The notes under the pieces: generated by a model
Told to the model about the DNA's origin: nothing
The model's input: the letters and a program-made list of their open reading frames with translations, nothing else
The model's database searches: none
From: Candidatus Avedoeria danica
GTDB taxonomy: Bacteria; Chloroflexota; Anaerolineae; Epilineales; Epilineaceae
Length of the DNA stretch: 64,000 nucleotides
Assembly (NCBI GenBank): GCA_016703025.1
Contig: JADJCV010000003.1
Location: 175,635-239,634 of the forward strand
Direction of reading: 5' to 3'
Part shown: one piece after another, positions 1-64,000 of the stretch
Position numbering within the stretch: position 1 is the first letter of the stretch
How the letters are laid out: each line of letters opens with the position of its first letter
Made by a program: the position numbers and the translations under genes

Positions 1-1499
1 TCGCGCTCGTTCGTCGAGAGCATATCCGCCACGCGGCCGTAGTGGCGGTGGATGGCCAGGAACGCCCAGACGAACAGCGGGATGAGGAGCGCGATGATCC
101 AGGCGCCCTCAAGGAACTTGGTGGCGGTGATGACGACGAGCACGATGCCCGTCACGAGCGCGCCGGTGGCGTTCAGCACGCGCTTCCAAACAACGTTGCG
201 CTCGTGGTGGAGCGTCGTGACCTCGGTGCGCATCGTTTCGCCGGGCTTGAGCCGGCTCACCTTGCCCCAGAGCACCACCATGCCGGCCTGCGACAGCGTG
301 AAGCTGATCATGACGCCGATCGCGTACAGCGGCAGCATCCGGATTTCCTCGGCGTTGAAGATCACGAGGACGATGCCGGCGATGAACGTGAGCAACAGGA
401 TGCCGGAGCTGTATACCAGTCGATCTCCCCGATTCTGCATCCAGCGGGGCATGTAGCCGTCGCGGGCCAGGAAGAAGCCGAGCCGCGGGAAGTCCTGATA
501 GCCCGTGTTCGCCGCCAGGAGGAGGATGAGCGCGGTGAACGTCTGAACCCAGTAGTACAGCACCCGCCCGCCCGACAGGTTTTCCGAGACGCTGTTCGTC
601 ATCTGGGAAAGGATGCTCTCGCCCTCGTCCGTCGGGATGAGCGCCATGTGGGTGGCCAGCCAGCTGATGCCGATGAACAGCGTCATGGCGATGACGGCCA
701 TCCACACCATCGTCGTGGCCGCGTTGCGGGCTTCGGGCTTCCGGAACGCCGTCACACCGTTGGAGATCGCTTCGATGCCGGTGAGGGCCGTGCAGCCTGC
801 CGCGAACGCGCGCAGCAGGAGCCACGTGTAGGCCAGCGACCACGGGTCGATGGCCACCGATGCGGGCAGCACGACCGGGTGGGGGTCCAGCGGGGGCAGG
901 CCGAACAGGCCGTACATCCGCGACAAGCCGAGCCCGATGGTGACGAGGACGCCGGCCACGAAGGCGTATGTCGGGAAGGCGAACACCGTTCCGCTCTCGC
1001 GCACACCGCGCAGGTTGATCCAGGCGATGAGCAGGACGGCCGCAATGGCGAGCGGCAGCCGCAGTTCGACGAGGTCAGGGAACGCCGAGGTGACCGCGCG
1101 GATGCCGGCAGCGACCGACACGGATACGGTGAGGACATAATCCGTCATAAGGGCCGCGGCGGCGAAGAGGGCGACGTTCGGGCCGAGGTTGTCCTTGGCC
1201 ACGGAGTAGGCGCCGCCGCCGTGCGGGTAGTGATGGATCGTCTGGACGTAGCTGGTGCACACCAGCGCGATCAGCGCGGCGATGCCGAGGGCGATCGGCA
1301 TCGTCATCGCCAGGGCGCCGGAGCCCAGGACGATGAGGACGTGCATGATCGCCTCGGTGGCGTAGGCGTTGGAGCTGATCGGGTCCGAGGCGAAGATGGC
1401 CAGGCCGCGGACCTTGTCAAGCCGCTCGTGGGCGCTGGCGCTCGTTGGGAAGGGACGGCCGATGAGGATGCGCTTCAGGCCGTCGGGGTTGACTTGCAT
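1..1499 (-). CDS. APC-superfamily amino acid/polyamine permease, C-terminus cut off by the window edge
   Basis: Absent from the ORF track because the frame stays open to position 1. My own translation of the minus strand from the ATG (complement of cat at 1497-1499) gives MQVNPDGLKRILIGRPFPTSASAHERLDKVRGLAIFASDPISSNAYATEAIMHVLIVLGSGALAMTMPIALGIAALIALV... This is an APC-type N-terminal signature followed by TM-rich sequence. The listed + ORF 42..1892 is its Arg/Asp/Gly-rich antisense shadow. Confidence 0.8.
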   Translation of the reverse strand, partial: MQVNPDGLKRILIGRPFPTSASAHERLDKVRGLAIFASDPISSNAYATEAIMHVLIVLGSGALAMTMPIALGIAALIALVCTSYVQTIHHYPHGGGAYSVAKDNLGPNVALFAAAALMTDYVLTVSVSVAAGIRAVTSAFPDLVELRLPLAIAAVLLIAWINLRGVRESGTVFAFPTYAFVAGVLVTIGLGLSRMYGLFGLPPLDPHPVVLPASVAIDPWSLAYTWLLLRAFAAGCTALTGIEAISNGVTAFRKPEARNAATTMVWMAVIAMTLFIGISWLATHMALIPTDEGESILSQMTNSVSENLSGGRVLYYWVQTFTALILLLAANTGYQDFPRLGFFLARDGYMPRWMQNRGDRLVYSSGILLLTFIAGIVLVIFNAEEIRMLPLYAIGVMISFTLSQAGMVVLWGKVSRLKPGETMRTEVTTLHHERNVVWKRVLNATGALVTGIVLVVITATKFLEGAWIIALLIPLFVWAFLAIHRHYGRVADMLSTNER

Positions 1500-1598
1500 G
1501 GGATGGGGCTCGTGATTTCAGGTTGCCACGCCAGCGGCGCGGGGGTCGCGATCGCGACTTGTAGGGCCGTGGATGGATTCGCGCGGCAGTCGCCCGAC

Positions 1599-1607
1599 TG
1601 GTATAGT
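1599..1607 (+). promoter_or_regulatory. Candidate extended -10 element (TGGTATAGT) for the TerC-family gene
   Basis: TGgTATAGT lies in the divergent intergenic region, about 195 nt upstream of the ATG at 1805. There is no convincing -35. Confidence 0.25.
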
Positions 1608-1804
1608 CACGCGCCGCGGCGCTGTAAAGTTTCGGGCCGCGGAAAACGGACGGGCGCAGGCGGGACCGCGGTGAGCGCAACGGGCGACGGTCTCGCCTTT
1701 TCGTTGGGTCGCGAGCGGTCTCGGTGGCGTGCGACCACGGTCGATTGCGGCCCGGGTTCGAGACCGGATCCGGTCGCAATTCGGGCGATTGAGGGAGGGC
1801 GGAC

Positions 1805-2791
1805 GTGCCATCAGTGCCAGCGTTGGGCTTCGGACCGTGGTCGTGGGTCCTCTTCATTGTCTTCGTCCTCAGCCTGCTGTTCATCGACCTGAAGGTGCTC
1901 CACCGCAACCCGCACAAGGTCAGCGCGCGCGAAGCAGGCCTGTGGACGCTCGTGCTCGTCGGCCTCGCGCTCGCGTTCGCCTATCTGGTCAGCGTGCGCC
2001 ACGAGGGCGGCGCCCAGGCGGCCACCGACTTCCTGACGGCCTACGTCCTCGAGCAATCGCTCTCGATCGACAACATCTTCGTCTTCGTCATCATCTTCGC
2101 GTCGTTCAGCGTGCCGGCCGAGCTCCAACACCGCGTGCTCCTGTGGGGCGTGCTCGGGGCGCTCATCCTGCGCGCGGTGTTCATCCTGACCGCCTCGGCC
2201 TTGATCAGCCGGTTCGACTGGGTGCTCTACATCTTCGGCGCCATCCTGCTCGTGACGGCCTACCGCTTGGTGTTCAACGCCGAGGAGGAGATCGACGTCG
2301 AGAGCAAGTGGGCGGTCACGCTGGCCCGGCGGCTGCTGCCGGTCACGAGCCGCTATCACGGGTCGAAGTTCTTCATCCGCGAGGCCGGCAAGCTGACCGC
2401 CACGCCGCTGTTCGTCGTCCTGTTCATGGTCGAGACGACGGACGTGATCTTCGCCTTCGACTCGATCCCGGCCGTATTCGGCGTGACGAGCGACCCGTTC
2501 ATCGTCTTCACGAGCAACGTCTTCGCCATCCTCGGCCTCCGCTCGCTCTACTTCGTCCTGCTGGGCGCCGTCGACCGCTTCCACTACCTCAAGCCCGCCC
2601 TGGCGTTCATCCTGGCCTTCATCGGCACGAAGATGATCCTGGAGCAGCTGCCCAAGTCCTGGCCGGTCCATGTCGACATCTCCAGCCAGTGGTCGCTGGG
2701 GGTGATTGCGGCGACGTTGACGGTGGCGGCGCTGGCGTCGGTGCTGCGGCCGCCGGGGGGTGGAGCGGGGGCGACGGAGTCGTCGGCGTAG
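1805..2791 (+). CDS. TerC/Alx/YkoY-family integral membrane protein
   Basis: 328-aa multi-TM ORF. Carries the motifs EQSLSIDNIFVF and ETTDVIFAFDSIPAVFGVT...FTSNVFAILGLRSLYF, which are characteristic of the TerC family. Confidence 0.9.
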   Translation: MPSVPALGFGPWSWVLFIVFVLSLLFIDLKVLHRNPHKVSAREAGLWTLVLVGLALAFAYLVSVRHEGGAQAATDFLTAYVLEQSLSIDNIFVFVIIFASFSVPAELQHRVLLWGVLGALILRAVFILTASALISRFDWVLYIFGAILLVTAYRLVFNAEEEIDVESKWAVTLARRLLPVTSRYHGSKFFIREAGKLTATPLFVVLFMVETTDVIFAFDSIPAVFGVTSDPFIVFTSNVFAILGLRSLYFVLLGAVDRFHYLKPALAFILAFIGTKMILEQLPKSWPVHVDISSQWSLGVIAATLTVAALASVLRPPGGGAGATESSA

Positions 2792-2846
2792 CGCCGTTCA
2801 GGGCGGTAGGGCGGTAGGGCGACGACCTCGTGATTGCAGACAGCAA

Positions 2847-2929
2847 GTGGATCGGCGCCACATCACAGTGATCTGGCGCTGGATCACAGTGATCTGGCGG
2901 TGAATCACTGTGATGTGGCGCCGATCCAC
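2847..2929. repeat. Perfect 26-bp inverted repeat enclosing three ATCAC(A/T)GTGAT palindromes at 21-bp spacing
   Basis: GTGGATCGGCGCCACATCACAGTGAT (2847-2872) is the exact reverse complement of 2904-2929. The 17-mer ATCACAGTGATCTGGCG is directly repeated at 2862-2878 and 2883-2899. Confidence 0.9.
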
Positions 2930-3005
2930 TCGTGCCTTGTTCATCGCCGATGATGCAACGGACGGGCGGCCGAAGGATGCCGGCCGGTTCGGGGCTGGCA
3001 GCACA

Positions 3006-3070
3006 ACGCCCGGCCCGCCTTCACAGGCGGCCGGGCGTCGTTCGTTGGCACCGTCGGAGGGAGTCGAACC
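3006..3070. repeat. att-like direct repeat, copy A (GC hairpin plus the last 25 nt of tRNA-Lys)
   Basis: About 65 bp that align with 3806-3870, exactly 800 bp away. I saw only a few mismatches by eye. Contains TGGCACCGTCGGAGGGAGTCGAACC, which matches the 3' end of the tRNA at 3846-3870 with one mismatch. Confidence 0.8.
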
Positions 3071-3112
3071 ATCAGCCTGGAGTTCCCCCCCGGCATGACG
3101 TGCCCTGACGTC

Positions 3113-3472
3113 CTAGCGCTCCGGCAATGAGCGCATCCGCACGCGGCCCGGCTCGATCACAGCGAAGGGCTCTGCCCAGTCCGTTCGACTCTCCAGTACG
3201 GATACAAGTACGCCAGCCAGCACCGAAGGTGAAGGCGAGGTCAATCGGACGAGCGCAATCCCGGATCCAGCTGGAAGCCTCGACTTGTAGGCCAACGCCC
3301 CGAAGTCCTTGTCCTGCGTAACGAGCAGGCGCGCGCCGATCTGCGCAAGTGCGAGCACGCTCGGATCGCCCGTGCTCGGTGCCTGATCGGCCACCCAGAC
3401 CACATCGTGGCCGCGCGCTCGTAGCGCTTCGACAACCGCGGCCGGTATGTTCTCATCCGCCAGGATCTCCAC
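3113..3472 (-). CDS. PIN-like (DUF5615/Mut7-C-like) putative toxin
   Basis: Sequence is VEILADENIPAAVVEALRARGHDVVWVADQ...LLVTQDKDFGALAY...GIALVRL. A GTG start at 3472 lies 4 nt after the stop of the upstream DUF433 gene. The track's longer start at 3553 would overlap that gene by 77 nt. Confidence 0.75.
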   Translation of the reverse strand: MEILADENIPAAVVEALRARGHDVVWVADQAPSTGDPSVLALAQIGARLLVTQDKDFGALAYKSRLPAGSGIALVRLTSPSPSVLAGVLVSVLESRTDWAEPFAVIEPGRVRMRSLPER

Positions 3473-3476
3473 GAAA

Positions 3477-3707
3477 CTATACTGCCAGCGGATAGACGGC
3501 CTCGCGTTCAAGGGACTCGCTCGCGTAAGCCAAGCACGCACGCACGTCGGCATCCGTCAGTCGGGGGTAGTTGGCGAGGAGGTCGGCGACACTCCATCCC
3601 TGGGCCATCAGATCGACCAGGAACGACACCGCCAGCCTGGTGCCCTTCACAACGGGCTTGCCTGCCAGAACGTCCGCGTCCATCGCGATATGCTCACGCC
3701 AGTCCAT
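3477..3707 (-). CDS. DUF433-family putative antitoxin
   Basis: 76 aa. DADVLAGKPVVKGTRLAVSFLVDLMAQGWSVADLLANYPRLTDADVRACLAYA matches the DUF433 signature (GKPxIxGTRI...YPxLT). GGAG lies 8 nt upstream of the ATG. Confidence 0.8.
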   Translation of the reverse strand: MDWREHIAMDADVLAGKPVVKGTRLAVSFLVDLMAQGWSVADLLANYPRLTDADVRACLAYASESLEREAVYPLAV

Positions 3708-3763
3708 GGCCCGCTCCGTCCAACGTGTATGGCTGCCGACGCCACCCCGAAGTTCCCACGCCC

Positions 3764-3769
3764 ATTCTA
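3764..3769 (-). promoter_or_regulatory. Candidate -10 box (TAGAAT on the minus strand) for the DUF433/PIN operon
   Basis: TAGAAT lies about 55 nt upstream of the ATG at 3707. There is no good -35. Confidence 0.3.
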
Positions 3770-3805
3770 TCCGATCAGCCGCCGCCGCGGGAGCCGAACA
3801 TCAAG

Positions 3806-3870
3806 ACGCCCGGCCGCCTGCGAAGGCGGCCGGGCGTCGTACCGTTGGCACCGACGGAGGGAGTCGAACC
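3806..3870. repeat. att-like direct repeat, copy B (overlaps the 3' end of intact tRNA-Lys and its downstream hairpin)
   Basis: Aligns with 3006-3070 at an 800-bp offset. Confidence 0.8.
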
Positions 3871-3920
3871 CACAACCAAGGGATTAAGAGTCCCCTGCTC
3901 TACCATTGAGCTACGTCGGC
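3846..3920 (-). tRNA. tRNA-Lys (anticodon CTT), CCA encoded
   Basis: The reverse complement reads GCCGACGTAGCTCAATGGTAGAGCAGGGGACTCTTAATCCCTTGGTTGTGGGTTCGACTCCCTCCGTCGGTGCCA. It has a 7-bp acceptor stem, a canonical D arm, and an anticodon loop CTCTTAA. The T loop is GGTTCGACTCC, with one T:T mismatch in the T stem. Confidence 0.85.
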
Positions 3921-3933
3921 GTGCGGATGGGCC

Positions 3934-3961
3934 ATTGTAGCCACGACGGGCGCACTGTCAA
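3934..3961 (-). promoter_or_regulatory. Sigma-70-type promoter for tRNA-Lys (TTGACA-N16-TACAAT)
   Basis: The minus strand reads TTGACAgtgcgcccgtcgtggcTACAAT. The -10 ends 13 nt before the tRNA 5' end. Confidence 0.55.
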
Positions 3962-4150
3962 ACTGTCGGACGGCCGTCGCGGAGGGGGTCGGCGGCGGCC
4001 TCGAACGGGGAATGGACCCAGGGCGGGCAGCCGTATCGACGTCCGGGGCGGGCACAACCCTCCGACCTCGGCCGCCGCTGCGGGTGTATACTCGAACCCG
4101 TACCCGGCGGGCCGGCCTCGGCGCCGGACGGCACACGAAAGGTGCGGCGC

Positions 4151-4366
4151 ATGCTTGGTGGCATTGGGATGCCGGAACTGCTCATCATCCTGGTGATCGT
4201 CCTGATCATCTTTGGCGCGGGCAAGATCTCGGAGATCGGCGGCGCGCTCGGGCGCGGGATCAGCGAGTTCCGGCGCAACTCGTCGACGGACGACAAGAAG
4301 GACGCTCCGGCGGCTCCGGCTGCCGCGACCGAGGCGGATGGATCGGGGCCGAAGCTCGTCAGCTAG
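4151..4366 (+). CDS. tatA: Twin-arginine translocase subunit TatA/E
   Basis: [42 protein letters not shown] is the canonical TatA N-terminus. GAAAGGTG lies 6 nt upstream of the ATG at 4151. The track's start at 4142 is an upstream GTG. Confidence 0.9.
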
Positions 4367-5436
4367 GGCAGCGGATCCCGCTCGCCCTCGTTCTCGCCCA
4401 CATCCTCGCTCCCGAGATCGTCCTCCGTCCGCTCCTCGGCCAGCTCCTCCGCCAGCACGGACGCCGGCGTCGGCCACAGCGCCAGCGCCGCCGCGGCTGC
4501 CGTGGCGTGCTCCGCCCACGCCGGCCCGTAGCGCCGCGTGAGTTCGATGGCCAAGTCGTCCGGGAGCGGCGCCTCGATCGTCAGCCGCTCGCCGGTCACC
4601 GGGTGCGTCAGTGCCAGGCGCCAGGCGTGGAGCGCCATGCGGCCGATCGCCCGGTCCGGGCGGCCGTAGACGCGGTCGCCCGCTACGGGGTGCCCGATGG
4701 CGGCCAGGTGAACGCGGATCTGGTGCGTCCGGCCCGTGAACAGGCGCAGGACGATCAGGCTGTCCGTCGGCCGCTCGACGGCCACGTGGTAGCCCGTCAC
4801 CGCCACCCGCCCCCCCGGCACCACCGCGATCCGCTGCCGATGGACGGCGTCGCGGCCGAGCGGTGCGTCGATCAGGCCGTGCGGCGGCTGGACGGCGCCG
4901 CGGACGATCGCCAGATAGACCTTGTCGACCGAACGACCCTTGAACTGCGCCTGCAGCGCCGCCCGAACGGCCGGCGTGCGCGCCACGACGAGCACGCCCG
5001 ACGTATCGGCGTCCAGACGGTGGACGATGCCGGGCCGCGGATCTTCGGGTCCGAACGCGGCCGCGATGTCCGGGAAGCGCGCGGCGAGCGCGTTCACCAG
5101 CGTGCCGTCCGCGTGGCCGAGGCCGGGGTGAACGACCAGCCCGGCCGGCTTGGCCACCGCCAGCATCGAGTCGTCGGCGTACAGCACGTCCAGCGGTGCG
5201 CCCGCCGAAGCCGTCGGCGATGCCACCACTTCCGCCATGCCCGCGCCGACCGCGACGACGGCGCCCGCTGCCAAGCGCCCGCCGGCCTTCGCCGCCCGGC
5301 CGTCGACCTGAACCCGCCCGGCGCCGATCCAGCGCTGCGCTTCGGCGCGCAGCACACCCACCCGACGCGCCAGCACGACGTCGAGCCGCTCGCCGTCATC
5401 CGCGGCGTCCGCCGTGAACGTGCGCGGTTCGCTCAT
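4363..5436 (-). CDS. rluD: RluD/RluA-family 23S rRNA pseudouridine synthase (S4 domain plus catalytic domain)
   Basis: Has an S4-like N-terminus (RLDVVLARR...GRVQVDGR), the catalytic motif [14 protein letters not shown], and KVYLAIVRG...[12 protein letters not shown]. Confidence 0.85.
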
Positions 5437-6068
5437 CCGTCGCCCACTTCCGCGCGAGCGCCCGCCGGCTGCACGGCGTCGACATCCCTCCGCCCTGCGT
5501 CGACATCCGTCCGCTCCGCATCGACAGCCGAGCGCCCCCCGTCATCCTCCGTCCGCCACAAGTGCCATGCCAGGATCGCCACGCCGATGAAGATCGCCGA
5601 GTCGGCGATGTTGAACACCGGCCAGACCTGGAAGTCGAAGAAGTCCGTGACGTAGCCGCGGCGCAAGCGGTCCGTGAGGTTGCCGATCGCCCCGCCCGCC
5701 TGCAAGCCGAGGGCGAGGCGCAGCCAGCCGGCGTCCAGCGGCAGGCGGGACTGGTAGACCATGAGGCCGAGGACGACGATGGTGGCGATGAGCGCGAAGA
5801 CCTCGCTCCTGCCTTGGCCGAGGCCGAACGCCATGCCGGTGTTGTGGACGTGGGTGAAGGTGAAGACCTTGGTCAAGGCCGACTCGGCGCCCGGCCAGCG
5901 CTCGCCGGGCGCCAGCCAGCCCCGGACGAAGTGCTTCGTGAGCTGATCGAGCGCGACCGTGGACAGGAGCGCGGCGGCGAACAGGCCGTGGGCGGCGGCG
6001 CGGGCACGGCCGGCGCCGGGCGCGGCGCGAAGCCCGTCGTCCCGTTCCCGTGGCTCAGTCGACGTCAA
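5433..6068 (-). CDS. lspA: Lipoprotein signal peptidase II
   Basis: Motifs seen: LDQLTKHFV, FTHVHNTGMAFGL, GGAIGNLTDRL, FDFQVWPVFNIADSAIFIGV. The start is uncertain, because 6068 overlaps the upstream gene by 14 nt. Confidence 0.9.
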   Translation of the reverse strand: MTSTEPRERDDGLRAAPGAGRARAAAHGLFAAALLSTVALDQLTKHFVRGWLAPGERWPGAESALTKVFTFTHVHNTGMAFGLGQGRSEVFALIATIVVLGLMVYQSRLPLDAGWLRLALGLQAGGAIGNLTDRLRRGYVTDFFDFQVWPVFNIADSAIFIGVAILAWHLWRTEDDGGRSAVDAERTDVDAGRRDVDAVQPAGARAEVGDG

Positions 6069-6462
6069 GGGCCAGGTCGTCGTCGTCGCGGCGGCGGCGG
6101 TCCACCTTCACCTCGTGGCGCGCCCATGGGAGCACCTCGAGCCGTTCGGCGCGGATCCAGACGCCATCGTCCTCGTCCCAACCGTACGTCCCGGCGTCGA
6201 TCGCGGCCAGCGCGTCCTCGATGTCGCGGAGCATCGTCTGGGCATTGTTGATCAGCGTCATGTCGAGCTCGCGCTCCGTCAGGGCGGTGGCGTCCTCGCT
6301 CATGTAGGTGTCCCCGCCGTCCGTATCGCCCATCCAGGCCTTCAGTTCCTCAGAGTCGTTGGCGATCTCTTGCTGCATCTGGGCGCGCTCCGCCAGCAAC
6401 CGTTCCTTCTGCACGGCGATGAAGGCGGCGTCGTACGGGCTTGCGGACGTTGGCTCGGTCAT
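6055..6462 (-). CDS. DksA/TraR-like protein lacking the Cys4 zinc finger
   Basis: 135 aa with a coiled-coil N-terminal part. AIDAGTYGWDEDDGVWIRAERLEVLPWARHEV aligns with the GxYGxCxxCGxxIxxxRLxxxPxxxxC region, but the protein contains no Cys. The position upstream of lspA-rluD is a common synteny. Confidence 0.6.
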   Translation of the reverse strand: MTEPTSASPYDAAFIAVQKERLLAERAQMQQEIANDSEELKAWMGDTDGGDTYMSEDATALTERELDMTLINNAQTMLRDIEDALAAIDAGTYGWDEDDGVWIRAERLEVLPWARHEVKVDRRRRDDDDLALDVD

Positions 6463-6477
6463 CAGATCTCCTGCGGC

Positions 6478-7041
6478 CTAGCGTGCGGGTGCGGTCAGCT
6501 GGGTCAACGGTGACGAATCCTGCCACTCGGCCCGGATCAGGCCGAGCACGAGCAGGTTGAGGTAGCGGCCGTCGCGGTAGTGCGCCTCGCGCAGGACGCC
6601 CTCCTGCTTGAAGCCCACCCGGGTGTACGCGCTGACCGCGCCCGTGTTGTCTTCGGGTACAGTGTAGGTCAGTCGATTGAAACCGAGCAGCTTGAACGCA
6701 TAGTTCGCCGCCACCCGCAGCGCGTCCGTGCCGGCGCCGTGGCGGCGGTAGGCCGGGTCGCCGATGAACAGGATGATCTCGGCCGTCCTGTTCAGCCAGT
6801 TCACGTTGCGGAACTCGATGCCGCCGATCAGGAGCCCGTGCGCCTCGACGCCGAAGTTGATCGCGCCTTCGAGGACGTGGCTGTAGCGCTGTTCGTAGAT
6901 CTGCTCGACCACCGCCAGCGGCGTCGGCCGTCCGTCCGTGCCGGTGGCCAGCCCGACCTCGAGGTCCTGGGCGAACTCCCAGAGGCGCGGGATGTCGGCC
7001 CGTTCCATCGGGCGGAGCGTCACCAACTCTCCGTGCAGCAT
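6478..7041 (-). CDS. GNAT-family N-acetyltransferase (RimJ/RimL-like)
   Basis: LVTLRPMERADIPRLWEF...IGDPAYRRHGAGTDALRVAANYAFKLLGFNRLTYTVPEDNTGAVSAYTRVGFKQEG. The Q/RxxGxG/A acetyl-CoA motif is present. Confidence 0.85.
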   Translation of the reverse strand: MLHGELVTLRPMERADIPRLWEFAQDLEVGLATGTDGRPTPLAVVEQIYEQRYSHVLEGAINFGVEAHGLLIGGIEFRNVNWLNRTAEIILFIGDPAYRRHGAGTDALRVAANYAFKLLGFNRLTYTVPEDNTGAVSAYTRVGFKQEGVLREAHYRDGRYLNLLVLGLIRAEWQDSSPLTQLTAPAR

Positions 7042-7134
7042 CGGATCCTCCTTGCGCTGGCCCGTCCTCGCCCGGTCTGTGGCCGAGCCTGGAGCCGGGG
7101 TGCGGCGATTCTAGCGCGGTCTGCGATCGTGTCA

Positions 7135-7182
7135 ATGCCCTCGGCCGATGCCCTCGGCCGATGCCCTCGGCCAATGCCCTCG
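7135..7182. repeat. 13-bp tandem repeat (ATGCCCTCGGCCG), about 3.7 copies
   Basis: Read directly from the sequence. Lies in the divergent intergenic region between the GNAT gene and the 7265 gene. Confidence 0.9.
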
Positions 7183-7264
7183 TGTCCGTGCTCTCGGGTC
7201 AAAGCCCTTGTGTCATGGACGGTGTGTGCCGGCGTTCCGTTCCGTGTTACCATCCCGCGCCGCC

Positions 7265-8197
7265 ATGCCCGTCCCCGACCCGTCCTCCGCCGTCCGCCCG
7301 CCCGCCCCGGCGCCTCGCGTCCGGCGGCGGCGTGCCGTGCGTGGTGCGGCCTTCGGCGCGCTGTTCGGCGTCATCTTCGGTGCCCTTCTCGGTGCCCTGT
7401 TCGGCGCGATGGCCGCCCGCCCGTCCGCCGTCGCACCGTCAGGCCTCCGCCTGTTCGCGGTGGCCCACGCGCAGGAGGGCGGCCCGACGGCGGTCCCGAC
7501 GCAGCCGCGCCGCCCGACGCGCACGCCGGCCGCCACCGCCACCCCGTCGCCGACGCCGATCTCCGCGGCGGCGCTGCGGGCGGACGTCTGGATCGACCCC
7601 CCGTTGCCCGTCGTCGGCGACCTCGTGCGTCTGGGCGTCGACATCGAGAACCGCGACCGCGCGGCGGCGCTGGACGTGACGATCGACGTGATGCTCCCGG
7701 CCGCCTTCGTGGATGCGACGCTGGATGTCGAGCCGGGCGAGACGGCGCGGGCCGGGTCGCTCGTGCGCTGGCACATCGACCGCCTCGAGTCCGGCGCCGA
7801 GGCGGCGCTGCGGATCGGCGGCCAGGCCACCCGGGCGACGGGCCCGGCGCGCGACGACCGGTGGTGCGTCCTGCTCCTGTCGTACGGCTCGCCGGTGGAG
7901 CACTGCATGCGCTTCGAGGCCGTTGCCTCGGCGGGCGCCCAGCCGGGCTCGGTGCCGCTGCCCGAGGGCGCGGACGCCGCCGAGCCGCTGCCGACGGCCC
8001 CGACGGGCTTCGGCCTGAGCGATCTGGCCGAAGGTCGGACGCTGATCGCCTGGACGATGATGGCCGTCGGCCTGGTGATCCTCGGCCTCTGGACGGGCGC
8101 GACGATGCGCGCGCGCCCGGCGGACGGCCCGGCGGACGGCGAAGCCGCGGTCGAAGCCGAAAATCCCCCATCCAACCCACCCCCGGACGCGGAGTAG
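7265..8197 (+). CDS. Membrane-anchored hypothetical protein with a DUF11-like beta-sandwich domain
   Basis: The most plausible start is MPVPDPSS at 7265, within track ORF 7148..8197. Has an N-terminal Gly-zipper TM (GAAFGALFGVIFGALLGALFGAMAA). The central domain is VGDLVRLGVDIENRDRAAALDVTIDVMLP...LVRWHIDRLESGAEAAL. Has a C-terminal TM (LIAWTMMAVGLVILGLW). Confidence 0.6.
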   Translation: MPVPDPSSAVRPPAPAPRVRRRRAVRGAAFGALFGVIFGALLGALFGAMAARPSAVAPSGLRLFAVAHAQEGGPTAVPTQPRRPTRTPAATATPSPTPISAAALRADVWIDPPLPVVGDLVRLGVDIENRDRAAALDVTIDVMLPAAFVDATLDVEPGETARAGSLVRWHIDRLESGAEAALRIGGQATRATGPARDDRWCVLLLSYGSPVEHCMRFEAVASAGAQPGSVPLPEGADAAEPLPTAPTGFGLSDLAEGRTLIAWTMMAVGLVILGLWTGATMRARPADGPADGEAAVEAENPPSNPPPDAE

Positions 8198-8201
8198 AAC
8201 G

Positions 8202-8654
8202 ATGGCCGATAAGCAGGCGGCGGTGACCTATCTGGCCGACGGCGTGTTCGTGGCCGAGATGAACGGGCAGCACGTCTTCATCGACAACGGCGGCGGGCAC
8301 GGCGCGGACGGCCGGGCGTCCTACGCCGCCGGGCCGATGGACCTCATGCTGGCCGCCATCGCCGGGTGCACGGCCATCGACGTCGTCGACATCCTGAAGA
8401 AGGCGCGCCAGCCGTTCACGAAGCTGACGGTCCACGCCAGCGGCGAGCGCGCCGCCGACCACCCGCGGCGCTACACGTCCGTCACGCTGACGTACGAGGT
8501 CCACGGCGACGTCGATCCGAAGGTCGTCGATCGCGCGGTGCATCTGTCGGACGAGAAGTACTGCTCGGTCTCGGCGACGTTCAAGCTGCCGTGCGAAGTG
8601 AAGACCGTCGTGCGGATCGTGGCGGACGACGGCGGCGAGGGTGCGGCGGGCTGA
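8202..8654 (+). CDS. OsmC/Ohr-family peroxiredoxin-like protein
   Basis: GPMDLMLAAIAGCTAIDVVDILKK...YTSVTLTYEVHG...AVHLSDEKYCSVSATF, with both conserved Cys present. Confidence 0.9.
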   Translation: MADKQAAVTYLADGVFVAEMNGQHVFIDNGGGHGADGRASYAAGPMDLMLAAIAGCTAIDVVDILKKARQPFTKLTVHASGERAADHPRRYTSVTLTYEVHGDVDPKVVDRAVHLSDEKYCSVSATFKLPCEVKTVVRIVADDGGEGAAG

Positions 8655-8716
8655 TCGCCGGCTGGAGGGGCGCTACCCCGTGACGACGATCGCCGACGCC
8701 AACCCGGTCAGCCCGC

Positions 8717-11380
8717 TCACGGCGTGACGACGACGAGCTGGGCGGCGAACGTGCCGCTCGAGAACTCGCGCGCCGCGTAGGCCGTCACGGAGGCGTTGGC
8801 GCCGGTCAACGCGAACGTGACCTGGCCGTTGCCGGTCACGGCGCTGGTGACGTTCACGCTCACCCACTCGTTCGCGTTGAAGCCGCCCGAGCCGACGATC
8901 GCGCCGCCGAAGCCCGGGGCGTTGTTGAACGTGATCGTCGTCTCACCCCAGGCGCTGCTGTTGGCGGCGTGGACGTTGAAGCCGGAACTCGAGGCTGTCA
9001 GCGACCGCACGCGGAGCACCGCGGACGTGACGCTGTTCGACAGCCCCTGCACGTTGAACCGCACGTAGCTGTTCTCCGCCGGCGATGCGTTCGTCCGCAG
9101 CCGGATGTCCGTGCCGTAGTTGCCGCCGGGGTTCGCGCTCAGGACGAAAGCGTCCGCCTCGGTCGTGAAGACGAACGTCGACGGCGTCGCCGTCGCGGTT
9201 GGGCTGGACGTCGCGGTCGGGCTCGGCGTGAACGTCGGCGTGCTGGTGCGGGTGTTCGTGGCCGTGGCGGTCGGGACCGGCGTGGCGGTGAGCGTGGCGG
9301 TGGGCGACGGCGACGGGGTGAACGTGGCCGTCGGGATCGGCGTGACCGTCGGGGTCGAGGTGACGGTCGGCGTCGCGGTGGACGTCCGGGTGGCGCTGGC
9401 GGTCGGCGACGGGGTGGCCGTCGGCGGGGTCGTCGGCGTCGCGGTCGAGGTGCGCGTGGCGCTGGCGGTGGGGGAGGGCGTGATCGTGGGCGGCGTCGTC
9501 GGCGTCGCGGTCGAAGTGCGGGTGGGGCTGGGGGAGGGCGACGGGGTGGCGGTCGTGCTCGGTGCCGTCGTCGGGGTGGCCGAGGCGGCGCTGGTGGGCG
9601 TGCTCGTCGGGCTGGCGCCGGTGTACGTGATCCGCAGCTCGGGCTTGAAGTTCGCCTGCTCGCGCGGGAGGAGGAAGATCGGGTTCGGATCGGTCGAAGT
9701 GACCGCCAGGCTGACGAGTCCGCCGGCGGCGACGGCCGACGTGACGTTGGCGAGCGTCCAGCTGTTGGCCGTGATCGCGCCGGACGATCCGGCGACGCCG
9801 CCGGCGGCCGGCGCGCTGTTGAACGTGACCGTTGTCTCGCCCCAGCTGTTGTCCGCCACGCCGCGGGCGTCGTAGCCGGCGGACGAGCCGCTCATGCTGT
9901 AGAGCCGCAGCTCGGCGAGGATGATGTTCCCGTTCACCCCGCTCGCGTCGAACCGGAGGTAGCCGTTGCGCACCGTGCCGCTGTTCGTCAGGAGCTTGGG
10001 CAGGAGGCCGAAGTTCGTGTTCGGCGACCCCGCGTCGACGTAGGCGTCGGCGACCGGGTTCAGGATGACGGTGATCGGCGTCGGCGTCGGGCTCGGGGTC
10101 GGTGACGGGGTGATCGTCGGGGTGGCGGTGTTGCCCGAGCCGGCGACGGCGGTGGCCACGGCGTCGTCCGCGTTCACCCGGCCCCAGCCGTAGAAGTTGT
10201 CGAAGCCGGACGAGCCGAGGTCGACGGCGCTGCCTTGGAGGATGCCCCACATCTCGTTGTGCGTCAGCGTCGGGTCGACCGCCAGCAGGAGGGCGGCGAC
10301 GGCGGCGACGTGCGGCGAGGCCATGCTCGTCCCGCTGGCGTTCGCGTAGTTCGCCGAGCAGCACCATGCGCTCTGGATCGACGAGCCGGGGGCGACCATC
10401 TCCAGCCAGCTGCCGTAGTTGGAGTACGACGCGCGCACGTCGCTCGACGTCGTGGCGCCGATCGCCATCACGTTGCTGTAGGCGGCCGGGTAGAACATGT
10501 TCGAGCTGCCGCTGTTGCCCGATGCCGCGACCTCGAGCACGCCCTGGCCGAAGGCGTAATCCACCGCGTTGTGCAGCGTCTGGCTGTTCGTCGATCCGCC
10601 GAGGCTCATGTTGATGATGTCGGCGCCGTTGTCCGCGGCAGCCGTGATCCCGGAAGCGATCCAGCTGTACTGGCCCGAGCCGCCGCTGTCCAGCACTTTG
10701 ATCGCCATGAGCTTCGTCTGGCGCCCGATCGAGGCGACGCCGAGGTTGTTGTCCGTGTTCGCCCCGATGATCCCGCCGACGTGCGTGCCGTGCCCGTTGT
10801 CGTCGTCCGGGTTGCTGTCGCCGTTCGCGAAGTCGTGGCCGTAGGAAGTGAACTTGCCGTTGAAGTCCTCGTGCTGGAGATCGACGCCGGTGTCGATGAC
10901 CGCGACGACGACGTTCGCCGAGCCCGTCGTGACATCCCAGGCTTCCTCGGCGCCGATCTTGTCCGGCGCCCACTGGTTGCCGTACAGCGTGTCGTCCGGC
11001 ACGTCGACGGCGTGTGCCAGGCCGTCCGGCTCGACGTAGCGCACGCCGGGCGTCTTGAGGAGGGCGGTCTCGGTGGCGGGCGCGAGCGTCCCGTCCGGCG
11101 CGGCCACGGACAATACGTGGAGCTGCGGGATCCAGAGATCGTCCACCAGCGCGTTGGCCGCCGCAATGCCGCGCGCCTGGGCCTCGGCGACGTCCGGCGT
11201 GAAGCCGATCAGGTAGCGGCCGAAGGCCACCGCATCGTCCTGCCGCGTGCCCGCCGCGGCGGCCTGCGCCACCGGCTGCGGCGTCCGGACGGATGCGACG
11301 ATCGTCGCTCCGAGGACGGCGGCGAGGACGAATAGGGGTGCGAGCGTGCGCTTCGAGGACATCCTTCGAGCTCCTGTCAC
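8717..11380 (-). CDS. Secreted S8 (subtilisin) peptidase with two C-terminal DNRLRE-like modules separated by a Thr/Pro/Ser linker
   Basis: Signal peptide, then the catalytic triad contexts [18 protein letters not shown] and [17 protein letters not shown] module of the form [18 protein letters not shown]...YLRFD...AELRLYS...[12 protein letters not shown] occurs twice. The linker contains three copies of a periodic unit of about 23 aa ([21 protein letters not shown]). Confidence 0.9.
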
Positions 11381-11497
11381 GGCCGATTGGGACCGAACGC
11401 CTCCGCCACCGGGCCACGAGTTTTGGCCGGCGCAGCGCCGGATGATACACGCGGCGCGCGATTCGCGCGCCCGATCGACCCGCTCCGGCGCACGCCC

Positions 11498-12364
11498 CTA
11501 CCGCAGCACCACCCAGACGTCGTACAACGCATGCGTCCACGCCGTCACCCCGAACCCGCGCACCGCGAACAGCGCGCTGAACGCCAACCCCGCCATGAAG
11601 CGGTAGGCGAACGACGTCAACAGGAGCGTCTCGCCCGCCGGGTTGAACGGCCGATAGTGCGCCGCGCTGAACAACACCGCGCCCGTCACCACCGCCACCG
11701 CCAGCGCCCCTCGCGCCGACGTCTTCCCCGATGCCCGCACCGCCCACGCGATGGCCGTCACGAGGATCACGCGGAACACGAGTTCCTCGTACAGCCCCGC
11801 GCCGAGGCTCAGAGCGATCTGCGCGAGCGGCCCGTTCGACGGCTGCGCGGTCATCGCCAGCGGGGGGAAGCCGATCGTCGGGATCGCCAGCGATGGACCG
11901 GGCAGCGGCGCCAGCACGATCGACGTCGCCGTCCGGACCACCGGCCCGATGAGGATCGCCAGCACCGCGCTCTCGGCCGCCATCCTGCCGAACACCCGCC
12001 GATCGAGCGGCACCGGCGCCCGCCGCTGCTCGCGGACCACGAACAGCACGCCGAGCACCGCCAGCACCGCCGTCAGGCCGAGCGCCGTCGGCGCACCGAC
12101 GGCCGCCAGCGCTCGGCCGAGCAGCACCTCGGCGCCGTTCCGGACCGACACGCGCTGGCCGCGATTGACGAACGCGATGAGGACGTCGTACAGCAGCAGG
12201 AGCGGCAGCGCGGCCAGCACGCCGTACGTCGGCGTCTTCGAAAGCGCCAGATAGCGCCGCGTGTCGAGCGGCGCACCGGACGCCTCCCGTGAGGACGTCC
12301 CACCGAGACCGCCGAGCCCCAACTCGGCCCCGTCCGCCCGCCCCATCCGCCTACCCCGCGCCAC
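11498..12364 (-). CDS. CPBP-family (CAAX/Abi) intramembrane glutamic endopeptidase
   Basis: Multi-TM protein with the motifs LYEELVFR (EExxxR), FSAAHY (FxxxH) and WTHALYD. Confidence 0.85.
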   Translation of the reverse strand: MARGRRMGRADGAELGLGGLGGTSSREASGAPLDTRRYLALSKTPTYGVLAALPLLLLYDVLIAFVNRGQRVSVRNGAEVLLGRALAAVGAPTALGLTAVLAVLGVLFVVREQRRAPVPLDRRVFGRMAAESAVLAILIGPVVRTATSIVLAPLPGPSLAIPTIGFPPLAMTAQPSNGPLAQIALSLGAGLYEELVFRVILVTAIAWAVRASGKTSARGALAVAVVTGAVLFSAAHYRPFNPAGETLLLTSFAYRFMAGLAFSALFAVRGFGVTAWTHALYDVWVVLR

Positions 12365-12391
12365 GATCGCCTGCCCCCGGGTCAGCGTCCG

Positions 12392-15300
12392 CTACGGGCA
12401 CGGGATCGCCTCGGCGATCGTCCGGTAGATCCCCTCGAGCTGGTTCGGCCCCGGCGCAAAGAAGTAGCGCCGGGGATCGCCGACAATGCCCCTCAGGAGC
12501 GCCGTGTCCACGCCATCGCCCAAGCCGACGGCGAAGAGCAGCGCCGGCACGGCGCGCAGTTGGGCGGCCGCGTTGTCGACGACCGTCGTCGGGCCGCTCT
12601 GGCGGCCGTCGGACAGCAGGACCGCCGCCGCGCGGTGGCCGACGGTGTGGCGCGGGCTGCGCAGCTCGCGCTCCGCCGCCTGCAGCGCGCGGTCGATCCG
12701 CGTCCCGCTGCCGCTCCTCAGGCCCGTGATCGCGCGCTCGAGCGCCGCCTTGTCGCTCGTGAGCTGCGCCGCCACGCGCGCCTCGCCGTCGAAGCCGATG
12801 ACGGCCGCCTTGTCGCCCGTGTCGAGCGAGAGCTCGCCGACGAAAACCGTGGCGGCGCGCAGCGCCTGCGACAGCTTGGCGCCGGTCATGCTGTCGGAAA
12901 TGTCGATGAGCAGCACGACGTCGACGCCCGCGGCGACCGGCTTGCAGAAGTTGCGGTAGGCCAGCGGCAGGTAGGCCGGCTGGGGCACGGGCGTCGCCGT
13001 CGGCGCGGGCGTCAGCGTCGGCGTCGGGGACGGCGTCGGCGGGACGACGCACACCGTCGGGACCGGGAACGTGAAGATCCGGCGGGCGCCGTCGGCGTCC
13101 GTGTACTCGGCCTGCGCCTGGTCGTTCGTCGGCATGCAACCGCGGCCGATCGGGCGGACGAGGTAGGTCAGCGTGATCCCGTTGGCCGGGAGGATCGATC
13201 GCCCCCACTCCAGCCGGTCACCCAGCGGCCGCGCCGGCGGCGAGACCGAGCCGTCGACGAGCGACACGCGCTTGGAGAGCGTGTCCGTGAGGATCACGTT
13301 GCCCGCCAAGCTCTCGACGACGACGCGCAGCACTTGGCGGTAGATCGGGAAGAGGTCGCTCGGGGTCGGCGCCGTATACACACGATCGGGCGCGCCGGCG
13401 ATGCCGTTCAGCGACGCCACGTCGATGCTCGGCCCGAGGCCGATCGTGAAGATCTGGACACCCTTGGCCCGCAGCCCGACCGCCGCCTGCACCGGGTCGG
13501 GCATGTCCGGGTTCTGCCGCCCGTCCGTGAGCAGGACGATCACCGGCAGCGCCTCGACCCGTCCGAAGCGCGTCAGGTTGTCGCCGGCCCGCTCGAGGCC
13601 GGCGGCGATGTTCGTCCCGCCGTCGGGTGTGAGCGCCTGGAGGTGGTCGATGATCGTCGCCACGTCGTCCGTCAGCCCGTAGTCCATCGTCGCCTCGCCG
13701 GCGAACGACGTCAGGCCGAGGCGGTGGTGGCGCACGTCGAGCAGCTCGGCGAAGGCGCGGGCCGCGCCGCGGGCCGCCTCCAGCGGCGCGCCGCGCATGG
13801 ACGCCGAGCGGTCGATGACGAGGACGATGTCCGCCCCGATGAGCCGGGTGCGGTCCGGGCAGCGGGCGCGCAGGCTGAGCGTGACGCGGGCCGCGTCGCC
13901 CTCGACGATCGTCGAAGGCGACGCGTGCTTGTCGCCCGTAACCTCGCAGCTCGCCGCGGCCGGCGTCGGCGTCGGCGTCGGGGCCTCGGGGGTGCGCGGG
14001 ATGCCGTAGCCGGCGCTGAAGACGTGGATCGTCCGGCGCGCGGCATCGGCCAGGTAGACGAGGTCCAGCGCGCCCGCGATGTCCGACGGGAAGAGCGGCG
14101 TTTCGTTCTCGAGGACGGGGCGGAAGCGTGCGAGCAGGTTGGCGGCATTCGGATCGTGCAGCTCGACCCAGCCGTCGGCCATCACCGCCGCCAGCGCGTC
14201 GAGCTTGAGCATCCCATCGCCGCTGACCTGCGCCGGCGCGATCCGGCGTGGCCCGGCGAGCAGGCCGGCCGGGAACGTGGTGGCGGGCAGCGGCGGCGGC
14301 GGGAACGCCTGGATCTGGGTCTCGATGAGATCGGTCGCGTACACGAAGCCGCTCTGCCACGTCAAGTCGTACGGCCAGAGCGCGGTGCCGGCTTGGGCGT
14401 AGTGGCGCTCGACCGCGCCAGACAGCGCGTTCAGCACCCGGATCCGCCGTTCGCGCGGCTGGCTGACGAACACCGACCCACCGCCCGTGGCGATCCGACC
14501 GCCGAGGTGGCAGCCGCACGGCACGCGCCAGCGCGGGCCTGGCCCGCCCGGATCGAGCCGCATGACCTCGTCGCCGGTCGTCGTCACGAACAGGTCCTCG
14601 GCCCCGCCCGGCCCGACCGCCAGGTCGAGCGCGTCCGGCGGCGCATCGGCCACGAAGCGGACGGCACCGTCGGGCGCGTAGGCCAGCACCCGGGCGTCGC
14701 GGCGGTCGAGGGCGAAGATCTCACCGTCCGGCGCGGGTGCGAGGACGAGATCCTCGTCGGCATGGTACGGCGTCGGCGCCGGACGCCACGTGGATGTGAT
14801 CGGCGCACCCACGAGCAGCGGCGGCTGGAACGAGCCCGGTCGATGGACCGTCGTCGTGAAGTGCTCGTCGCCCGACGTGAGCGCGAAGTGGTCGTTGGCC
14901 GGCGTGTCGAGGCTCCACGGCCAAGGCGTGGCCGGCAGCGGCGGCGCGCCGAGGGCGGCGGCGGCGTGTGCCTGCAGGATGATGCCGGTCGGCGCAAGGC
15001 TCAGCACGAGCGGCTGGCCGGGGTCGACGCTGTCCCGAGAGCGAACGAGGACGTGCAGGCTGCCGTCCTGGCCGACGGACAGCGCGGCCGGCGCCTCGTC
15101 CAACACCGTGAGGATGCCGTCCGGCGTTCCGTCCGCCTTGTACGCCGCAATCGCCTTGTCCGCCGGGCGTGCGATGAGGACGCGGTTGTCGCCGAGCACT
15201 GCCAGCCGCGTGGCCGCTCGATCGAACGGCGGCAGCGTGAAGCGCTGGTCGATCGTGCCGTTCGTCCGGATCCGGAAGACCTCGCCGTTGCCCAGGACGT

Positions 15301-15949
15301 ACAGGCTGCCGCTCGGCCGGTGGAGCGCCGCATCGCGCACGTCGATCAGGGCGGGGTCGTTGCCGAGCCAGATCGGTTGGCGGAGGTAGTCCGTGTCACC
15401 GGCGCCCGCCGCGTCCAGGCGGCGCGTGTCCAGCACGATGCCGTCGGCCGTGAACGCGGGGTCGAGGGCGTGGCGTCGCCACAGGATGTGCACCTGGCCC
15501 CGCTCGCCGTCGGCCACGACCGCGACGGGCACGAACGCCAGCGTCGGGTCGGGGGCCAGGAGGGACGGGCGGTCGAGGGCTTCGATCAGCGTCCCGCGGG
15601 CATCGTAGTGGAACACGGCGTTGTCGCGGCCGTCGGCGGCGTAGAGATGGCCGGCGGGCGAGAGCGCGACGTCGATCGGCAGGCGCGGCGCAACCGGGAT
15701 CGGCCAGCTGTCGACGCGGACGTAGCCGCCGTCGGACGCCGCGCGCCGCGCCGGCGCCGCCCGGCCGCCGCCTTCGGGCAGCGCGGCCGCGAGCACGAGG
15801 GCGACGCTGCCGGCCGCGGCGAACGCCAATGTGCGCTGCCACGGTCGCCGCGGCGTCGGCCGAGCGCGCGACACCGGGGCGGCGGGGGGCGTGTTCGGCC
15901 CGTCGGGCGCGGCGGCTGGGGTCATGGACGTCCGTCTCTCGAGGCGCAT
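12392..15949 (-). CDS. Large secreted protein: NHL-like beta-propeller repeats plus two VWA domains
   Basis: Signal/TM at the N-terminus. Propeller-like repeats are present (GHLYAADGRDNAVFHYDARG, GSLYVLGNGEVFRIRTNG). The first VWA domain is DIVLVIDRSASMRG...GGTNIAAGL...VIVLLTDGRQN. The second is VDVVLLIDISDSMTG...GTRIDRAL...AAVLLSDGRQSG. Confidence 0.85.
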   Translation of the reverse strand: MRLERRTSMTPAAAPDGPNTPPAAPVSRARPTPRRPWQRTLAFAAAGSVALVLAAALPEGGGRAAPARRAASDGGYVRVDSWPIPVAPRLPIDVALSPAGHLYAADGRDNAVFHYDARGTLIEALDRPSLLAPDPTLAFVPVAVVADGERGQVHILWRRHALDPAFTADGIVLDTRRLDAAGAGDTDYLRQPIWLGNDPALIDVRDAALHRPSGSLYVLGNGEVFRIRTNGTIDQRFTLPPFDRAATRLAVLGDNRVLIARPADKAIAAYKADGTPDGILTVLDEAPAALSVGQDGSLHVLVRSRDSVDPGQPLVLSLAPTGIILQAHAAAALGAPPLPATPWPWSLDTPANDHFALTSGDEHFTTTVHRPGSFQPPLLVGAPITSTWRPAPTPYHADEDLVLAPAPDGEIFALDRRDARVLAYAPDGAVRFVADAPPDALDLAVGPGGAEDLFVTTTGDEVMRLDPGGPGPRWRVPCGCHLGGRIATGGGSVFVSQPRERRIRVLNALSGAVERHYAQAGTALWPYDLTWQSGFVYATDLIETQIQAFPPPPLPATTFPAGLLAGPRRIAPAQVSGDGMLKLDALAAVMADGWVELHDPNAANLLARFRPVLENETPLFPSDIAGALDLVYLADAARRTIHVFSAGYGIPRTPEAPTPTPTPAAASCEVTGDKHASPSTIVEGDAARVTLSLRARCPDRTRLIGADIVLVIDRSASMRGAPLEAARGAARAFAELLDVRHHRLGLTSFAGEATMDYGLTDDVATIIDHLQALTPDGGTNIAAGLERAGDNLTRFGRVEALPVIVLLTDGRQNPDMPDPVQAAVGLRAKGVQIFTIGLGPSIDVASLNGIAGAPDRVYTAPTPSDLFPIYRQVLRVVVESLAGNVILTDTLSKRVSLVDGSVSPPARPLGDRLEWGRSILPANGITLTYLVRPIGRGCMPTNDQAQAEYTDADGARRIFTFPVPTVCVVPPTPSPTPTLTPAPTATPVPQPAYLPLAYRNFCKPVAAGVDVVLLIDISDSMTGAKLSQALRAATVFVGELSLDTGDKAAVIGFDGEARVAAQLTSDKAALERAITGLRSGSGTRIDRALQAAERELRSPRHTVGHRAAAVLLSDGRQSGPTTVVDNAAAQLRAVPALLFAVGLGDGVDTALLRGIVGDPRRYFFAPGPNQLEGIYRTIAEAIPCP

Positions 15950-16012
15950 GAACGGACAGGCGCGGCGTCGTGCGGGCCGATGGCCCGGTCGGAAGCCGCG
16001 GTCAGGTTAGCT

Positions 16013-16041
16013 TATCATAAAGGACGCGGCAAGCAAGCCCA
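16013..16041 (-). promoter_or_regulatory. Candidate sigma-70 promoter (TTGGGC-N17-TATGAT) for the 12392..15949 gene
   Basis: The minus strand reads TTGGGCttgcttgccgcgtccttTATGAT, about 60 nt upstream of the start at 15949. Confidence 0.3.
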
Positions 16042-16070
16042 AGATATGGGCAATCGGTCTGGAAGCGCGG

Positions 16071-17352
16071 CTAATACGAGTGCACGCGCGAAAACGTCCG
16101 CCCCAACCGCGGCATGAACGCCACGAACGGTCCCCAGCCGGCGACGACGATCGTCGGGTTGTTCAGCCGATAGAGGCCGAAGCCGCCGCGCGTGTCGTGG
16201 ACGATCGCCACGGCGCTGTACTCGCCGGACTGGCGCAGCGTGAACGTGCCGTGCTCCATTTGGGACAGCACGTGGTACGTCAGCGTGACGGTCTTCGACA
16301 TCGGCTGGGTCAACGTCCACTGCAGCGCGGTGCTCTCGCGGTCGTGCGGGATCGGCGGGTCGAACGAGCCGGGCACGACGGACCAGACGCGGCCGTCCGT
16401 CGGCTGCCCGAAGCGGTTCGCGCCGCGGTTGAGGCTCTCGCGGACGTCGAGCCGCCAGACGCGCGCCTCCGTGGCCCAGGCGCGGCCGACGAGCTCGTCG
16501 ACGGCCTCGTGCCACGCGACGACGGCCTCGCCTCGGCCGGCGGCGGCGCGAGCGGCGTCGCCCAGGCACGTCGTGGCGCACCCGTCGCCGGCGCACGCCA
16601 GCCGGACCTCGATGCCCGCCGCCGCCGCTTCGGCCAGCGGGGGGGCGACGTCCGCGCAGAGCGCCGCGCGCTCCGCCGCTCCGTCCGGCAACGTGGTCGC
16701 GCCGGCGACGAGGACGAGGATGTCACGCGCGGCGCGCACCGGGTTGTCGGGTGAGGGCGGATCGTCGTCGCGCGCGCACGAGCCGGATGTGGGCCTGGCG
16801 GATCGCCTCGGACAGCGTCGGCGCCGAATCGGGCTGCTGCGGGTCGGGCACGTCGACCCCTTCGCCGCTCAGGCAGAGCGCCACCTCTTCGGGGTCATTG
16901 ATCACGCCGCACATCGTCCGCGCCCCCGGACCGAAGTCGATGCGCCCGATGCGCGCGTACGCGTTCGACGTGATCACCAGGCGGGCGGACAACGACGCGA
17001 GGCCCTGGCGCACGCCGGCGTCCGAGGCGACGAGCGCGGCGTCGGTGACGAGCACGGTGTGGGCCGGTTCGATCGGTGCCGGGCAGCTGAAGCTCAGGAA
17101 CGTGCTCACGATCGCCTTCTCGGCGCGCCGGATGCGCGCCGGGGCCGCTTCCGTGCGGTTCGTCCGCTCGGGGTGGCAGAGGCTCGGCTGATCGCTCTGC
17201 GCCCGGACGACGGGCGCCGGCACAAAGGGCAGGCCGACGAAGGGCATCGCGGCGAGGACCGCCAGCGCGCCGGCGAGCGCGGCGAGAGCGCGCGGCACCA
17301 AGCGGGTCTGCCACGCAGTCCTTCGATCCGCTGACGGCGCGTGCGACGCCAT
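16071..17352 (-). pseudogene. VWA-like secreted protein split into two overlapping ORFs (frameshift or sequencing error near 16725-16760)
   Basis: ORF 16723..17352 has a signal peptide followed by HTVLVTDAALVASD...APTLSEAIRQAHIRLVRARRR. ORF 16071..16739 reads RAARDILVLVAGATTLPDG...AAAAGIEVRLACAGDG. Together they read as one VWA-like fold. The downstream frame stays open upstream of its GTG as ...ARDDDPPSPDNPVRAARDILVLV, across a (CG)n-rich stretch. Confidence 0.5.
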
Positions 17353-17613
17353 CCCCTCGGGCCTTTCTCGGGCATCGAACTCGCATCAGTGCCCGTTGCA
17401 CGACGGCCTCATCGAACCGGCTGGCGCTGGTGCCGGCGACGCCCCGACCGCATCGGCCATGGAGGCGGCGACGCGGTGACCGTCAGGGACGTCAGCATGT
17501 GGGGAGCTTCCGACCCAGTCTAACGAGTCGCTCGGCCCGCGTCAAGGGCTCTCTCCGCACGCAACTCTTAACGGCTGTTGTCGGGCACGGAGGGCCGGGC
17601 GGCGGATTGACTA

Positions 17614-17642
17614 GTGACAATAGCATTAAGGCATGGTACACT
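17614..17642 (+). promoter_or_regulatory. Candidate sigma-70 promoter (GTGACA-N17-TACACT with a TG extension)
   Basis: Lies in a locally AT-richer stretch, about 50 nt upstream of the ATG at 17694. Confidence 0.35.
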
Positions 17643-17693
17643 TGCCGACGATGAGCGCTGGGGCGCGGCCCCAGCATGGCCAGGAGGCAAGCG

Positions 17694-20600
17694 ATGCGAC
17701 CCCCCATGCGAGTCCGGATGATCACCGCCGCCGTCGTTGCCGCGGTCTGGACGCTGGCCGCCGGCCAAGGCGCCGACGCCGCGCCGCTGGCCCCGCCCGC
17801 GCCCGCTCACTACGCCGGCACCGTGTCGTACTACGGCGCACCCGCGCCGTTCGGCATGATCGTCAGCGCGCATGTCGGCGCCGTCCAGATCGCGATGGCG
17901 CCGGTGGTCTCGGGCGAGGGCGGCACGCACGTCTTCAGCATCAACGTCCCGGGCGACGACCCGGCGACGGGCGCCATCGAAGGCCCGGCGGAGGGTGAGC
18001 GCGTCCGCTTCCGGGTGCACGGCGTCCCAGCGGACAACATCGAGTTCTTCAATGCCGGAGAAGACCTGACGCTCAACCTCGAGGTCACGAAGATCGAGAT
18101 CTGCATCGGCGCGTACGAGGATCTTGACCGCGACAAGGCGTTCGACCCGGCCGAGCCGTGGCTGGAGGGCGCCAACCTGAACGTCGTTCAGTTCTTCGTT
18201 GTCCGGAGCTACCTGACGTTCGGGAACGAGGAGCCGAGCTGTGCGATGCACGACGCGGTCGACACGCTCATCCGTGTCGTCGCGCCACCCGCCAACTACG
18301 ACAGCGCGAGCCCGCTCGACGCGATCCAACGGGTCACGCAGCACCAGGGCGTCTTCAACACGTGGTTCCCGCTCGTGCCGACCGGTGCGACACCCACCGG
18401 CACCCTTCAGCCGACGACGACGCCCGCTACGCCGACGAGCACGCCGGCCGTCTTCCCGGGCCCGACCGGCGGCACCCCGCTCGCCTCGAACACCCCGACG
18501 GTCACGCCGTCGCCCACGAACACCCGCACCCCCACCCGCACCGCCACGACCGGCCCGTCGCCGACCCAGCCGGCGACGAGCATCCCGATGCCGACCGAGA
18601 CGCTGCCGCCGCCGTCCGCGACGCCGACGGCCACCGCCACCCAGGACCTCAAGAGCACGCTGAGCGTGAACACGACCGCCGATCCGGACACGGTGGGCAA
18701 CGCGACGCTCAGCCTGCGCGAGGCGATCCGCCTTGCGACGGGCGATCTGGCGTTGGCCGCCCTCTCCGCCGCCGAACGCGCCCGGATCAGCGGCGCGCCC
18801 GGCCCGCTGTCGGCCGACACGATCCGCTTCGCGCCGGCCGTCTTCCCGCCGGACGCCCCGGCGACGATCAACGTCCAGCCGCCGGCCGGCGTGAATCCGA
18901 ACTCGGGCGACGACCCGAACGCGCTGCCGGCGCCCAAGCCATCGCTTCCGCCGCTGTCGACCGGCAACGACACGATCGACGGCACGGGCGCCGGCGTCGT
19001 CGTCTCGGCCGGCATCAGCCCCGAGATCCCGATGATGTTCGACGGGTTGACCATCACCTCGAGCGACAACGTGATCAAGGCGATCGAGCTTCGCAACTTC
19101 GAGAGCGCGATCGTCGTGCGCGGCGTGGCCGAGCACAACCACATCGGCGGCCGGACGGCCGGCGACGGCAACATCGTCGTGAACAACATCAACGGCATCG
19201 TGCTGCGCGGCGGGGAGGTGGCCACGACCGAGGTTCTCGGCAACAAGGTGGGCGTCGACCGCGCCGGGCAGGCGGCCGGCAACGCCGGCTACGGCATCCT
19301 CGTCACCGAGGGCGCCCATCAGAGCATCGTCGGCGCTTCCAACGCGCCGAACGTCGTCAGCGGCAACACGAACGGCATCGGCGTGACGGGCGACGGGACG
19401 ACGGACAACGCGGTCTCGTCGAACCGGGTCGGGACGAACGCGGCCGGGACGGCGGCGCTGCCGAACGGCACCGGCGTCGTCGTGGCGGATGGCGCACAGG
19501 GCACGATCGTCGGCGGCGTCTCGGGGGCCGACGGCAACACGATCAGCGGCAACACCGGCGACGGCGTCTGGCTCAAGGACGAGTTGACGCAGTTCACGAG
19601 CGTCCAGAGCAACCTGATCGGCGTCGCCGCCGACGGCGTGACACCGCTGCCCAACGGCGGGGCCGGGGCGCTCGTGACGGATGGCGCCGACCAGAACTTC
19701 CTCTCGTTCGGCAACATCATCGCCTTCAACAAGGACCGCGGCATCAAGGTCGTCGGCGCACGGGCGCTGCGCAACACGATCCGCCGCAACAGCATGTTCG
19801 ACAACGCCGGCGGGGCGATCGTGCTTCTGGACGGCGCCAACAAGGACCTGCCGGCCCCCATCCTGACGGACACCGGGATGTTCATCGCCGAGGGGACGGC
19901 CGTGGCGAACAGCTTGGTCGATCTCTACTCGGACGGCGGCAGCCAGGGCCGGATCTGGGAGTTCACGGTCCGAGCTGGTGCGGACGGCCGCTTCCGCGTG
20001 GCGCGGCTGTTCCAGGGACCGAACATCACGGCTACGGCCACGGACGCCGAGGGCAACACGAGCCCGTTCGGCCATGACATCGACCTCGACCCGACCCCCG
20101 GACCGTCGCCGACCGGCGGGCCGACGGCCGTCCCGACGCTCGAAAACGTCGTCGGCCGGATCTTCCTGCCGTATCTGAATCAGAAAGCGGCGGTGTTCGA
20201 GGTGCTGACGATCGAGCCGCCCTACAGCGCGATCCCGATGGGCGGCCTCGTCGACCTCGCCGTCGTGGCGCACGATCTCGTCGATGTATACGGCATGCAG
20301 ATCGTCTTCGACTTCGACCCCGACGTTCTCCAGATCGTCGATGCGAACCCGGACGTGCCGGGCGTTCAGATCGCACAGGGCGATCTGCCCGAAGCGGATC
20401 GTGCCTTCTTCGCCGAGAACCGCGTCGACGTCGCCAACGGCCAGATCTTCTTCACCTGGACGCTGCTGAAAGGGGCGCCGCTGCAAGGCTCCGGCATCGT
20501 GGCCCGCATCCGGGTCCGGGGCCGGGGTCCGGGCCGATCGCCGCTGACCGTCAGCGAGCTCATGGTGAGCGATCCGACGGCCCGCCCGATCCACCTGCGC

Positions 20601-21878
20601 CGGCGCGGCGCCATCGTCGACGTCGCCCCGCCGCCGAACGCCACGACCGCCCCGCCGCCGACCGCGACGCCGATCCCGCCAACGGCGCCGCCCACCGCCG
20701 TCCCACCGACGGCGCCCCCGACCGCCACCGCCACCGTCGCCCCGCCGACACCGACGCCGACGCGCACCGCCACGCCTCCGCCGCCGACCGCGACGCCGAG
20801 CGTGACGCCGAGCCCCACGTCGACGACGCCGCCGTCGCCGACGCCGACGACCGGGCCGACGAACACCGCGACGGCCAGCCCGACGGCCTCGCTGACGCCG
20901 ACGGCCACGCTGAGCCCGACGGCCACGCTGACACCGACGGCCACGCTGAGCCCGACGGTCACGCCGACGCCGACGGACACCGCGACGCCGACGGAGACGC
21001 TCACGCCGAGCGCGACGCCGACCGCCTCCGACACGCCGACGCCCACGGACACGCCGACCGTGACGCCGACGCCGACGGACACGCCGACGCCGACGGACAC
21101 GCCGACGCCGACGGAGACCGCGACGCCGACCGAAACGCTCACGCCGAGCGCGACGCCGACGGCCACCGATACCCCGACGCCGACGGATACACCGACGGAC
21201 ACGCCGACGCCGACGGAGACGCTCACCCCGACGATTACGCCGACGCCGACGGAGACGCCGGTGCCGAGCGACACGCCGACACCGACGCGGACGACCGCGC
21301 CGACGCCGACGTTCACGCCGCTCCCGACGGCCACGCCCGTGCCGACGCGCACGCCGCTGCCGGCGCCGACGCCGGATGGTTGCGCCCGACCGCTCGTGAA
21401 CGCCGGCTTCGAGAGCGACGCGTCGTGGACGCTCGGCGGCGCCCGCCCGCCGCGCTACACGGACGCGATGGGCCACGCCGGCCGGCGCAGCCTCGTGCTC
21501 GGCGTCCTGCCCGACGAGCCGAACCGCCTGTCGTACTCGTCCGCGTGGCAGCCCGTCCTCGTGCCGCCGGATGCGCGCACGCTGATCGTGGGCGGGTGGA
21601 CGTTCGAGGAGGCGCAGGCCGGCGGCGGCCCCGATCGCCAGCTCATGCTGCTCTACGACATCGACCCGGCGCTGAACGGCAGCGGCCAGCGCGGCCCGAT
21701 CGCCACGGTGTTCAACGTCCGCTCCGACGCCAAGCAATGGCAGCGCCGAACGCTGACCTTCGACGTCACGCTGCGGCGCAACCAGCGGCTCTGGCTGTAC
21801 AGCACCGTCGTAAACGACGGTACGGGCGGGCGGGCCTGGATGTTCATGGACGATATCGAGATGGCGTTCTGCCGCTGA
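17694..21878 (+). CDS. Large secreted protein: parallel beta-helix repeats, cohesin-like domain, long Thr/Pro linker, C-terminal domain
   Basis: AGGAGG lies 6 nt upstream of the ATG at 17694 (the track's start is 17676). The signal peptide is [29 protein letters not shown]. Beta-helix repeats are present ([15 protein letters not shown]..., [12 protein letters not shown]..., [14 protein letters not shown]...). The cohesin-like segment is [32 protein letters not shown]...[10 protein letters not shown]. Confidence 0.85.
20626..21372 (+). repeat. Low-complexity coding repeat (Thr/Pro linker, [12 protein letters not shown]-type)
   Basis: About 250 codons dominated by ACG/CCG/GAC/GAG units. Many short imperfect tandem copies are present. 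Confidence 0.8.
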
Positions 21879-21932
21879 GCACTCTCGCTACGCGATGCAT
21901 ACCTTCGTCCGCATCGTCCGACCCGTGATCCT

Positions 21933-21960
21933 CCCCCTCCCCCGGACTTGGGGGAGGGGG
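21933..21960 (+). terminator. GC hairpin after the 17694..21878 gene (11-bp stem CCCCCTCCCCC/GGGGGAGGGGG, 6-nt loop)
   Basis: Perfect stem located 55 nt after the stop. There is no U tract. Confidence 0.5.
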
Positions 21961-22040
21961 TCGGGGGGTGAGGGCCGTGGGCCGAGCGGCAGCGCGCCAC
22001 CCGTACCCCCGCACCTACGCCGCCCGTTCTTATGAAGTGA

Positions 22041-25000
22041 GTGATGTCCGAACGCCGCCTCGTCCGCCGCGAACGCATACCTCGACCCCGCCGGGCTTGG
22101 CCAAGCGGCGCCGGGGCGTTGCTTGGCGCCGGATCGTCGTCGCGTGCAGGCCGAGCGCTGACGGCGGCGGCGGTCGTCCTCGTCGGCGCGCTCAGCCCGC
22201 TCGTCGATCTGCCGCACGCCGCGCCCGTGCGCGCTGCGACGGTCCGCGTCGTGGACGACGATGCGGGCTGCGGCGGCTTGGCGCCGTGCTACGGCACCGT
22301 CCAGGCGGCGGTGGATGCGGCGCAGAGCGGGGACACCGTTCGCGTGAGGCCGGGCCGCTACATGGAAGCCGTCCTTGTCGTCGACAAGGCGCTGTCGTTC
22401 GAGGGCCCCGGCGTCGGCCCGTCCCCGGGAACGCCTGACCCGGCACGGCATGCGATCTGGGGCACGTCGAGCGGCGCGCTGACGGTGGACGCGTTCAGTG
22501 GCGACATCACGGCGACCGCCGTGAGCGGCTTCGTCTTCGCCGGCGTCCCCGGCGCGCGCGGTATCGCGTTGCTCGGACGGCGGGCAGGCGAGCCGGGGCC
22601 GGCCGGTCGACCTGTCGGCGCGGTCGACACCCGGATCACCGCGGCCGAGGTGCGGGACTCCTCGTTCGAACACGAACCGCCGGCCGCCGCCCGGCTGGCG
22701 GGGGCGAACGACGCGCCGGACGCGCGCGACCCGGCGGCGCTCGTCGCGGCGCGGGTCGGACGGCTCCAGGTGGACGACGTTCGGATGGCGGGCGCTTCGG
22801 ACGCGGCCGGACTCGTGCTCGTCGACGTCGACCAAGCCACCGTCCGGCGTTCGACGATCCGCGACTATGCGGCGGGCGTGCGCATCTTCGAGTCGCTGCC
22901 CCCGGTCGGGCGGGCCACGCTCGTCCTCGGCGGCGCGGCCGCCGACGGGAACCGTCTCGGCGGCAACCACGGGCCGGCGATCGAGCTGATCAACACGGCC
23001 GGCTCGGGCACGACGAGCGACGTCCTCGCCGGCGACAACGATTGGGGGGTCTCGACGGCCCCCGAGATCGAGGGCTCGATCGTCGACGGCCGTGATGCCG
23101 CCGGGCTCGGGCGCGTGCGGTGGCAGCCGCCGCACGGCGTCCCGGCCGCGGTCACGCTGGCGCCGACGCCGCCCCAGATCGAGGCGGACGGCCAGGCGCG
23201 CGCCGCGCTCGTCGCCGCCGTCGCCGACGCCGTCGGGCGGCCGGTGGCGGACGGCGCGCTCGTCAGCTTTGCGCTCGTCGGACCGGGCACGCTGCAGGGC
23301 GGCGGCGGGACGGCCGAAGCCGAAGGCGGCGCCGTGCGGCGCACGGGCGAGTGGGGCGTCTTCAGCGCGACGACGTACGGGCCGAACAGCGGTGGGAGCT
23401 ACGTTCGGAGCGAGCGACCGGGCGATGCGCTGGCGTGGGCGTTCGACGCCCCGGCGGCGCTCTTGCGCCTCGGCCATGGCTCGGGCGCCGACGCCGCCGT
23501 TTCCGTCGCGGTCGACGATCGGCCGGCCGTCGTCCTGTCCGCCCGCGGCGAGGCGGACACGTGGGTCGACCACGTGATCGCCCGCGATCTCGGTCCCGGA
23601 CCGCACGTCCTCACGGCGACGGTGCTGACCGGGCGGATCGCTCTCGACGCGCTGGCCGCCGGGCCGACGACGCGCGGCGGCACCGCCACGGCGCACGTCG
23701 TGGCGCCCGCCGCCGTGGGCGAGGCGACGGTGACGGCGGTGGCGTGGGGGGCCGCGGGGGCGAAGAGCGCCAGCGCGACGATTCGGTATGTGGCCGGGTT
23801 GCCGTCCGCGATGCGGCTGTCGTTCGGCGCGCCGCGGCTGGCGGTCGGCGGCCGGACGACGTCGGTCACGGCGGCCGTCGAGGACGGGCTTGGACGGCCG
23901 GCGCCGGACGGCACGGTCGTGACGTTCGCCGCTTCGGGGGTGACGCTGGCGACCTTGACCGAGATGACGCGCGACGGCCGCGCGACCGTTGGGTTGACGA
24001 GCGGCGACGCCGTCGGCACGGCCGTCGTGACGGCCACCGCCGGGGCCGGGCTGGTGGCCACGGGCACGCTCGATATCGTCGCCGGCCCGCCGGCGGCCGT
24101 CGAGATCGTCCCGTCCCGCCCTTCGATGACCGCGAACAGCCGCGACGAAGCCTTGATCGTCGTACGGGTGCGGGATGCGTTCGGCAACCCGGTCCAGGAC
24201 GGGACCGGCGTGACCGGCGCAACGGACCTCGGGACGTTGACGATGCACCGAGCGGTGTCGGCCGGCGGGATCGTGACCGGTGTGCTGCGGGCGGGCGCGG
24301 CGGCGGGCACGGCGACGGTGCGCGCGACGGCCTCCGATGCCGGCGGCCGGGCCGAGGGCACGGCGGCCGTGGCGTTCGTGGCGCCGGACGTGTCGATCAG
24401 CAAGATCGTGGAGCCGGAGTCGGTCGTCGTCCCGGGCGAGCGCATCACGTATACGGTGCGCTACCGCAACAATGGCCCGGGCACGGTGTATGGCCTGCGG
24501 ATCGAGGAACCGTTCCCGCAAGGGCTGCTCGGGGCGCGGATCGAGACGTTCGGGCCACCGCTCGAAGCGGACCCGGCGGCCGAGTACGCCTTCAGTGCGC
24601 CGCGGCTGACGGCCGGGCAGGGCGGGTCGATCGTCATCAGCGCCCGCGTCGACACGAGCCTGCGCTGGGGCAGCCGGTTCACGATGACGAACCAGGTGCG
24701 CGCGTTCGCGCCGGGCACCGCCGAGCGGACACCCGCCGACAACGTTGCTGCGGCGACGATCGTCATCGCGCCCGAGAGCGTGTACACGTTGACGCTCACG
24801 GCCCCGGAAACGCTCGCCGTCGGCGGCGCGAGCGGCGAGCTCGTCATCCGGGCGTTCGACAAGTTCGGCCGGCCGGCGCAGGACGGCACGCCGGTGTCGC
24901 TGTCCGCGGAGTTCGGGATGGGCACGGTCACGCCCGAGCTCGTCACGACGGAACACGGCGTGGCGCGGGCGACGTTCGTCTCCGACCGGCGCGCCGGGCT

Positions 25001-25685
25001 GGCGCGCGTGCGCGCGCTGACGCTCGAGGGCCGCGGCGCGATCGCCCGCATCCAGATCATGCCCGGCCCGCCGACGCTCCTCGACCTCGTGGCCGGCGCT
25101 GCGGCGGCGGAGGTCGGCGGCGCCACGGTGCCCGTCACGGTGACGCTGCGCGACCAGTACGGCAACCGCGCCGGCGGGGAAGAGGTGCGCTTCGAAAGCG
25201 ACCTCGGCGTGATGACGCCCGCCCGCCGCTTCGCCGCGCCGTCGGGCGTCGCCACGAGCACGCTGACGACGGGCACGCGGACCGGGCTGGCGACGATCGT
25301 GGCGCGCGGTGCGGCGCGGCAGGCCAGGGTGACGCTCGATATCCGCCCCGGCCCGCCGGTCACGCTCGACCTCCTCCTCGCGGCCGCGTCGGCGCCGCCC
25401 GGTGCGCGCGTGCACGGCTGGGCGACGGTCCGCGACCGCTTCGCCAACCCGGTGCCCGGGGTCGTCGTGCGGTTCACGACGGACATCGGGCGGCTGAACC
25501 GCGCCGAGGGGGCGACGGACGATGGCGGGCGGGCGGACATCGAGATCGCAACCACGGTCGGCGACCGGGGCAGCGGCCACGTGCGGGCGAGCGTCCGCAA
25601 CGGGGTGTCGCTCGACGCGTCGGCGGCACTGGCGGTGGATGCGGCGCGCGTGTACCTGCCGATCGGATTCCGCACGCGGCGCTGA
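22041..25685 (+). CDS. Large secreted/surface protein: N-terminal beta-helix-like region, multiple Big_1 (invasin/intimin-type Ig) domains, one DUF11 domain
   Basis: Big_1-type repeats occur at least 6 times (ADGQARAALVAAVADAVGRPVADGALVSF, RDEALIVVRVRDAFGNPVQDGTGVT, GELVIRAFDKFGRPAQDGTPVSL, and others). The DUF11 segment is VSISKIVEPESVVVPGERITYTVRYRNNGPGTVYGLRIEEPFPQGL. The protein ends in ARVYLPIGFRTRR. Confidence 0.85.
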   Translation: MMSERRLVRRERIPRPRRAWPSGAGALLGAGSSSRAGRALTAAAVVLVGALSPLVDLPHAAPVRAATVRVVDDDAGCGGLAPCYGTVQAAVDAAQSGDTVRVRPGRYMEAVLVVDKALSFEGPGVGPSPGTPDPARHAIWGTSSGALTVDAFSGDITATAVSGFVFAGVPGARGIALLGRRAGEPGPAGRPVGAVDTRITAAEVRDSSFEHEPPAAARLAGANDAPDARDPAALVAARVGRLQVDDVRMAGASDAAGLVLVDVDQATVRRSTIRDYAAGVRIFESLPPVGRATLVLGGAAADGNRLGGNHGPAIELINTAGSGTTSDVLAGDNDWGVSTAPEIEGSIVDGRDAAGLGRVRWQPPHGVPAAVTLAPTPPQIEADGQARAALVAAVADAVGRPVADGALVSFALVGPGTLQGGGGTAEAEGGAVRRTGEWGVFSATTYGPNSGGSYVRSERPGDALAWAFDAPAALLRLGHGSGADAAVSVAVDDRPAVVLSARGEADTWVDHVIARDLGPGPHVLTATVLTGRIALDALAAGPTTRGGTATAHVVAPAAVGEATVTAVAWGAAGAKSASATIRYVAGLPSAMRLSFGAPRLAVGGRTTSVTAAVEDGLGRPAPDGTVVTFAASGVTLATLTEMTRDGRATVGLTSGDAVGTAVVTATAGAGLVATGTLDIVAGPPAAVEIVPSRPSMTANSRDEALIVVRVRDAFGNPVQDGTGVTGATDLGTLTMHRAVSAGGIVTGVLRAGAAAGTATVRATASDAGGRAEGTAAVAFVAPDVSISKIVEPESVVVPGERITYTVRYRNNGPGTVYGLRIEEPFPQGLLGARIETFGPPLEADPAAEYAFSAPRLTAGQGGSIVISARVDTSLRWGSRFTMTNQVRAFAPGTAERTPADNVAAATIVIAPESVYTLTLTAPETLAVGGASGELVIRAFDKFGRPAQDGTPVSLSAEFGMGTVTPELVTTEHGVARATFVSDRRAGLARVRALTLEGRGAIARIQIMPGPPTLLDLVAGAAAAEVGGATVPVTVTLRDQYGNRAGGEEVRFESDLGVMTPARRFAAPSGVATSTLTTGTRTGLATIVARGAARQARVTLDIRPGPPVTLDLLLAAASAPPGARVHGWATVRDRFANPVPGVVVRFTTDIGRLNRAEGATDDGGRADIEIATTVGDRGSGHVRASVRNGVSLDASAALAVDAARVYLPIGFRTRR

Positions 25686-25844
25686 CGCCTTCGCGCGGGC
25701 TGGGGCATCGGGCTCGTCGCGCGCCGGCTCTCTCCACGAACCTCTCGGCCTGTCCGGACCGCGCGAATGCGTCGGGACGTCGCCGGCCGAACCCCGGCGC
25801 TGCTGCGTATGCGAATTCTCCAGCAGCATCCATGACGAAGTAGC

Positions 25845-25900
25845 CAAACTCGACACCCCCGGCAGTATCTCTGCAGCTCACCTGGCGTTAACCTGCACAG
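25845..25900 (+). promoter_or_regulatory. Conserved three-box upstream module, copy 1 (CCAAAC-N14-GTATCT-N15-CGTTAACCTGCACA)
   Basis: The same boxes at identical spacing occur upstream of paralogs B and C. Ends about 120 nt before the ATG at 26020. Confidence 0.45.
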
Positions 25901-26019
25901 TCGCAAAGGGCCGAACCGTCGTGGCCGTCCCTGCGTGACCCCTGCGCCGCAGTCCTTTCTGCACGCCGCAGGCGTCTGTGCTCACCGTAAGCGTCGAAAT
26001 CAAGAGAGGGTTGCGACGG

Positions 26020-29000
26020 ATGTTGAAACACTGGAATGCGCGAATCATCATGGCGTTGGCGGCGCTCGGCCTCGTGGCCGTGGCCAACGGCTCAGTGGTC
26101 CATGGCAAGCCGGCCGAGATGCCTTCACAGGAAGTCACCGGCGGGCGGTTGGGGTTCATCCCCAACGGTGGGCAGTGGGACGAGGCTGTCCAGTTCCACA
26201 CCGAGAGTGGCGGTGTGGACGTCTGGCTGCAGCGGGACGGCTACACCTATGCCGTCGCGAACGACCACACCGGTGAGGCCCCGATCCTCACGGGCAATGA
26301 GCCCGACGTGGTTGACCCGCAGGGCGTCTACAGCGCCGACGTCCACGCGGTGCGCGTGACGTTCGAGGGCGCATCCGAGGCCACGGCGCTCCTGCCCACC
26401 GGCCAGCAGGCGGGCAAGCACAACTGGCTCGTCGGTCCGGAAGAGGACTGGGTCACGGACCTGAACGCCTACGGTGGCGTGAGCTACCGTGACGTCTGGC
26501 CGGGCATCGAGGCCTCGGTCCGCACCGGCGGCGGCCCGATGGCCGTTGGTCAGCAGGCGCCCGGTGGCCAGTCGGTCGTGAAGTGGAGCTACCACCTCGC
26601 GCCGAACGCCGACCCGTCGCAGATCCAGCTTCGCTTCGAGGGCGCGGACAGCGTCGCGATCGAGAACGGGTTGCTGAAGATCGGTACCCAGCTCGGTGAC
26701 TTCACCGAGACCGGGCTGATCGCGTTCCAGGACGTCGCGGGCGAGCGCCGCGCGGTGAGCGCGGAGTTCACGCTGGTCGGCGACACCGTCGGCTTCGCGG
26801 TCGGCGCCTACAACCCGGCGCTGCCGCTCGTCATCGACCCGGTCGTCCTCTTCTCGCGCCGCTTCGGCGGCAGCTCGACCGACCTGTCGTCCGGCATTTC
26901 GCGCGACGGGGCCGGCAACCTCTACACCTCCGGCTGGACGGCGTCGACGAACTACCCGACGCAGAGCGGCTTCCAGAACGCGGCCAACGTTACCTATGAC
27001 TGCTTCGTCACGAAGACGAACGCCGACAACTCGGCGCTCACGTACTCGACGTACATCGGCAGCAACAGCACGGACGCGGACTGCCGCAGCGTGCTCAACC
27101 CGAACAACGAAGTGATCCTCTCGGCGATCACGTTCAGCACGCTCTGGGTCGGCGCGCCGTTCCTCATCGGCACGCCCGGCGGGACGCCCGATGTCGGCAT
27201 GGTCATCCTGAACGCGGCCGGCAACGGCCTCGTCGCCTCGGCCCGCGTCGGCGCGACCAGCAGCGACTACGCGCACGGTCTCGCCCGCATGCCCAACGGC
27301 AACATCGTCGTCACCGGCCAGACGTTCTCGACGACCGGCTGGCCGGCGCTCGGCGGCTTCCGCCCGGCCCTCATCGGCTCGCCGGACGGCTTCGCGATCG
27401 TCCTGAACAGCGGCATCTCCGCTGCGACGGCGTTCTCGTACTTCGGCGGCAACAGCTCGGACTACGGCGGCGGCGTCGCGGTCGACGCCAGCAACAACAT
27501 CTACGCGATGTACGGCACGCTTTCGACGGATCCGACGCTCATCGGTGGCGGCGGCGGCAACTACGACGTCGGCGTGGCCAAGTTCAACTCCACGTTGACG
27601 GCGCAGACCTACAACTCGCGCTTCGGCGGTAACTCGACCGAGCCGTTCAGCCCGTGCGACACGTGTGCGCCGGGCACGCTCTACCAGACGGACAATAGCC
27701 TGATCGCCGTCGACGCCGCGGGCCGCGTGTACGTCACCGGCGCGACGGCATCGACGGACTACCCGACGACGGCCGGCTCGTTCCAGCCGGCGGCCTCGGC
27801 GGTGTACGACGGCTTCGTGACGATCGTCAACGCCGCGGGTAACGGGCTTGCGGCGTCGTCGTACCTCGGCGGCAACAGCACGGACACCGGCAAAGCGATT
27901 GGGATCGACGGCGGCGGCCGGGTCTACGTGGCCGGCCACACCGCCGCCACCAACTTCCCGACGACGCCGGGCGAGGTCCAGGGGACGAACGCCGGCAACT
28001 ACGATTACTTCCGGACGATCTTCCTGCCTGACCTCAGCGACATCGTTTGCAGCACCTACTGGGGCGGCAACAGCACGGACCATGTCGCGGACATGGAGAT
28101 CGTCGGCAACTACAAGACGATCCTGAGCGGCACGACCGCCAGCGCGAACTTCCCGCAGATCCCGAGCGGCTCGACCGTCTTCGGCGGCGGAGGCGGTTAC
28201 GACATCGGCAACGCCTACCTGAACTGCGGCGGCGCCAACCTCGTCATCACGAACTCGGCGCTGACGAACCGCGGCTCGGTCCGCACGTCCGTCAGCCCGA
28301 TCGCGTTCCCGGACGGCAACGGCGCCGAGCCGATGGCGGTCCAGCCGCCGGCGGCCGAGGCCGACGCGGCGGCGCCGGTGGCGGCGGACGGGGCCGTCCT
28401 GCCGTACGCGGTGCAGCAGCTGCCGGAGAACGAGGAGTGCCTCGCGCCCGGCAACTTCGTCCAGATCACGATCGAGATCACGAACACCGGCCTCTCGGAT
28501 CAGCTGGGCGCCGGGCCGGAGTACGTCGCATCCTGGGACGGCGGCCTGCTGGCCGGCCAGCCCGGCTCGTGCGCGTTCTTCGTCGGCGCCGGCAACTGCC
28601 AGGTCAGCGCCAGCAGCGTCAGCGTCGACGCCGACATCCCGTCGGGCGGCGTGATCCAGTTCGCCTGGATGGTCCGCATCGCCGGCGGCCTGGCTGCCGG
28701 GACGGTCATCCCGGTCAACCAGACGCTGTTCTACGACACGGACGATGACGGGATCAACGAGAGCTTCCCGCAGGACGCGCTGGGCTTCACGCTCAACTGC
28801 TTCCCGACGGTCTGGCCGAACAACCAGCTCGGCAAGCAGGTCCACCTCCCGATCCTGAACTTCCAGGGCCAGGACGACGTCTGCGAGAGCTGGATCGAGG
28901 TTCAGAACATCGGTTGCCGGATCGCCAAGGCGGCCCTGGTCACGTGGGGCGAGCCGGGCTTCTGCCCGCCGCAGGCCGCCGGCCCGCTGAAGGTGGAGTG

Positions 29001-31141
29001 CACCGGCCTCCTGAAGCCCGGCAGCACGTGGAACCTCTACGGCGCGCAGGTTCCGACCGGCTCGAAGAGCGGTATCCTCTTCAAGCTGTCGGCCCGCCAG
29101 CTGTCCGAGGACGGCATCGACGTCATCCCCGAGGACGACATCACGGGCGACTACGTCTGCGAAGTCCTCTTCTTCAACGTCGTCGGTGACGCGGACGACT
29201 ATCGCCGCTTCAAGAAGGCCTACAACGAGGGCCTCGTGTTCGACGGCATCGACATGGTCCGCGCTTCCGGCGACGGCCTGCTCGCGGTCGACGTGCACCG
29301 CAGCTGCCCCGGCGACGCGACCCCGGGCGTGGACGTGACGAGCAAGTACAACGGCCTGGCCGGTACGCACCTCGGCACGTACGACGAGGTCTACGGCGGC
29401 TACAGCTACTACGTGCCGCTCGTGTACGCCAGCGCCGCTGGCTTCAACACGATCATCTACATCCAGAACGGCGGCCTCATGTGCTCGTCGCTGGAGATCT
29501 GGTTCAAGGCCCGCGACGACTGCCTGCGCGCGACGATCTGCGACATCGCGACGCTGGCGCCGGGCGAGACCTACCAGCTGGACGCGAACGACTGCGTCGG
29601 CCCGGACTTCCAGGGCAGCGCGTGGATCCGCTCGACCCAGGTGATGGGCATCGCGGTGGACATCATCGGCGGCGACGTCCTGATGACCTACGTCGGCGAG
29701 CCGGGTGAGATCAACTACACGTTCGACCCGAACAAGTCGACGACGCGCGACGGGAACCAGGTGGCGTTCGCGCCGCTGACGTACAGCGAGTACCAGGGTT
29801 GGGACGCCGGCATCCAGGTGCAGAACCTGAGCGCGGTGTTCGCGGCGAAGGTGAAGATCTACTTCCTGGACCGCGGCGGCGACATCATCACGACGCTGGT
29901 GGACTGGGTCTGCCCGCGCGGGAGCCAGACGTTCTTCCTGCCGGTCGTGTTCGACCTGCCGGGGAACTGGGTCGGGAGCGCGCGCGCGGAGAGCCAGGAG
30001 TGGATCTCGCCGGGCAGCCCGAACGTGCTCGCGCCGAACATCGTGGGCATCGTGACGCTGATCAAGTACACGGACGTGGCGCGGACCTCGAAGAGCGAGG
30101 CGATCGCCTACAACATGCTGCCCGAGCACAAGATCTACGACTGGCAGCTCGGCTTCGGCGGCGGCGGGTTGGATAGCGGCATCGGGCTCATCGCGATCCC
30201 GTCGCTGCTGAAGGACCTGGAGAACAGCGGCCTGACGTCGGAGATCGCGATCGCGAACGTCGTACCGAAGCCCGGCTTCACCGACCTCGTGATCTACTTC
30301 TACGACCAGAACGGCCTGCTGGACTACGTGTGCCAGAAGCTGAACGAGAAGCAGGTCGAGTACATCGACCTCCAGACGTGGGGCTACATCAGCGACGGCT
30401 TCAAGGGCTCGGCGATCATCAGCGCCTGGTTCTGGGAGCACGACGTGTTCGACGACACGGGCTTCTTCCTGCGCAACCTGGTCGGCCTCGGCGCCGTGTC
30501 GGTGGAGCGCAAGGGGGACGCACTTGGGCGAGGACGTACCGGGCGACGAGTCGGCGGGTGACCGCGGCATCCCGTTCGCCCAGACGTTCGACGAAGAGGG
30601 CGAGCCGCTGTTCGAGTTCTGCTTCATGGGCCCGCTGCCGCTGTGCCCGGGCTTCGTGGACAACCGCCCGGCTCCGGGTGACTGCGTCGCGGCCGGCTTC
30701 GGTGCGGCGACGATCGAGATCCCGGGCGGCGCGCCGTTCTCGGCGTACCCGCGCGGTGATGTCGGTGGCGGCAACTGCACGAACGCGGGCGTGAACGACC
30801 GCAACTGGGGCACGCACGAGTTCTCCGTCTGCCCCGGCACGAACGACATGACGGTCACGATCAACACGGTCACGCTGGCGCCGTTCAACGGTGCGAGCTG
30901 CGGCCTTGCGGGTCAGGACCTGTTGCTCGCGCTGTTCATCGGACCGGACGGGTTCAACCCGAACGCCGAGTGCGAGAACTTCATCGAGAACAACAAGCCG
31001 GACTTCCAGGGTCTCGGCGCCGGCTCGTCGTACACGTTCCAGATCCCGAATGCACCAGGGGCTTACACGCTCATGATGCAGAACAACTGCGACACGACCC
31101 CGCCGCAGTCGATCGGTAGCGTGGACTTCGAGATCAACTAG
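26020..31141 (+). pseudogene. Giant secreted paralog A, interrupted by a one-base insertion in a G run (30513-30517)
   Basis: Track ORFs 25978..30561 and 30524..31141 together encode one protein that is colinear with paralog B. The likely start is ATG 26020 (MLKHWNARIIMALAALGLVAVANG, with GAGAGGG 9 nt upstream). Copy A reads caaGGGGGacg where copies B and C read caaGGGGacg. Domain order: signal peptide, DUF7948-like N-domain (FIPNGGQWDE), SBBP-type propeller repeats, DUF11-like domain, four uncharacterised modules, and a PPC-like C-terminal domain. Confidence 0.8.
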
Positions 31142-31311
31142 CCGATCGGCCGGTTCGGCCGGCGGACCGGGCAGCGCCCGGTCTGACTGAAGAACCGCCA
31201 CCGCGACGCTCGTCGACAGCCGCCCCCGGGGATTCCCCGGGGGCGGCTGCTGTTTGCCCGGCATTCCGACGGCGAACCACTGGGGCTCGGCGCTCGAATC
31301 ACCGTGCTTCG
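28231..31311 (+). repeat. Near-identical block of about 3.08 kb, copy 1 (partner at 33827..36905)
   Basis: Base-by-base reading at an offset of 5596, then 5595, then 5594. Differences seen: isolated substitutions (for example 28259, about 30172, about 30769, about 31189), one 64-bp divergent patch, one G indel and one T indel. Confidence 0.9.
31217..31256 (+). terminator. Intrinsic terminator of paralog A (15-bp stem CAGCCGCCCCCGGGG, 3-nt loop, then CTGTTTG)
   Basis: Perfect hairpin 76 nt after the TAG at 31139-31141, followed by a T-rich tail. Confidence 0.7.
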
Positions 31312-31446
31312 GCTGCCGTTCAGACCCGACTGCGGGCCGTCGCGTGCGGGGCGGCCGTCCGTCGGCATGTGCTGCAAATCTGCTTATCGTTCTGCACGCG
31401 GTGCGCGGATGCGGCGCAGAATCGGCTGGATCAATGGCATTGCTGC

Positions 31447-31502
31447 CGAAAATGACAGGCGCTCCCGTATCTCCGGCTCACATCTCGCGTTAATCCGCAC
31501 AT
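31447..31502 (+). promoter_or_regulatory. Conserved three-box upstream module, copy 2 (CGAAAA-N14-GTATCT-N15-CGTTAATCCGCACA)
   Basis: Same architecture as 25845..25900 and 36975..37030. Confidence 0.45.
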
Positions 31503-31624
31503 GTCACCACGGGTCGGCCGTTCGGCCGTCCCAGTGTGGCCCTTGCGCCGCAGCCCGTAGCTGCACGCCGCAGGGCGTCCTCACTCACCGTATGCGTCGA
31601 GATCAAGAGAGGGTTGCGACGGAA

Positions 31625-34600
31625 ATGTTGAAACACTGGAGTGCGCGAATCATCATCGCGCTGGCAGCGGTCGGCTTGCTGACCGCCGCCACGGGATCCG
31701 CAGTGCGAGGCCAATCGGCGGCCAAGTCGCCGCTTCCCTCGGCTGAGCCGGCGATCGGGTTCATCCCGAACGGCGGCCAGTGGGACGAGGCGGCCGCGTA
31801 TCACGCGGCACCGAGTGGGGTCGACGTCTGGTTGAAGACGAACGGCTTCGTCTATGCGCCGGGCGACACCGGCCTGACCCCGGGCGTCGAACTGCCGCCC
31901 GAGGCGTCCGAGACGCCCGCCGACGAGGTTCCGACCACGATCGCGCGCCACGTCGTCACGGCTGAGTTCGAGGGCGCTTCCGAAGGTGTGACGCTCGATC
32001 CGGCCGAGGGGCTGCCGGGCGAGTACAACTGGCTGGTCGGCCCGGAGTCCGACTGGGTGACGGGCTTGCACGCCTATCGCTCGGTGACCTACCGTGGCCT
32101 CTGGTCCGGCATCGACGCGACGGTACGCACCGGCAAGGCGCCGGCCGCGGTCAACGGCGCCCTGGCGGGCGACGCGATCGTCAAGTGGACCTACACGGTG
32201 GCGCCGGGCGGCGACGCTTCCCAGATCAAGCTGCGCTACACCGGCCAGGACAGCCTGGCGATCGAGAACGGCGTGCTCAAGATCGGGACGCAGCTCGGCG
32301 ACCTCGCCGAGACCGGCCTGATCGCATGGCAGGTCCGCAACGGCGAGCGACTTCCGGTCGACGCCGCGTTCACGATCGACGGCAACGTCGTCGGCTTCGC
32401 CGTCGGGGCATACGATCCGACGCTTGCGCTCGTCATCGACCCGGTGATCATCTTCTCGCGCCGCTTCGGCGGCAGCTCGACCGACTCGGCGTCGAACATG
32501 TCGGTCGACGGCTCGGGCAGCATCTACAACTCGGGCATGACGGCGTCGACGAACTTCCCGACGCAGAACGCCTACCAGGCCGCGGCCAACGTGACGTACG
32601 ACTGCTTCGTCACGAAGCTCAACGCCGACAGCTCGGCGCTGACGTACTCCACCTACCTCGGCGGCAGCAGCACCGATTACGAGTGCCGCCACACGCTGAC
32701 GCCGGCAGGCGAGGTCGTCGTCACGGCGACCGCGGCCGGGACCTGGGTCGGCGTGCCGATCCTCATCGGCACGCCGAGCGGCTTCGACGCCAACCTGGCG
32801 ATCCTCGGCGCGGCCGGCAACACGCTGACCGCTTCGGCTGAGGTCGGCGGCACGAGCACGGATTACGCCCACGGCATCACCCGGATGTCGAACGGCAACA
32901 TCGTCGTCGTCGGGACGACGAGTTCGAGCGCCGGTTGGCCGGCCCTCGGCGGCGCGGACATCTCGCTGACCGGCCAAGAGGCATACGCGGTCGTCCTCAA
33001 CCCGACGATCAGCGGCGCCGTGGGCTTCTCCTATGTCGGCGGCAACAGCAGCGACTGGGGCAACGCCGTCGCGGTCGACGCGAGCAACAACGTCTACGTT
33101 CACTACTCGACGCTCTCGACCGACATCGCGATGATCGCGGGCGTCGGCGGCAACTACGACCTCGGCGTGGCCAAGCTCAACGCGGGCCTGACGGCCTTCG
33201 CGTACCAGGGCCGCGTCGGCGGCTCGAGCACGGATCCGACGGCCGGCGGGAGCGACACCTCGGTTCCGGGCTCGCTCTACCAGATCGCCAACAACGGGAT
33301 CCTGGTGGACGGCAGCGGCCAGGCCTGGACGACCGGCATGACGGCGTCGACCGACTGGCCGACGACCGCGGGCGCATACAAGACGACGAACGGCGGCAAC
33401 TACGACGCGTTCGTCACGGGCATCAACGCCGCCGGCACCGGGCTGGTCCGCTCGACGTACATCGGCGGCACCAGCACCGACACCGGCCGCGGGCTCGGCA
33501 TCGACGGCACCGGCCGGATCTACATGGTCGGCTCGGCGGCCTCGTCGAACTACCCGACGACGCCCGGCGAGGTCCAGACGACGTTCGGCGGCAGCTACGA
33601 CTGGGTCCGAACGATCTTCCAGCCTGACCTGAGCGGTCTGGTTTGCAGCACCTACCTCGGTGGCAGCAGCACGGACTACGGTGCCGACATCGAGGTCACG
33701 GGCAACTACAAGGCGATCCTCAACGGCTCGACCGCCAGCGCGAACTTCCCGCAGGTCCCGGACGGCTCGACCGTCTTCGGCGGCGGCGGCGGCTACGACA
33801 TCGCGAACGCGCACATCACGTGCGGTGGCGCCAACCTCGTCATCACGAACTCGGCCCTGACGAACCGCGGCTCGGTCCGCACGTCCGTCAGCCCGATCGC
33901 GTTCCCGGACGGCAACGGCGCCGAGCCGATGGCGGTCCAGCCGCCGGCGGCCGAGGCCGACGCGGCGGCGCCGGTGGCGGCGGACGGGGCCGTGCTGCCG
34001 TACGCGGTGCAGCAGCTGCCGGAGAACGAGGAGTGCCTCGCGCCCGGCAACTTCGTCCAGATCACGATCGAGATCACGAACACCGGCCTCTCGGATCAGC
34101 TGGGCGCCGGGCCGGAGTACGTCGCATCCTGGGACGGCGGCCTGCTGGCCGGCCAGCCCGGCTCGTGCGCGTTCTTCGTCGGCGCCGGCAACTGCCAGGT
34201 CAGCGCCAGCAGCGTCAGCGTCGACGCCGACATCCCGTCGGGCGGCGTGATCCAGTTCGCCTGGATGGTCCGCATCGCCGGCGGCTTGGCCTCCGGGACG
34301 GTCATTCCGGTCAACCAGACGCTCTTCTACGACACCGATGAGGATGGGGTCAACGAGAGCTTCCCGCAGGACGCGCTGGGCTTCACGCTCAACTGCTTCC
34401 CGACGGTCTGGCCGAACAACCAGCTCGGCAAGCAGGTCCACCTCCCGATCCTGAACTTCCAGGGCCAGGACGACGTCTGCGAGAGCTGGATCGAGGTTCA
34501 GAACATCGGTTGCCGGATCGCCAAGGCGGCCCTGGTCACGTGGGGCGAGCCGGGCTTCTGCCCGCCGCAGGCCGCCGGCCCGCTGAAGGTGGAGTGCACC

Positions 34601-36937
34601 GGCCTCCTGAAGCCCGGCAGCACGTGGAACCTCTACGGCGCGCAGGTTCCGACCGGCTCGAAGAGCGGTATCCTCTTCAAGCTGTCGGCCCGCCAGCTGT
34701 CCGAGGACGGCATCGACGTCATCCCCGAGGACGACATCACGGGCGACTACGTCTGCGAAGTCCTCTTCTTCAACGTCGTCGGTGACGCGGACGACTATCG
34801 CCGCTTCAAGAAGGCCTACAACGAGGGCCTCGTGTTCGACGGCATCGACATGGTCCGCGCTTCCGGCGACGGCCTGCTCGCGGTCGACGTGCACCGCAGC
34901 TGCCCCGGCGACGCGACCCCGGGCGTGGACGTGACGAGCAAGTACAACGGCCTGGCCGGTACGCACCTCGGCACGTACGACGAGGTCTACGGCGGCTACA
35001 GCTACTACGTGCCGCTCGTGTACGCCAGCGCCGCTGGCTTCAACACGATCATCTACATCCAGAACGGCGGCCTCATGTGCTCGTCGCTGGAGATCTGGTT
35101 CAAGGCCCGCGACGACTGCCTGCGCGCGACGATCTGCGACATCGCGACGCTGGCGCCGGGCGAGACCTACCAGCTGGACGCGAACGACTGCGTCGGCCCG
35201 GACTTCCAGGGCAGCGCGTGGATCCGCTCGACCCAGGTGATGGGCATCGCGGTGGACATCATCGGCGGCGACGTCCTGATGACCTACGTCGGCGAGCCGG
35301 GTGAGATCAACTACACGTTCGACCCGAACAAGTCGACGACGCGCGACGGGAACCAGGTGGCGTTCGCGCCGCTGACGTACAGCGAGTACCAGGGTTGGGA
35401 CGCCGGCATCCAGGTGCAGAACCTGAGCGCGGTGTTCGCGGCGAAGGTGAAGATCTACTTCCTGGACCGCGGCGGCGACATCATCACGACGCTGGTGGAC
35501 TGGGTCTGCCCGCGCGGGAGCCAGACGTTCTTCCTGCCGGTCGTGTTCGACCTGCCGGGGAACTGGGTCGGGAGCGCGCGCGCGGAGAGCCAGGAGTGGA
35601 TCTCGCCGGGCAGCCCGAACGTGCTCGCGCCGAACATCGTGGGCATCGTGACGCTGATCAAGTACACGGACGTGGCGCGGACCTCGAAGAGCGAGGCGAT
35701 CGCCTACAACATGCTGCCCGAGCACAAGATCTACGACTGGCAGCTCGGCTTCGGCGGCGGCGGGTTGGACAGCGGCATCGGGCTCATCGCGATCCCGTCG
35801 CTGCTGAAGGACCTGGAGAACAGCGGCCTGACGTCGGAGATCGCGATCGCGAACGTCGTACCGAAGCCCGGCTTCACCGACCTCGTGATCTACTTCTACG
35901 ACCAGAACGGCCTGCTGGACTACGTGTGCCAGAAGCTGAACGAGAAGCAGGTCGAGTACATCGACCTCCAGACGTGGGGCTACATCAGCGACGGCTTCAA
36001 GGGCTCGGCGATCATCAGCGCCTGGTTCTGGGAGCACGACGTGTTCGACGACACGGGCTTCTTCCTGCGCAACCTGGTCGGCCTCGGCGCCGTGTCGGTG
36101 GAGCGCAAGGGGACGCACTTGGGCGAGGACGTACCGGGCGACGAGTCGGCGGGTGACCGCGGCATCCCGTTCGCCCAGACGTTCGACGAAGAGGGCGAGC
36201 CGCTGTTCGAGTTCTGCTTCATGGGCCCGCTGCCGCTGTGCCCGGGCTTCGTGGACAACCGCCCGGCTCCGGGTGACTGCGTCGCGGCCGGCTTCGGTGC
36301 GGCGACGATCGAGATCCCGGGCGGCGCGCCGTTCTCGGCGTACCCGCGCGGTGATGTCGGCGGCGGCAACTGCACGAACGCGGGCGTGAACGACCGCAAC
36401 TGGGGCACGCACGAGTTCTCCGTCTGCCCCGGCACGAACGACATGACGGTCACGATCAACACGGTCACGCTGGCGCCGTTCAACGGTGCGAGCTGCGGCC
36501 TTGCGGGTCAGGACCTGTTGCTCGCGCTGTTCATCGGACCGGACGGGTTCAACCCGAACGCCGAGTGCGAGAACTTCATCGAGAACAACAAGCCGGACTT
36601 CCAGGGTCTCGGCGCCGGCTCGTCGTACACGTTCCAGATCCCGAATGCACCAGGGGCTTACACGCTCATGATGCAGAACAACTGCGACACGACCCCGCCG
36701 CAGTCGATCGGTAGCGTGGACTTCGAGATCAACAGCCGATCGGCCGGTTCGGCCGGCGGACCGGGCAGCGCCCGGTCTGACCGAAGAACCGCCACCGCGA
36801 CGCTCGTCGACAGCCGCCCCCGGGGATTCCCCGGGGGCGGCTGCTGTTTGCCCGGCATTCCGACGGCGAACCACTGGGGCTCGGCGCTCGAATCACCGTG
36901 CTTCGAACCTGCATCGCCATGTGCACGAGATACCTAG
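31625..36937 (+). CDS. Giant secreted paralog B (SBBP propeller, DUF11-like, four uncharacterised modules, PPC-like domain), with a 60-aa read-through tail
   Basis: The likely start is ATG 31625 (MLKHWSARIIIALAAVGLLTAATG). Track ORF 31304..36937 simply extends upstream with no stop. The C-terminal core is nearly identical to paralog A. The TAG used by copy A is destroyed here: aacTAGccg in A reads aacAGCcg in B at 36731-36737. Translation therefore continues through the terminator hairpin to 36937. Confidence 0.85.
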   Translation: MLKHWSARIIIALAAVGLLTAATGSAVRGQSAAKSPLPSAEPAIGFIPNGGQWDEAAAYHAAPSGVDVWLKTNGFVYAPGDTGLTPGVELPPEASETPADEVPTTIARHVVTAEFEGASEGVTLDPAEGLPGEYNWLVGPESDWVTGLHAYRSVTYRGLWSGIDATVRTGKAPAAVNGALAGDAIVKWTYTVAPGGDASQIKLRYTGQDSLAIENGVLKIGTQLGDLAETGLIAWQVRNGERLPVDAAFTIDGNVVGFAVGAYDPTLALVIDPVIIFSRRFGGSSTDSASNMSVDGSGSIYNSGMTASTNFPTQNAYQAAANVTYDCFVTKLNADSSALTYSTYLGGSSTDYECRHTLTPAGEVVVTATAAGTWVGVPILIGTPSGFDANLAILGAAGNTLTASAEVGGTSTDYAHGITRMSNGNIVVVGTTSSSAGWPALGGADISLTGQEAYAVVLNPTISGAVGFSYVGGNSSDWGNAVAVDASNNVYVHYSTLSTDIAMIAGVGGNYDLGVAKLNAGLTAFAYQGRVGGSSTDPTAGGSDTSVPGSLYQIANNGILVDGSGQAWTTGMTASTDWPTTAGAYKTTNGGNYDAFVTGINAAGTGLVRSTYIGGTSTDTGRGLGIDGTGRIYMVGSAASSNYPTTPGEVQTTFGGSYDWVRTIFQPDLSGLVCSTYLGGSSTDYGADIEVTGNYKAILNGSTASANFPQVPDGSTVFGGGGGYDIANAHITCGGANLVITNSALTNRGSVRTSVSPIAFPDGNGAEPMAVQPPAAEADAAAPVAADGAVLPYAVQQLPENEECLAPGNFVQITIEITNTGLSDQLGAGPEYVASWDGGLLAGQPGSCAFFVGAGNCQVSASSVSVDADIPSGGVIQFAWMVRIAGGLASGTVIPVNQTLFYDTDEDGVNESFPQDALGFTLNCFPTVWPNNQLGKQVHLPILNFQGQDDVCESWIEVQNIGCRIAKAALVTWGEPGFCPPQAAGPLKVECTGLLKPGSTWNLYGAQVPTGSKSGILFKLSARQLSEDGIDVIPEDDITGDYVCEVLFFNVVGDADDYRRFKKAYNEGLVFDGIDMVRASGDGLLAVDVHRSCPGDATPGVDVTSKYNGLAGTHLGTYDEVYGGYSYYVPLVYASAAGFNTIIYIQNGGLMCSSLEIWFKARDDCLRATICDIATLAPGETYQLDANDCVGPDFQGSAWIRSTQVMGIAVDIIGGDVLMTYVGEPGEINYTFDPNKSTTRDGNQVAFAPLTYSEYQGWDAGIQVQNLSAVFAAKVKIYFLDRGGDIITTLVDWVCPRGSQTFFLPVVFDLPGNWVGSARAESQEWISPGSPNVLAPNIVGIVTLIKYTDVARTSKSEAIAYNMLPEHKIYDWQLGFGGGGLDSGIGLIAIPSLLKDLENSGLTSEIAIANVVPKPGFTDLVIYFYDQNGLLDYVCQKLNEKQVEYIDLQTWGYISDGFKGSAIISAWFWEHDVFDDTGFFLRNLVGLGAVSVERKGTHLGEDVPGDESAGDRGIPFAQTFDEEGEPLFEFCFMGPLPLCPGFVDNRPAPGDCVAAGFGAATIEIPGGAPFSAYPRGDVGGGNCTNAGVNDRNWGTHEFSVCPGTNDMTVTINTVTLAPFNGASCGLAGQDLLLALFIGPDGFNPNAECENFIENNKPDFQGLGAGSSYTFQIPNAPGAYTLMMQNNCDTTPPQSIGSVDFEINSRSAGSAGGPGSARSDRRTATATLVDSRPRGFPGGGCCLPGIPTANHWGSALESPCFEPASPCARDT
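33827..36905 (+). repeat. Near-identical block of about 3.08 kb, copy 2 (partner at 28231..31311)
   Basis: See copy 1. Confidence 0.9.
36811..36850 (+). terminator. Terminator hairpin of paralog B, identical to 31217..31256, now lying inside the extended ORF
   Basis: Same 15-bp stem, loop and CTGTTTG tail. Confidence 0.65.
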
Positions 36938-36974
36938 ATGAAGTGCAGGGCCGTCCATTTCATGCCATAACCGA

Positions 36975-37030
36975 CCAAACCGCCGCGCCTCCCCGTATCT
37001 GACGCTCCAATCTCACGTTAATCTGCACAT
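36975..37030 (+). promoter_or_regulatory. Conserved three-box upstream module, copy 3 (CCAAAC-N14-GTATCT-N15-CGTTAATCTGCACA)
   Basis: The flanking sequence is otherwise diverged from copies 1 and 2, yet the boxes and spacings are kept. Confidence 0.45.
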
Positions 37031-37138
37031 CTGACGGTAACAGCGACTTGCTGGCGCCGCCGTTCAGCCTGTAGGTGCGGCCGCGCGCCTGGGGCAGCAG
37101 CTGCAGATCTTCGTAGACCAAAGGGAGGTCGCGACACC

Positions 37139-40100
37139 ATGTTGTGTCGAGTTCGTACGCGAAGTTGGATGGCGATTCTGGCGTCGGCCCTCGTGGCCGC
37201 CGCAGCGACCACGGGCGCCGCTCGGGCCCAGTCCGAGGACGGCGCAGCACCGGCAGGGTGCGCTGCCGGTGCCTGGGACGGCAACCTCGACTGTTCACCC
37301 CACCAGACCAAGATGGACGATCCGGTCGTCGACCAGGTCGAATCCATCGAGCCTGAGTTCGAGGCCGTGCGCAACACCTCGAGCCACGAGATGTGCCGCC
37401 TGCTCGCCGATGATCAGGCCCGCGAGGCGGCCGGCTGCTTCGAAGCCGCCAAGGCCGTCGACGTGCCCGCACCTCCTGGCCCGGGCAACACGGCGCTCAA
37501 TGGTCTGCCGATGTCCTTCGTCGCCAACCGCGGCCAGCGGCCGGCGGAAGTGCGGTTCGAGGTGAAGCGCAGCGGCCATAGCCTGTTCTTCACACCCGAC
37601 GCCGTGGTGTTCGCCGCCGAGGCCGCCGACGGCTCGGCGAAGACGGACGTCCGCATGACGTTCGACGGCGCGGCCGACGCGCCTCGTGTCAGTGGCATCG
37701 ACGCCCTTCCGGGCGTCCAGAGCTACTTCAGCGGCGACAAGTCCGTCACGGGCATACCGACGTTCGGCGGTGTCCGCTACGGCGCCCTCTATCCGGGCAT
37801 CGACCTGACGTTCAGCGGCCAGGCGGGCGCGCTGAAGCGCGAGTTCGTCGTGGCGCCGGGCGCCGACCCGTCGGCCATCCGGATGCGCTACGCCGGCGTG
37901 ACGGACATCCGCGTCACGGACGCCGGTGACCTCGCGCTCGAGACCGCGCTCTCGACGCTGACCGAGCAGAAGCCGTTCGTCTATCAGGAAGTCGCCGGTC
38001 GGCGCGTCGAGGTCGAGTCGGCCTACGCCGTCGACGGCCGCGTCGTCACGTTCGAGCTCGGCGCGTACGATTCGGCGCTCCCGCTCGTGATCGACCCGAT
38101 CTTCCAGTTCAGCACCGTCATCGGGACGACGGCGAGCGACATCGTCAACGCCCAGGTCCTCGACGCCGCCGGCAACGTCTACATCGTCGGCCTGACGAAC
38201 CTCGCGACGTTCCCGACCGGCGGCACGTCGACGACGTTCGGCACGAACGGTGGGCAGGAGGCGTTTGCCGCCAAGCTCACGCCCGATCTGAGCACGCTGC
38301 TCTACTCGGTGGTCCTGGCCAGCTCGAGCACGGACTCGGCGATCGCTGCGTCCATCCAGCCGGGCACGACGCAGCTCGACATCTTCGGCACGACCTTGAC
38401 GAGCAACTTCCCGGTTTGCACCGGCTTCGGCCTGCCCTTCGCCACGTGCACCGGCGCCGCGTTCGACACGACGTTCAACGGCGGCGCGGACTACTTCGTC
38501 GCCCGGCTGAACGCGGCCGGGACGGGGCTGCTCGGCAGCACGTACCTCGGCGGCACGTCCACCGAGCAGGGCGTCGGCGGCATCGACACGTATGCCAACG
38601 GCGACGTCTGGGTCGTCGGCAGCTCCAGCTCGACGAACTATCCGTTCCTGAACCCGTTCGCCGGGACGCAGACGTCCCTCACCGCCGGCAGCACCGACCC
38701 GGTGATCACCGGCCTGCGCGCGGACCACACCCTCACGTTCGCCAGCGGCTACCTCGGCGGCAACACGACGGACCAGGCGTTCGCCGTGACGATCGACCAG
38801 TCCGGCTTGGACTTCCATGTTGCCGGCGTGACGTTCTCGTCGACGTTCCCGATCTGCACCGGCGCCGGGACGATGCTGAACGGCAACGTGAACAACTCGT
38901 GCACCGTCGCCGGCTTCGACACGTCGTTCAACTCCAGTTCGGACAGCTACGTGATGCGGATCGCGAACACGCTGCGCGTCGTGGCCAGCACGTACGTCGG
39001 CGGGACGAGCACGGACCAGTTCTTCGCCGTCGACCGCATCGGGGACGACACGGTCGCGTTCGGCAACACGCTGAGCAACCCCTACCCGACCACGCTCGGC
39101 GCGTTCGACACGACGTTCAACACGGGCGCCGACTACGCGTTGACGCGCTTGAACGGCGATCTGTCGTCGCTGGTCTACAGCACCTACATCGGCGGGTCCG
39201 GCACCGAGGGCGGCCGCGGCATCGACCTCGATGCCGCCAACCAGGCCCACGTCACCGGCTTCAGCTCGTCGGCGAACTTCCCGGTGCTCCTCGCGCCGGA
39301 CGGGACGCTGACGACGGCCAACGACGCCACCGTGACGAAGGTCACGGCGGACGGCTCGGCGCTGCTCTACAGCACGTACCTTGGCGCGGCCGGCAACGAG
39401 AACGGCCTCGCGCTCGACGTGTCGGCCAACGGCAACACCGCCTACGTCGCCGGCCTGACGTCCGCGGCGACCTTCCCGACGACGCCCGGCGCGTTCGACA
39501 CGACGCACAACGGCAGCAACGACGGCTTCGTGACGGCCGTGTCGCTTGCGCCGATCATGATCGGCGTGACCACATTCGAGGACCTGACCAAGTCCGTCCC
39601 GGGCGAGGATTGCCTCGGCTCGGGCGACCACGTCCTTGTCACGGTCAGCATGACGAACGCGGGTGACTTGCCGGCCACGAGCGGCACCTACACCGCTGCG
39701 TTCCCGCAGGGACTCGTCGGCGACACCGGCTCGTGCAGCGATCCCGGCTGTGCCGTCACCCCCGGCGGCGTGTCGGCGAACTTCACGTTCGCCCCGCCCC
39801 TTGCCCCGGGCTCCACGTTCGTGTTCACATACCGCGTCTACATTTCCGGTGGGACCTTCGGTCGCCGAATCCTCACGGTCGTGGCCAGCGGCTCGTTCGG
39901 CGCGAACGGCATCACGTCCTCGCAGGATCTGAGCTACGAGCTCGCGATGACGTGCCCGCCGCAGGTCGACCCGAACAGCCAGCTCGGCAAGCAGGTCCAC
40001 CTCCCGATCCTGAACTTCCAGGGCCAGGACGACGTCTGCGAGAGCTGGATCGAGGTCCAGAACCTGGGCTGCCGGATCGCCAAGGCGGCGCTGGTCACGT

Positions 40101-42307
40101 GGGGCGAGCCGGGCTTCTGCCCGCCGCAGGCCGCCGGCCCGCTGAAGGTGGAGTGCACCGGTCTCATCAAGCCCGGCAGCACGTGGAACCTCTACGGCGC
40201 GCAGGTCCCGACCGGTTCGAAGAGCGGTATCCTCTTCAAGCTGTCGGCCCGCCAGCTGTCCGAGGACGGCATCGACGTCATCCCCGAGGACGACATCACG
40301 GGCGACTACGTCTGCGAGGTCCTCTTCTTCAACGTCGTCGGTGACGCGGACGACTATCGCCGCTTCAAGAAGGCCTACAACGAGGGCCTCGTGTTCGACG
40401 GCATCGACATGGTCCGCGCTTCCGGCGACGGCCTGCTGGCGGTCGACGTGCACCGCAGCTGCCCCGGCGACGCGACCCCGGGCGTGGACGTGACGAGCAA
40501 GTACAACGGCCTGGCCGGTACGCACCTCGGCACCTACGACGAGGTCTACGGCGGGTACAGCTACTACGTGCCGCTCGTGTACGCCAGCGCCGCCGGCTTC
40601 AACACGATCATCTACATCCAGAACGGCGGCCTCATGTGCTCGTCGCTGGAGATCTGGTTCAAGGCCCGCGACGACTGCCTGCGCGCGACGATCTGCGACA
40701 TCGCGACGCTGGCGCCGGGCGAGACCTACCAGCTGGACGCGAACGACTGCGTGGGCCCGGACTTCCAGGGCAGCGCGTGGATCCGCTCGACGCAGGTGAT
40801 GGGGATCGCGGTGGACATCATCGGCGGCGACGTCCTGATGACGTACGTCGGCGAGCCGGGCGAGATCAACTACACGTTCGATCCGGACCGCTCGACCACC
40901 AAGGACGGCAACCAGGTGGGGTTCGCGCCCCTGACGTACAGCGAGTACCAGGGTTGGGACGCCGGCATCCAGGTGCAGAACCTGAGCGCGGTGTTCGCCG
41001 CCAAGGTGAAGATCTACTTCCTCGACCGCTCGGGCGACATCGTCACGACGCTGGTGGACTGGGTCTGCCCGCGCGGGAGCCAGACGTTCTTCCTGCCGGT
41101 CGTGTATGACCTGCCGGGGAACTGGGTCGGGAGCGCGCGCGCGGAGAGCCAGGAGTGGATCACGCCGGGTGGTCCGAACATCCTCGCGCCGAACATCGTG
41201 GGCATCGTGACGCTGATCAAGTACACGGACGTGGCGCGGACCTCGAAGACCGAGGCGATCGCCTACAACATGCTGCCCGAGCATAAGATCTATGACTGGC
41301 AGATCGGCTCGATCGGCGGCGGGCTGGACAGCGGCGTCGGCCTGATCGCCATCCCGTCCGTTCTGCGCGACCTCGAGAACAGCGGCCTCACGTCGGAGAT
41401 CGCGATCGCGAACGTCGTGCCGAAGCCCGGCTTCACCGACCTCGTGATCTACTTCTACGACCAGAACGGCCTGCTGGACTACATCTGCCAGAAGCTGAAC
41501 GAGAAGCAGGTCGAGTACATCGACCTCCAGACGTGGGGCTACATCAACGACGGCTTCAAGGGCTCGGCCATCATCAGCGCCTGGTTCTGGGAGCACGACG
41601 TCTTCGACGACGAGGGCGTGTTCCTGCGCAACCTCGTCGGCCTCGGCGCCGTCTCGATCGAGCGCAAGGGGACGCACCTGGGCGAGGACGTACCGGGCGA
41701 CGAGTCGGCGGGTGACCGCGGCATCCCGTTCGCCCAGACGTACGACGAAGAGGGCGAGCCGGTCTTCGAGTTCTGCTTCATGGGGCCGGCGCCGCTCTGC
41801 CCGGGCTTCCCGGACAGGCGTCCGCAGCCCGGCGACGGTCCGGCGTGCATCTCGGCGCCGCTCGGCGACACCTTCGAGGCCACGAGCGGTCAGGGCAGCG
41901 GCTATGCCGACTGGCTGACCTACCAGGCGAACACGCGCGTCTTCCGCGACGGTGTGGCCAGCACGTGCAACCCGAAGGCGTGCCCCGGCACGAGCGGCGG
42001 CGGCGGCAACTTTGACCTCTACTACTTCAACAACTGCGACCGCGGCGAGCACTGCTTCACCGTGACGGTGAACACGGGTACGTGCACGACGAACATCCAC
42101 GGCGTCGCGTTCGCCGGCGAGGTCCCCGACGGCAGCGCGTTCGCCTGCCAGCTCGGCGACGCGGTCTACGTCGGCGATCTCGGTTCGAGCCTGTCCCAGC
42201 CGTTCTCGTTCACGATCCCGGCTGGAACGGCGCGGTGGACGCTGATGTTCCACAACAACTTCGGCGCCGCCACGTGTGACTACAGCTTCGTGATCACGGA
42301 GAACTAG
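37139..42307 (+). CDS. Giant secreted paralog C (1722 aa), with the same architecture but diverged N-terminal half and a different PPC-like C-terminal domain
   Basis: AGGGAGG lies 10 nt upstream of the ATG. The signal peptide is MLCRVRTRSWMAILASALVAAAATTGAARA. Has a DUF7948-like region (FVANRGQRPAEVRF...), SBBP repeats and a DUF11-like domain. The core from NSQLGKQVHLPILNFQGQDD to EFCFMGP is almost identical to A and B. Confidence 0.9.
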   Translation: MLCRVRTRSWMAILASALVAAAATTGAARAQSEDGAAPAGCAAGAWDGNLDCSPHQTKMDDPVVDQVESIEPEFEAVRNTSSHEMCRLLADDQAREAAGCFEAAKAVDVPAPPGPGNTALNGLPMSFVANRGQRPAEVRFEVKRSGHSLFFTPDAVVFAAEAADGSAKTDVRMTFDGAADAPRVSGIDALPGVQSYFSGDKSVTGIPTFGGVRYGALYPGIDLTFSGQAGALKREFVVAPGADPSAIRMRYAGVTDIRVTDAGDLALETALSTLTEQKPFVYQEVAGRRVEVESAYAVDGRVVTFELGAYDSALPLVIDPIFQFSTVIGTTASDIVNAQVLDAAGNVYIVGLTNLATFPTGGTSTTFGTNGGQEAFAAKLTPDLSTLLYSVVLASSSTDSAIAASIQPGTTQLDIFGTTLTSNFPVCTGFGLPFATCTGAAFDTTFNGGADYFVARLNAAGTGLLGSTYLGGTSTEQGVGGIDTYANGDVWVVGSSSSTNYPFLNPFAGTQTSLTAGSTDPVITGLRADHTLTFASGYLGGNTTDQAFAVTIDQSGLDFHVAGVTFSSTFPICTGAGTMLNGNVNNSCTVAGFDTSFNSSSDSYVMRIANTLRVVASTYVGGTSTDQFFAVDRIGDDTVAFGNTLSNPYPTTLGAFDTTFNTGADYALTRLNGDLSSLVYSTYIGGSGTEGGRGIDLDAANQAHVTGFSSSANFPVLLAPDGTLTTANDATVTKVTADGSALLYSTYLGAAGNENGLALDVSANGNTAYVAGLTSAATFPTTPGAFDTTHNGSNDGFVTAVSLAPIMIGVTTFEDLTKSVPGEDCLGSGDHVLVTVSMTNAGDLPATSGTYTAAFPQGLVGDTGSCSDPGCAVTPGGVSANFTFAPPLAPGSTFVFTYRVYISGGTFGRRILTVVASGSFGANGITSSQDLSYELAMTCPPQVDPNSQLGKQVHLPILNFQGQDDVCESWIEVQNLGCRIAKAALVTWGEPGFCPPQAAGPLKVECTGLIKPGSTWNLYGAQVPTGSKSGILFKLSARQLSEDGIDVIPEDDITGDYVCEVLFFNVVGDADDYRRFKKAYNEGLVFDGIDMVRASGDGLLAVDVHRSCPGDATPGVDVTSKYNGLAGTHLGTYDEVYGGYSYYVPLVYASAAGFNTIIYIQNGGLMCSSLEIWFKARDDCLRATICDIATLAPGETYQLDANDCVGPDFQGSAWIRSTQVMGIAVDIIGGDVLMTYVGEPGEINYTFDPDRSTTKDGNQVGFAPLTYSEYQGWDAGIQVQNLSAVFAAKVKIYFLDRSGDIVTTLVDWVCPRGSQTFFLPVVYDLPGNWVGSARAESQEWITPGGPNILAPNIVGIVTLIKYTDVARTSKTEAIAYNMLPEHKIYDWQIGSIGGGLDSGVGLIAIPSVLRDLENSGLTSEIAIANVVPKPGFTDLVIYFYDQNGLLDYICQKLNEKQVEYIDLQTWGYINDGFKGSAIISAWFWEHDVFDDEGVFLRNLVGLGAVSIERKGTHLGEDVPGDESAGDRGIPFAQTYDEEGEPVFEFCFMGPAPLCPGFPDRRPQPGDGPACISAPLGDTFEATSGQGSGYADWLTYQANTRVFRDGVASTCNPKACPGTSGGGGNFDLYYFNNCDRGEHCFTVTVNTGTCTTNIHGVAFAGEVPDGSAFACQLGDAVYVGDLGSSLSQPFSFTIPAGTARWTLMFHNNFGAATCDYSFVITEN

Positions 42308-42330
42308 TTAGACCACGGGGAAACGATCCG

Positions 42331-42384
42331 CCGGCGCTGGAGGCGCATGCCGCGCAGCCAAGCGGCATGCGCCTCCAGCGCCGG
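42331..42384 (+). terminator. Perfect 23-bp-stem hairpin after paralog C
   Basis: CCGGCGCTGGAGGCGCATGCCGC, an 8-nt loop, then GCGGCATGCGCCTCCAGCGCCGG. Lies 24 nt after the stop. There is no U tract. Confidence 0.7.
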
Positions 42385-42605
42385 TGGACAACCTCCGACT
42401 CCTCCGCATGGTCGCCGGCACGGTCCAAGGCAATCGTACTCTCTACGTTGCACGGGATCGTGCCGACGGCGCCGAGCCAACCACGACGGGCTCGGCCGGC
42501 CCCTGCTGCTTCGCGCGGCAGGGGCCGCTGCATGTCCGGCGACTGTCGGTTGAAGGGCCGATGGGCCTATCCTAGGCGACACCCCCGCCGCGCCCCAGTG
42601 GGCGC

Positions 42606-43457
42606 ATGCTCGCCTGGACAATGCCGATGGATCGCCTCCCGAGCGCCGAACCCTTCCAGCATCCCGACGCCTACGACGGCGTTGCCGACGCGTACGACCG
42701 CTTCTGGGGCGACGCGCTGGCGCCTGCCATGCTCGGCGCGCTCGACCGCCTGCTGGCGTCCGTCCCTCCGACAGACGGCCGCGGCCGACTCCTCGACCTG
42801 TGCTGCGGCACCGGCCAGCTGGCCGCCGGCCTGACGGACCGCGGTTGGACCGTTGTCGGCGTCGACGGCGCGGAGGCGATGCTCGAGCGAGCCCGTCGCC
42901 GCGCGCCGACCACCACGTTCGTCCGGTCGGACATGCGGGCGTTTGGCATCGGCGGGGTCCTGCCGGGCGAGAGCGGCTCGGAGCCGCCGTTCGATGTCGT
43001 CGTCTGCGCGTTCGACAGCTTGAACCACTTGCCGGACGCCGCCGCGCTGGAGGAGGTACTCGGCCGCGTATTCGGCGCGCTCCGCCCCGGCGGCCGGTTC
43101 GTGTTCGACGTCAACCTGCGCGCAGGCTTCGAGGCGCGCTTCGAGGGCTCGCTCGGCTTCGCGGACACCGATCTGGTGTGCGTCGTCAACGCCGGCTTCG
43201 ACGGCTTGTACGGGCGCTACGATATCGCCGTGCTGCGGCCCGAAGCGCCGGCAGCGCTCGAAGCGCCAGCAGTGCCCGAAACGGCCTGGCGTCGGACGGA
43301 CACGACCCTCGTGCAGCGTTGCTTCGAGCTGTCCGAGATCCTCGCCGCGCTCGCCAACTCCGGCTTTCCGGACCCTGTCGTGCTGGATGCTGAAGACGAT
43401 CTGGGGATGGACGGGCATATCGGGCGGGCGGTGTTCGTCGTCGACCGACCGGGGTAA
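42606..43457 (+). CDS. Class I SAM-dependent methyltransferase
   Basis: LLDLCCGTGQLAAGL (motif I), VVGVDGAEAMLERAR, FDVVVCAFDSLNHL, ALRPGGRFVFDVN. Confidence 0.85.
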   Translation: MLAWTMPMDRLPSAEPFQHPDAYDGVADAYDRFWGDALAPAMLGALDRLLASVPPTDGRGRLLDLCCGTGQLAAGLTDRGWTVVGVDGAEAMLERARRRAPTTTFVRSDMRAFGIGGVLPGESGSEPPFDVVVCAFDSLNHLPDAAALEEVLGRVFGALRPGGRFVFDVNLRAGFEARFEGSLGFADTDLVCVVNAGFDGLYGRYDIAVLRPEAPAALEAPAVPETAWRRTDTTLVQRCFELSEILAALANSGFPDPVVLDAEDDLGMDGHIGRAVFVVDRPG

Positions 43458-43538
43458 GGCGTCGCCGCGGGGCCCGTGCGTCGGCCGCTCGGGCGACGGG
43501 CATTGGGCTTCAGCCGTTGCGCGCTGCCTCCCAGCACG

Positions 43539-47857
<4,319 letters not shown>

Positions 47858-47861
<4 letters not shown>

Positions 47862-48634
47862 CGTTCCACCTCCGCAGCCCGCAGCCGTTCGCGCAACGTG
47901 ACGAGCGCGCGCCGCTGGAGCTGTTTGATCGCCATCTCGGACCGCCCGAGCTGGGCGGCGGTCTCGGCCAACGAGAGGCCGACACCGAAGCGCAGCGCCA
48001 ACACTTCCTGCTGCGCTTCGCTCAGCACGCCGAGGTGCTGGGACAGATCATCGAGCCGGACGCGCCGGACGGCGATGTCGTCCAGCGCGGCGGCATGCGG
48101 GTCGGCGAGGTTGCGCAGCGACGGCCCGTCGGCGCTTTCGTCGTCGTCGGCATCGATCGAGACCTCGGAACCGCGCCGCTCGGTGCCCACCCAATGGTTC
48201 ACGACGCGGTTGTGGGCGATCCGCAGCAGCCAGGCCTCGAAGCGCTCCGGGGCGTCAAGACGCGGCAGGCCGCGCAGCGCGTTCACGTAGATGTCCTGCG
48301 TGAGGTCGGCGGCGACGTTCGCATCGCGGACGCGCAACCAGACGTAGCGGTGGATGCGGTCGACCGTCGCCTCGTACAGCTGGCCGAACGCCGACGCGTC
48401 GCCCTGCGCCGCCCGGCGCACGAGATCGATCGGCACGCGGGAGGGCTCCGGCACGTGCGATGTCTCGAGGGGGGCACTTGGCGCGATCGTGTTCACTGGG
48501 CCGCCTGGCTCCATCGCTGTCGTTGGTGTTGTCGTCGGCGTCGTACGGCGCGGCGGTGCGGGCTCGGCCGCCCACAGATTTCGCGCGGGCGCGAACACAC
48601 GGCCGCGGGCAGGCGACAGACCCAAGGCTACCAC
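47858..48634 (-). CDS. ECF-type sigma-70 family RNA polymerase sigma factor
   Basis: Region 2 reads FGQLYEATVDRIHRYVWLRVRDANVAADLTQDIYVNALRGL...FEAWLLRIAHNRVVNHW. Region 4 reads LSEAQQEVLALRFGVGLSLAETAAQLGRSEMAIKQLQRRAL. The GTG at 48634 has AAAGGTGG 6 nt upstream. The alternative start, ATG 48514, would remove a 40-aa Pro/Thr-rich extension. Confidence 0.85.
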
Positions 48635-48657
48635 TTCCGGCCACCTTTGACCACCGA

Positions 48658-48686
48658 CTGACGGCGTGCGAACAGTCCTCGTTCGG
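48658..48686 (-). promoter_or_regulatory. ECF-type promoter candidate CCGAAC-N17-CGTCAG upstream of the sigma gene
   Basis: The minus strand reads TGTCCGAACgaggactgttcgcacgcCGTCAG. The -10 ends about 24 nt before the GTG at 48634. The -35 box is part of a 15-bp tandem repeat. Confidence 0.4.
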
Positions 48687-48710
48687 ACAGTCCTCGTTCG
48701 GACAGTGTCC
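48672..48710. repeat. 15-bp tandem repeat (ACAGTCCTCGTTCGG), 2 full copies plus a degenerate third
   Basis: Read directly: 48672-48686, 48687-48701, and a partial copy at 48702-48710. Confidence 0.9.
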
Positions 48711-48729
48711 GGGGTGCGAGCCGCTCCGT

Positions 48730-48771
48730 GCGCATCGTTCCCGTCATCTTGCGCATCGTTCCCGTCATCTT
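48730..48771. repeat. 21-bp perfect tandem repeat (GCGCATCGTTCCCGTCATCTT), 2 copies
   Basis: Copies at 48730-48750 and 48751-48771. The second copy contains the stop codon of the 48765..52382 gene. Confidence 0.9.
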
Positions 48772-51700
48772 CGGAGCGCCGGCATGTAGGCGATCATCCG
48801 ATCCGGGCCCGCCGTCGGCGTGGCACCGGGGATCTGCACCGGCTCGAGCGGCGGGCGGTTGCTCGGCAGGCACGTGTTGGACAGGTGGAAGTCCACCTTG
48901 GCGCTGCCGAGCGGGAAGTCGACCGCCGCGAGGTGGCGCACGGCCGGGCTGTTCGGGCAGCCGAGCCACGCGCCCGGCAACGCCTCGATCGACACGTCGT
49001 AGCCGCCGGCGTCCGGCGCGCCGAGGCTGAACGGGGCAATCTCGATCCGATCGACGGAGATCGAGCGCTGGCGCGCCACCTCGTCGCCGGCGGCGTTGCG
49101 GACGACGAACGTCAGTGCCGGCAAGGGCGATCGGGCCGCGGCGGCGCGGTCGGCGTCGTCGTACGTGCCGTCGCACGCGGGGCAGGCCGGGTCGTCGTTG
49201 CCCGTGACGTTGACGACGGCCACGGCGAGGAGCGTGACCTTGCCACCGCCGGGCGTCGCCGTGCCGGCCACGGAGCGCGTCGGTGTTGCGGTCGGCGTCC
49301 GGGTGGCGGTCGGCACCGGGCCGACATCGGCGGTCTTCTCGAGCTGCGGGACGAGCAGCCGCGCCGGCGGGACGGCCGGCCGCGGCAGGATGCGCATCGC
49401 CGCGGCCATCGCGTCGTCGTGCAGCCCGTCGTCGGACGTCTCGGCGTACGTGGCGACGACCGGCCCGGTGGCGGTGATCTCAGCCCATGCGCCCGGCGCG
49501 GCCGCGGCGCCGACGACCGCGCGGCCGTCGAAGGCGACCGCCGCGCCCGCGGGCAGCGCGGCGGTGCAGCCCGCGCAGGCAAGCGCGCCGCCGGCCGCGT
49601 CGTGCACGTCGAGCGCGACGTTCACGACGGCGTCGCCGACGTTCATCACGTGGATCGTCGTCGCGCGCCCATCGCGACCGGTCAGCAGGCGCGGCACGAG
49701 CCAGCGGCCACCGGCATCGGCGGCGGCCATCAGCCGATCGGCCGCCACGGCCCACCCACCGGCCGCGCTCGAGACGGACTCGACGGCGAGGCCGATGATC
49801 CCGCCGTCGAGCGTCGTCAGTGTGGCCGCCGCCGCGCAGCCGGCGGGCATCGCCGGCTCGGCGCCGACGTCGACGATGCGGTTCGCGCCGGCGGCCACGC
49901 TGAACGGCGCGCCGCTCAGCCGGAAACCGGCGCACGTGCCGGCCGTGCCGAGGTAGGCCGGCCGGACGACGACGGCCGTCGCACCGGGGTTGGCGACGAC
50001 GAGGCGCGTGTTCCGCCGCGCGCCGCTGCCGGCGCCCCCGAGCGGGCCGGCGGCCGCGACGCCGCGCACGACGCGCGGGGCGAAGAGCTTGGCGGCGGCG
50101 TCCGAGAGGCGCACCGCGCCGACATCGTACGCCCCGCGTGCGCTCGCGGCGGCGTCGACGAGCACCTGGGCGCCGAACGGCCGGTCGCTCGTCAGCCGCG
50201 CCCAGCCGTCGAACGCCGCGGGGGCGGCGATCGCCAGCCGGAACACGGCGCTCGGACCGACGGCGACGGACTGGCTGCCGACCTGTCGGCCGGTGCGGTC
50301 GAGGAACTCGGCGTGTACGTTCACGAGGAAGGTGGCCGCCGGATTGTGGATGGACAGCACGCCGGTCTCCCCGGCCGCCCCTTGCGGCGCGAACGGCACG
50401 GCCAGCTCGAATCCCTCGGCGGCGGGCTCGGCGAGGACGGCGGCCCCGCCCGTCCACTCCGTCCGCGCCGCGGCGCCGACCGCATGACCGCCGACGACGA
50501 TGGCGGCATACCGGCCGAGGCCGACGTCGTCCAGCGCGGCCAGTGCAAGCGCGTGCGGCCGGAGCGGCGGCTGGTCGCGGACGATGCGCGTCGGACCGAC
50601 CTTCGTGCCACCCACGGTCCCGCTGCCTTGGACGAGGAAAAGATCGGCCGCCAGGAACGCCGGGGCGTCCTCGAGGTTGGCCAGCTGAAGCGTGCTCAGC
50701 GCGCCGCCGGCCATGCCGCCGCCGGGCGCGAAGGGCGGGACGGTCGGCGGTGGGGTCGCGCTCGGGGCGGCGATCGGGGTGGTTGGCGTCGCGGTGGCGG
50801 CGTCCGCGGGGGGGGCGGCGCGCAGGACCAGGGGGAGCCACGTTCCCGGACTGGTGTCATCGCCGGTGCTGAGCCAGCGGAAGACCGCCGGCCACAGGAC
50901 CGCATCGCCGCTGCCGTCGGCCGGCGCAGCGCGGACGATCGCGACGATGCGACCCTCGTCGGCGGCGACGACGGCGCCGCCGGCCTGGGCGCGCAGCCCG
51001 GCCGGGAGCGCCGCCGCGCGCAACCGCCACGTACTGAACGGGGCGATGAGGCGGCGGCACGGCTCGCCGCAGTCCAACAGCGTGCCGTCGGCTGTTGCGA
51101 GATGGACCGTCGCCGAGGCGAACGTGCCTTCGAGGTTCATGATGAACAGATCGCTGTCGAGCGCCGCGCCGCTGTCGTCGGCGGCGAACCACGGGACAGC
51201 CAACTCGGCCAAGGACGAGGCGCCGTCGTCGCGCCGGAGCGCGTTCGTGGCGGCGGCCAGCGTCTGATCGCCGCGCGTCTGGCGGGCGATGAGCGTGGCG
51301 GCGATGGGCTGGTCCGCACTGATGAGGGCCGTCGCCAGACAGCCCGCGGGCAGGCCGCTCGGACTGGTCGGCAGGCCGGCGCCGTCGCCCTGATCGAAGA
51401 TCGTCATTGCGCCGGCAGCTAGAGTAACGGGCGGATGGGCGATCGTCTGCCCCGCGCACGTCCCGCCGAAGCCGACATAACTCACGCGCACGTCGCCGCC
51501 GGCCCCGCCGACGTTCACGACGGCCAGGCGGGTGGCATCCGGGCCGAGCGACGGGTCGTCCGGCAGCGCGGCGTGGACGAGCGGGACGAAGAGGGCGGTG
51601 GTGCCGCGCTCGGCAGGCACGCCGGCGAAGTCGTACACCGCCGCGGTCTCAGCCACATCCACGAGGGCGTGGACCACGGGGATCGCGTCTCCGACGGGGT

Positions 51701-52382
51701 GGATGCGCATCGTCCCGACGAAGCCGTCCGGCGTGTTCGGCCGCAGGGCGATGAAAGCGGGGTCGAGGCCGAGGTCGATCGCCACCGCGGCGTTGGGGGC
51801 GACCGTGTAGGAGGTCGTGGCTTCCGGGATGGCGGTGCCGAGCGGCATCACCGTGACCTCGAAAGTCGCAGGCGCCGCGCTCCGACTCTGGAGCGTCACG
51901 ACGCTCGTTTCGCCGCGGTGGCTGGCCGCGACGAGGGGCACCCAGACGTCGCCCACCTTGTCGAGGAGCGGTGATCCGGCAATGTCCGCCGCCCGACCAC
52001 CGCTCTCCGGCCAGCGGTGCTGCGCGCGCGCGACGACGCGCTCGCTCACGAGCAGCCGACCGCTGTACGCGCCCGCCTCCGCCGCGCTCGGCGCCCCGGG
52101 CACGACGTTGACCCAGCCGCGCTTGGGCACTTCGTGCGTCGTCGTCGACGCCAAGCTGCCGGTGGCCGGGCGGTACAACCGCAGGTCGCCGCCGGCCGCC
52201 GGCTGCGCGCCGCCGACCCAGTGCGCGTCGACGAGCGCGAGCGTCGTCTGGCCGGCGCCGGCGATGCCGAGCGAGCGGGCGCGGGTGGGCGGTGCGGCGG
52301 GCGCGACGGCGCCGGCGACGACGCACGAGACGACGGCGGCCGCCAGCGCGGGTCCTAGGTTGTGGCGACAGCGCTCGCCCAT
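48765..52382 (-). CDS. 1206-aa secreted repeat protein built from at least 7 copies of the same uncharacterised module found in the giant paralogs
   Basis: The likely start is ATG 52382 (MGERCRHNLGPALAAAVVSCVVAGAVAPA). The track's start at 52775 would overlap the upstream S8 gene. Module starts seen: VWVPLVAAS, LFVPLVHAAL, LAVPWFAADD, WLPLVLRAA, LAVPFAPQG, LFAPRVVRG, WLVPRLLTG. Each is followed by a ..T.L.V.N.G.. strand. The protein ends in IAYMPALRR. Confidence 0.8.
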   Translation of the reverse strand: MGERCRHNLGPALAAAVVSCVVAGAVAPAAPPTRARSLGIAGAGQTTLALVDAHWVGGAQPAAGGDLRLYRPATGSLASTTTHEVPKRGWVNVVPGAPSAAEAGAYSGRLLVSERVVARAQHRWPESGGRAADIAGSPLLDKVGDVWVPLVAASHRGETSVVTLQSRSAAPATFEVTVMPLGTAIPEATTSYTVAPNAAVAIDLGLDPAFIALRPNTPDGFVGTMRIHPVGDAIPVVHALVDVAETAAVYDFAGVPAERGTTALFVPLVHAALPDDPSLGPDATRLAVVNVGGAGGDVRVSYVGFGGTCAGQTIAHPPVTLAAGAMTIFDQGDGAGLPTSPSGLPAGCLATALISADQPIAATLIARQTRGDQTLAAATNALRRDDGASSLAELAVPWFAADDSGAALDSDLFIMNLEGTFASATVHLATADGTLLDCGEPCRRLIAPFSTWRLRAAALPAGLRAQAGGAVVAADEGRIVAIVRAAPADGSGDAVLWPAVFRWLSTGDDTSPGTWLPLVLRAAPPADAATATPTTPIAAPSATPPPTVPPFAPGGGMAGGALSTLQLANLEDAPAFLAADLFLVQGSGTVGGTKVGPTRIVRDQPPLRPHALALAALDDVGLGRYAAIVVGGHAVGAAARTEWTGGAAVLAEPAAEGFELAVPFAPQGAAGETGVLSIHNPAATFLVNVHAEFLDRTGRQVGSQSVAVGPSAVFRLAIAAPAAFDGWARLTSDRPFGAQVLVDAAASARGAYDVGAVRLSDAAAKLFAPRVVRGVAAAGPLGGAGSGARRNTRLVVANPGATAVVVRPAYLGTAGTCAGFRLSGAPFSVAAGANRIVDVGAEPAMPAGCAAAATLTTLDGGIIGLAVESVSSAAGGWAVAADRLMAAADAGGRWLVPRLLTGRDGRATTIHVMNVGDAVVNVALDVHDAAGGALACAGCTAALPAGAAVAFDGRAVVGAAAAPGAWAEITATGPVVATYAETSDDGLHDDAMAAAMRILPRPAVPPARLLVPQLEKTADVGPVPTATRTPTATPTRSVAGTATPGGGKVTLLAVAVVNVTGNDDPACPACDGTYDDADRAAAARSPLPALTFVVRNAAGDEVARQRSISVDRIEIAPFSLGAPDAGGYDVSIEALPGAWLGCPNSPAVRHLAAVDFPLGSAKVDFHLSNTCLPSNRPPLEPVQIPGATPTAGPDRMIAYMPALRR

Positions 52383-52458
52383 GCGATGGCCTCTACAGCG
52401 GCGCACGGCACCGGGGGCGGTGCCGTGCGTTGGGTGTGTTGGGGGGTAAGACAGCGGG

Positions 52459-52487
52459 GGGACGATTTCGGCGACATGTGCGTTCGG
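52459..52487 (-). promoter_or_regulatory. ECF-type promoter candidate CCGAAC-N17-CGTCCC upstream of the repeat-protein gene
   Basis: The minus strand reads TGTCACCGAACgcacatgtcgccgaaatCGTCCC, about 75 nt upstream of the ATG at 52382. Box sequences and spacing match the motif upstream of the sigma gene. Confidence 0.4.
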
Positions 52488-52505
52488 TGACAGGACTGCG
52501 CGCCA

Positions 52506-52550
52506 TCGCGACAACCGCCGGTAGGGGCAGCCTACCGGTCGTTGTCGCGA
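52506..52550 (-). terminator. Long hairpin after the S8 peptidase gene (20-nt arms, 18 paired, 5-nt loop)
   Basis: TCGCGACAACcgCCGGTAGG / CCTACCGGtcGTTGTCGCGA, located 35 nt after the stop at 52585. Confidence 0.55.
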
Positions 52551-52584
52551 GAGGCGGACGCCCGGGTCGGCCGATGGCTGGGGA

Positions 52585-55500
52585 TCATTCCACCAACCGC
52601 CGCGCCACCGGCAAATACACCGTCGTCCGCCCCCCCGTGACCACCGCGACCACCTCGCCGACGAACGTGTGGCCGTTGGCGGTCGTCGCCTCGGCGCGGA
52701 CGGTGTAGCGGCCGGGGCGCGTGTAGGCCAGCGTCGTGCCTGGCGCCGTGGTCGTGACGAAGGGACGGCCATCACCGGCGTCCCATCGCCAGCGGACGAT
52801 CGTCCACGGCGTGCCGTCCAGCGGCGGCATGGAGGCCGACACGTCGAGCGCTTCCGGCCGGTCGTCCACCGGCGTCGTCGCGACGACGACCTGGCCGTCG
52901 TCCGGCTCGTTCGCCCAGCCGACGATGTCGCCGAGGAGCTCGGCGCGCGAGAGCGTGTCGTCGCCCGTGGCCACGGCCTCGATGCTGAAGCCGGCGAACA
53001 TCGCCCGCCACGGGATGCCGGGGGCGCGGGTCGGTTGCTCGAGCGAGGCGTCGGCGGATACGCCGGTCATCGCGCTGCCGCCGCCGTCGATCTCGATGAA
53101 GCTCCGGACGTACGGGAAGATCCGGTCGGCGACGCCGACGGCGCCGAGGCCGGTGTCCGGCGGCTGCACGTTGCCGACGGCCTGCGTGCGGAGCGTGGCC
53201 AGCGGCGCGCCGAGGTCGACGACGGCACCGAGGCCGGCGGCGTCGGGGCTGGCGACGGCGGACAGGCGGATCGGCTTGTCGAACAGGCGGACGGGCTGGA
53301 GGCGGCCGGTGAGCGGCGCGTTGTCCGTGCGGAGGTCGAAGCCGGCGAAGTAGCGGGACAGGAGGGTCATCGCCCCGCTGTTCTGGACGTCGAGCGCCGT
53401 GCCGAGGCCGTGGCTGTAGCCGGTGCCGCTGACGAGCATTCGTCCGCCCCCGAGCAGGTACATCTGGAGGGCCGTCATCCCGCCGGGCAGCCGGTCGAGC
53501 GGCGCATCGCCGTCGCCGCACGCCACGATGACGAGGCGGTAGCCCTGGAGGACGGACAGCGGCGGCGTGCCCGGGCGCTCGCCGCCGGCGACCGTCCAAA
53601 CGTCGTAGCTCACCCCGAGCGTGTCCAGCGCCGCCGTCCAGTAGCGGCCGTTGTCGGCGCCGTCGTCGAAGCCGCCGCCCCCGCCGCCCGGCAGGCCGGG
53701 GATGCCCGGGAAGCCGCCGCCGCCGGGCCGGGTCTTGCGGCGGACGTTCACGACGAGGACATCCTCGACGCGCGGTGCGACGCGGAGGCGGTACGTGGCG
53801 TGGACGCTGCGTTGGCCGCGCGTGAGGACGATCCGGCCGTCGTAGGCGCCGGGCGCGAGGGCGGTGGGGTCGAGGACGACCGCGATGTCCGCGGCGCCGC
53901 CTTCCGGCACGGCGATCGTCGCACCTTCCGGGAACGAAACAGGTACGGGGGCCGGGCCGGTGCCGGGGGCGTGCGTGAGCGTCCACTCGGCGGCGCCTTC
54001 GGCGGCTTGGCGGACGTCGGCCAAGCGCAGGCGCAGGGTCCGCGTGCCGATCGCCGATCGTGTCGCGTCCGTGCCTGCGTCCAGATCGGCGGCCGGCGGC
54101 ATTTCGTCGGCCGGCGTCAGCGTGCCGAGGTCGAACGACGGCGGGTCGATGAGGAGCTGCGGGTCGATCGCCGCGGCCACGTCCAGTCGCCCAGAGCCCT
54201 GCTCGGTGGCCGGGGCGAGCGCACCGCTCGTGCCCGCCCCGACGGCGACGTCGACCGTGCCCGAGATCCGCGTCGTGGTCATCAGCGCCGCCTTGACCTG
54301 GTCCGGCGTCCACTCGGGCCACGCCTGTCGAACGACCGCCACGGCACCCGTCACGTGCGGGCTGGCCATCGAGGTGCCGGAGGCGGTCGTGAAGCCGGCC
54401 GGGGCGCCGGTGATCGCGTCCGTGCTCGTCGAGAGGATGTTCGTGCCGGGTGCGGCCAGGTCGGGCTTGAGCGGGGCGAAGCGGGCGGTCGTCGAGTCGG
54501 GGGCCGGGCCGCGGCTCGAAGTGCTGTTCACGACGTCGACGCGGGCCGCGTCGAAGGTGGCCTCGGGCGTCGTGTCGTAGATCAACTGGAGGGAGGCGTG
54601 GGTCTCGGCGTAGGCCACGAGGTCCGTGGCGCCTTGGCCGCCGATGATCGCGATCGGCGGCAGCGTGACGCCGGCCGGCAGTTGGCCGGCGATGAGCGGC
54701 ATGAGCTGGCCCATCAGCTCGACGAGCGCGGCCGTGGTCTGCAGATCGCCCGTCGTGTGGAAGACGACGGCTTCGGCCTGAATGGTGGCGGCGTTGATGA
54801 TCTTGGTGACGAAGGCCAGCTGCGCGGGCAACGGGAATGGGATGAGCGGCGACTGCGTGGCGCACGCGCCGTCCCACGGGCCGAGGAGGATCTTGCCGCG
54901 CCCGCCGAGGCCCATCTCGATCAGGTTGCACATGTCCGTCTTGAACGCCGGGCGCTCGAGCCGGGCGACGGCCTTGCCGAACGTCTGGTAGGCCGCCGGG
55001 TGCTTCGTCAGCTCGACAGGCAAGCCCGCGTCCTTGGCGAAAACGTAGTACGCGAAGCCGCGCCCGGTCTCGCTGTTGGCCACCGTGATGACCTCGGGGA
55101 TCATCTGGTGCGGCCCGCCGAGCGTCGCCTCGCCGTTCGCGCCCGAGTTGCCGGCCGCCGCGACGACGACGACGCCCGCGTCGTGCGCGTTCTTGAAGGC
55201 CACGCTCACCGGGTGGTGCGCGGCCTGGTAGATGTTCATCAGCGCCGTGCCCCACGAGTTGTTGATCACGTCCGCCCCGTCCAGCACGGCGTCGTCGATC
55301 ATCCGCAGGATCTCGGGCGTGTAGGCATCGCTGAACTTGTAGGCCATGACGTAGGCGCCCGGCGCGACGCCCGAGAGCTCGAGCTGCCCGGTCCCGGCCG
55401 TGCCCGGCGCGCCGAAGATCGAGACCCCGGCCGCCGTGCCGGCGACGTGCGCGCCGTGGAAGCCGGCGAGGCCCTTGGCCAGCGGGTCGTAGTCGACCGT

Positions 55501-56346
55501 CGGGTCCGTGCCCGCGGCGACGTTCTCGGGGTTGGCGTACGTCCGGGCGACGATGACCTTGTTGTTCGTGTACTCGGCCACCTTCTCGGCCGGAAACGCG
55601 GTCACCTTGTCGCCGACCGTCACCGTGCTGCGCGGAAAGCCTTCGGGCGCCGTGAAGCCGCCGTCGTCGAAGAACGGGTGGGCGGCGGTGATCCCGCTGT
55701 CGATCACGGCGATCCGGATCCCGCGGCCGGCCCGCATCTGGCCGCCGATCCGCGGATCGGACCACGCGATGCGGGCGCGGATGAGCGGCAGGCTGGCGTC
55801 CATCAGCGGTTCGACCGGCTGCTCGCGCGTCACGGCCACGACGCCCGGCAGGCGACTGGCCGCCGAGGCCTGCTCGGGCGTGAGGCGCACCGTGACGCCG
55901 TTGAAGACGACGTCGTAGTGGTAGAGCGCGGCCGCGCCGGGCGCGACGGCCTGCAGCGAGGCGATGAAGGCGTCCTGGGCGCGCCGCAGCACTGCGCGGT
56001 AGGCGCCCTCGGGCGGCGCGAGGCGGGCGGCCTTGGCGGCGGCGCGCATCGGGACGGAACGGGCGGGGCGGACGGCGAGGGGGGCGTCGGCCAGCTGGAC
56101 GATGTAGCGGGAGGTGGCGGCGACTGAGGAGGCCGTGTCTGTAGTGCTTGTGCCGGCTGCGCTTGTGCCGGCTGCGCTCGTACCCGCTGCGCTCACATCT
56201 GATGCACCCGCGATCGTCGACTTCGCAAGCGCGGACGATGCGGTGACGCGGCTCGAGGCAGCGTCGGCGGTGGCCATGCCGAGCAGCGTCGCCAGGAACA
56301 GACAGCGTACGGCAGCGGAGGCGCGGACTGGGCGGCGACACGACAT
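52585..56346 (-). CDS. Secreted S8 (subtilisin) peptidase with PA-domain insertion, large C-terminal extension and PKD domain
   Basis: The likely start is ATG 56346 (MSCRRPVRASAAVRCLFLATLLGMATADA, with GGAG 8 nt upstream). The catalytic triad contexts are IAVIDSGIT, HGAHVAGTAAG and [16 protein letters not shown]. The PKD-like segment is WRWDAGDGRPF...GRYTVRAEATTANGH. The protein ends in TVYLPVARRLVE. Confidence 0.9.
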   Translation of the reverse strand: MSCRRPVRASAAVRCLFLATLLGMATADAASSRVTASSALAKSTIAGASDVSAAGTSAAGTSAAGTSTTDTASSVAATSRYIVQLADAPLAVRPARSVPMRAAAKAARLAPPEGAYRAVLRRAQDAFIASLQAVAPGAAALYHYDVVFNGVTVRLTPEQASAASRLPGVVAVTREQPVEPLMDASLPLIRARIAWSDPRIGGQMRAGRGIRIAVIDSGITAAHPFFDDGGFTAPEGFPRSTVTVGDKVTAFPAEKVAEYTNNKVIVARTYANPENVAAGTDPTVDYDPLAKGLAGFHGAHVAGTAAGVSIFGAPGTAGTGQLELSGVAPGAYVMAYKFSDAYTPEILRMIDDAVLDGADVINNSWGTALMNIYQAAHHPVSVAFKNAHDAGVVVVAAAGNSGANGEATLGGPHQMIPEVITVANSETGRGFAYYVFAKDAGLPVELTKHPAAYQTFGKAVARLERPAFKTDMCNLIEMGLGGRGKILLGPWDGACATQSPLIPFPLPAQLAFVTKIINAATIQAEAVVFHTTGDLQTTAALVELMGQLMPLIAGQLPAGVTLPPIAIIGGQGATDLVAYAETHASLQLIYDTTPEATFDAARVDVVNSTSSRGPAPDSTTARFAPLKPDLAAPGTNILSTSTDAITGAPAGFTTASGTSMASPHVTGAVAVVRQAWPEWTPDQVKAALMTTTRISGTVDVAVGAGTSGALAPATEQGSGRLDVAAAIDPQLLIDPPSFDLGTLTPADEMPPAADLDAGTDATRSAIGTRTLRLRLADVRQAAEGAAEWTLTHAPGTGPAPVPVSFPEGATIAVPEGGAADIAVVLDPTALAPGAYDGRIVLTRGQRSVHATYRLRVAPRVEDVLVVNVRRKTRPGGGGFPGIPGLPGGGGGGFDDGADNGRYWTAALDTLGVSYDVWTVAGGERPGTPPLSVLQGYRLVIVACGDGDAPLDRLPGGMTALQMYLLGGGRMLVSGTGYSHGLGTALDVQNSGAMTLLSRYFAGFDLRTDNAPLTGRLQPVRLFDKPIRLSAVASPDAAGLGAVVDLGAPLATLRTQAVGNVQPPDTGLGAVGVADRIFPYVRSFIEIDGGGSAMTGVSADASLEQPTRAPGIPWRAMFAGFSIEAVATGDDTLSRAELLGDIVGWANEPDDGQVVVATTPVDDRPEALDVSASMPPLDGTPWTIVRWRWDAGDGRPFVTTTAPGTTLAYTRPGRYTVRAEATTANGHTFVGEVVAVVTGGRTTVYLPVARRLVE

Positions 56347-56459
56347 CGAAGGCTCCTCGAGACAACGGAGTGCGGATTTCAGGTTCGGATGATAGCCGAG
56401 CGCCGGTCGGACGGTCCCGGGCGGCGGCCCGCAGATCAAGCCGTGCATGCCCAACGGCC

Positions 56460-56465
56460 TATAAT
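56460..56465 (+). promoter_or_regulatory. Candidate -10 box (TATAAT) for nadA
   Basis: Perfect TATAAT 55 nt upstream of the ATG at 56520. There is no clear -35. Confidence 0.3.
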
Positions 56466-56519
56466 GGCCTCGGCGGCGCCGATGAGAGCACCGCGTTTCC
56501 CTCTGAGAGGGTCCAGCCG

Positions 56520-57581
56520 ATGACGACCGCGCCCATCGCCCCCCCCATCGCCCCCCCCACCCTGTTCGACAACCGCCCCCTGCCCTACACCCCCGCCGTC
56601 GCCGCCGCCACCGCCGACGTCCGCGAGCGGCTCCGCGACAGCGTGCCCGACATCGAGTGGCCGATCGTGGCGCCGCTCATCGCGCGGATCAACGAGCTGA
56701 AGCGCGAGCGCAACGCGATCATCCTGGCCCACAACTACATGCCGCCGACGATCTATCACGGTGTGGCGGACCTCCGGGGCGACTCGCTGGCGCTGGCGCA
56801 GATGGCCAACGAGACGGCCGCCGAGGTGATCGTCCTGTGCGGCGTGCACTTCATGGCCGAGACGGCCGCCATCATGAACCCTGAGAAGACCGTCCTCATC
56901 CCGGACCTGCGCGCCGGCTGCTCGCTGGCGGAGAGCATCACCGCCGCCGATGTGCGCCGACTGCGGGCCGAGAACCCCGGCGTGCCGGTCGTCACGTACG
57001 TGAACACCTCGGCCGAAGTGAAGGCCGAGAGCGACATCTGCTGCACCTCGGCCAACGCCGTCGAGGTCGTCGAGTCCCTCGGCAGCGACCGCGTCCTCTT
57101 CCTGCCGGACGAGTACCTGGCCGCCTGGGTCGCGACGCAGACCAAGGTCGAGATCATCGATTACAAAGGCCACTGCATGGTCCACGAGCGCTTCACCGCC
57201 GCCGATCTGGACGCATTGCGCGCCGCCCGGCCCGGCGTCCTCATCCTGTCCCACCCCGAAAGCCCGCCCGAGGTGCTGGCGGCCTCCGACTTCGTCGGCT
57301 CGACGAGCGCGATGATCAAGCAGGTGGCCGCGCGCCGTCCCGCTTCGGTCGCGCTGATGACGGAGTGCTCGATGAGCGACAACGTCGCCGCCGAATTCCC
57401 CGAACTCGAGTTCATCCGGCCGTGCCAGCTCTGCCCGCACATGGGTCGGATCACGCTGCCCAAGGTCCGCGTCAGCCTCGAGACGATGACGCACCGCGTG
57501 ACGGTCGACGAGGCCGTGGCTGCGCGGGCGCGACAGGCGGTCGAGCGGATGCTGGCCGTCGGGCGCGGCAAGCGTGGCTGA
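56520..57581 (+). CDS. nadA: Quinolinate synthase
   Basis: NAIILAHNYM, VLCGVHFMAETAAI, VVTYVNTSAEVKAESDICCTSANA, GHCMVHERF, LSHPESPPEV, MTECSM...CPHM. The start is taken as MTTAPIAPP at 56520, within track ORF 56370..57581. Confidence 0.9.
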   Translation: MTTAPIAPPIAPPTLFDNRPLPYTPAVAAATADVRERLRDSVPDIEWPIVAPLIARINELKRERNAIILAHNYMPPTIYHGVADLRGDSLALAQMANETAAEVIVLCGVHFMAETAAIMNPEKTVLIPDLRAGCSLAESITAADVRRLRAENPGVPVVTYVNTSAEVKAESDICCTSANAVEVVESLGSDRVLFLPDEYLAAWVATQTKVEIIDYKGHCMVHERFTAADLDALRAARPGVLILSHPESPPEVLAASDFVGSTSAMIKQVAARRPASVALMTECSMSDNVAAEFPELEFIRPCQLCPHMGRITLPKVRVSLETMTHRVTVDEAVAARARQAVERMLAVGRGKRG

Positions 57582-59328
57582 CCCTTCGGGCGCAGGTGCG
57601 ACGTCGGCCCGTGCGACGCCGGCGGCCGGCACGGTGACCGGTGACGAGCACGAACGAGACGGTGCGGTCGCGTCCTTCGACGTGATCATCGTCGGCGCCG
57701 GCGTCGCCGGGCTGACGGCCGCGCTCGGCCTCGCCGGCGCGCACGGGCGCCGCGTCGCCGTCGTCACGAAGACCGCGACGCTCGTCGGCGGGTCGAGCGT
57801 CTACGCCCAGGGCGGGCTGGCGGCGGCCGTCGGGGAGGGCGACACACCCGCCGAGCACGCGGCCGACACGATCTCGGTGGCCGGCGGGATCGCCGTGCCG
57901 GATGTCGTCAGGGCGCTCACGGCCGAGGGACCGGGCGTCGTGGCGCGGCTGCTGGCGCTCGGCACGCCCTTCGACCGGGACGCGGACGGGACGCTCCTCC
58001 TCGGGCGCGAGGCGGCGCACAGCCAGCGGCGGATCCTGCACGCGGACGGCGATGCGACGGGCGGCGCGATCGTCCGGACGCTGGCCGGCGCGGTGTTGGA
58101 GGCGCCGGGGGTGGACGAGCGGACCGAGCATGCCGCGTTCGCCCTCGTCGTCGAGGGCGGTGCGGTGGTTGGAGTCCGCGTCGTCTGCCCGGACGGGCGG
58201 GTGCTGGCGTTGCACGCGCCGGCCGTCGTGCTGGCCACGGGCGGCATCGGCCACCTCTTTGCGAACACGACGAACCCGCCCGAAAACACCGGCGACGGCC
58301 TGGCGATGGCTGCCCGCGCCGGCGCCGTGCTGGCCGACCTCGAGTTCGTTCAGTTCCACCCGACCGCGCTGGCCGCGCCGGGCGCCGACCCGCTGCCGCT
58401 CCTCACCGAGGCGCTGCGCGGCGAGGGCGCCGTCCTCGTCGACGAGCGGGATCGCCGCTTCCTGGTCGACGAGCACCCGCTGGCCGAGCTCGCGCCGCGC
58501 GACGTCGTGGCCCGATCGATCTGGCGCCAGCTGGCCGAGGGCCACACCGTCTACGTCGACGCGCGCACCGCCGTCGGCGACCGCTTCCCGACGCGCTTCC
58601 CGACGGTCTTCCGCCTCTGCCAAGCGTTCGGCCTCGACCCGCGCCGCGACCAGATCCCGGTGGCCCCCGCCGCGCACTATCACATGGGCGGCATCGCCGT
58701 CGACGGCCGCGGCCGGACGTCAATGCCCGGCCTGTGGGCATGCGGCGAGGTGACGAGCACCGGCGTGCACGGCGCGAACCGCCTGGCGTCGAACTCGCTC
58801 CTCGAGGCGATTGCCTTCGGCGGCCACGTCGCCGACGACATCGCCGGGGGCGGTGCCGGCCCGTGGCCCTCGCTGGGCACGTTCGACCCCGCGGCCGCCG
58901 TTCATTCGACCGATCGCACCCCAGATGCCGTCGCCGATCCTCCGCCCACCCCCACCCCCACCCCCATCGACATCGCCACCCCCATCGACATCGCCACACC
59001 CACCGATATCGACATCCCCACCCTCACCGCCCACATCCGCCAAACCGCCTGGGACGACGTCGGCCTCGTGCGCGATGCGGACGGCCTTCGCGCCGCCGAG
59101 CGTGCCTTCGCGGCCGCCGAGGCGGCACTGGCCAACCACGGTGCGGTCACGGTTGCCGTGATCGAAGCGCGCAACCTGGCCCTCGTCGGGCGCATGGTGG
59201 CGCGGGCCGCGTTGGCGCGCGAGGAAAGCCGCGGGGCGCACCACCGGAGCGACTTCCCGCTGCCCGACGATGCGCGGTGGGCGCGGCGGCAGTTCGTCGT
59301 GCTGGAAACGGGGGATGAGGTGCGATGA
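57574..59328 (+). CDS. nadB: L-aspartate oxidase
   Basis: FDVIIVGAGVAGLTAAL (FAD motif), YAQGGLAA, HYHMGGI, GLWACGEV..TGVHGANRLASNSLLE, ESRGAHHRSDFP. The start is uncertain: GTG 57574 overlaps nadA, and GTG at about 57634 is an alternative. Confidence 0.9.
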   Translation: MADPSGAGATSARATPAAGTVTGDEHERDGAVASFDVIIVGAGVAGLTAALGLAGAHGRRVAVVTKTATLVGGSSVYAQGGLAAAVGEGDTPAEHAADTISVAGGIAVPDVVRALTAEGPGVVARLLALGTPFDRDADGTLLLGREAAHSQRRILHADGDATGGAIVRTLAGAVLEAPGVDERTEHAAFALVVEGGAVVGVRVVCPDGRVLALHAPAVVLATGGIGHLFANTTNPPENTGDGLAMAARAGAVLADLEFVQFHPTALAAPGADPLPLLTEALRGEGAVLVDERDRRFLVDEHPLAELAPRDVVARSIWRQLAEGHTVYVDARTAVGDRFPTRFPTVFRLCQAFGLDPRRDQIPVAPAAHYHMGGIAVDGRGRTSMPGLWACGEVTSTGVHGANRLASNSLLEAIAFGGHVADDIAGGGAGPWPSLGTFDPAAAVHSTDRTPDAVADPPPTPTPTPIDIATPIDIATPTDIDIPTLTAHIRQTAWDDVGLVRDADGLRAAERAFAAAEAALANHGAVTVAVIEARNLALVGRMVARAALAREESRGAHHRSDFPLPDDARWARRQFVVLETGDEVR

Positions 59329-60215
59329 GCGCGACGCTCACGTCTCACGACGGGGTGCCGTTGCTCCCACCGCTGGTGTACGAGCCATCGCTGCGCGCCG
59401 CGCTGGTCGAGGACTTCGGACGGGCGGGCGACATCACGTCCGCGGCCGTGATCCCGGAGGCGGCGACGGCCAGCGCGCGGATCGTGGCCCGTCGGGCGGG
59501 CATTGTGGCTGGGCTCGACGTGGCGGCGGCGGTGTTCAGGATCGTCGACCCGTCGATCCGCGTCTCCCTCGGTTCACGCGGCGGCGACAGCGTGGCCCCC
59601 GGCGCGCTGCTGGCCGCCGTCGACGGGCCGGCGCGGGGCATCCTGTCGGCGGAGCGGGTGGCGCTGAACGTGCTCGGACGGATGTGCGGCATCGCGACGC
59701 TGACGCGCGCGTTCGTCGACGCCGTGGCCGGGACGGGCGCGCAGATCACGGACACGCGCAAGACGACGCCGCTGCTGCGGGCCCTCGAGAAGCACGCGGT
59801 ACGCTGCGGCGGCGGCACGAACCACCGCTTCGGGCTCGACGACGCCGTCCTCATCAAGGACAACCACGTGGCCGTGGCCGGCGGCGTGGTGGAGGCGGTG
59901 CGGCGGGCGCGGGCGCACGTCGGCCACATGGTCGTCGTGAGCGTCGAGGTGACCGCGCTCGAGCAGATCGACGCGCTGCTGGCCATGCCCGAGCGGCGGA
60001 CGGCCGATGTCGTGCTGCTGGACAACATGGATGTCGGGATGCTGCGCGAGGCCGTGCGGCGGATCGACGGGCGGTTCGTCACCGAGGCGTCCGGCGGGAT
60101 CACGCTGGCGACGGCGCGCGATGTGGCGTCGACGGGCGTGGACTACCTGTCGGTGGGGGCGCTGACGCACAGCGCGGCGGTGTTGGACGTGGCGCTGGAT
60201 GTGATCGTGGGTTGA
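59325..60215 (+). CDS. nadC: Nicotinate-nucleotide pyrophosphorylase (carboxylating)
   Basis: GDITS, ARRAGIVAGL, SAERVALNVLGRMCGIAT, ITDTRKTTPLLRALEKHAVRCGGGTNHRFGLDDAVLIKDNH. Its ATG overlaps the nadB stop (ATGA). Confidence 0.9.
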   Translation: MSATLTSHDGVPLLPPLVYEPSLRAALVEDFGRAGDITSAAVIPEAATASARIVARRAGIVAGLDVAAAVFRIVDPSIRVSLGSRGGDSVAPGALLAAVDGPARGILSAERVALNVLGRMCGIATLTRAFVDAVAGTGAQITDTRKTTPLLRALEKHAVRCGGGTNHRFGLDDAVLIKDNHVAVAGGVVEAVRRARAHVGHMVVVSVEVTALEQIDALLAMPERRTADVVLLDNMDVGMLREAVRRIDGRFVTEASGGITLATARDVASTGVDYLSVGALTHSAAVLDVALDVIVG

Positions 60216-60345
60216 CCGCCGCCCACCGACGACGGGCCAATAGGTCTGCCGCGGCCTAATGATGCCCGCTGGAAGAGGCACGGCGTGCCGTGCCCCCTAC
60301 CGGCGATTGCGGCGAAGGCCGGCGGTCGAATGTCGGCCCATCGGC

Positions 60346-62064
60346 CTACGGCTGCCCCGCCTGCCGACAACCCACGATGTACATCGGTCCGTTCCACATC
60401 GGGTGGTACGGCACGTTCGGGTTGCGGACGGACAGGCACTCCCGTGGCGGGTTCGCCGCTCCGACGCGCCGGGCGACGTTCAAGCCGAGGCGCCAGCCGT
60501 ACACGCCGTCCGGGTGGGCGGCCGCCGCGTCGAGGATGGCGGGCGGAAGCAGGCGCCGCGCCTCGGCGCAGATGCACCGGGCGGGGGCGGTGGGCGGCGG
60601 CGTCGCGCTCGGGACGGGCGACGGGCTGGCGGCCCGGGTCGGTGTCGCGGTCGGCGCGCCGTTCGGCGTCCGGTCGCACGGCCACGTGACGAAAACGTCG
60701 GCGTGGCCCTCCACGTCGTCCGGCACGATGTTCGTGGCCGCCGAGGCCCAGGCCACCTGCCGACCGTCCGCGGTGATCGAGAGGTCGTCGTGCATCGTGC
60801 CGCCGGCCGGCCGATCGGCCGGCTTGCCGTCCGGGGCAACGCTGATCCGGCGCCACAGGTGTTCGACGCGGTCGTGCACGTAGATGTCGGCGGGCGGCAT
60901 GCCGGCGCCGGGCGCCGCCGCAGCGCTGCCGGCAGCGTACGCCACGTAGCGCCCGTCGCCCGAGAGGACGGCGACGCTGCCGATGGCTGGGACGATGCGC
61001 CCGTCGGCGATGGCGCCCAGAGAGATGAACCGGTCCGATCCGCGGTCGCCCAGAACGAGGCTCTGCACCGGGGCGCCACCCGCCGCCGGGACGACCATCG
61101 CGCCGAAGACGACGATGCGGCCGTCGTCGCTGATCGTTTGGCGCCCGGCGAGCGCGCTGGTGACGATCCGCCCGCCTGAGAGCGATCCGTCGTCCAGTCG
61201 GTCGGTCACGCCGAGCTGGCGATCGACGACGTAGACGTGCGACTCGCCGTCCGCCGGCGGGGCGACAAGGTTGGTGGCGCGCGACGCGAAGACGACGAAC
61301 CGTCCGTCGCGTGAAAGGGCCACCGCCTCGGCGCCGTCGACGCCGACCGCGCCGCTCGGCCCGTCCGGTTCGTCCGGTCCCCCTCGGCTGATCCGCTCGA
61401 CGGCGCCGGTCCCGAGGTCGGCCACGAAGACGTCGGCATCTGCGCCGGCGTCGCCGGTCACGAGATCCGCGCTGGTCGACCAGAACGCCGCCAGGAAACC
61501 GTCGCGCGACAGCGCCGGCCAGCGCGAGGCGCCGTCGCTGCGGGTCGCGCCCGCCGCCCGGTCGACGACGTTGAGATCGAAACCGTCCAACCGCTGCGTC
61601 AGCACGCACGGCCGTCGCGGGATGGCCCCCGGCGCGCCGCAGCGCCACGGCGCGTTGAGCGTGGCGCGGCTGGCGAGGGCGACGAAGGCCACCGTGCTGC
61701 CGTCGCCCGACAGGAACGCCTCGTCCGCGCCGAACGCGCCGTCGTCCGCCGCGGCCGGCGACCCGCCGACCCGGTGCGTGATGCCGCGGACCCGATCGCG
61801 CACGAAGACGTCCCGGTTCCGGTTGTCGTCGCCGGACACGAGGTTGCCGGCGACCGACGTGAACACGACGTGCTGGCCGCTGTCGCTCATCCCGACCGCC
61901 AGGCTATCGGCGTCGGCGGCGGCGCCGTCGGCAGCCAGGCTGACGCGCTCCGTGCAAACGCTGGGCTGGCCCCACCAGCCGGCCCGTTGGGCGGCGGCGG
62001 GTGCGGCAGACGTTGCGACCAAACACCCGACGAGGGCGGCGGTGGCCATGAAGCGGCGGTGCAT
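60346..62064 (-). CDS. Secreted TolB-like/PD40 beta-propeller repeat protein with a Cys-containing C-terminal domain
   Basis: Signal peptide, then about 7 repeats of the form S.DG..V.F.S.A.NLV..D.N...DVFV.D (for example SDSGQHVVFTSVAGNLVSGDDNRNRDVFVRD). Confidence 0.8.
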   Translation of the reverse strand: MHRRFMATAALVGCLVATSAAPAAAQRAGWWGQPSVCTERVSLAADGAAADADSLAVGMSDSGQHVVFTSVAGNLVSGDDNRNRDVFVRDRVRGITHRVGGSPAAADDGAFGADEAFLSGDGSTVAFVALASRATLNAPWRCGAPGAIPRRPCVLTQRLDGFDLNVVDRAAGATRSDGASRWPALSRDGFLAAFWSTSADLVTGDAGADADVFVADLGTGAVERISRGGPDEPDGPSGAVGVDGAEAVALSRDGRFVVFASRATNLVAPPADGESHVYVVDRQLGVTDRLDDGSLSGGRIVTSALAGRQTISDDGRIVVFGAMVVPAAGGAPVQSLVLGDRGSDRFISLGAIADGRIVPAIGSVAVLSGDGRYVAYAAGSAAAAPGAGMPPADIYVHDRVEHLWRRISVAPDGKPADRPAGGTMHDDLSITADGRQVAWASAATNIVPDDVEGHADVFVTWPCDRTPNGAPTATPTRAASPSPVPSATPPPTAPARCICAEARRLLPPAILDAAAAHPDGVYGWRLGLNVARRVGAANPPRECLSVRNPNVPYHPMWNGPMYIVGCRQAGQP

Positions 62065-62233
62065 GCGGGCGTCCTTGCGGTCGAGGGCGGTGGGCTTTCT
62101 GAGCCGGCGTAGCGCCGTTCGTCAGGTCCTCGACACGTGGTGGCGGGCGAAGGTTCCATGGCAGGTGCAGTGCCGGCGGGTCGGATCCACGGGGTCGTGG
62201 ATGGTGGGGTCGAGCATGTCCGGTGGCAGGGTA

Positions 62234-63976
62234 TCAGTCGCGTCGCGCGACAGGAAGGTACACGGTGACCGACGGTCCCGGATCGTCGAACATCGTCGGC
62301 GTCGGAAGCGTTCCTGCCGTTGCAGTGACGGACGACGTGGAAGATGGACGCGGGGTCGCCGAGCCGGCCGCAGGCGTGTCCGTCGGCGGCACGCCCGGGG
62401 GCGACCTGAGGCCCTCGTCCGTCATCCGATCGATCTGGATGCAGCGGACCTGTCCGGCGAGCCCCATCCGGTCGTCGTAGATCGCCCGCACGGTCGATTG
62501 CCGGTCGGCTGGGGGGGCGGAGAGCTCGAGCGTTCGGCTCGGGTCGTCGAGCGTGAAGCCGCCCTCCCAGCTGTTCGGGGCGACCGTCCCGCACAGCCAT
62601 GCCGCGCGCGAGCCGTCCAGCATGCGCAGCCGCCGGACCAAGAGGTCGGCGTCCGTCTCGATCCAGATCGTCGCGCCGCCCGGCCGCTCGTGGACGCGGA
62701 AGCTGTGGGGCGCGCCGGGCGTGAGGGGCGGCGTCGTCGGGCGGGGCGTGCCGGCTGTGGGTGTCGGGCGGACGGGCGTCGCGCCGCCGGGTGTGGCGGT
62801 CGGTCCGGGTGTGGCGGTCGGGCCGGGCGTCGGGGCGGGCGGCCAGGCGAGGGGCGGTGCGGGCGGCGCGGCGGGGTCGGCGACGAACCACGGGCGGGCC
62901 GTCGCGTCGCGGCGGAAGAAGTCGTCCAGGAGCGTGGCCACTTTCAGGCGGCCATCGGGCGAGGGGTGCGTGCCGTCGTCGACGAAGTCGCTGCAGGCGT
63001 ACCACAGGCCGTCGGCGCGGGCGGTCAGGCCATCGGCCCAGAGGTTGGGGCCCCACAACAGGGCTGGCGCGACGACGGCGCCTTTGGCCGAATCGGCGTT
63101 CAGCGCGGCGTCGCCGTCGACTTGGCGGCGGATCAGCCACTGGATGCTGAACGCCGACTCGTAGGCGTACGGTTCGGGGTTCAGCGTCGTGGACGCGTAG
63201 CCGCCGTACGTCCGGTTGCCGAAGTAGGCCAGCTGCACGTTCGGAAACCGCGCGGCGGACAGGCGGACGATGTCGCCGAGCTCGTCGGCGAGCGTCTGGG
63301 CGTAGGCCGGGAAGCCGCTGCGCGGGCCGGCATCGGCCTCCTTGATCCAGAGCGCCTGCACCTGGGCCGCCGTGACCCCCGCCGCCTGCAGCCGCTGGTC
63401 GACGACGCGCCAGAAGTTGGCCGACGGGTCGCGGATCACGGCCGCCGTCTGCCCCCCCTGGGCCCCGTCGACGATCGTCAGCCGCGGGTTCAGCCCGCCG
63501 TTCGATGTCGTCAGTGACGCGAACCGGCTGAACGACTGCGTCGCGTTCGACATCCCGAGGCTGAGCAGCACGATCCGCCCGTCCGCTGCCGGCGTCCCAT
63601 CCGCCGCGCGCGGCGCGATCTGCGCGGCGCGCGCGGCGGCGAGCGCGGCATGGGCGGGCGGCGGGACATTGGCGCCCCGGCCGTACAGGCCGCCCGCGAA
63701 TCCCTGGTACATCGCGCCGCCGAGGGCGTCGATCGGGATGAGGCCGGTGGACGTGCCGGCGCAGTTCGCAAGCGGGGCGGCGCTGGCCGGGACCTCGCCC
63801 GCGGGCCGCGCGGCGGCGACGGCGAGGCAGGCGAGCGCCGCGCACGTGCAGCTCACCACGAAGCGAATCGCGGCGTGTCTCGAGGATTGAAGCGGGTTCC
63901 ACACAGCGGCCCTCCCGTTCAGCGCACCGTCGGCGCCAGGCACAGCCCGACGCAAGGCAGAACGCGACGCGGTCAA
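62234..63976 (-). CDS. Secreted SGNH/GDSL-like hydrolase with Pro/Thr linker and extra C-terminal domain
   Basis: IVLLSLGMSNATQ is a GxSN-type block I, and DGTHPS is a DxxH-type block V. The start is uncertain. The protein ends in VTVYLPVARRD. Confidence 0.7.
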   Translation of the reverse strand: MTASRSALRRAVPGADGALNGRAAVWNPLQSSRHAAIRFVVSCTCAALACLAVAAARPAGEVPASAAPLANCAGTSTGLIPIDALGGAMYQGFAGGLYGRGANVPPPAHAALAAARAAQIAPRAADGTPAADGRIVLLSLGMSNATQSFSRFASLTTSNGGLNPRLTIVDGAQGGQTAAVIRDPSANFWRVVDQRLQAAGVTAAQVQALWIKEADAGPRSGFPAYAQTLADELGDIVRLSAARFPNVQLAYFGNRTYGGYASTTLNPEPYAYESAFSIQWLIRRQVDGDAALNADSAKGAVVAPALLWGPNLWADGLTARADGLWYACSDFVDDGTHPSPDGRLKVATLLDDFFRRDATARPWFVADPAAPPAPPLAWPPAPTPGPTATPGPTATPGGATPVRPTPTAGTPRPTTPPLTPGAPHSFRVHERPGGATIWIETDADLLVRRLRMLDGSRAAWLCGTVAPNSWEGGFTLDDPSRTLELSAPPADRQSTVRAIYDDRMGLAGQVRCIQIDRMTDEGLRSPPGVPPTDTPAAGSATPRPSSTSSVTATAGTLPTPTMFDDPGPSVTVYLPVARRD

Positions 63977-64000
63977 CCAGCGATAGATCGCCCCGCCCGT

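Follow-up and report, generated by a model that had tools for sequence, protein, structure and literature searches.

Identity mosaic in a tandem array of giant surface-protein genes probably reflects recurrent gene conversion of a conserved core

Three genes of an Ardenticatenales-type Chloroflexota bacterium that code for very large secreted proteins, here named A, B and C, lie head to tail on the same strand of the window (the whole stretch of 64,000 nucleotides that was analysed). All three contain a core of approx. 610 residues that hardly differs from copy to copy, next to segments that have diverged strongly. How can neighbouring genes be almost identical in one part and so different in another? 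A preliminary description of the array had suggested ongoing gene conversion in a cassette-like family capable of recombinational variation of the cell surface. Our analysis indicates that the mosaic very probably results from recurrent non-reciprocal gene conversion between paralogous cores, which presumably fulfil a structural role.

Gene A (26020–31141, + strand) codes for a signal peptide, a DUF7948-like domain (approx. 26152–26844), a beta-propeller region, a pre-core sandwich, the core and a tail of approx. 165 residues. Gene B (31625–36937, + strand) is colinear with A and displays the same architecture. Gene C (37139–42307, + strand; identical to protein P0121) is intact, with a DUF7948 domain at approx. 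37517–38101. Its N-terminal half, pre-core segment and tail are deeply diverged, and the core is common with A and B. GC3 values of 0.92–0.95 identified the + frames as coding, confirming the array of three head-to-tail genes for giant surface proteins; the long antisense ORFs of the array were rejected as GC artefacts.

The frame of A is broken by one extra G at position 30513 (G5 compared to G4 in B and C), and its annotated product P0259 is truncated. In B, the T of an ancestral TAG stop at 36733 is gone, leading to a read-through of 68 codons. The orthologue in the MAG SJ541, an independent assembly of a related organism, retains TAG at this site. A fourth paralogue outside the array (P0002) also carries a frameshift. 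Errors of assembly may account for the single-base indels in A and B. Phase variation via the G run was dismissed as an explanation at 30513, as G4 and G5 are probably too short for slipped-strand switching. Taken together, A, B and P0002 all carry 1-bp indels, which points to base-level errors in precisely these repeats.

Every unit has its own upstream motif, RBS-like region, start codon, signal peptide and terminator palindrome. The motif CGTTAAYCYGCACA (25886–25899, + strand) is located approx. 120 bp upstream of the start codon and occurs once per gene, with further copies at 31488–31501 and 37016–37029. The window contains no further site, and among 75 loci compared the motif was present only at the SJ541 orthologue of C. 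Downstream of A, a GC-rich 33-bp palindrome (31217–31249) that is conserved in SJ541 forms a putative terminator. An identical copy follows B (36811–36843), and a different palindrome of 62 bp follows C (42327–42388). Judged from these signals, A, B and C appear to be transcribed separately, and each appears competent for expression. Promoter-scan matches at 26023 and 31628 were discarded because they lie inside signal-peptide codons, as were the terminator-scan matches, all of which fell within coding sequence. Rfam and tRNA scans of the array gave no match.

Self-BLASTN placed the cores at 28816–30662 in A, 34412–36257 in B and 39971–41816 in C (all + strand), within approx. 25 bp of the positions proposed before. 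Comparison of C with A and B revealed that only this core of 1.85 kb is common and that its edges are sharp. The core of C is 94.9–95.0% identical to those of A and B at the nucleotide level, whereas codon-aligned windows outside the core showed 46–65% identity. The sliding profile of C against A and B, with 95% in the core and approx. 50% in the flanks, is clearly not flat. Moreover, the core of C itself is composite. A maximum-chi-square analysis located an internal breakpoint at 40843 (permutation p<0.0005), with 19 differences in 872 bp (2.2%) upstream and 76 differences in 974 bp (7.8%) downstream, in agreement with the earlier impression that the first part of the core is almost identical.

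The relationship between A and B is different. After approx. 70% identity in the 5′ half, the two genes are approx. 99.8% identical over 3.05 kb (A 28261–31311, + strand; B 33857–36905). This tract contains 18 differences and spans the pre-core domain, the core, the tail and approx. 170 bp after the stop codon including the terminator palindrome. Eleven of the 18 differences are concentrated in a 64-bp island (28690–28753, + strand; B 34286–34349), which seems to have remained unconverted. The proposed homogenisation of A and B is real in the core but not limited to it, as it comprises the entire 3′ half (28261–31311) next to a diverged 5′ half.

Synonymous sites displayed the same contrast. 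Between A and B, dS was 0.54 in the N-terminal half and 0.002 in the core. Between A and C it was 0.13 in the whole core, 0.082 in the first 870 bp and 0.184 in the remainder, against 0.62–0.80 in the flanks of C compared with A/B; all flank values (at least 0.5–0.8) are saturated. Orthologues in SJ541 provided a reference. Here, dS was 0.066–0.114 across all parts, and core and flanks were only approx. 30% apart, demonstrating that the core is not unusually constrained at synonymous sites. The difference in dS between cores and flanks of the array therefore cannot be due to purifying selection alone. At the protein level, the orthologue dN/dS was minimal in the core (0.07–0.13), and a value of 0.17 for the N-terminal half of C between species indicates purifying selection there as well. 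The N-terminal dN/dS between A and B was fairly high (approx. 0.6). Between species, pS of the core reached 0.3–0.45, and both core halves are equally conserved across the family (63% vs 64%).

In SJ541, the junction from the tail of B through the spacer to gene C is conserved, while contigs break within the repeated segments. The SJ541 orthologue of C shows 94.9% nucleotide identity and has retained the module combinations of C. A and B differ by 0.2% compared to an orthologue divergence of 2–5% for C; SJ541 yielded no orthologues of A and B. In the first core half, C is about as similar to its paralogue A (97.9%) as to its orthologue (98.3%). Site patterns for conversion between C and A/B after the species split were not significant (24 vs 13 lineage-specific sites, p=0.10). 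C-type and P0002-type cores are separate in SJ541. One contig of this assembly (L002) joins the N-terminal half of C to a P0002-type distal core (257 of 262 residues), and another (L058) carries a C-type distal core with the tail of C. The junction in L002 could represent a real recombinant or else a chimera of the assembly.

The paralogue P0002, which had escaped the preliminary description, extends the exchange beyond the array. In a protein-level comparison its core was 94–95% identical, while its N-terminal modules were unrelated. P0002 is listed on a contig of 432,491 bp, the length also given for the contig of gene C. Since this non-tandem copy shares the homogenised core, exchange was ectopic and not only a matter of unequal crossing-over between tandem units. 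Paralogous cores of most genomes show 52–85% identity and are closer to orthologues of other genomes; the 94–100% identity among the paralogues described here is exceptional.

Low dS in the tracts (0.002–0.18) against 0.54–0.80 in the flanks, discrete edges at 28261, 31311, 39971 and 41816, the internal break and the island all argue for gene conversion as it had been proposed from the contrast between core and flanks. Strong protein-level constraint would keep old paralogous cores alike enough to initiate recombination, and heteroduplex extension would halt where the flanks reach approx. 50% identity, which would produce the sharp edges. At least three exchange events of different age appear to be visible. 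An older event may have covered the entire core (dS approx. 0.18). A later one (dS approx. 0.08) may have affected its first approx. 870 bp, roughly when the SJ541 lineage split off. The third, very recent event (dS 0.002) would have homogenised 3.05 kb of A and B, from the pre-core domain up to and including the terminator. The term 'ongoing' is fair insofar as this last tract is far younger than the SJ541 split (0.07–0.11).

The segments around the core were assigned by Pfam, structure models and homologue searches. DUF7948 (PF25778) matched B (residues 47–275, 161.6 bits) and C (189.3 bits) well above the cutoff of 27. SBBP (PF06739) scored 54 bits in B compared to a cutoff of 20.5 and reached only an E-value of 0.57 on a fragment of C, although homologues of C do carry PF06739. 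DUF11 (PF01345) gave no match in B or C at E≤0.01 or in pre-core fragments at E≤10. The pre-core segment of C produced a sub-threshold match to NEW3/NPCBM_assoc (19 bits, cutoff 24.4), and relatives carry DUF11 or DUF7507 in this position. Within the last approx. 165 residues, neither PPC (PF04151) nor P_proprotein (PF01483) was matched by Pfam at E≤10. The AlphaFold model of the tail predicts a generic jelly-roll with moderate confidence (pLDDT 69), Foldseek returned weak similarities (TM≤0.44) to various jelly-rolls, among them C-terminal domains of proteases, and a P-domain follows the core in 18 of 61 relatives. Of the domain labels suggested earlier, DUF7948 was borne out in B and C and SBBP in B only, whereas DUF11 and PPC had no Pfam match in any of the three proteins. 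The last approx. 170 residues, considered completely different between A/B and C, turned out to be remote homologues (25% identity, E 0.002). The same applies to the pre-core segments (28% identity, E 1e-6), and the flanks of A/B and C share 25–30% amino-acid identity.

Repeat proteins with DUF7948 and SBBP that resemble the N-terminal halves of A, B and C are found in many phyla (1878 matches, 30–40% identity). Among the 120 best matches to full-length C, only C itself aligned beyond the N-terminal half. Apart from the present array, a fusion of DUF7948 with the core was observed only in SJ541 and in P0246, a protein from another MAG that is colinear across the architecture from DUF7948 to the core with 46–47% identity. 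As the whole architecture is old, the cores already existed and were converted, not newly fused. Scanning metagenomes for strain variants of the N-termini of A and B turned up only relatives with 25–30% identity. A literature search on DUF7948 and on surface proteins of Ardenticatenales found nothing relevant.

The core proved to be the hallmark of a large existing family, which the preliminary description had missed. Homologue search and AlphaFold modelling were based on the copy of B. This copy aligned end-to-end with homologues that are 55–95% identical over 93–100% of the query. The family comprises at least 362 close homologues and 466 clusters (50% identity) at E<1e-30, with conservation of 50–99%. 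It occurs almost only in MAGs labelled Anaerolineae, Ardenticatenales or Caldilineae and is multicopy, with 7 to approx. 10 members in each of four MAGs scanned. The core is usually the C-terminal module of adhesin-like giants, where it follows DUF11 arrays, dockerin, CHRD or propellers. 'Cys-rich', as the core had been called, translates into 15 cysteines among 625 residues, of which 11 cysteines are invariant across the family.

In line with the preliminary description, searches of Pfam, NCBIfam and PDB and with Foldseek linked the core to no well-characterised family. Whole proteins and fragments yielded no Pfam or NCBIfam match to the core or the tails at E≤10, and sequence and profile searches found no relative in the PDB. 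The AlphaFold model (pLDDT 88, pTM 0.90) predicts a compact disulfide-rich block of about four beta-sandwiches. Foldseek against PDB and BFVD gave no whole-fold match (TM approx. 0.1), and the sole match was the resemblance of a 116-residue subdomain to TM1070 (1nc7). Across 75 loci there was no conserved neighbouring gene, and real neighbours recurred in at most six loci; large neighbour clusters at these loci were rejected as antisense artefacts of the core itself.

We infer that the core serves as a structural module, rigid and disulfide-bonded. It may act as a stalk, anchor or self-assembly unit that bears interchangeable N-terminal binding modules on the cell surface. A bolder idea, which we consider improbable, is that the core is a self-assembling or envelope-anchoring module ending many giant surface fibres of filamentous Anaerolineae-class bacteria, including DUF11 bead-string proteins of the grappling-hook-appendage kind. 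Its unusually conserved DNA would double as a genome-wide recombination hotspot that swaps passenger modules between loci and perhaps between strains, and the junction in L002 would be a real recombinant.

Four other explanations of the mosaic were weighed. The array, or the near-identity of its repeats, might be a product of the assembler or of consensus correction. The sequence derives from a MAG, and three of four paralogues contain single-base indels in the repeats (30513, 36733 and the frameshift in P0002), as is typical of unpolished repeats. Consensus polishing across repeats could indeed have inflated part of the near-perfect identity of A and B. As an account of the whole pattern an artefact is improbable. 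The three units differ in their N-terminal halves and spacers, and the tail of C is distinct, showing that they are not copies of one unit. The A/B tract contains discrete real differences and an internal divergent island. Furthermore, the independent SJ541 assembly has the junction from the tail of B to C as well as separate C-type and P0002-type cores.

The cassette-like family of the preliminary description would be a dedicated system for recombinational variation, in which the conserved core is the swap point for reassorting N- and C-terminal modules to vary the cell surface. The joining of one core to many N- and C-terminal modules across the family fits this proposal, and so does the L002 junction, be it recombinant or chimera. 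In spite of this we regard such a system as quite improbable. Silent or promoterless partial cassettes are absent and all genes appear expression-competent, and the converted segment is the constant and not the variable part. A Pfam scan of neighbouring genes detected neither a recombinase nor a mobile-element gene. The module combinations of C have stayed the same between species, its N-terminal module is under purifying selection (dN/dS 0.17), and most members of the family behave as stable orthologues.

Recent tandem duplication followed by fast diversifying evolution of the N-termini would require no conversion. The tandem order, the identical 3′ halves of A and B and the N-terminal dN/dS of approx. 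0.6 are compatible with it. This scenario is very unlikely, as positive selection does not raise dS, and the N-terminal dS of 0.54 between A and B, against 0.002 in the 3′ half, contradicts it. In addition, the flanks of C have only 25–30% amino-acid identity, its N-terminal half is under purifying selection (dN/dS 0.17) and the non-tandem P0002 has the same core.

Much stronger purifying selection on the core than on the flanks, with no recombination at all, would agree with 50–85% amino-acid identity of the core between genomes and with the lowest orthologue dN/dS (0.07–0.13), but it is the least credible explanation and already refuted by core dS values of 0.002–0.18 against saturated flanks (0.5–0.8), by the difference of only approx. 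30% between core and flank dS of orthologues, by other same-genome paralogues that are merely 52–85% identical in the core, by the continuation of the A/B tract into non-coding DNA and by the 2.2-fold difference in dS between equally constrained core halves.

Concerted evolution of surface-protein paralogues is well known, and the mechanism itself adds little. With gene conversion as the favoured explanation, the locus provides a cleanly dated case of three layers in a phylum that has been little studied, with loss of homology setting the limits of exchange. It also illustrates why short-read assemblies break at such loci and why indel errors persist there in long-read assemblies. The core domain family is previously undescribed and unannotated. 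It is the usual C-terminal module in many of the largest proteins secreted by Anaerolineae-class bacteria, a group that abounds in activated sludge and sediments. Once worked out, its role in anchoring, oligomerisation or ligand binding would partly explain how these filamentous bacteria build their surface.

The same class of bacteria contains GhlA of Litorilinea aerophila, a giant surface fibre composed of DUF11 domains like beads on a string (PMC13319060). Several members of the core family resemble it in having 4,400–4,800 residues and 14–21 DUF11 domains, with the core at the end, whereas A, B and C are devoid of a Pfam-detectable DUF11 array. Conversion among surface-protein paralogues with conserved segments is also a feature of Neisseria pilE/pilS, Borrelia vlsE and Anaplasma msp2. 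There, one expression site is combined with promoterless partial donors, and conversion replaces the variable segment. In contrast, A, B and C have no partial donors, and the conserved core is converted.

Near-identical next to diverged segments are likewise present in the outer-membrane adhesin paralogues babA/babB/babC and sabA/sabB of Helicobacter pylori, which undergo RecA-dependent gene conversion. The bab loci are dispersed, conversion alters the type of adhesin expressed, and phase variation occurs through repeats. The genes described here are arranged in tandem with one ectopic copy, and a constant domain is converted. The identical 3′ halves of A and B beside a diverged remainder have a parallel in ligA and ligB of Leptospira, which code for large surface proteins with Ig-like repeats and share approx. 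630 essentially identical residues. In the lig genes the shared part is N-terminal and consists of Big_2 repeats, whereas in A and B it is a C-terminal, non-repetitive domain of 610 residues together with the tail.

The three head-to-tail surface-protein genes A (26020-31141), B (31625-36937) and C (37139-42307) were delimited as + strand open reading frames with realistic starts. The window has a GC content of 0.66-0.77, and the + strand ORFs at 25978-30561, 31304-36937 and 37139-42307 reach a GC3 of 0.92-0.95, which indicates that they are genuine. Mirror ORFs of 1,600-1,800 codons lie opposite each gene on the - strand (26125-30888, 31490-36874 and 37295-42253). Their GC content of 0.92-0.95 at the first codon position identifies them as composition artefacts of the extreme sense-strand GC3. 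The 14-nt motif CGTTAAYCYGCACA is located about 120 bp 5' of each start (25886-25899, 31488-31501 and 37016-37029), embedded in a conserved element of approx. 45 nt, and occurs at no further site within the window. Among 75 related loci it was present solely in the orthologue of gene C from the related MAG SJ541 (contig L002, 302-315). This element may be a shared promoter, operator or leader. GC-rich palindromes follow gene A (31217-31249), gene B (36811-36843) and gene C (42327-42388). Given the upstream motif and the downstream palindrome at each gene, A, B and C look like separate, complete transcription units.

Self-BLASTN comparison revealed a mosaic of identity along the array. A 26411-31311 and B 32016-36905 are 90% identical overall. 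Upstream of about 28260 identity is 53-89%, whereas only 18 positions differ across 28261-31311; a 64-bp island at 28690-28753 accounts for 11 of these, and single-base indels for two. Besides the core, the tract takes in the pre-core domain on its 5' side and, on its 3' side, the tail plus about 170 bp of non-coding DNA with the palindrome. The core copies (A 28816-30662, B 34412-36257 and C 39971-41816) lie where the preliminary description had placed them by eye. Gene C is about 95% identical to A and B here (87-99% within the core), in contrast to 46-65% beyond it, and the edges are abrupt. Thus, the proposed homogenised core applies to C versus A/B, while the homogenised tract between A and B is wider, extending from the pre-core domain to the palindrome. 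The first part of the core, described as almost identical in all three genes, indeed stands out: C differs from A at 19 positions in the initial 872 bp and at 76 in the other 974 bp, with a breakpoint at 40843 (maximum chi-square, permutation p<0.0005). Remote homology links the pre-core domains (28% identity, E 1e-6) and the tails (25% identity, E 0.002) of A/B to those of C, which means that the entire C-terminal architecture is ancestral and that the core alone was overwritten.

Synonymous divergence, calculated according to Nei-Gojobori, follows the same boundaries. Between A and B, dS is 0.54 in the N-terminal half (dN 0.34), 0.07 in the pre-core domain, 0.002 in the core and 0.017 in the tail. 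Between A/B and C it amounts to 0.62-0.64, 0.75-0.77 and 0.80 in the N-terminal half, pre-core domain and tail, but to 0.13 in the core (0.082 before 40843 and 0.184 after). The flank values are effectively saturated, since between-species pS reaches a plateau at about 0.3-0.45 in this GC3-biased genome. Positive selection on the N-termini does not account for the mosaic, because it cannot explain the A-B dS of 0.54, and the N-terminal module of gene C is under purifying selection (dN/dS 0.17 against its SJ541 orthologue). Selection alone and recent duplication were likewise rejected in favor of conversion on the basis of the dS contrast.

An independent calibration was provided by SJ541, in which contig L002 is collinear with window positions 36682-41595 (end of a B-type tail, spacer and gene C; 94.9% identity) and contig L058 with 40779-51827; orthologues of A and B were not recovered there. 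The SJ541 orthologue dS was 0.114 in the N-terminal half, 0.066 and 0.083 in the two core parts and 0.101 in the tail, so that synonymous sites of the core evolve just mildly slower than those of the flanks. As the core halves are also equally conserved across the family (63% versus 64%), the low, two-step core dS between paralogues can only stem from recombination events that differ in age. An exchange of the whole core predates the SJ541 split, a second one covering the first 870 bp of the core falls roughly at that split, and the 3.05-kb A/B tract is far more recent. With a core dS of 0.002-0.184 against 0.54-0.80 in the flanks and with discrete breakpoints, the gene conversion suspected from the sequence is real and well resolved among these tandem surface-protein paralogues.

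The homogenised group includes a non-tandem copy. Gene C corresponds to database protein P0121 on a contig of 432,491 bp, and a fourth paralogue, P0002 ('MAG: hypothetical protein IPG72_03450 [Ardenticatenales bacterium]'), is assigned to a contig of likewise 432,491 bp and is not encoded within the window. Its core is 94-95% identical to those of A, B and C (264 of 266 residues in the first part). The N-terminus of P0002 is unrelated to theirs and combines a jelly-roll-like domain with a small sandwich. Exchange among the paralogous cores has been repeated and homology-dependent, bounded by diverged flanks and involving one ectopic partner. The distal cores in SJ541 are P0002-type on L002 (257/262) and C-type on L058 (266/271), indicating that this MAG has a matching set of closely related core variants. 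Where the end of L002 and the start of L058 should overlap in the gene C core, they are just 91.7% identical over 817 bp. The short-read contigs of SJ541 break inside core variants, and L002 is either a true natural recombinant or an assembly chimera. Single-base indels affect three of the four paralogues, all within near-identical repeat segments: an extra G at 30513 breaks the frame of gene A (G5 versus G4 in B and C), gene B lacks the T of the TAG stop retained in A (36733), causing a 68-codon read-through where SJ541 shows TAG, and P0002 is frameshifted at residues ~848-887. They look like residual unpolished assembly errors, although real pseudogenisation could also produce them, and polishing could have inflated the A/B identity.

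The cassette-like system for programmed variation envisaged in the preliminary description was not borne out. Silent partial copies are absent, the scan of neighbouring genes turned up neither a recombinase nor a mobile-element gene, and domain combinations are stable between species. A metagenome scan yielded no population data for the locus. The neighbours encode subtilases, VWA, invasin/Big_1 and LVIVD proteins, a methyltransferase and the housekeeping proteins NadA and NadB (nadA/nadB). Genes for large secreted proteins are clustered around the array over about 45 kb (8717-56454): an S8 subtilase with two CBM96 domains (8717-11380, -), a double-VWA protein (12392-15949, -), an Invasin_D3/Big_1/DUF11 protein (22041-25685, +), an LVIVD protein (43539-47861, -), an S8 subtilase with PKD (52585-56454, -) and two proteins of 1,300-1,400 residues without Pfam match (17676-21878, +; 48765-52775, -). 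As to how conversion persists, strong protein-level constraint would hold the cores above the identity required for recombination, and each conversion would raise identity further. Such self-reinforcement would explain why just some sub-families are homogenised.

A 628-residue core query found no relative in Pfam, NCBIfam or PDB, but at least 362 homologues at 55-95% identity; all named ones derive from Chloroflexota MAGs (Ardenticatenales, Anaerolineae and Caldilineae) save one labelled Acidobacteria. A profile search with the core gave 466 clusters at 50% identity (E<1e-30), and a scan of species-representative genomes detected 113 copies in about 18 MAGs, four of which have 7 to ~10 each. 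A core-family gene (59% identity) on contig CAVZRD010000004.1 (L036), binned as 'uncultured Gammaproteobacteria', probably reflects a binning error, as nearly all other named members belong to Chloroflexota. Within-genome paralogues are mostly 52-85% identical and have closer orthologues in other genomes. Strong homogenisation is the exception, seen also in Ca. Epilinea brevis and two other MAGs. In Ca. Epilinea brevis, dispersed members on separate contigs (L021 5257-8735 and L023 12505-15996) are 97.6% identical over 3.5 kb, and other copies are 87-92% identical with the likeness confined to the core. The sub-family homogenisation in that genome is of the kind seen in the array.

The domain context of the core is diverse, and no neighbouring gene is conserved across the loci. 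The smallest proteins (~620-680 residues) consist of signal peptide and core alone, while in giant members the core is the final domain after 14-21 DUF11 domains, CHRD, NHL/SGL propellers or a dockerin. A proprotein-convertase P-domain is added C-terminally in 18 of 61 sampled members, and P0241 (1990 aa) as well as P0242-P0244 line up three complete cores and have no further Pfam match. In the Anaerolineae MAG OFTM155, protein P0246 shares the whole stretch between DUF7948 and the core, both included, with A, B and C in colinear order (46-47% identity), so this fusion is old. The AlphaFold2 model of the core, built on a 61-sequence alignment, is compact (pLDDT 88.4, pTM 0.90) and nearly all beta, comprising about four predicted sandwich domains plus a helical insert; hhalign indicates a weak relationship between domains 2 and 3 (probability 77%). 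Foldseek searches against PDB and BFVD returned no comparable assembly (TM ~0.1), the sole match being a one-domain likeness to TM1070. The A/B tail was modelled as a jelly-roll of moderate confidence with weak structural matches only. Signal peptides, 11 invariant cysteines, the tandem-core proteins and the frequent placement of the core at the C-terminus of adhesin-like giants tentatively point to an extracellular disulfide-stabilised structural module, as does the absence of both an operon partner and any likeness to catalytic families. Variable passenger domains might have this module at their base or at their tip.

Gene conversion of tandem surface paralogues is a known kind of event; here it rests on a widespread, undescribed domain family of the class Anaerolineae. 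Among its members, P0294 (4802 aa), P0288 (4504 aa), P0304 and P0306 are giants with 14-21 DUF11 domains and the core at the end. They resemble GhlA of Litorilinea aerophila, a DUF11 bead-string protein reported to form grappling-hook-like appendages (PMC13319060), and a tie between the core family and such DUF11 fibres may be taken as a lead.

What the first reader, a model, noticed from the sequence alone, without database searches (positions are those of the whole stretch)
52585..52623. Shared C-terminal tag (V/A)Y(L/M)P(V/I/A)xxR(R) on four unrelated secreted proteins, with the same motif at internal domain boundaries
Four proteins in the window end with this motif:
- S8 peptidase: ...TVYLPVARRLVE (52585-52623).
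- SGNH-like hydrolase: ...VTVYLPVARRD (62234-62269).
- Big_1 protein: ...ARVYLPIGFRTRR (25644-25685).
- Repeat protein: ...MIAYMPALRR (48765-48797).
The codons differ between genes (for example tat ttg ccg gtg versus tac ctt cct gtc), so the conservation is at the protein level.
The same motif also marks internal boundaries, usually just after Pro/Thr linkers:
- AYLPLAYRN, before the second VWA domain (about 12941-12985).
- RIFLPYLNQ, before the cohesin (20157-20183).
- YRLYLPSVVKG, before the VWA-like end of the putative anti-sigma protein (about 44157-44195).
- The opening strand of every module unit.
The tags have no following hydrophobic helix, so they are not sortase-, PEP-CTERM-, PGF-CTERM- or GlyGly-CTERM-type signals. 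Two hypotheses follow: a sorting or processing signal, or a free first strand able to dock onto module-containing scaffold proteins by strand complementation. Both are speculative.
Basis: partly seen in the sequence, partly recalled or inferred. Interest (0 to 1): 0.7.

Follow-up and report, generated by a model that had tools for sequence, protein, structure and literature searches.

The report
Short C-terminal tag on Chloroflexota secreted proteins
Four unrelated secreted proteins in this Chloroflexota window end in the same ~10-residue "YLP" peptide, which is conserved in relatives, widespread in metagenomes and apparently undescribed, and is probably a new kind of cell-surface localisation tag.

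Summary
Four signal-peptide proteins in the window end in (V/A)Y(L/M)P(V/I/A)xxR, and a possible fifth ends in a looser form. Shuffles expect 0.04 such proteins.

The window comes from an Ardenticatenales-type Chloroflexota MAG. Orthologues keep the tag while the linker before it varies freely. In the SGNH family, 5 of 12 Chloroflexota genomes carry the tag and 0 of 66 genomes from other phyla carry a convincing one. Those other homologues have T9SS C-terminal domains (CTDs), dockerin-like or other C-terminal domains at that position, or nothing.

An unbiased DNA scan of metagenomes for Y-L-P-L-V-L-R found 25 of 34 in-gene copies within 0-5 codons of the stop. The carriers have signal peptides and 47 different Pfam families. 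AlphaFold2 leaves the SGNH tag disordered, so it is not a strand of its own domain.

No Pfam or NCBIfam model covers the tag, and no paper in the library contains it. It lacks the transmembrane segment of all sortase-type signals.

Function is inferred, not shown. I favour an envelope-retention tag that docks as a buried beta-strand. A cleaved covalent sorting signal is nearly as likely. The "same motif opens every module" claim is only loosely supported.

The parts
52588..52623 (-). C-terminal tag TVYLPVARRLVE of the S8+PKD peptidase (gene 52585-56349)
   Evidence: Translation. The Pfam PKD match ends at residue 1227-1228 of 1254, so the tag lies beyond the PKD match. The orthologue in L001 ends TTLYLPALRVTAP.
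62237..62269 (-). C-terminal tag VTVYLPVARRD of the SGNH-fold hydrolase (gene 62234-63976), after a Pro/Thr/Ser-rich linker of about 45 residues
   Evidence: Translation. Orthologues at 70-99% identity keep [YF]LP[VL]A[RH]R[DE], while the linker varies and has indels. In the AlphaFold2 model, residues 530-568 and 574-580 have pLDDT below 50 and no secondary structure. The SGNH fold is confirmed.
25644..25682 (+). C-terminal tag ARVYLPIGFRTRR of the Big_1/Invasin_D3/DUF11 protein (gene 22041-25685)
   Evidence: Translation. The last Big_1 match ends at residue 1193 of 1214, at profile position 86 of 93, so the tag starts about 10 residues after the Pfam match.
48768..48797 (-). C-terminal tag MIAYMPALRR of the DUF5719-like module repeat protein (gene 48765-52382)
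   Evidence: Translation. The tag is identical in P0122, which is 91% identical overall. It follows the linker NRPPLEPVQIPGATPTAGPDR.
16074..16127 (-). Possible fifth, looser tag: ...FVAFMPRLGRTFSRVHSY at the end of ORF 16071-16739
   Evidence: Translation. It matches the looser pattern used. No Pfam domain was found. This ORF overlaps ORF 16723-17352, so the gene model is uncertain.
12950..12976 (-). Internal copy AYLPLAYRN between a Pro/Thr linker and the second VWA domain of protein 12392-15949
   Evidence: The same arrangement (linker, [YF]LP[LI].., then roughly 10-20 residues including a Cys, then the first VWA strand) recurs in L004 (PAFLPIALKDPGC...VDVVLVIDAS) and L093 (PAYLPLLLRERC...VDVVLVLDAS).
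20157..20183 (+). Internal copy RIFLPYLNQ just before a weakly cohesin-like domain of protein 17676-21878
   Evidence: The Cohesin Pfam hit is below threshold (E 0.0025, 18.5 bits against 24.1).
44154..44186 (-). Internal copy YRLYLPSVVKG in the large LVIVD-repeat protein 43539-47861, which lies next to an ECF sigma factor gene
   Evidence: The downstream 217 residues have no Pfam match.
50823..50840 (-). Internal WLPLVL(R) in the repeat protein, followed by a Pro/Thr/Ala-rich stretch of about 35 residues and then the next module body
   Evidence: It is conserved as LLPLVLR plus a PT linker in P0123.
51954..52271 (-). N-terminal module of the repeat protein, which has no preceding hydrophobic-Pro strand (candidate acceptor; inference only)
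   Evidence: One search counts nine module bodies, eight in-line strands and one orphan strand at the C-terminus. The N-terminus of P0123 likewise lacks a strand.

Best explanation
**What it is.** The tag is a short, lineage-specific C-terminal localisation signal of Chloroflexota, seen here in genomes labelled Anaerolineae, Anaerolineales and Ardenticatenaceae. Its consensus is [T/R]-[L/A/V/I]-[Y>F/W]-L-P-[L/W/V]-[L/A]-x-R, with 3-12 residues after the Pro (a further 0-8 after the Arg). It is appended to Sec-exported enzymes and adhesins, either straight after an Ig-like domain or at the end of a Pro/Thr linker.

**Proposed mechanism.** The tag is not removed. It holds the protein at the filament surface by inserting as a buried beta-strand into a receptor protein of the envelope. 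The strand is seven consecutive hydrophobic residues with a central Pro, flanked by Arg. The insertion would be donor-strand or edge-strand complementation. The beta-sandwich modules of local surface proteins each begin with a strand of the same hydrophobic-Pro-hydrophobic type, so a module lacking that strand is a plausible receptor. The N-terminal module of the DUF5719-like repeat protein is one such candidate.

**Shown.**
- The tag is real, conserved under selection and strongly C-terminal.
- In the one family tested with taxonomy, it is restricted to Chloroflexota.
- It is found on signal-peptide proteins of many families.
- It occupies the position that other C-terminal sorting or anchoring domains occupy in homologues.
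- It is not part of the SGNH protein's own fold.

**Inferred.**
- The localisation function, at about 0.6 overall.
- The non-covalent strand-docking mechanism, at about 0.35.
For: **Enrichment.**
- Window: 4-5 proteins carry the motif against 0.04 expected.
- Metagenomes: 25 of 34 in-gene YLPLVLR copies lie 0-5 codons from the stop and none lie at 6-20.
- Viral-contig control: 6 of 120 matches fall in long ORFs, and 1 of those is a tag.

**Selection.**
- The tag is conserved across SGNH orthologues at 70-82% identity. The roughly 45-residue linker before it (aligned over 60 columns) has 15% invariant columns, with indels.
- The S8+PKD orthologue and a third protein in the syntenic L001 also carry tags.

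**Modular swap within one family.**
- Tags are present in 33 of 120 SGNH homologues.
- 5 of 12 Chloroflexota genomes have the tag, and a sixth (L003) carries an internal copy.
- 0 of 66 genomes from other phyla have a convincing tag. Those homologues carry T9SS CTDs, dockerin-like, planctomycete or acidobacterial C-terminal domains, or nothing.

**Carriers.**
- Tagged proteins have signal peptides and 47 Pfam families typical of surface proteins, including DUF11, PKD, beta-helix, BNR, C25, S8, LVIVD and FG-GAP.

**Structure.**
- The tag is disordered and unattached in the AlphaFold2 model of the SGNH protein.
- In the confident model of the conserved core (pLDDT 83.6), module opening strands with the same hydrophobic-Pro-hydrophobic pattern are real beta-strands. 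The VHLP strand sits in a block with mean pLDDT 95.
- The repeat protein has nine module bodies, eight in-line strands, an orphan strand at its C-terminus and none at its N-terminal module.

**Context from the literature.**
- Filamentous Chloroflexota have a shared outer layer and a proteinaceous lattice whose composition is unknown (PMC13319060).
Against: - No receptor has been identified.
- The conserved 620-residue core family always has its own opening strand in cis, so it offers no obvious vacancy.
- DUF5719-like repeat proteins are rare (3 hits), whereas the tag is widespread.
- Module strands lack the Tyr and Arg of the tag.
- The near-obligatory position at the very C-terminus is not required for a docking strand. 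It fits a cleaved signal at least as well.
- Every well-characterised short C-terminal motif on prokaryotic surface proteins is processed by a dedicated enzyme.
- No multimer prediction or experiment was possible.
Confidence: 0.35

Rival explanations
1. The tag is a cleaved sorting signal. A dedicated peptidase or transpeptidase recognises YLP..R, removes the last few residues and attaches the protein covalently to a wall or outer-layer component. This would resemble sortase, PorU of the T9SS, or ligases such as PatG and butelase that use short C-terminal leaving groups. In this reading the tag is a collapsed version of the usual signature/hydrophobic/basic design.
For: - The position is strictly C-terminal, with a short tail of variable length after the Arg.
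- The order 'signature, hydrophobic residues, Arg' mirrors the tripartite design described for known signals (10.1101/2023.06.07.544157).
- In Bacteroidota and Ignavibacteria homologues the same position is occupied by T9SS CTDs, which are cleaved.
- Tagged proteins include C25 and S8 peptidases.
- A CPBP/Rce1-like intramembrane protease lies at 11498-12364, between secreted-protein genes.
Against: - There is no transmembrane segment to hold the substrate at a membrane enzyme: only 2-4 hydrophobic residues follow the Pro.
- No sortase, exosortase or rhombosortase gene is present in the window.
- No family recurs next to 85 neighbour genes of tagged loci.
- No small or Gly/Thr residue typical of known cleavage sites is conserved.
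Confidence: 0.3
2. The tag is an export signal for crossing the shared outer layer of the filament. It would be recognised by an unknown translocon and would not itself act as an anchor.
For: - The T9SS CTD, which occupies the same position in homologues, is primarily a translocation signal.
- Filamentous Chloroflexota have an extra outer layer and a protein lattice (PMC13319060).
Against: - No candidate translocon is known, and none was found near the tagged genes.
- The chemical nature of the outer layer is unknown.
- The internal copies before VWA domains are unexplained by this reading.
Confidence: 0.1
3. The tag has a purely intramolecular or structural role. It could be a capping strand for the protein's own last domain, a folding or solubility element, or a protease-recognition site that separates domains of polyproteins.
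For: - Copies sit at linker-domain boundaries: before VWA domains in three independent sequences and between two enzymes in L003, P0017 and P0042.
- In many metagenome cases the tag directly follows a PKD or Ig-like last strand.
Against: - In the SGNH protein and the repeat protein the tag is separated from any domain by linkers of about 20-45 residues, and AlphaFold2 leaves the SGNH tag disordered.
- The same peptide follows at least 47 different domain families, so it cannot be the specific last strand of each.
- Cleaving off a few terminal residues would serve no obvious purpose.
Confidence: 0.1
4. The pattern is chance or a compositional artefact of a high-GC genome, or a DNA-level element at gene ends.
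For: The genome is 72% GC and rich in Pro, Leu, Arg and Ala codons.
Against: - 0 of 5000 shuffles reach the observed count.
- Codons differ between the four tags.
- The tag is conserved in orthologues.
- 25 of 34 metagenome copies are C-terminal, against a viral control in which almost all matches are in non-coding frames.
Confidence: 0.01

Closest known systems
Tripartite C-terminal sorting signals (LPXTG/sortase, PEP-CTERM/exosortase, PGF-CTERM/archaeosortase, GlyGly-CTERM/rhombosortase, MYXO-CTERM/myxosortase)
   Same: - A short signature motif at the C-terminus of many unrelated Sec-exported surface proteins.
- Lineage-specific.
- The signature contains Leu-Pro and is followed by hydrophobic residues and then Arg.
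   Different: - There is no membrane-spanning hydrophobic segment: 2-4 residues instead of about 15-20.
- The whole tag is about 10 residues rather than 25-35.
- No cognate sortase-type enzyme was found.
- No NCBIfam model matches.
T9SS C-terminal domain (Por_Secre_tail, PF18962)
   Same: It occupies the same position in homologous SGNH hydrolases of Bacteroidota and Ignavibacteria. It is found on a similar range of cargo: proteases, esterases, PKD/Ig-repeat adhesins and C25 peptidases.
   Different: The CTD is a folded beta-sandwich of about 80-100 residues. The YLP tag is about 10 residues and is predicted to be disordered. No T9SS gene was seen in the window or its neighbours, but genome-wide absence was not tested.
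Donor-strand complementation in chaperone-usher pili and type V (FimA/Mfa1) pili
   Same: In those systems a short terminal hydrophobic strand of one protein completes a beta-sandwich of another. In type V pili the donor is C-terminal. Here the local modules begin with a strand of the same type, and one protein has a strand-less first module and an orphan last strand.
   Different: - Pilus donor strands alternate hydrophobic and polar residues. This tag is hydrophobic on both faces and has a central Pro.
- The carriers are enzymes and adhesins of many families, not pilins.
- No complementation has been demonstrated.
Dockerin-cohesin (cellulosome) and other non-covalent anchors (SLH, WxL, LysM)
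   Same: A modular appendage, often after a Pro/Thr linker, that could gather diverse enzymes on a scaffold. Phycisphaerae homologues of the SGNH enzyme carry dockerin-like repeats at this position.
   Different: Those anchors are folded domains of 40-160 residues, and dockerins bind calcium. The only cohesin-like domain in the window is below the Pfam threshold.

Membership tests
LPXTG / sortase-type and other tripartite C-terminal sorting signals | A signature motif near the C-terminus of secreted proteins | tested here: met
   A conserved [YF]-L-P-x-x-x-R motif with 3-12 residues after the Pro. The sequence differs from LPXTG, PEP, PGF and the other known signatures.
LPXTG / sortase-type and other tripartite C-terminal sorting signals | A hydrophobic segment long enough to span the membrane after the motif (10.1101/2023.06.07.544157) | tested here: not met
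   Only 2-4 hydrophobic residues follow the Pro, and at most 12 residues in total.
LPXTG / sortase-type and other tripartite C-terminal sorting signals | A basic cluster at the extreme C-terminus | tested here: inconclusive
   One Arg is nearly constant and RR is common in the window clade (RRD, RRLVE, RTRR, RR). Many tags end in RN, RNY or RSGP instead.
LPXTG / sortase-type and other tripartite C-terminal sorting signals | A cognate sortase, exosortase, archaeosortase, rhombosortase or myxosortase in the genome | tested here: inconclusive
   None is present in the 64-kb window or among 85 neighbour genes of tagged loci. One CPBP/Rce1-like protease lies at 11498-12364. Whole genomes could not be searched.
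LPXTG / sortase-type and other tripartite C-terminal sorting signals | A match to a curated model of a known sorting domain | tested here: not met
   NCBIfam gave no hit covering the tag, either for whole proteins at E<=1 or for isolated tails at E<=10. Pfam also gave none.
T9SS C-terminal domain | A folded CTD of about 80-100 residues matching PF18962 or TIGR04183 | tested here: not met
   No Pfam or NCBIfam hit. The tag is about 10 residues and disordered in the AlphaFold2 model.
Donor-strand complementation systems | A terminal strand that is absent from, and completes, an incomplete beta-sandwich of a partner | not testable with these tools
   Only indirect evidence exists: the strand and module count in the repeat protein and module strands of the same type in the core model.
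Dockerin | Duplicated calcium-binding EF-hand-like repeats of about 22 residues each | tested here: not met
   The tag is too short and has no Asp/Asn-rich loops. Pfam found no dockerin.
DUF5719 (PF18986), for the repeat protein that carries one of the tags | A match to the Pfam model above its gathering score | tested here: inconclusive
   The window protein gives no hit even at E<=10. Its 48%-identical homologue P0123 matches at E 2.2e-8, 34 bits against a cut-off of 26.2.

The most novel reading that the evidence does not exclude
The YLP tag is one half of a split beta-sandwich. A free 'strand 1' is carried by dozens of different secreted enzymes and adhesins and plugs into strand-less modules of envelope scaffold proteins. 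The result would be a cellulosome-like or pilus-like assembly system based on donor-strand complementation. It could also drive head-to-tail polymerisation of proteins such as the DUF5719-like repeat protein and the 96-115-residue 'Gly-rich domain plus tag' proteins. Such a system would be specific to filamentous Chloroflexota and unlike any described protein-anchoring system.
Probability: 0.25. Interest if true: 0.9.

Novelty: new variant of a known kind. Interest (0 to 1): 0.72.

Why it matters
How Chloroflexota place proteins on or in their unusual multilayered envelope is essentially unknown. These bacteria are abundant in soils, sediments and activated sludge and are hard to culture.

A tag of about 10 residues that marks a large share of the secretome would have several uses:
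- It would give a simple sequence rule for predicting surface-exposed proteins in thousands of MAGs.
- It would provide a handle, as a peptide bait or through phylogenetic profiling, for finding the unknown receptor or sorting enzyme.
- It would add a class of C-terminal signal without a transmembrane segment to a catalogue in which every short signal so far has one.
- If it proves to be a docking strand, it could be a compact natural tag for protein display.

Tried and rejected
- **Exact look-up of window proteins in public assemblies.** Two proteins were not on record. The source genome was instead reached through P0121 (GCA_963852785.1).
- **Literature searches.** The first searches for YLPL-type strings were swamped by chemical names. 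A cleaner search gave 0 papers for LPLVLR and LPLVMR, and only unrelated eukaryotic or peptide hits for the other strings. A search for DUF5719 gave nothing.
- **HMMER search of 1.84 billion representatives with PKD plus tag.** Giant multi-PKD proteins dominated the results. Only 2 of the 150 best hits end in a tag, so the search said little.
- **Neighbour enrichment in the 12 Chloroflexota loci.** With only 164 proteins, 6 were tagged against 1.6 expected, and most were the query family. The sample is too small to estimate a proteome-wide rate.
- **Search for a recurrent neighbour gene (sortase, CPBP, peptidase) next to tagged genes.** No family was present in more than 2 of 85 proteins.
- **Search for core-family members lacking their opening strand, as possible acceptors.** All complete members have the strand.
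- **PDB sequence search with a small tagged protein.** No match.
- **Cluster look-up to obtain taxonomy for metagenome tags.** The sequences exist with the predicted starts, but none carries a name. The taxonomy of the YLPLVLR metagenome set is therefore unverified.
- **Rejected: a DNA-level element.** Codons differ between the tags.
- **Rejected: a PDZ or tail-specific protease signal.** The last residues are variable and polar.
- **Rejected: stop-codon read-through into a downstream module.** The downstream genes have their own signal peptides.
Full report
**1. The observation**

The window is 71.8% GC. Real genes were picked by third-position GC.

| Protein | C-terminus | Tag coordinates |
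|---|---|---|
| S8+PKD peptidase | ...TTVYLPVARRLVE* | 52588-52623 (-) |
| SGNH-fold hydrolase | ...VTVYLPVARRD* | 62237-62269 (-) |
| Big_1/Invasin_D3/DUF11 protein | ...ARVYLPIGFRTRR* | 25644-25682 (+) |
| Module repeat protein | ...MIAYMPALRR* | 48768-48797 (-) |

- Pfam shows that the four proteins share no domain.
- The SGNH fold was confirmed from the AlphaFold2 model. The best PDB matches are PatB and a sialate esterase, at probability 1.0.
- All four have N-terminal signal-peptide-like sequences (read by eye).
- In 5000 composition-preserving shuffles it never appeared in a C-terminal window.
- A looser pattern, derived independently from homologues, gives 5 proteins against 0.04 expected.
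- The fifth is ORF 16071-16739, ending ...FVAFMPRLGRTFSRVHSY.
- Codons differ between the tags, so the signal is at protein level.

**2. Source and orthologues**

- The repeat protein is 99% identical to a protein on a 1.23-Mb contig of GCA_963852785.1.
- Named relatives are Ardenticatenales, Anaerolineae and Caldilineae MAGs.
- SGNH orthologues at 70-99% identity end VYLPVARRD, VFLPVARRDW, AYLPLARRD, LYLPVARRE and IYLPVAHRD.
- The roughly 45-residue linker in front of these tags is variable and carries indels: 15% invariant columns over the 60 aligned columns, against 64% in the catalytic domain.
- The closest genome locus, L001, is syntenic. Three of its proteins end in tags:
  - the S8+PKD orthologue: TTLYLPALRVTAP
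  - the SGNH orthologue: VAYLPLARRD
  - a module protein: GGRLYLPRLFYLRPR

**3. A modular, lineage-specific appendage**

- Among 120 SGNH homologues, 33 end with a hydrophobic-[YFWC]-[LIM]-P... tag, usually after a Pro/Thr-rich linker.
- I scanned one genome per species for this family and read the true frame to the stop codon.
  - 5 of 12 Chloroflexota copies carry the tag. A sixth, L003, has it internally in a fusion with an esterase.
  - None of 66 complete copies from other phyla carries a convincing tag.
  - Two loose regex hits in those 66 lie inside a T9SS C-terminal domain (CTD) and an acidobacterial C-terminal domain.
- At the same position the other phyla have T9SS CTDs (PF18962), dockerin-like repeats, a planctomycete-type domain, an acidobacterial Ig-like end, or nothing.
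- The tag therefore occupies the position that known C-terminal sorting or anchoring modules occupy in homologues.

**4. An unbiased test at metagenome scale**

I scanned public metagenome contigs for DNA encoding Y-L-P-L-[V/L]-L-R, with no condition on position.

- Of 50 matches with at least 90 open codons upstream and a stop codon on the contig, 28 lie 0-5 codons before the stop.
- For YLPLVLR alone the figure is 25 of 34, with none at 6-20 codons.
- Typical endings are YLPLVLRN, ...RNY, ...RNYR, ...RSGP and ...RQ.
- The preceding residues favour [Y/H]-[R]-[V/I].
- Of the 20 carriers whose ORF is not cut by a contig end, 16 have a classical signal peptide by a simple heuristic.
- Four of five predicted protein sequences exist verbatim in the public protein collection.
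- The 28 carriers hit 47 Pfam families, including DUF11, PKD, beta-helix/NosD, BNR/sortilin, Peptidase_C25, Peptidase_S8, LVIVD, FG-GAP, cadherin-like and Big domains.
- The same pattern in viral contigs gave 120 matches. Only 6 are in long ORFs and only 1 is a tag.
- The remaining in-gene metagenome copies are of three kinds:
  - unrelated cytoplasmic proteins
  - one copy after a signal peptide plus linker (L148)
  - two boundary copies (L190 for YLPLVLR; L093, a YLPLLLR copy before a VWA domain)
- The taxonomy of these metagenome contigs could not be established.

**5. Relation to the carrier's own fold**

- In the AlphaFold2 model of the SGNH protein (32-sequence alignment), the catalytic and middle domains are confident.
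- Residues 530-568 and 574-580 have pLDDT below 50 and no secondary structure.
- Pfam coordinates put the PKD and Big_1 matches about 10-15 residues before the start of the tag.
- The tag is therefore not simply the last strand of each protein's terminal domain.
- In many metagenome examples, however, it follows an Ig-like last strand after only 2-4 residues.

**6. Internal copies and modules**

- The VWA copy (AYLPLAYRN) is part of a recurrent arrangement, seen also in L004 and L093: linker, motif, roughly 10-20 residues including a Cys, then the first VWA strand.
- The 'cohesin' is a sub-threshold hit, and the 'VWA-like' end of the anti-sigma-like protein is unsupported.
- The copy between two linkers in the L003 SGNH-esterase fusion is most simply a relic of a tagged gene fused to its neighbour.
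- The three giant paralogues (25978-30561, 31304-36937, 37139-42307) share a roughly 620-residue core.
  - The core is 57-95% identical (two outliers at 41-44%) across the 120 listed of 369 hits. The named ones are mostly Ardenticatenales, Anaerolineae or Caldilineae.
  - It begins QVHLPILNF..., or a close variant, in every complete member.
  - AlphaFold2 models it confidently (pLDDT 83.6, pTM 0.88) as a mostly beta stack.
  - The hydrophobic-Pro-hydrophobic segments are beta-strands at module starts.
  - One module resembles Thermotoga TM1070 (PDB 1nc7).
The sequence resemblance to the tag is generic, because the module strands have no Tyr-Leu and no Arg.
- The repeat protein is a distant DUF5719 relative.
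  - It has nine module bodies but only eight in-line strands.
  - Its first module has no strand, and its C-terminus is an orphan strand.
  - This fits donor-strand complementation but does not demonstrate it.

**7. Mechanism**

The shown facts point to a localisation or anchoring signal. They are:
- selection on a stand-alone terminal peptide;
- restriction to exported proteins of one phylum in the family tested;
- interchange with known sorting domains.

I put this general function at about 0.6. For the mechanism I favour non-covalent docking of a buried strand, at about 0.35, for two reasons:
- The tag is seven consecutive hydrophobic residues with a central Pro, flanked by Arg.
- This is the same physical type as strands that the local beta-sandwich modules bury.

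A cleaved, covalently attaching signal is nearly as likely, at about 0.3:
- The strict terminal position fits it.
- The signature/hydrophobic/Arg order mirrors the tripartite design of known signals (10.1101/2023.06.07.544157).

Against the cleaved-signal model:
- There is no transmembrane segment.
- No cognate enzyme was found in the window or beside 85 neighbour genes.

Cryo-tomography of a filamentous Chloroflexota shows a shared outer layer and a protein lattice of unknown composition (PMC13319060). This gives either model a plausible destination.

**8. Novelty**

- No Pfam or NCBIfam (June 2026) model covers the tag.
- No paper in the searchable library contains LPLVLR or LPLVMR. The other strings searched hit only unrelated eukaryotic or peptide papers.
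- The tag belongs to the known kind 'C-terminal tags on secreted proteins'. Its architecture is new: about 10 residues, no membrane-spanning segment and no folded domain.
- I rate it a new variant of a known kind.
- There is about a one-in-four chance that it is a categorically new strand-donation docking system.

Noticed in passing
window 25978-30561, 31304-36937, 37139-42307 (+): Three giant paralogues (DUF7948 plus SBBP beta-propeller at the N-terminus) share a C-terminal core of about 620 residues. The core is 57-95% identical across most of the 120 listed hits (369 in all), with varied N- and C-terminal additions (P-domain, lamin-tail, DUF11). The named hits are mostly Ardenticatenales, Anaerolineae or Caldilineae. 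AlphaFold2 models the core confidently (pLDDT 83.6) as stacked TM1070-like beta-sandwiches. Its function is unknown, and such conservation suggests a structural envelope protein.
   Followed up: partly
window 28754-30516 versus 34350-36112: The first two paralogues share a 1420-nt exact DNA repeat and are identical apart from one mismatch until 30517. There they diverge, and the first gene ends early (...VERKGDALGRGRTGRRVGG*). This points to recent duplication or gene conversion with a frameshift, or to an assembly artefact.
   Followed up: partly
window 11498-12364 (-): A CPBP/Rce1-like intramembrane protease (PF02517, E 2e-9) lies between an S8+CBM96 peptidase and the double-VWA protein. Members of this family process some C-terminal sorting signals (myxosortases). 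No link to the tag could be shown.
   Followed up: partly
window 16071-16739 and 16723-17352 (-): Two overlapping ORFs with no Pfam match. The upstream one has a signal peptide and the downstream one ends in a tag-like FVAFMPRLGR.... This may be one gene split by a frameshift.
   Followed up: no
window 48765-52382 (-): The repeat protein has nine module bodies and eight in-line hydrophobic-Pro strands. There is no strand before the first module and an orphan strand at the C-terminus. Two of the strands are separated from the next module body by Pro/Thr-rich stretches of 28-35 residues.
   Followed up: partly
L145:327-818(+), L197:3603-4073(-), L135:734-1054(+), L210:1571-1945(-): A family of very small secreted proteins (96-115 residues): a signal peptide, a Gly-rich domain (GGGYDLxWxTIDGGG...GYTLSGGFWGG) and a YLPLVLR tag. 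The same Gly-rich domain opens a larger PKD protein in L086. These could be subunits of a polymer.
   Followed up: no
L210 (IMG/VR contig IMGVR_UViG_3300037284_000051): One contig classed as viral (61% GC) encodes a small tagged protein. It is either a host gene on a prophage or a misclassified contig, or a phage of Chloroflexota that uses the host tag.
   Followed up: no
L161:1145-3139 and 2932-4785 (+); L168:2-490 and 3065-5548 (+): Tagged genes occur in pairs on single metagenome contigs. The window has 4-5 in 64 kb and L001 has 3 in 21 kb.
   Followed up: no
L003:12412-13344 (+): A copy of the motif sits directly after a signal peptide (AQD-VETRSYLPFALWGE) and is followed by a Pro/Thr/Ser linker of about 70 residues and a small domain. 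This is a possible N-terminal version of the tag.
   Followed up: no
window 47858-48634 and 43539-47861 (-): An ECF sigma factor gene is followed by a 1440-residue protein with LVIVD repeats and a CarboxypepD_reg-like domain. The pair lies immediately downstream of the S8+PKD and repeat-protein genes and is syntenic in GCA_963852785.1 (L081).
   Followed up: no
window 17676-21878 (+): A 1400-residue secreted protein has a Pro/Thr/Ser linker of roughly 220 residues between a weakly cohesin-like domain and a C-terminal domain with no Pfam match. It also has sub-threshold NCBIfam matches to a CSLREA-type N-terminal motif (14 bits against a cut-off of 25) and a parallel beta-helix repeat (10.8 against 19.45).
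   Followed up: no
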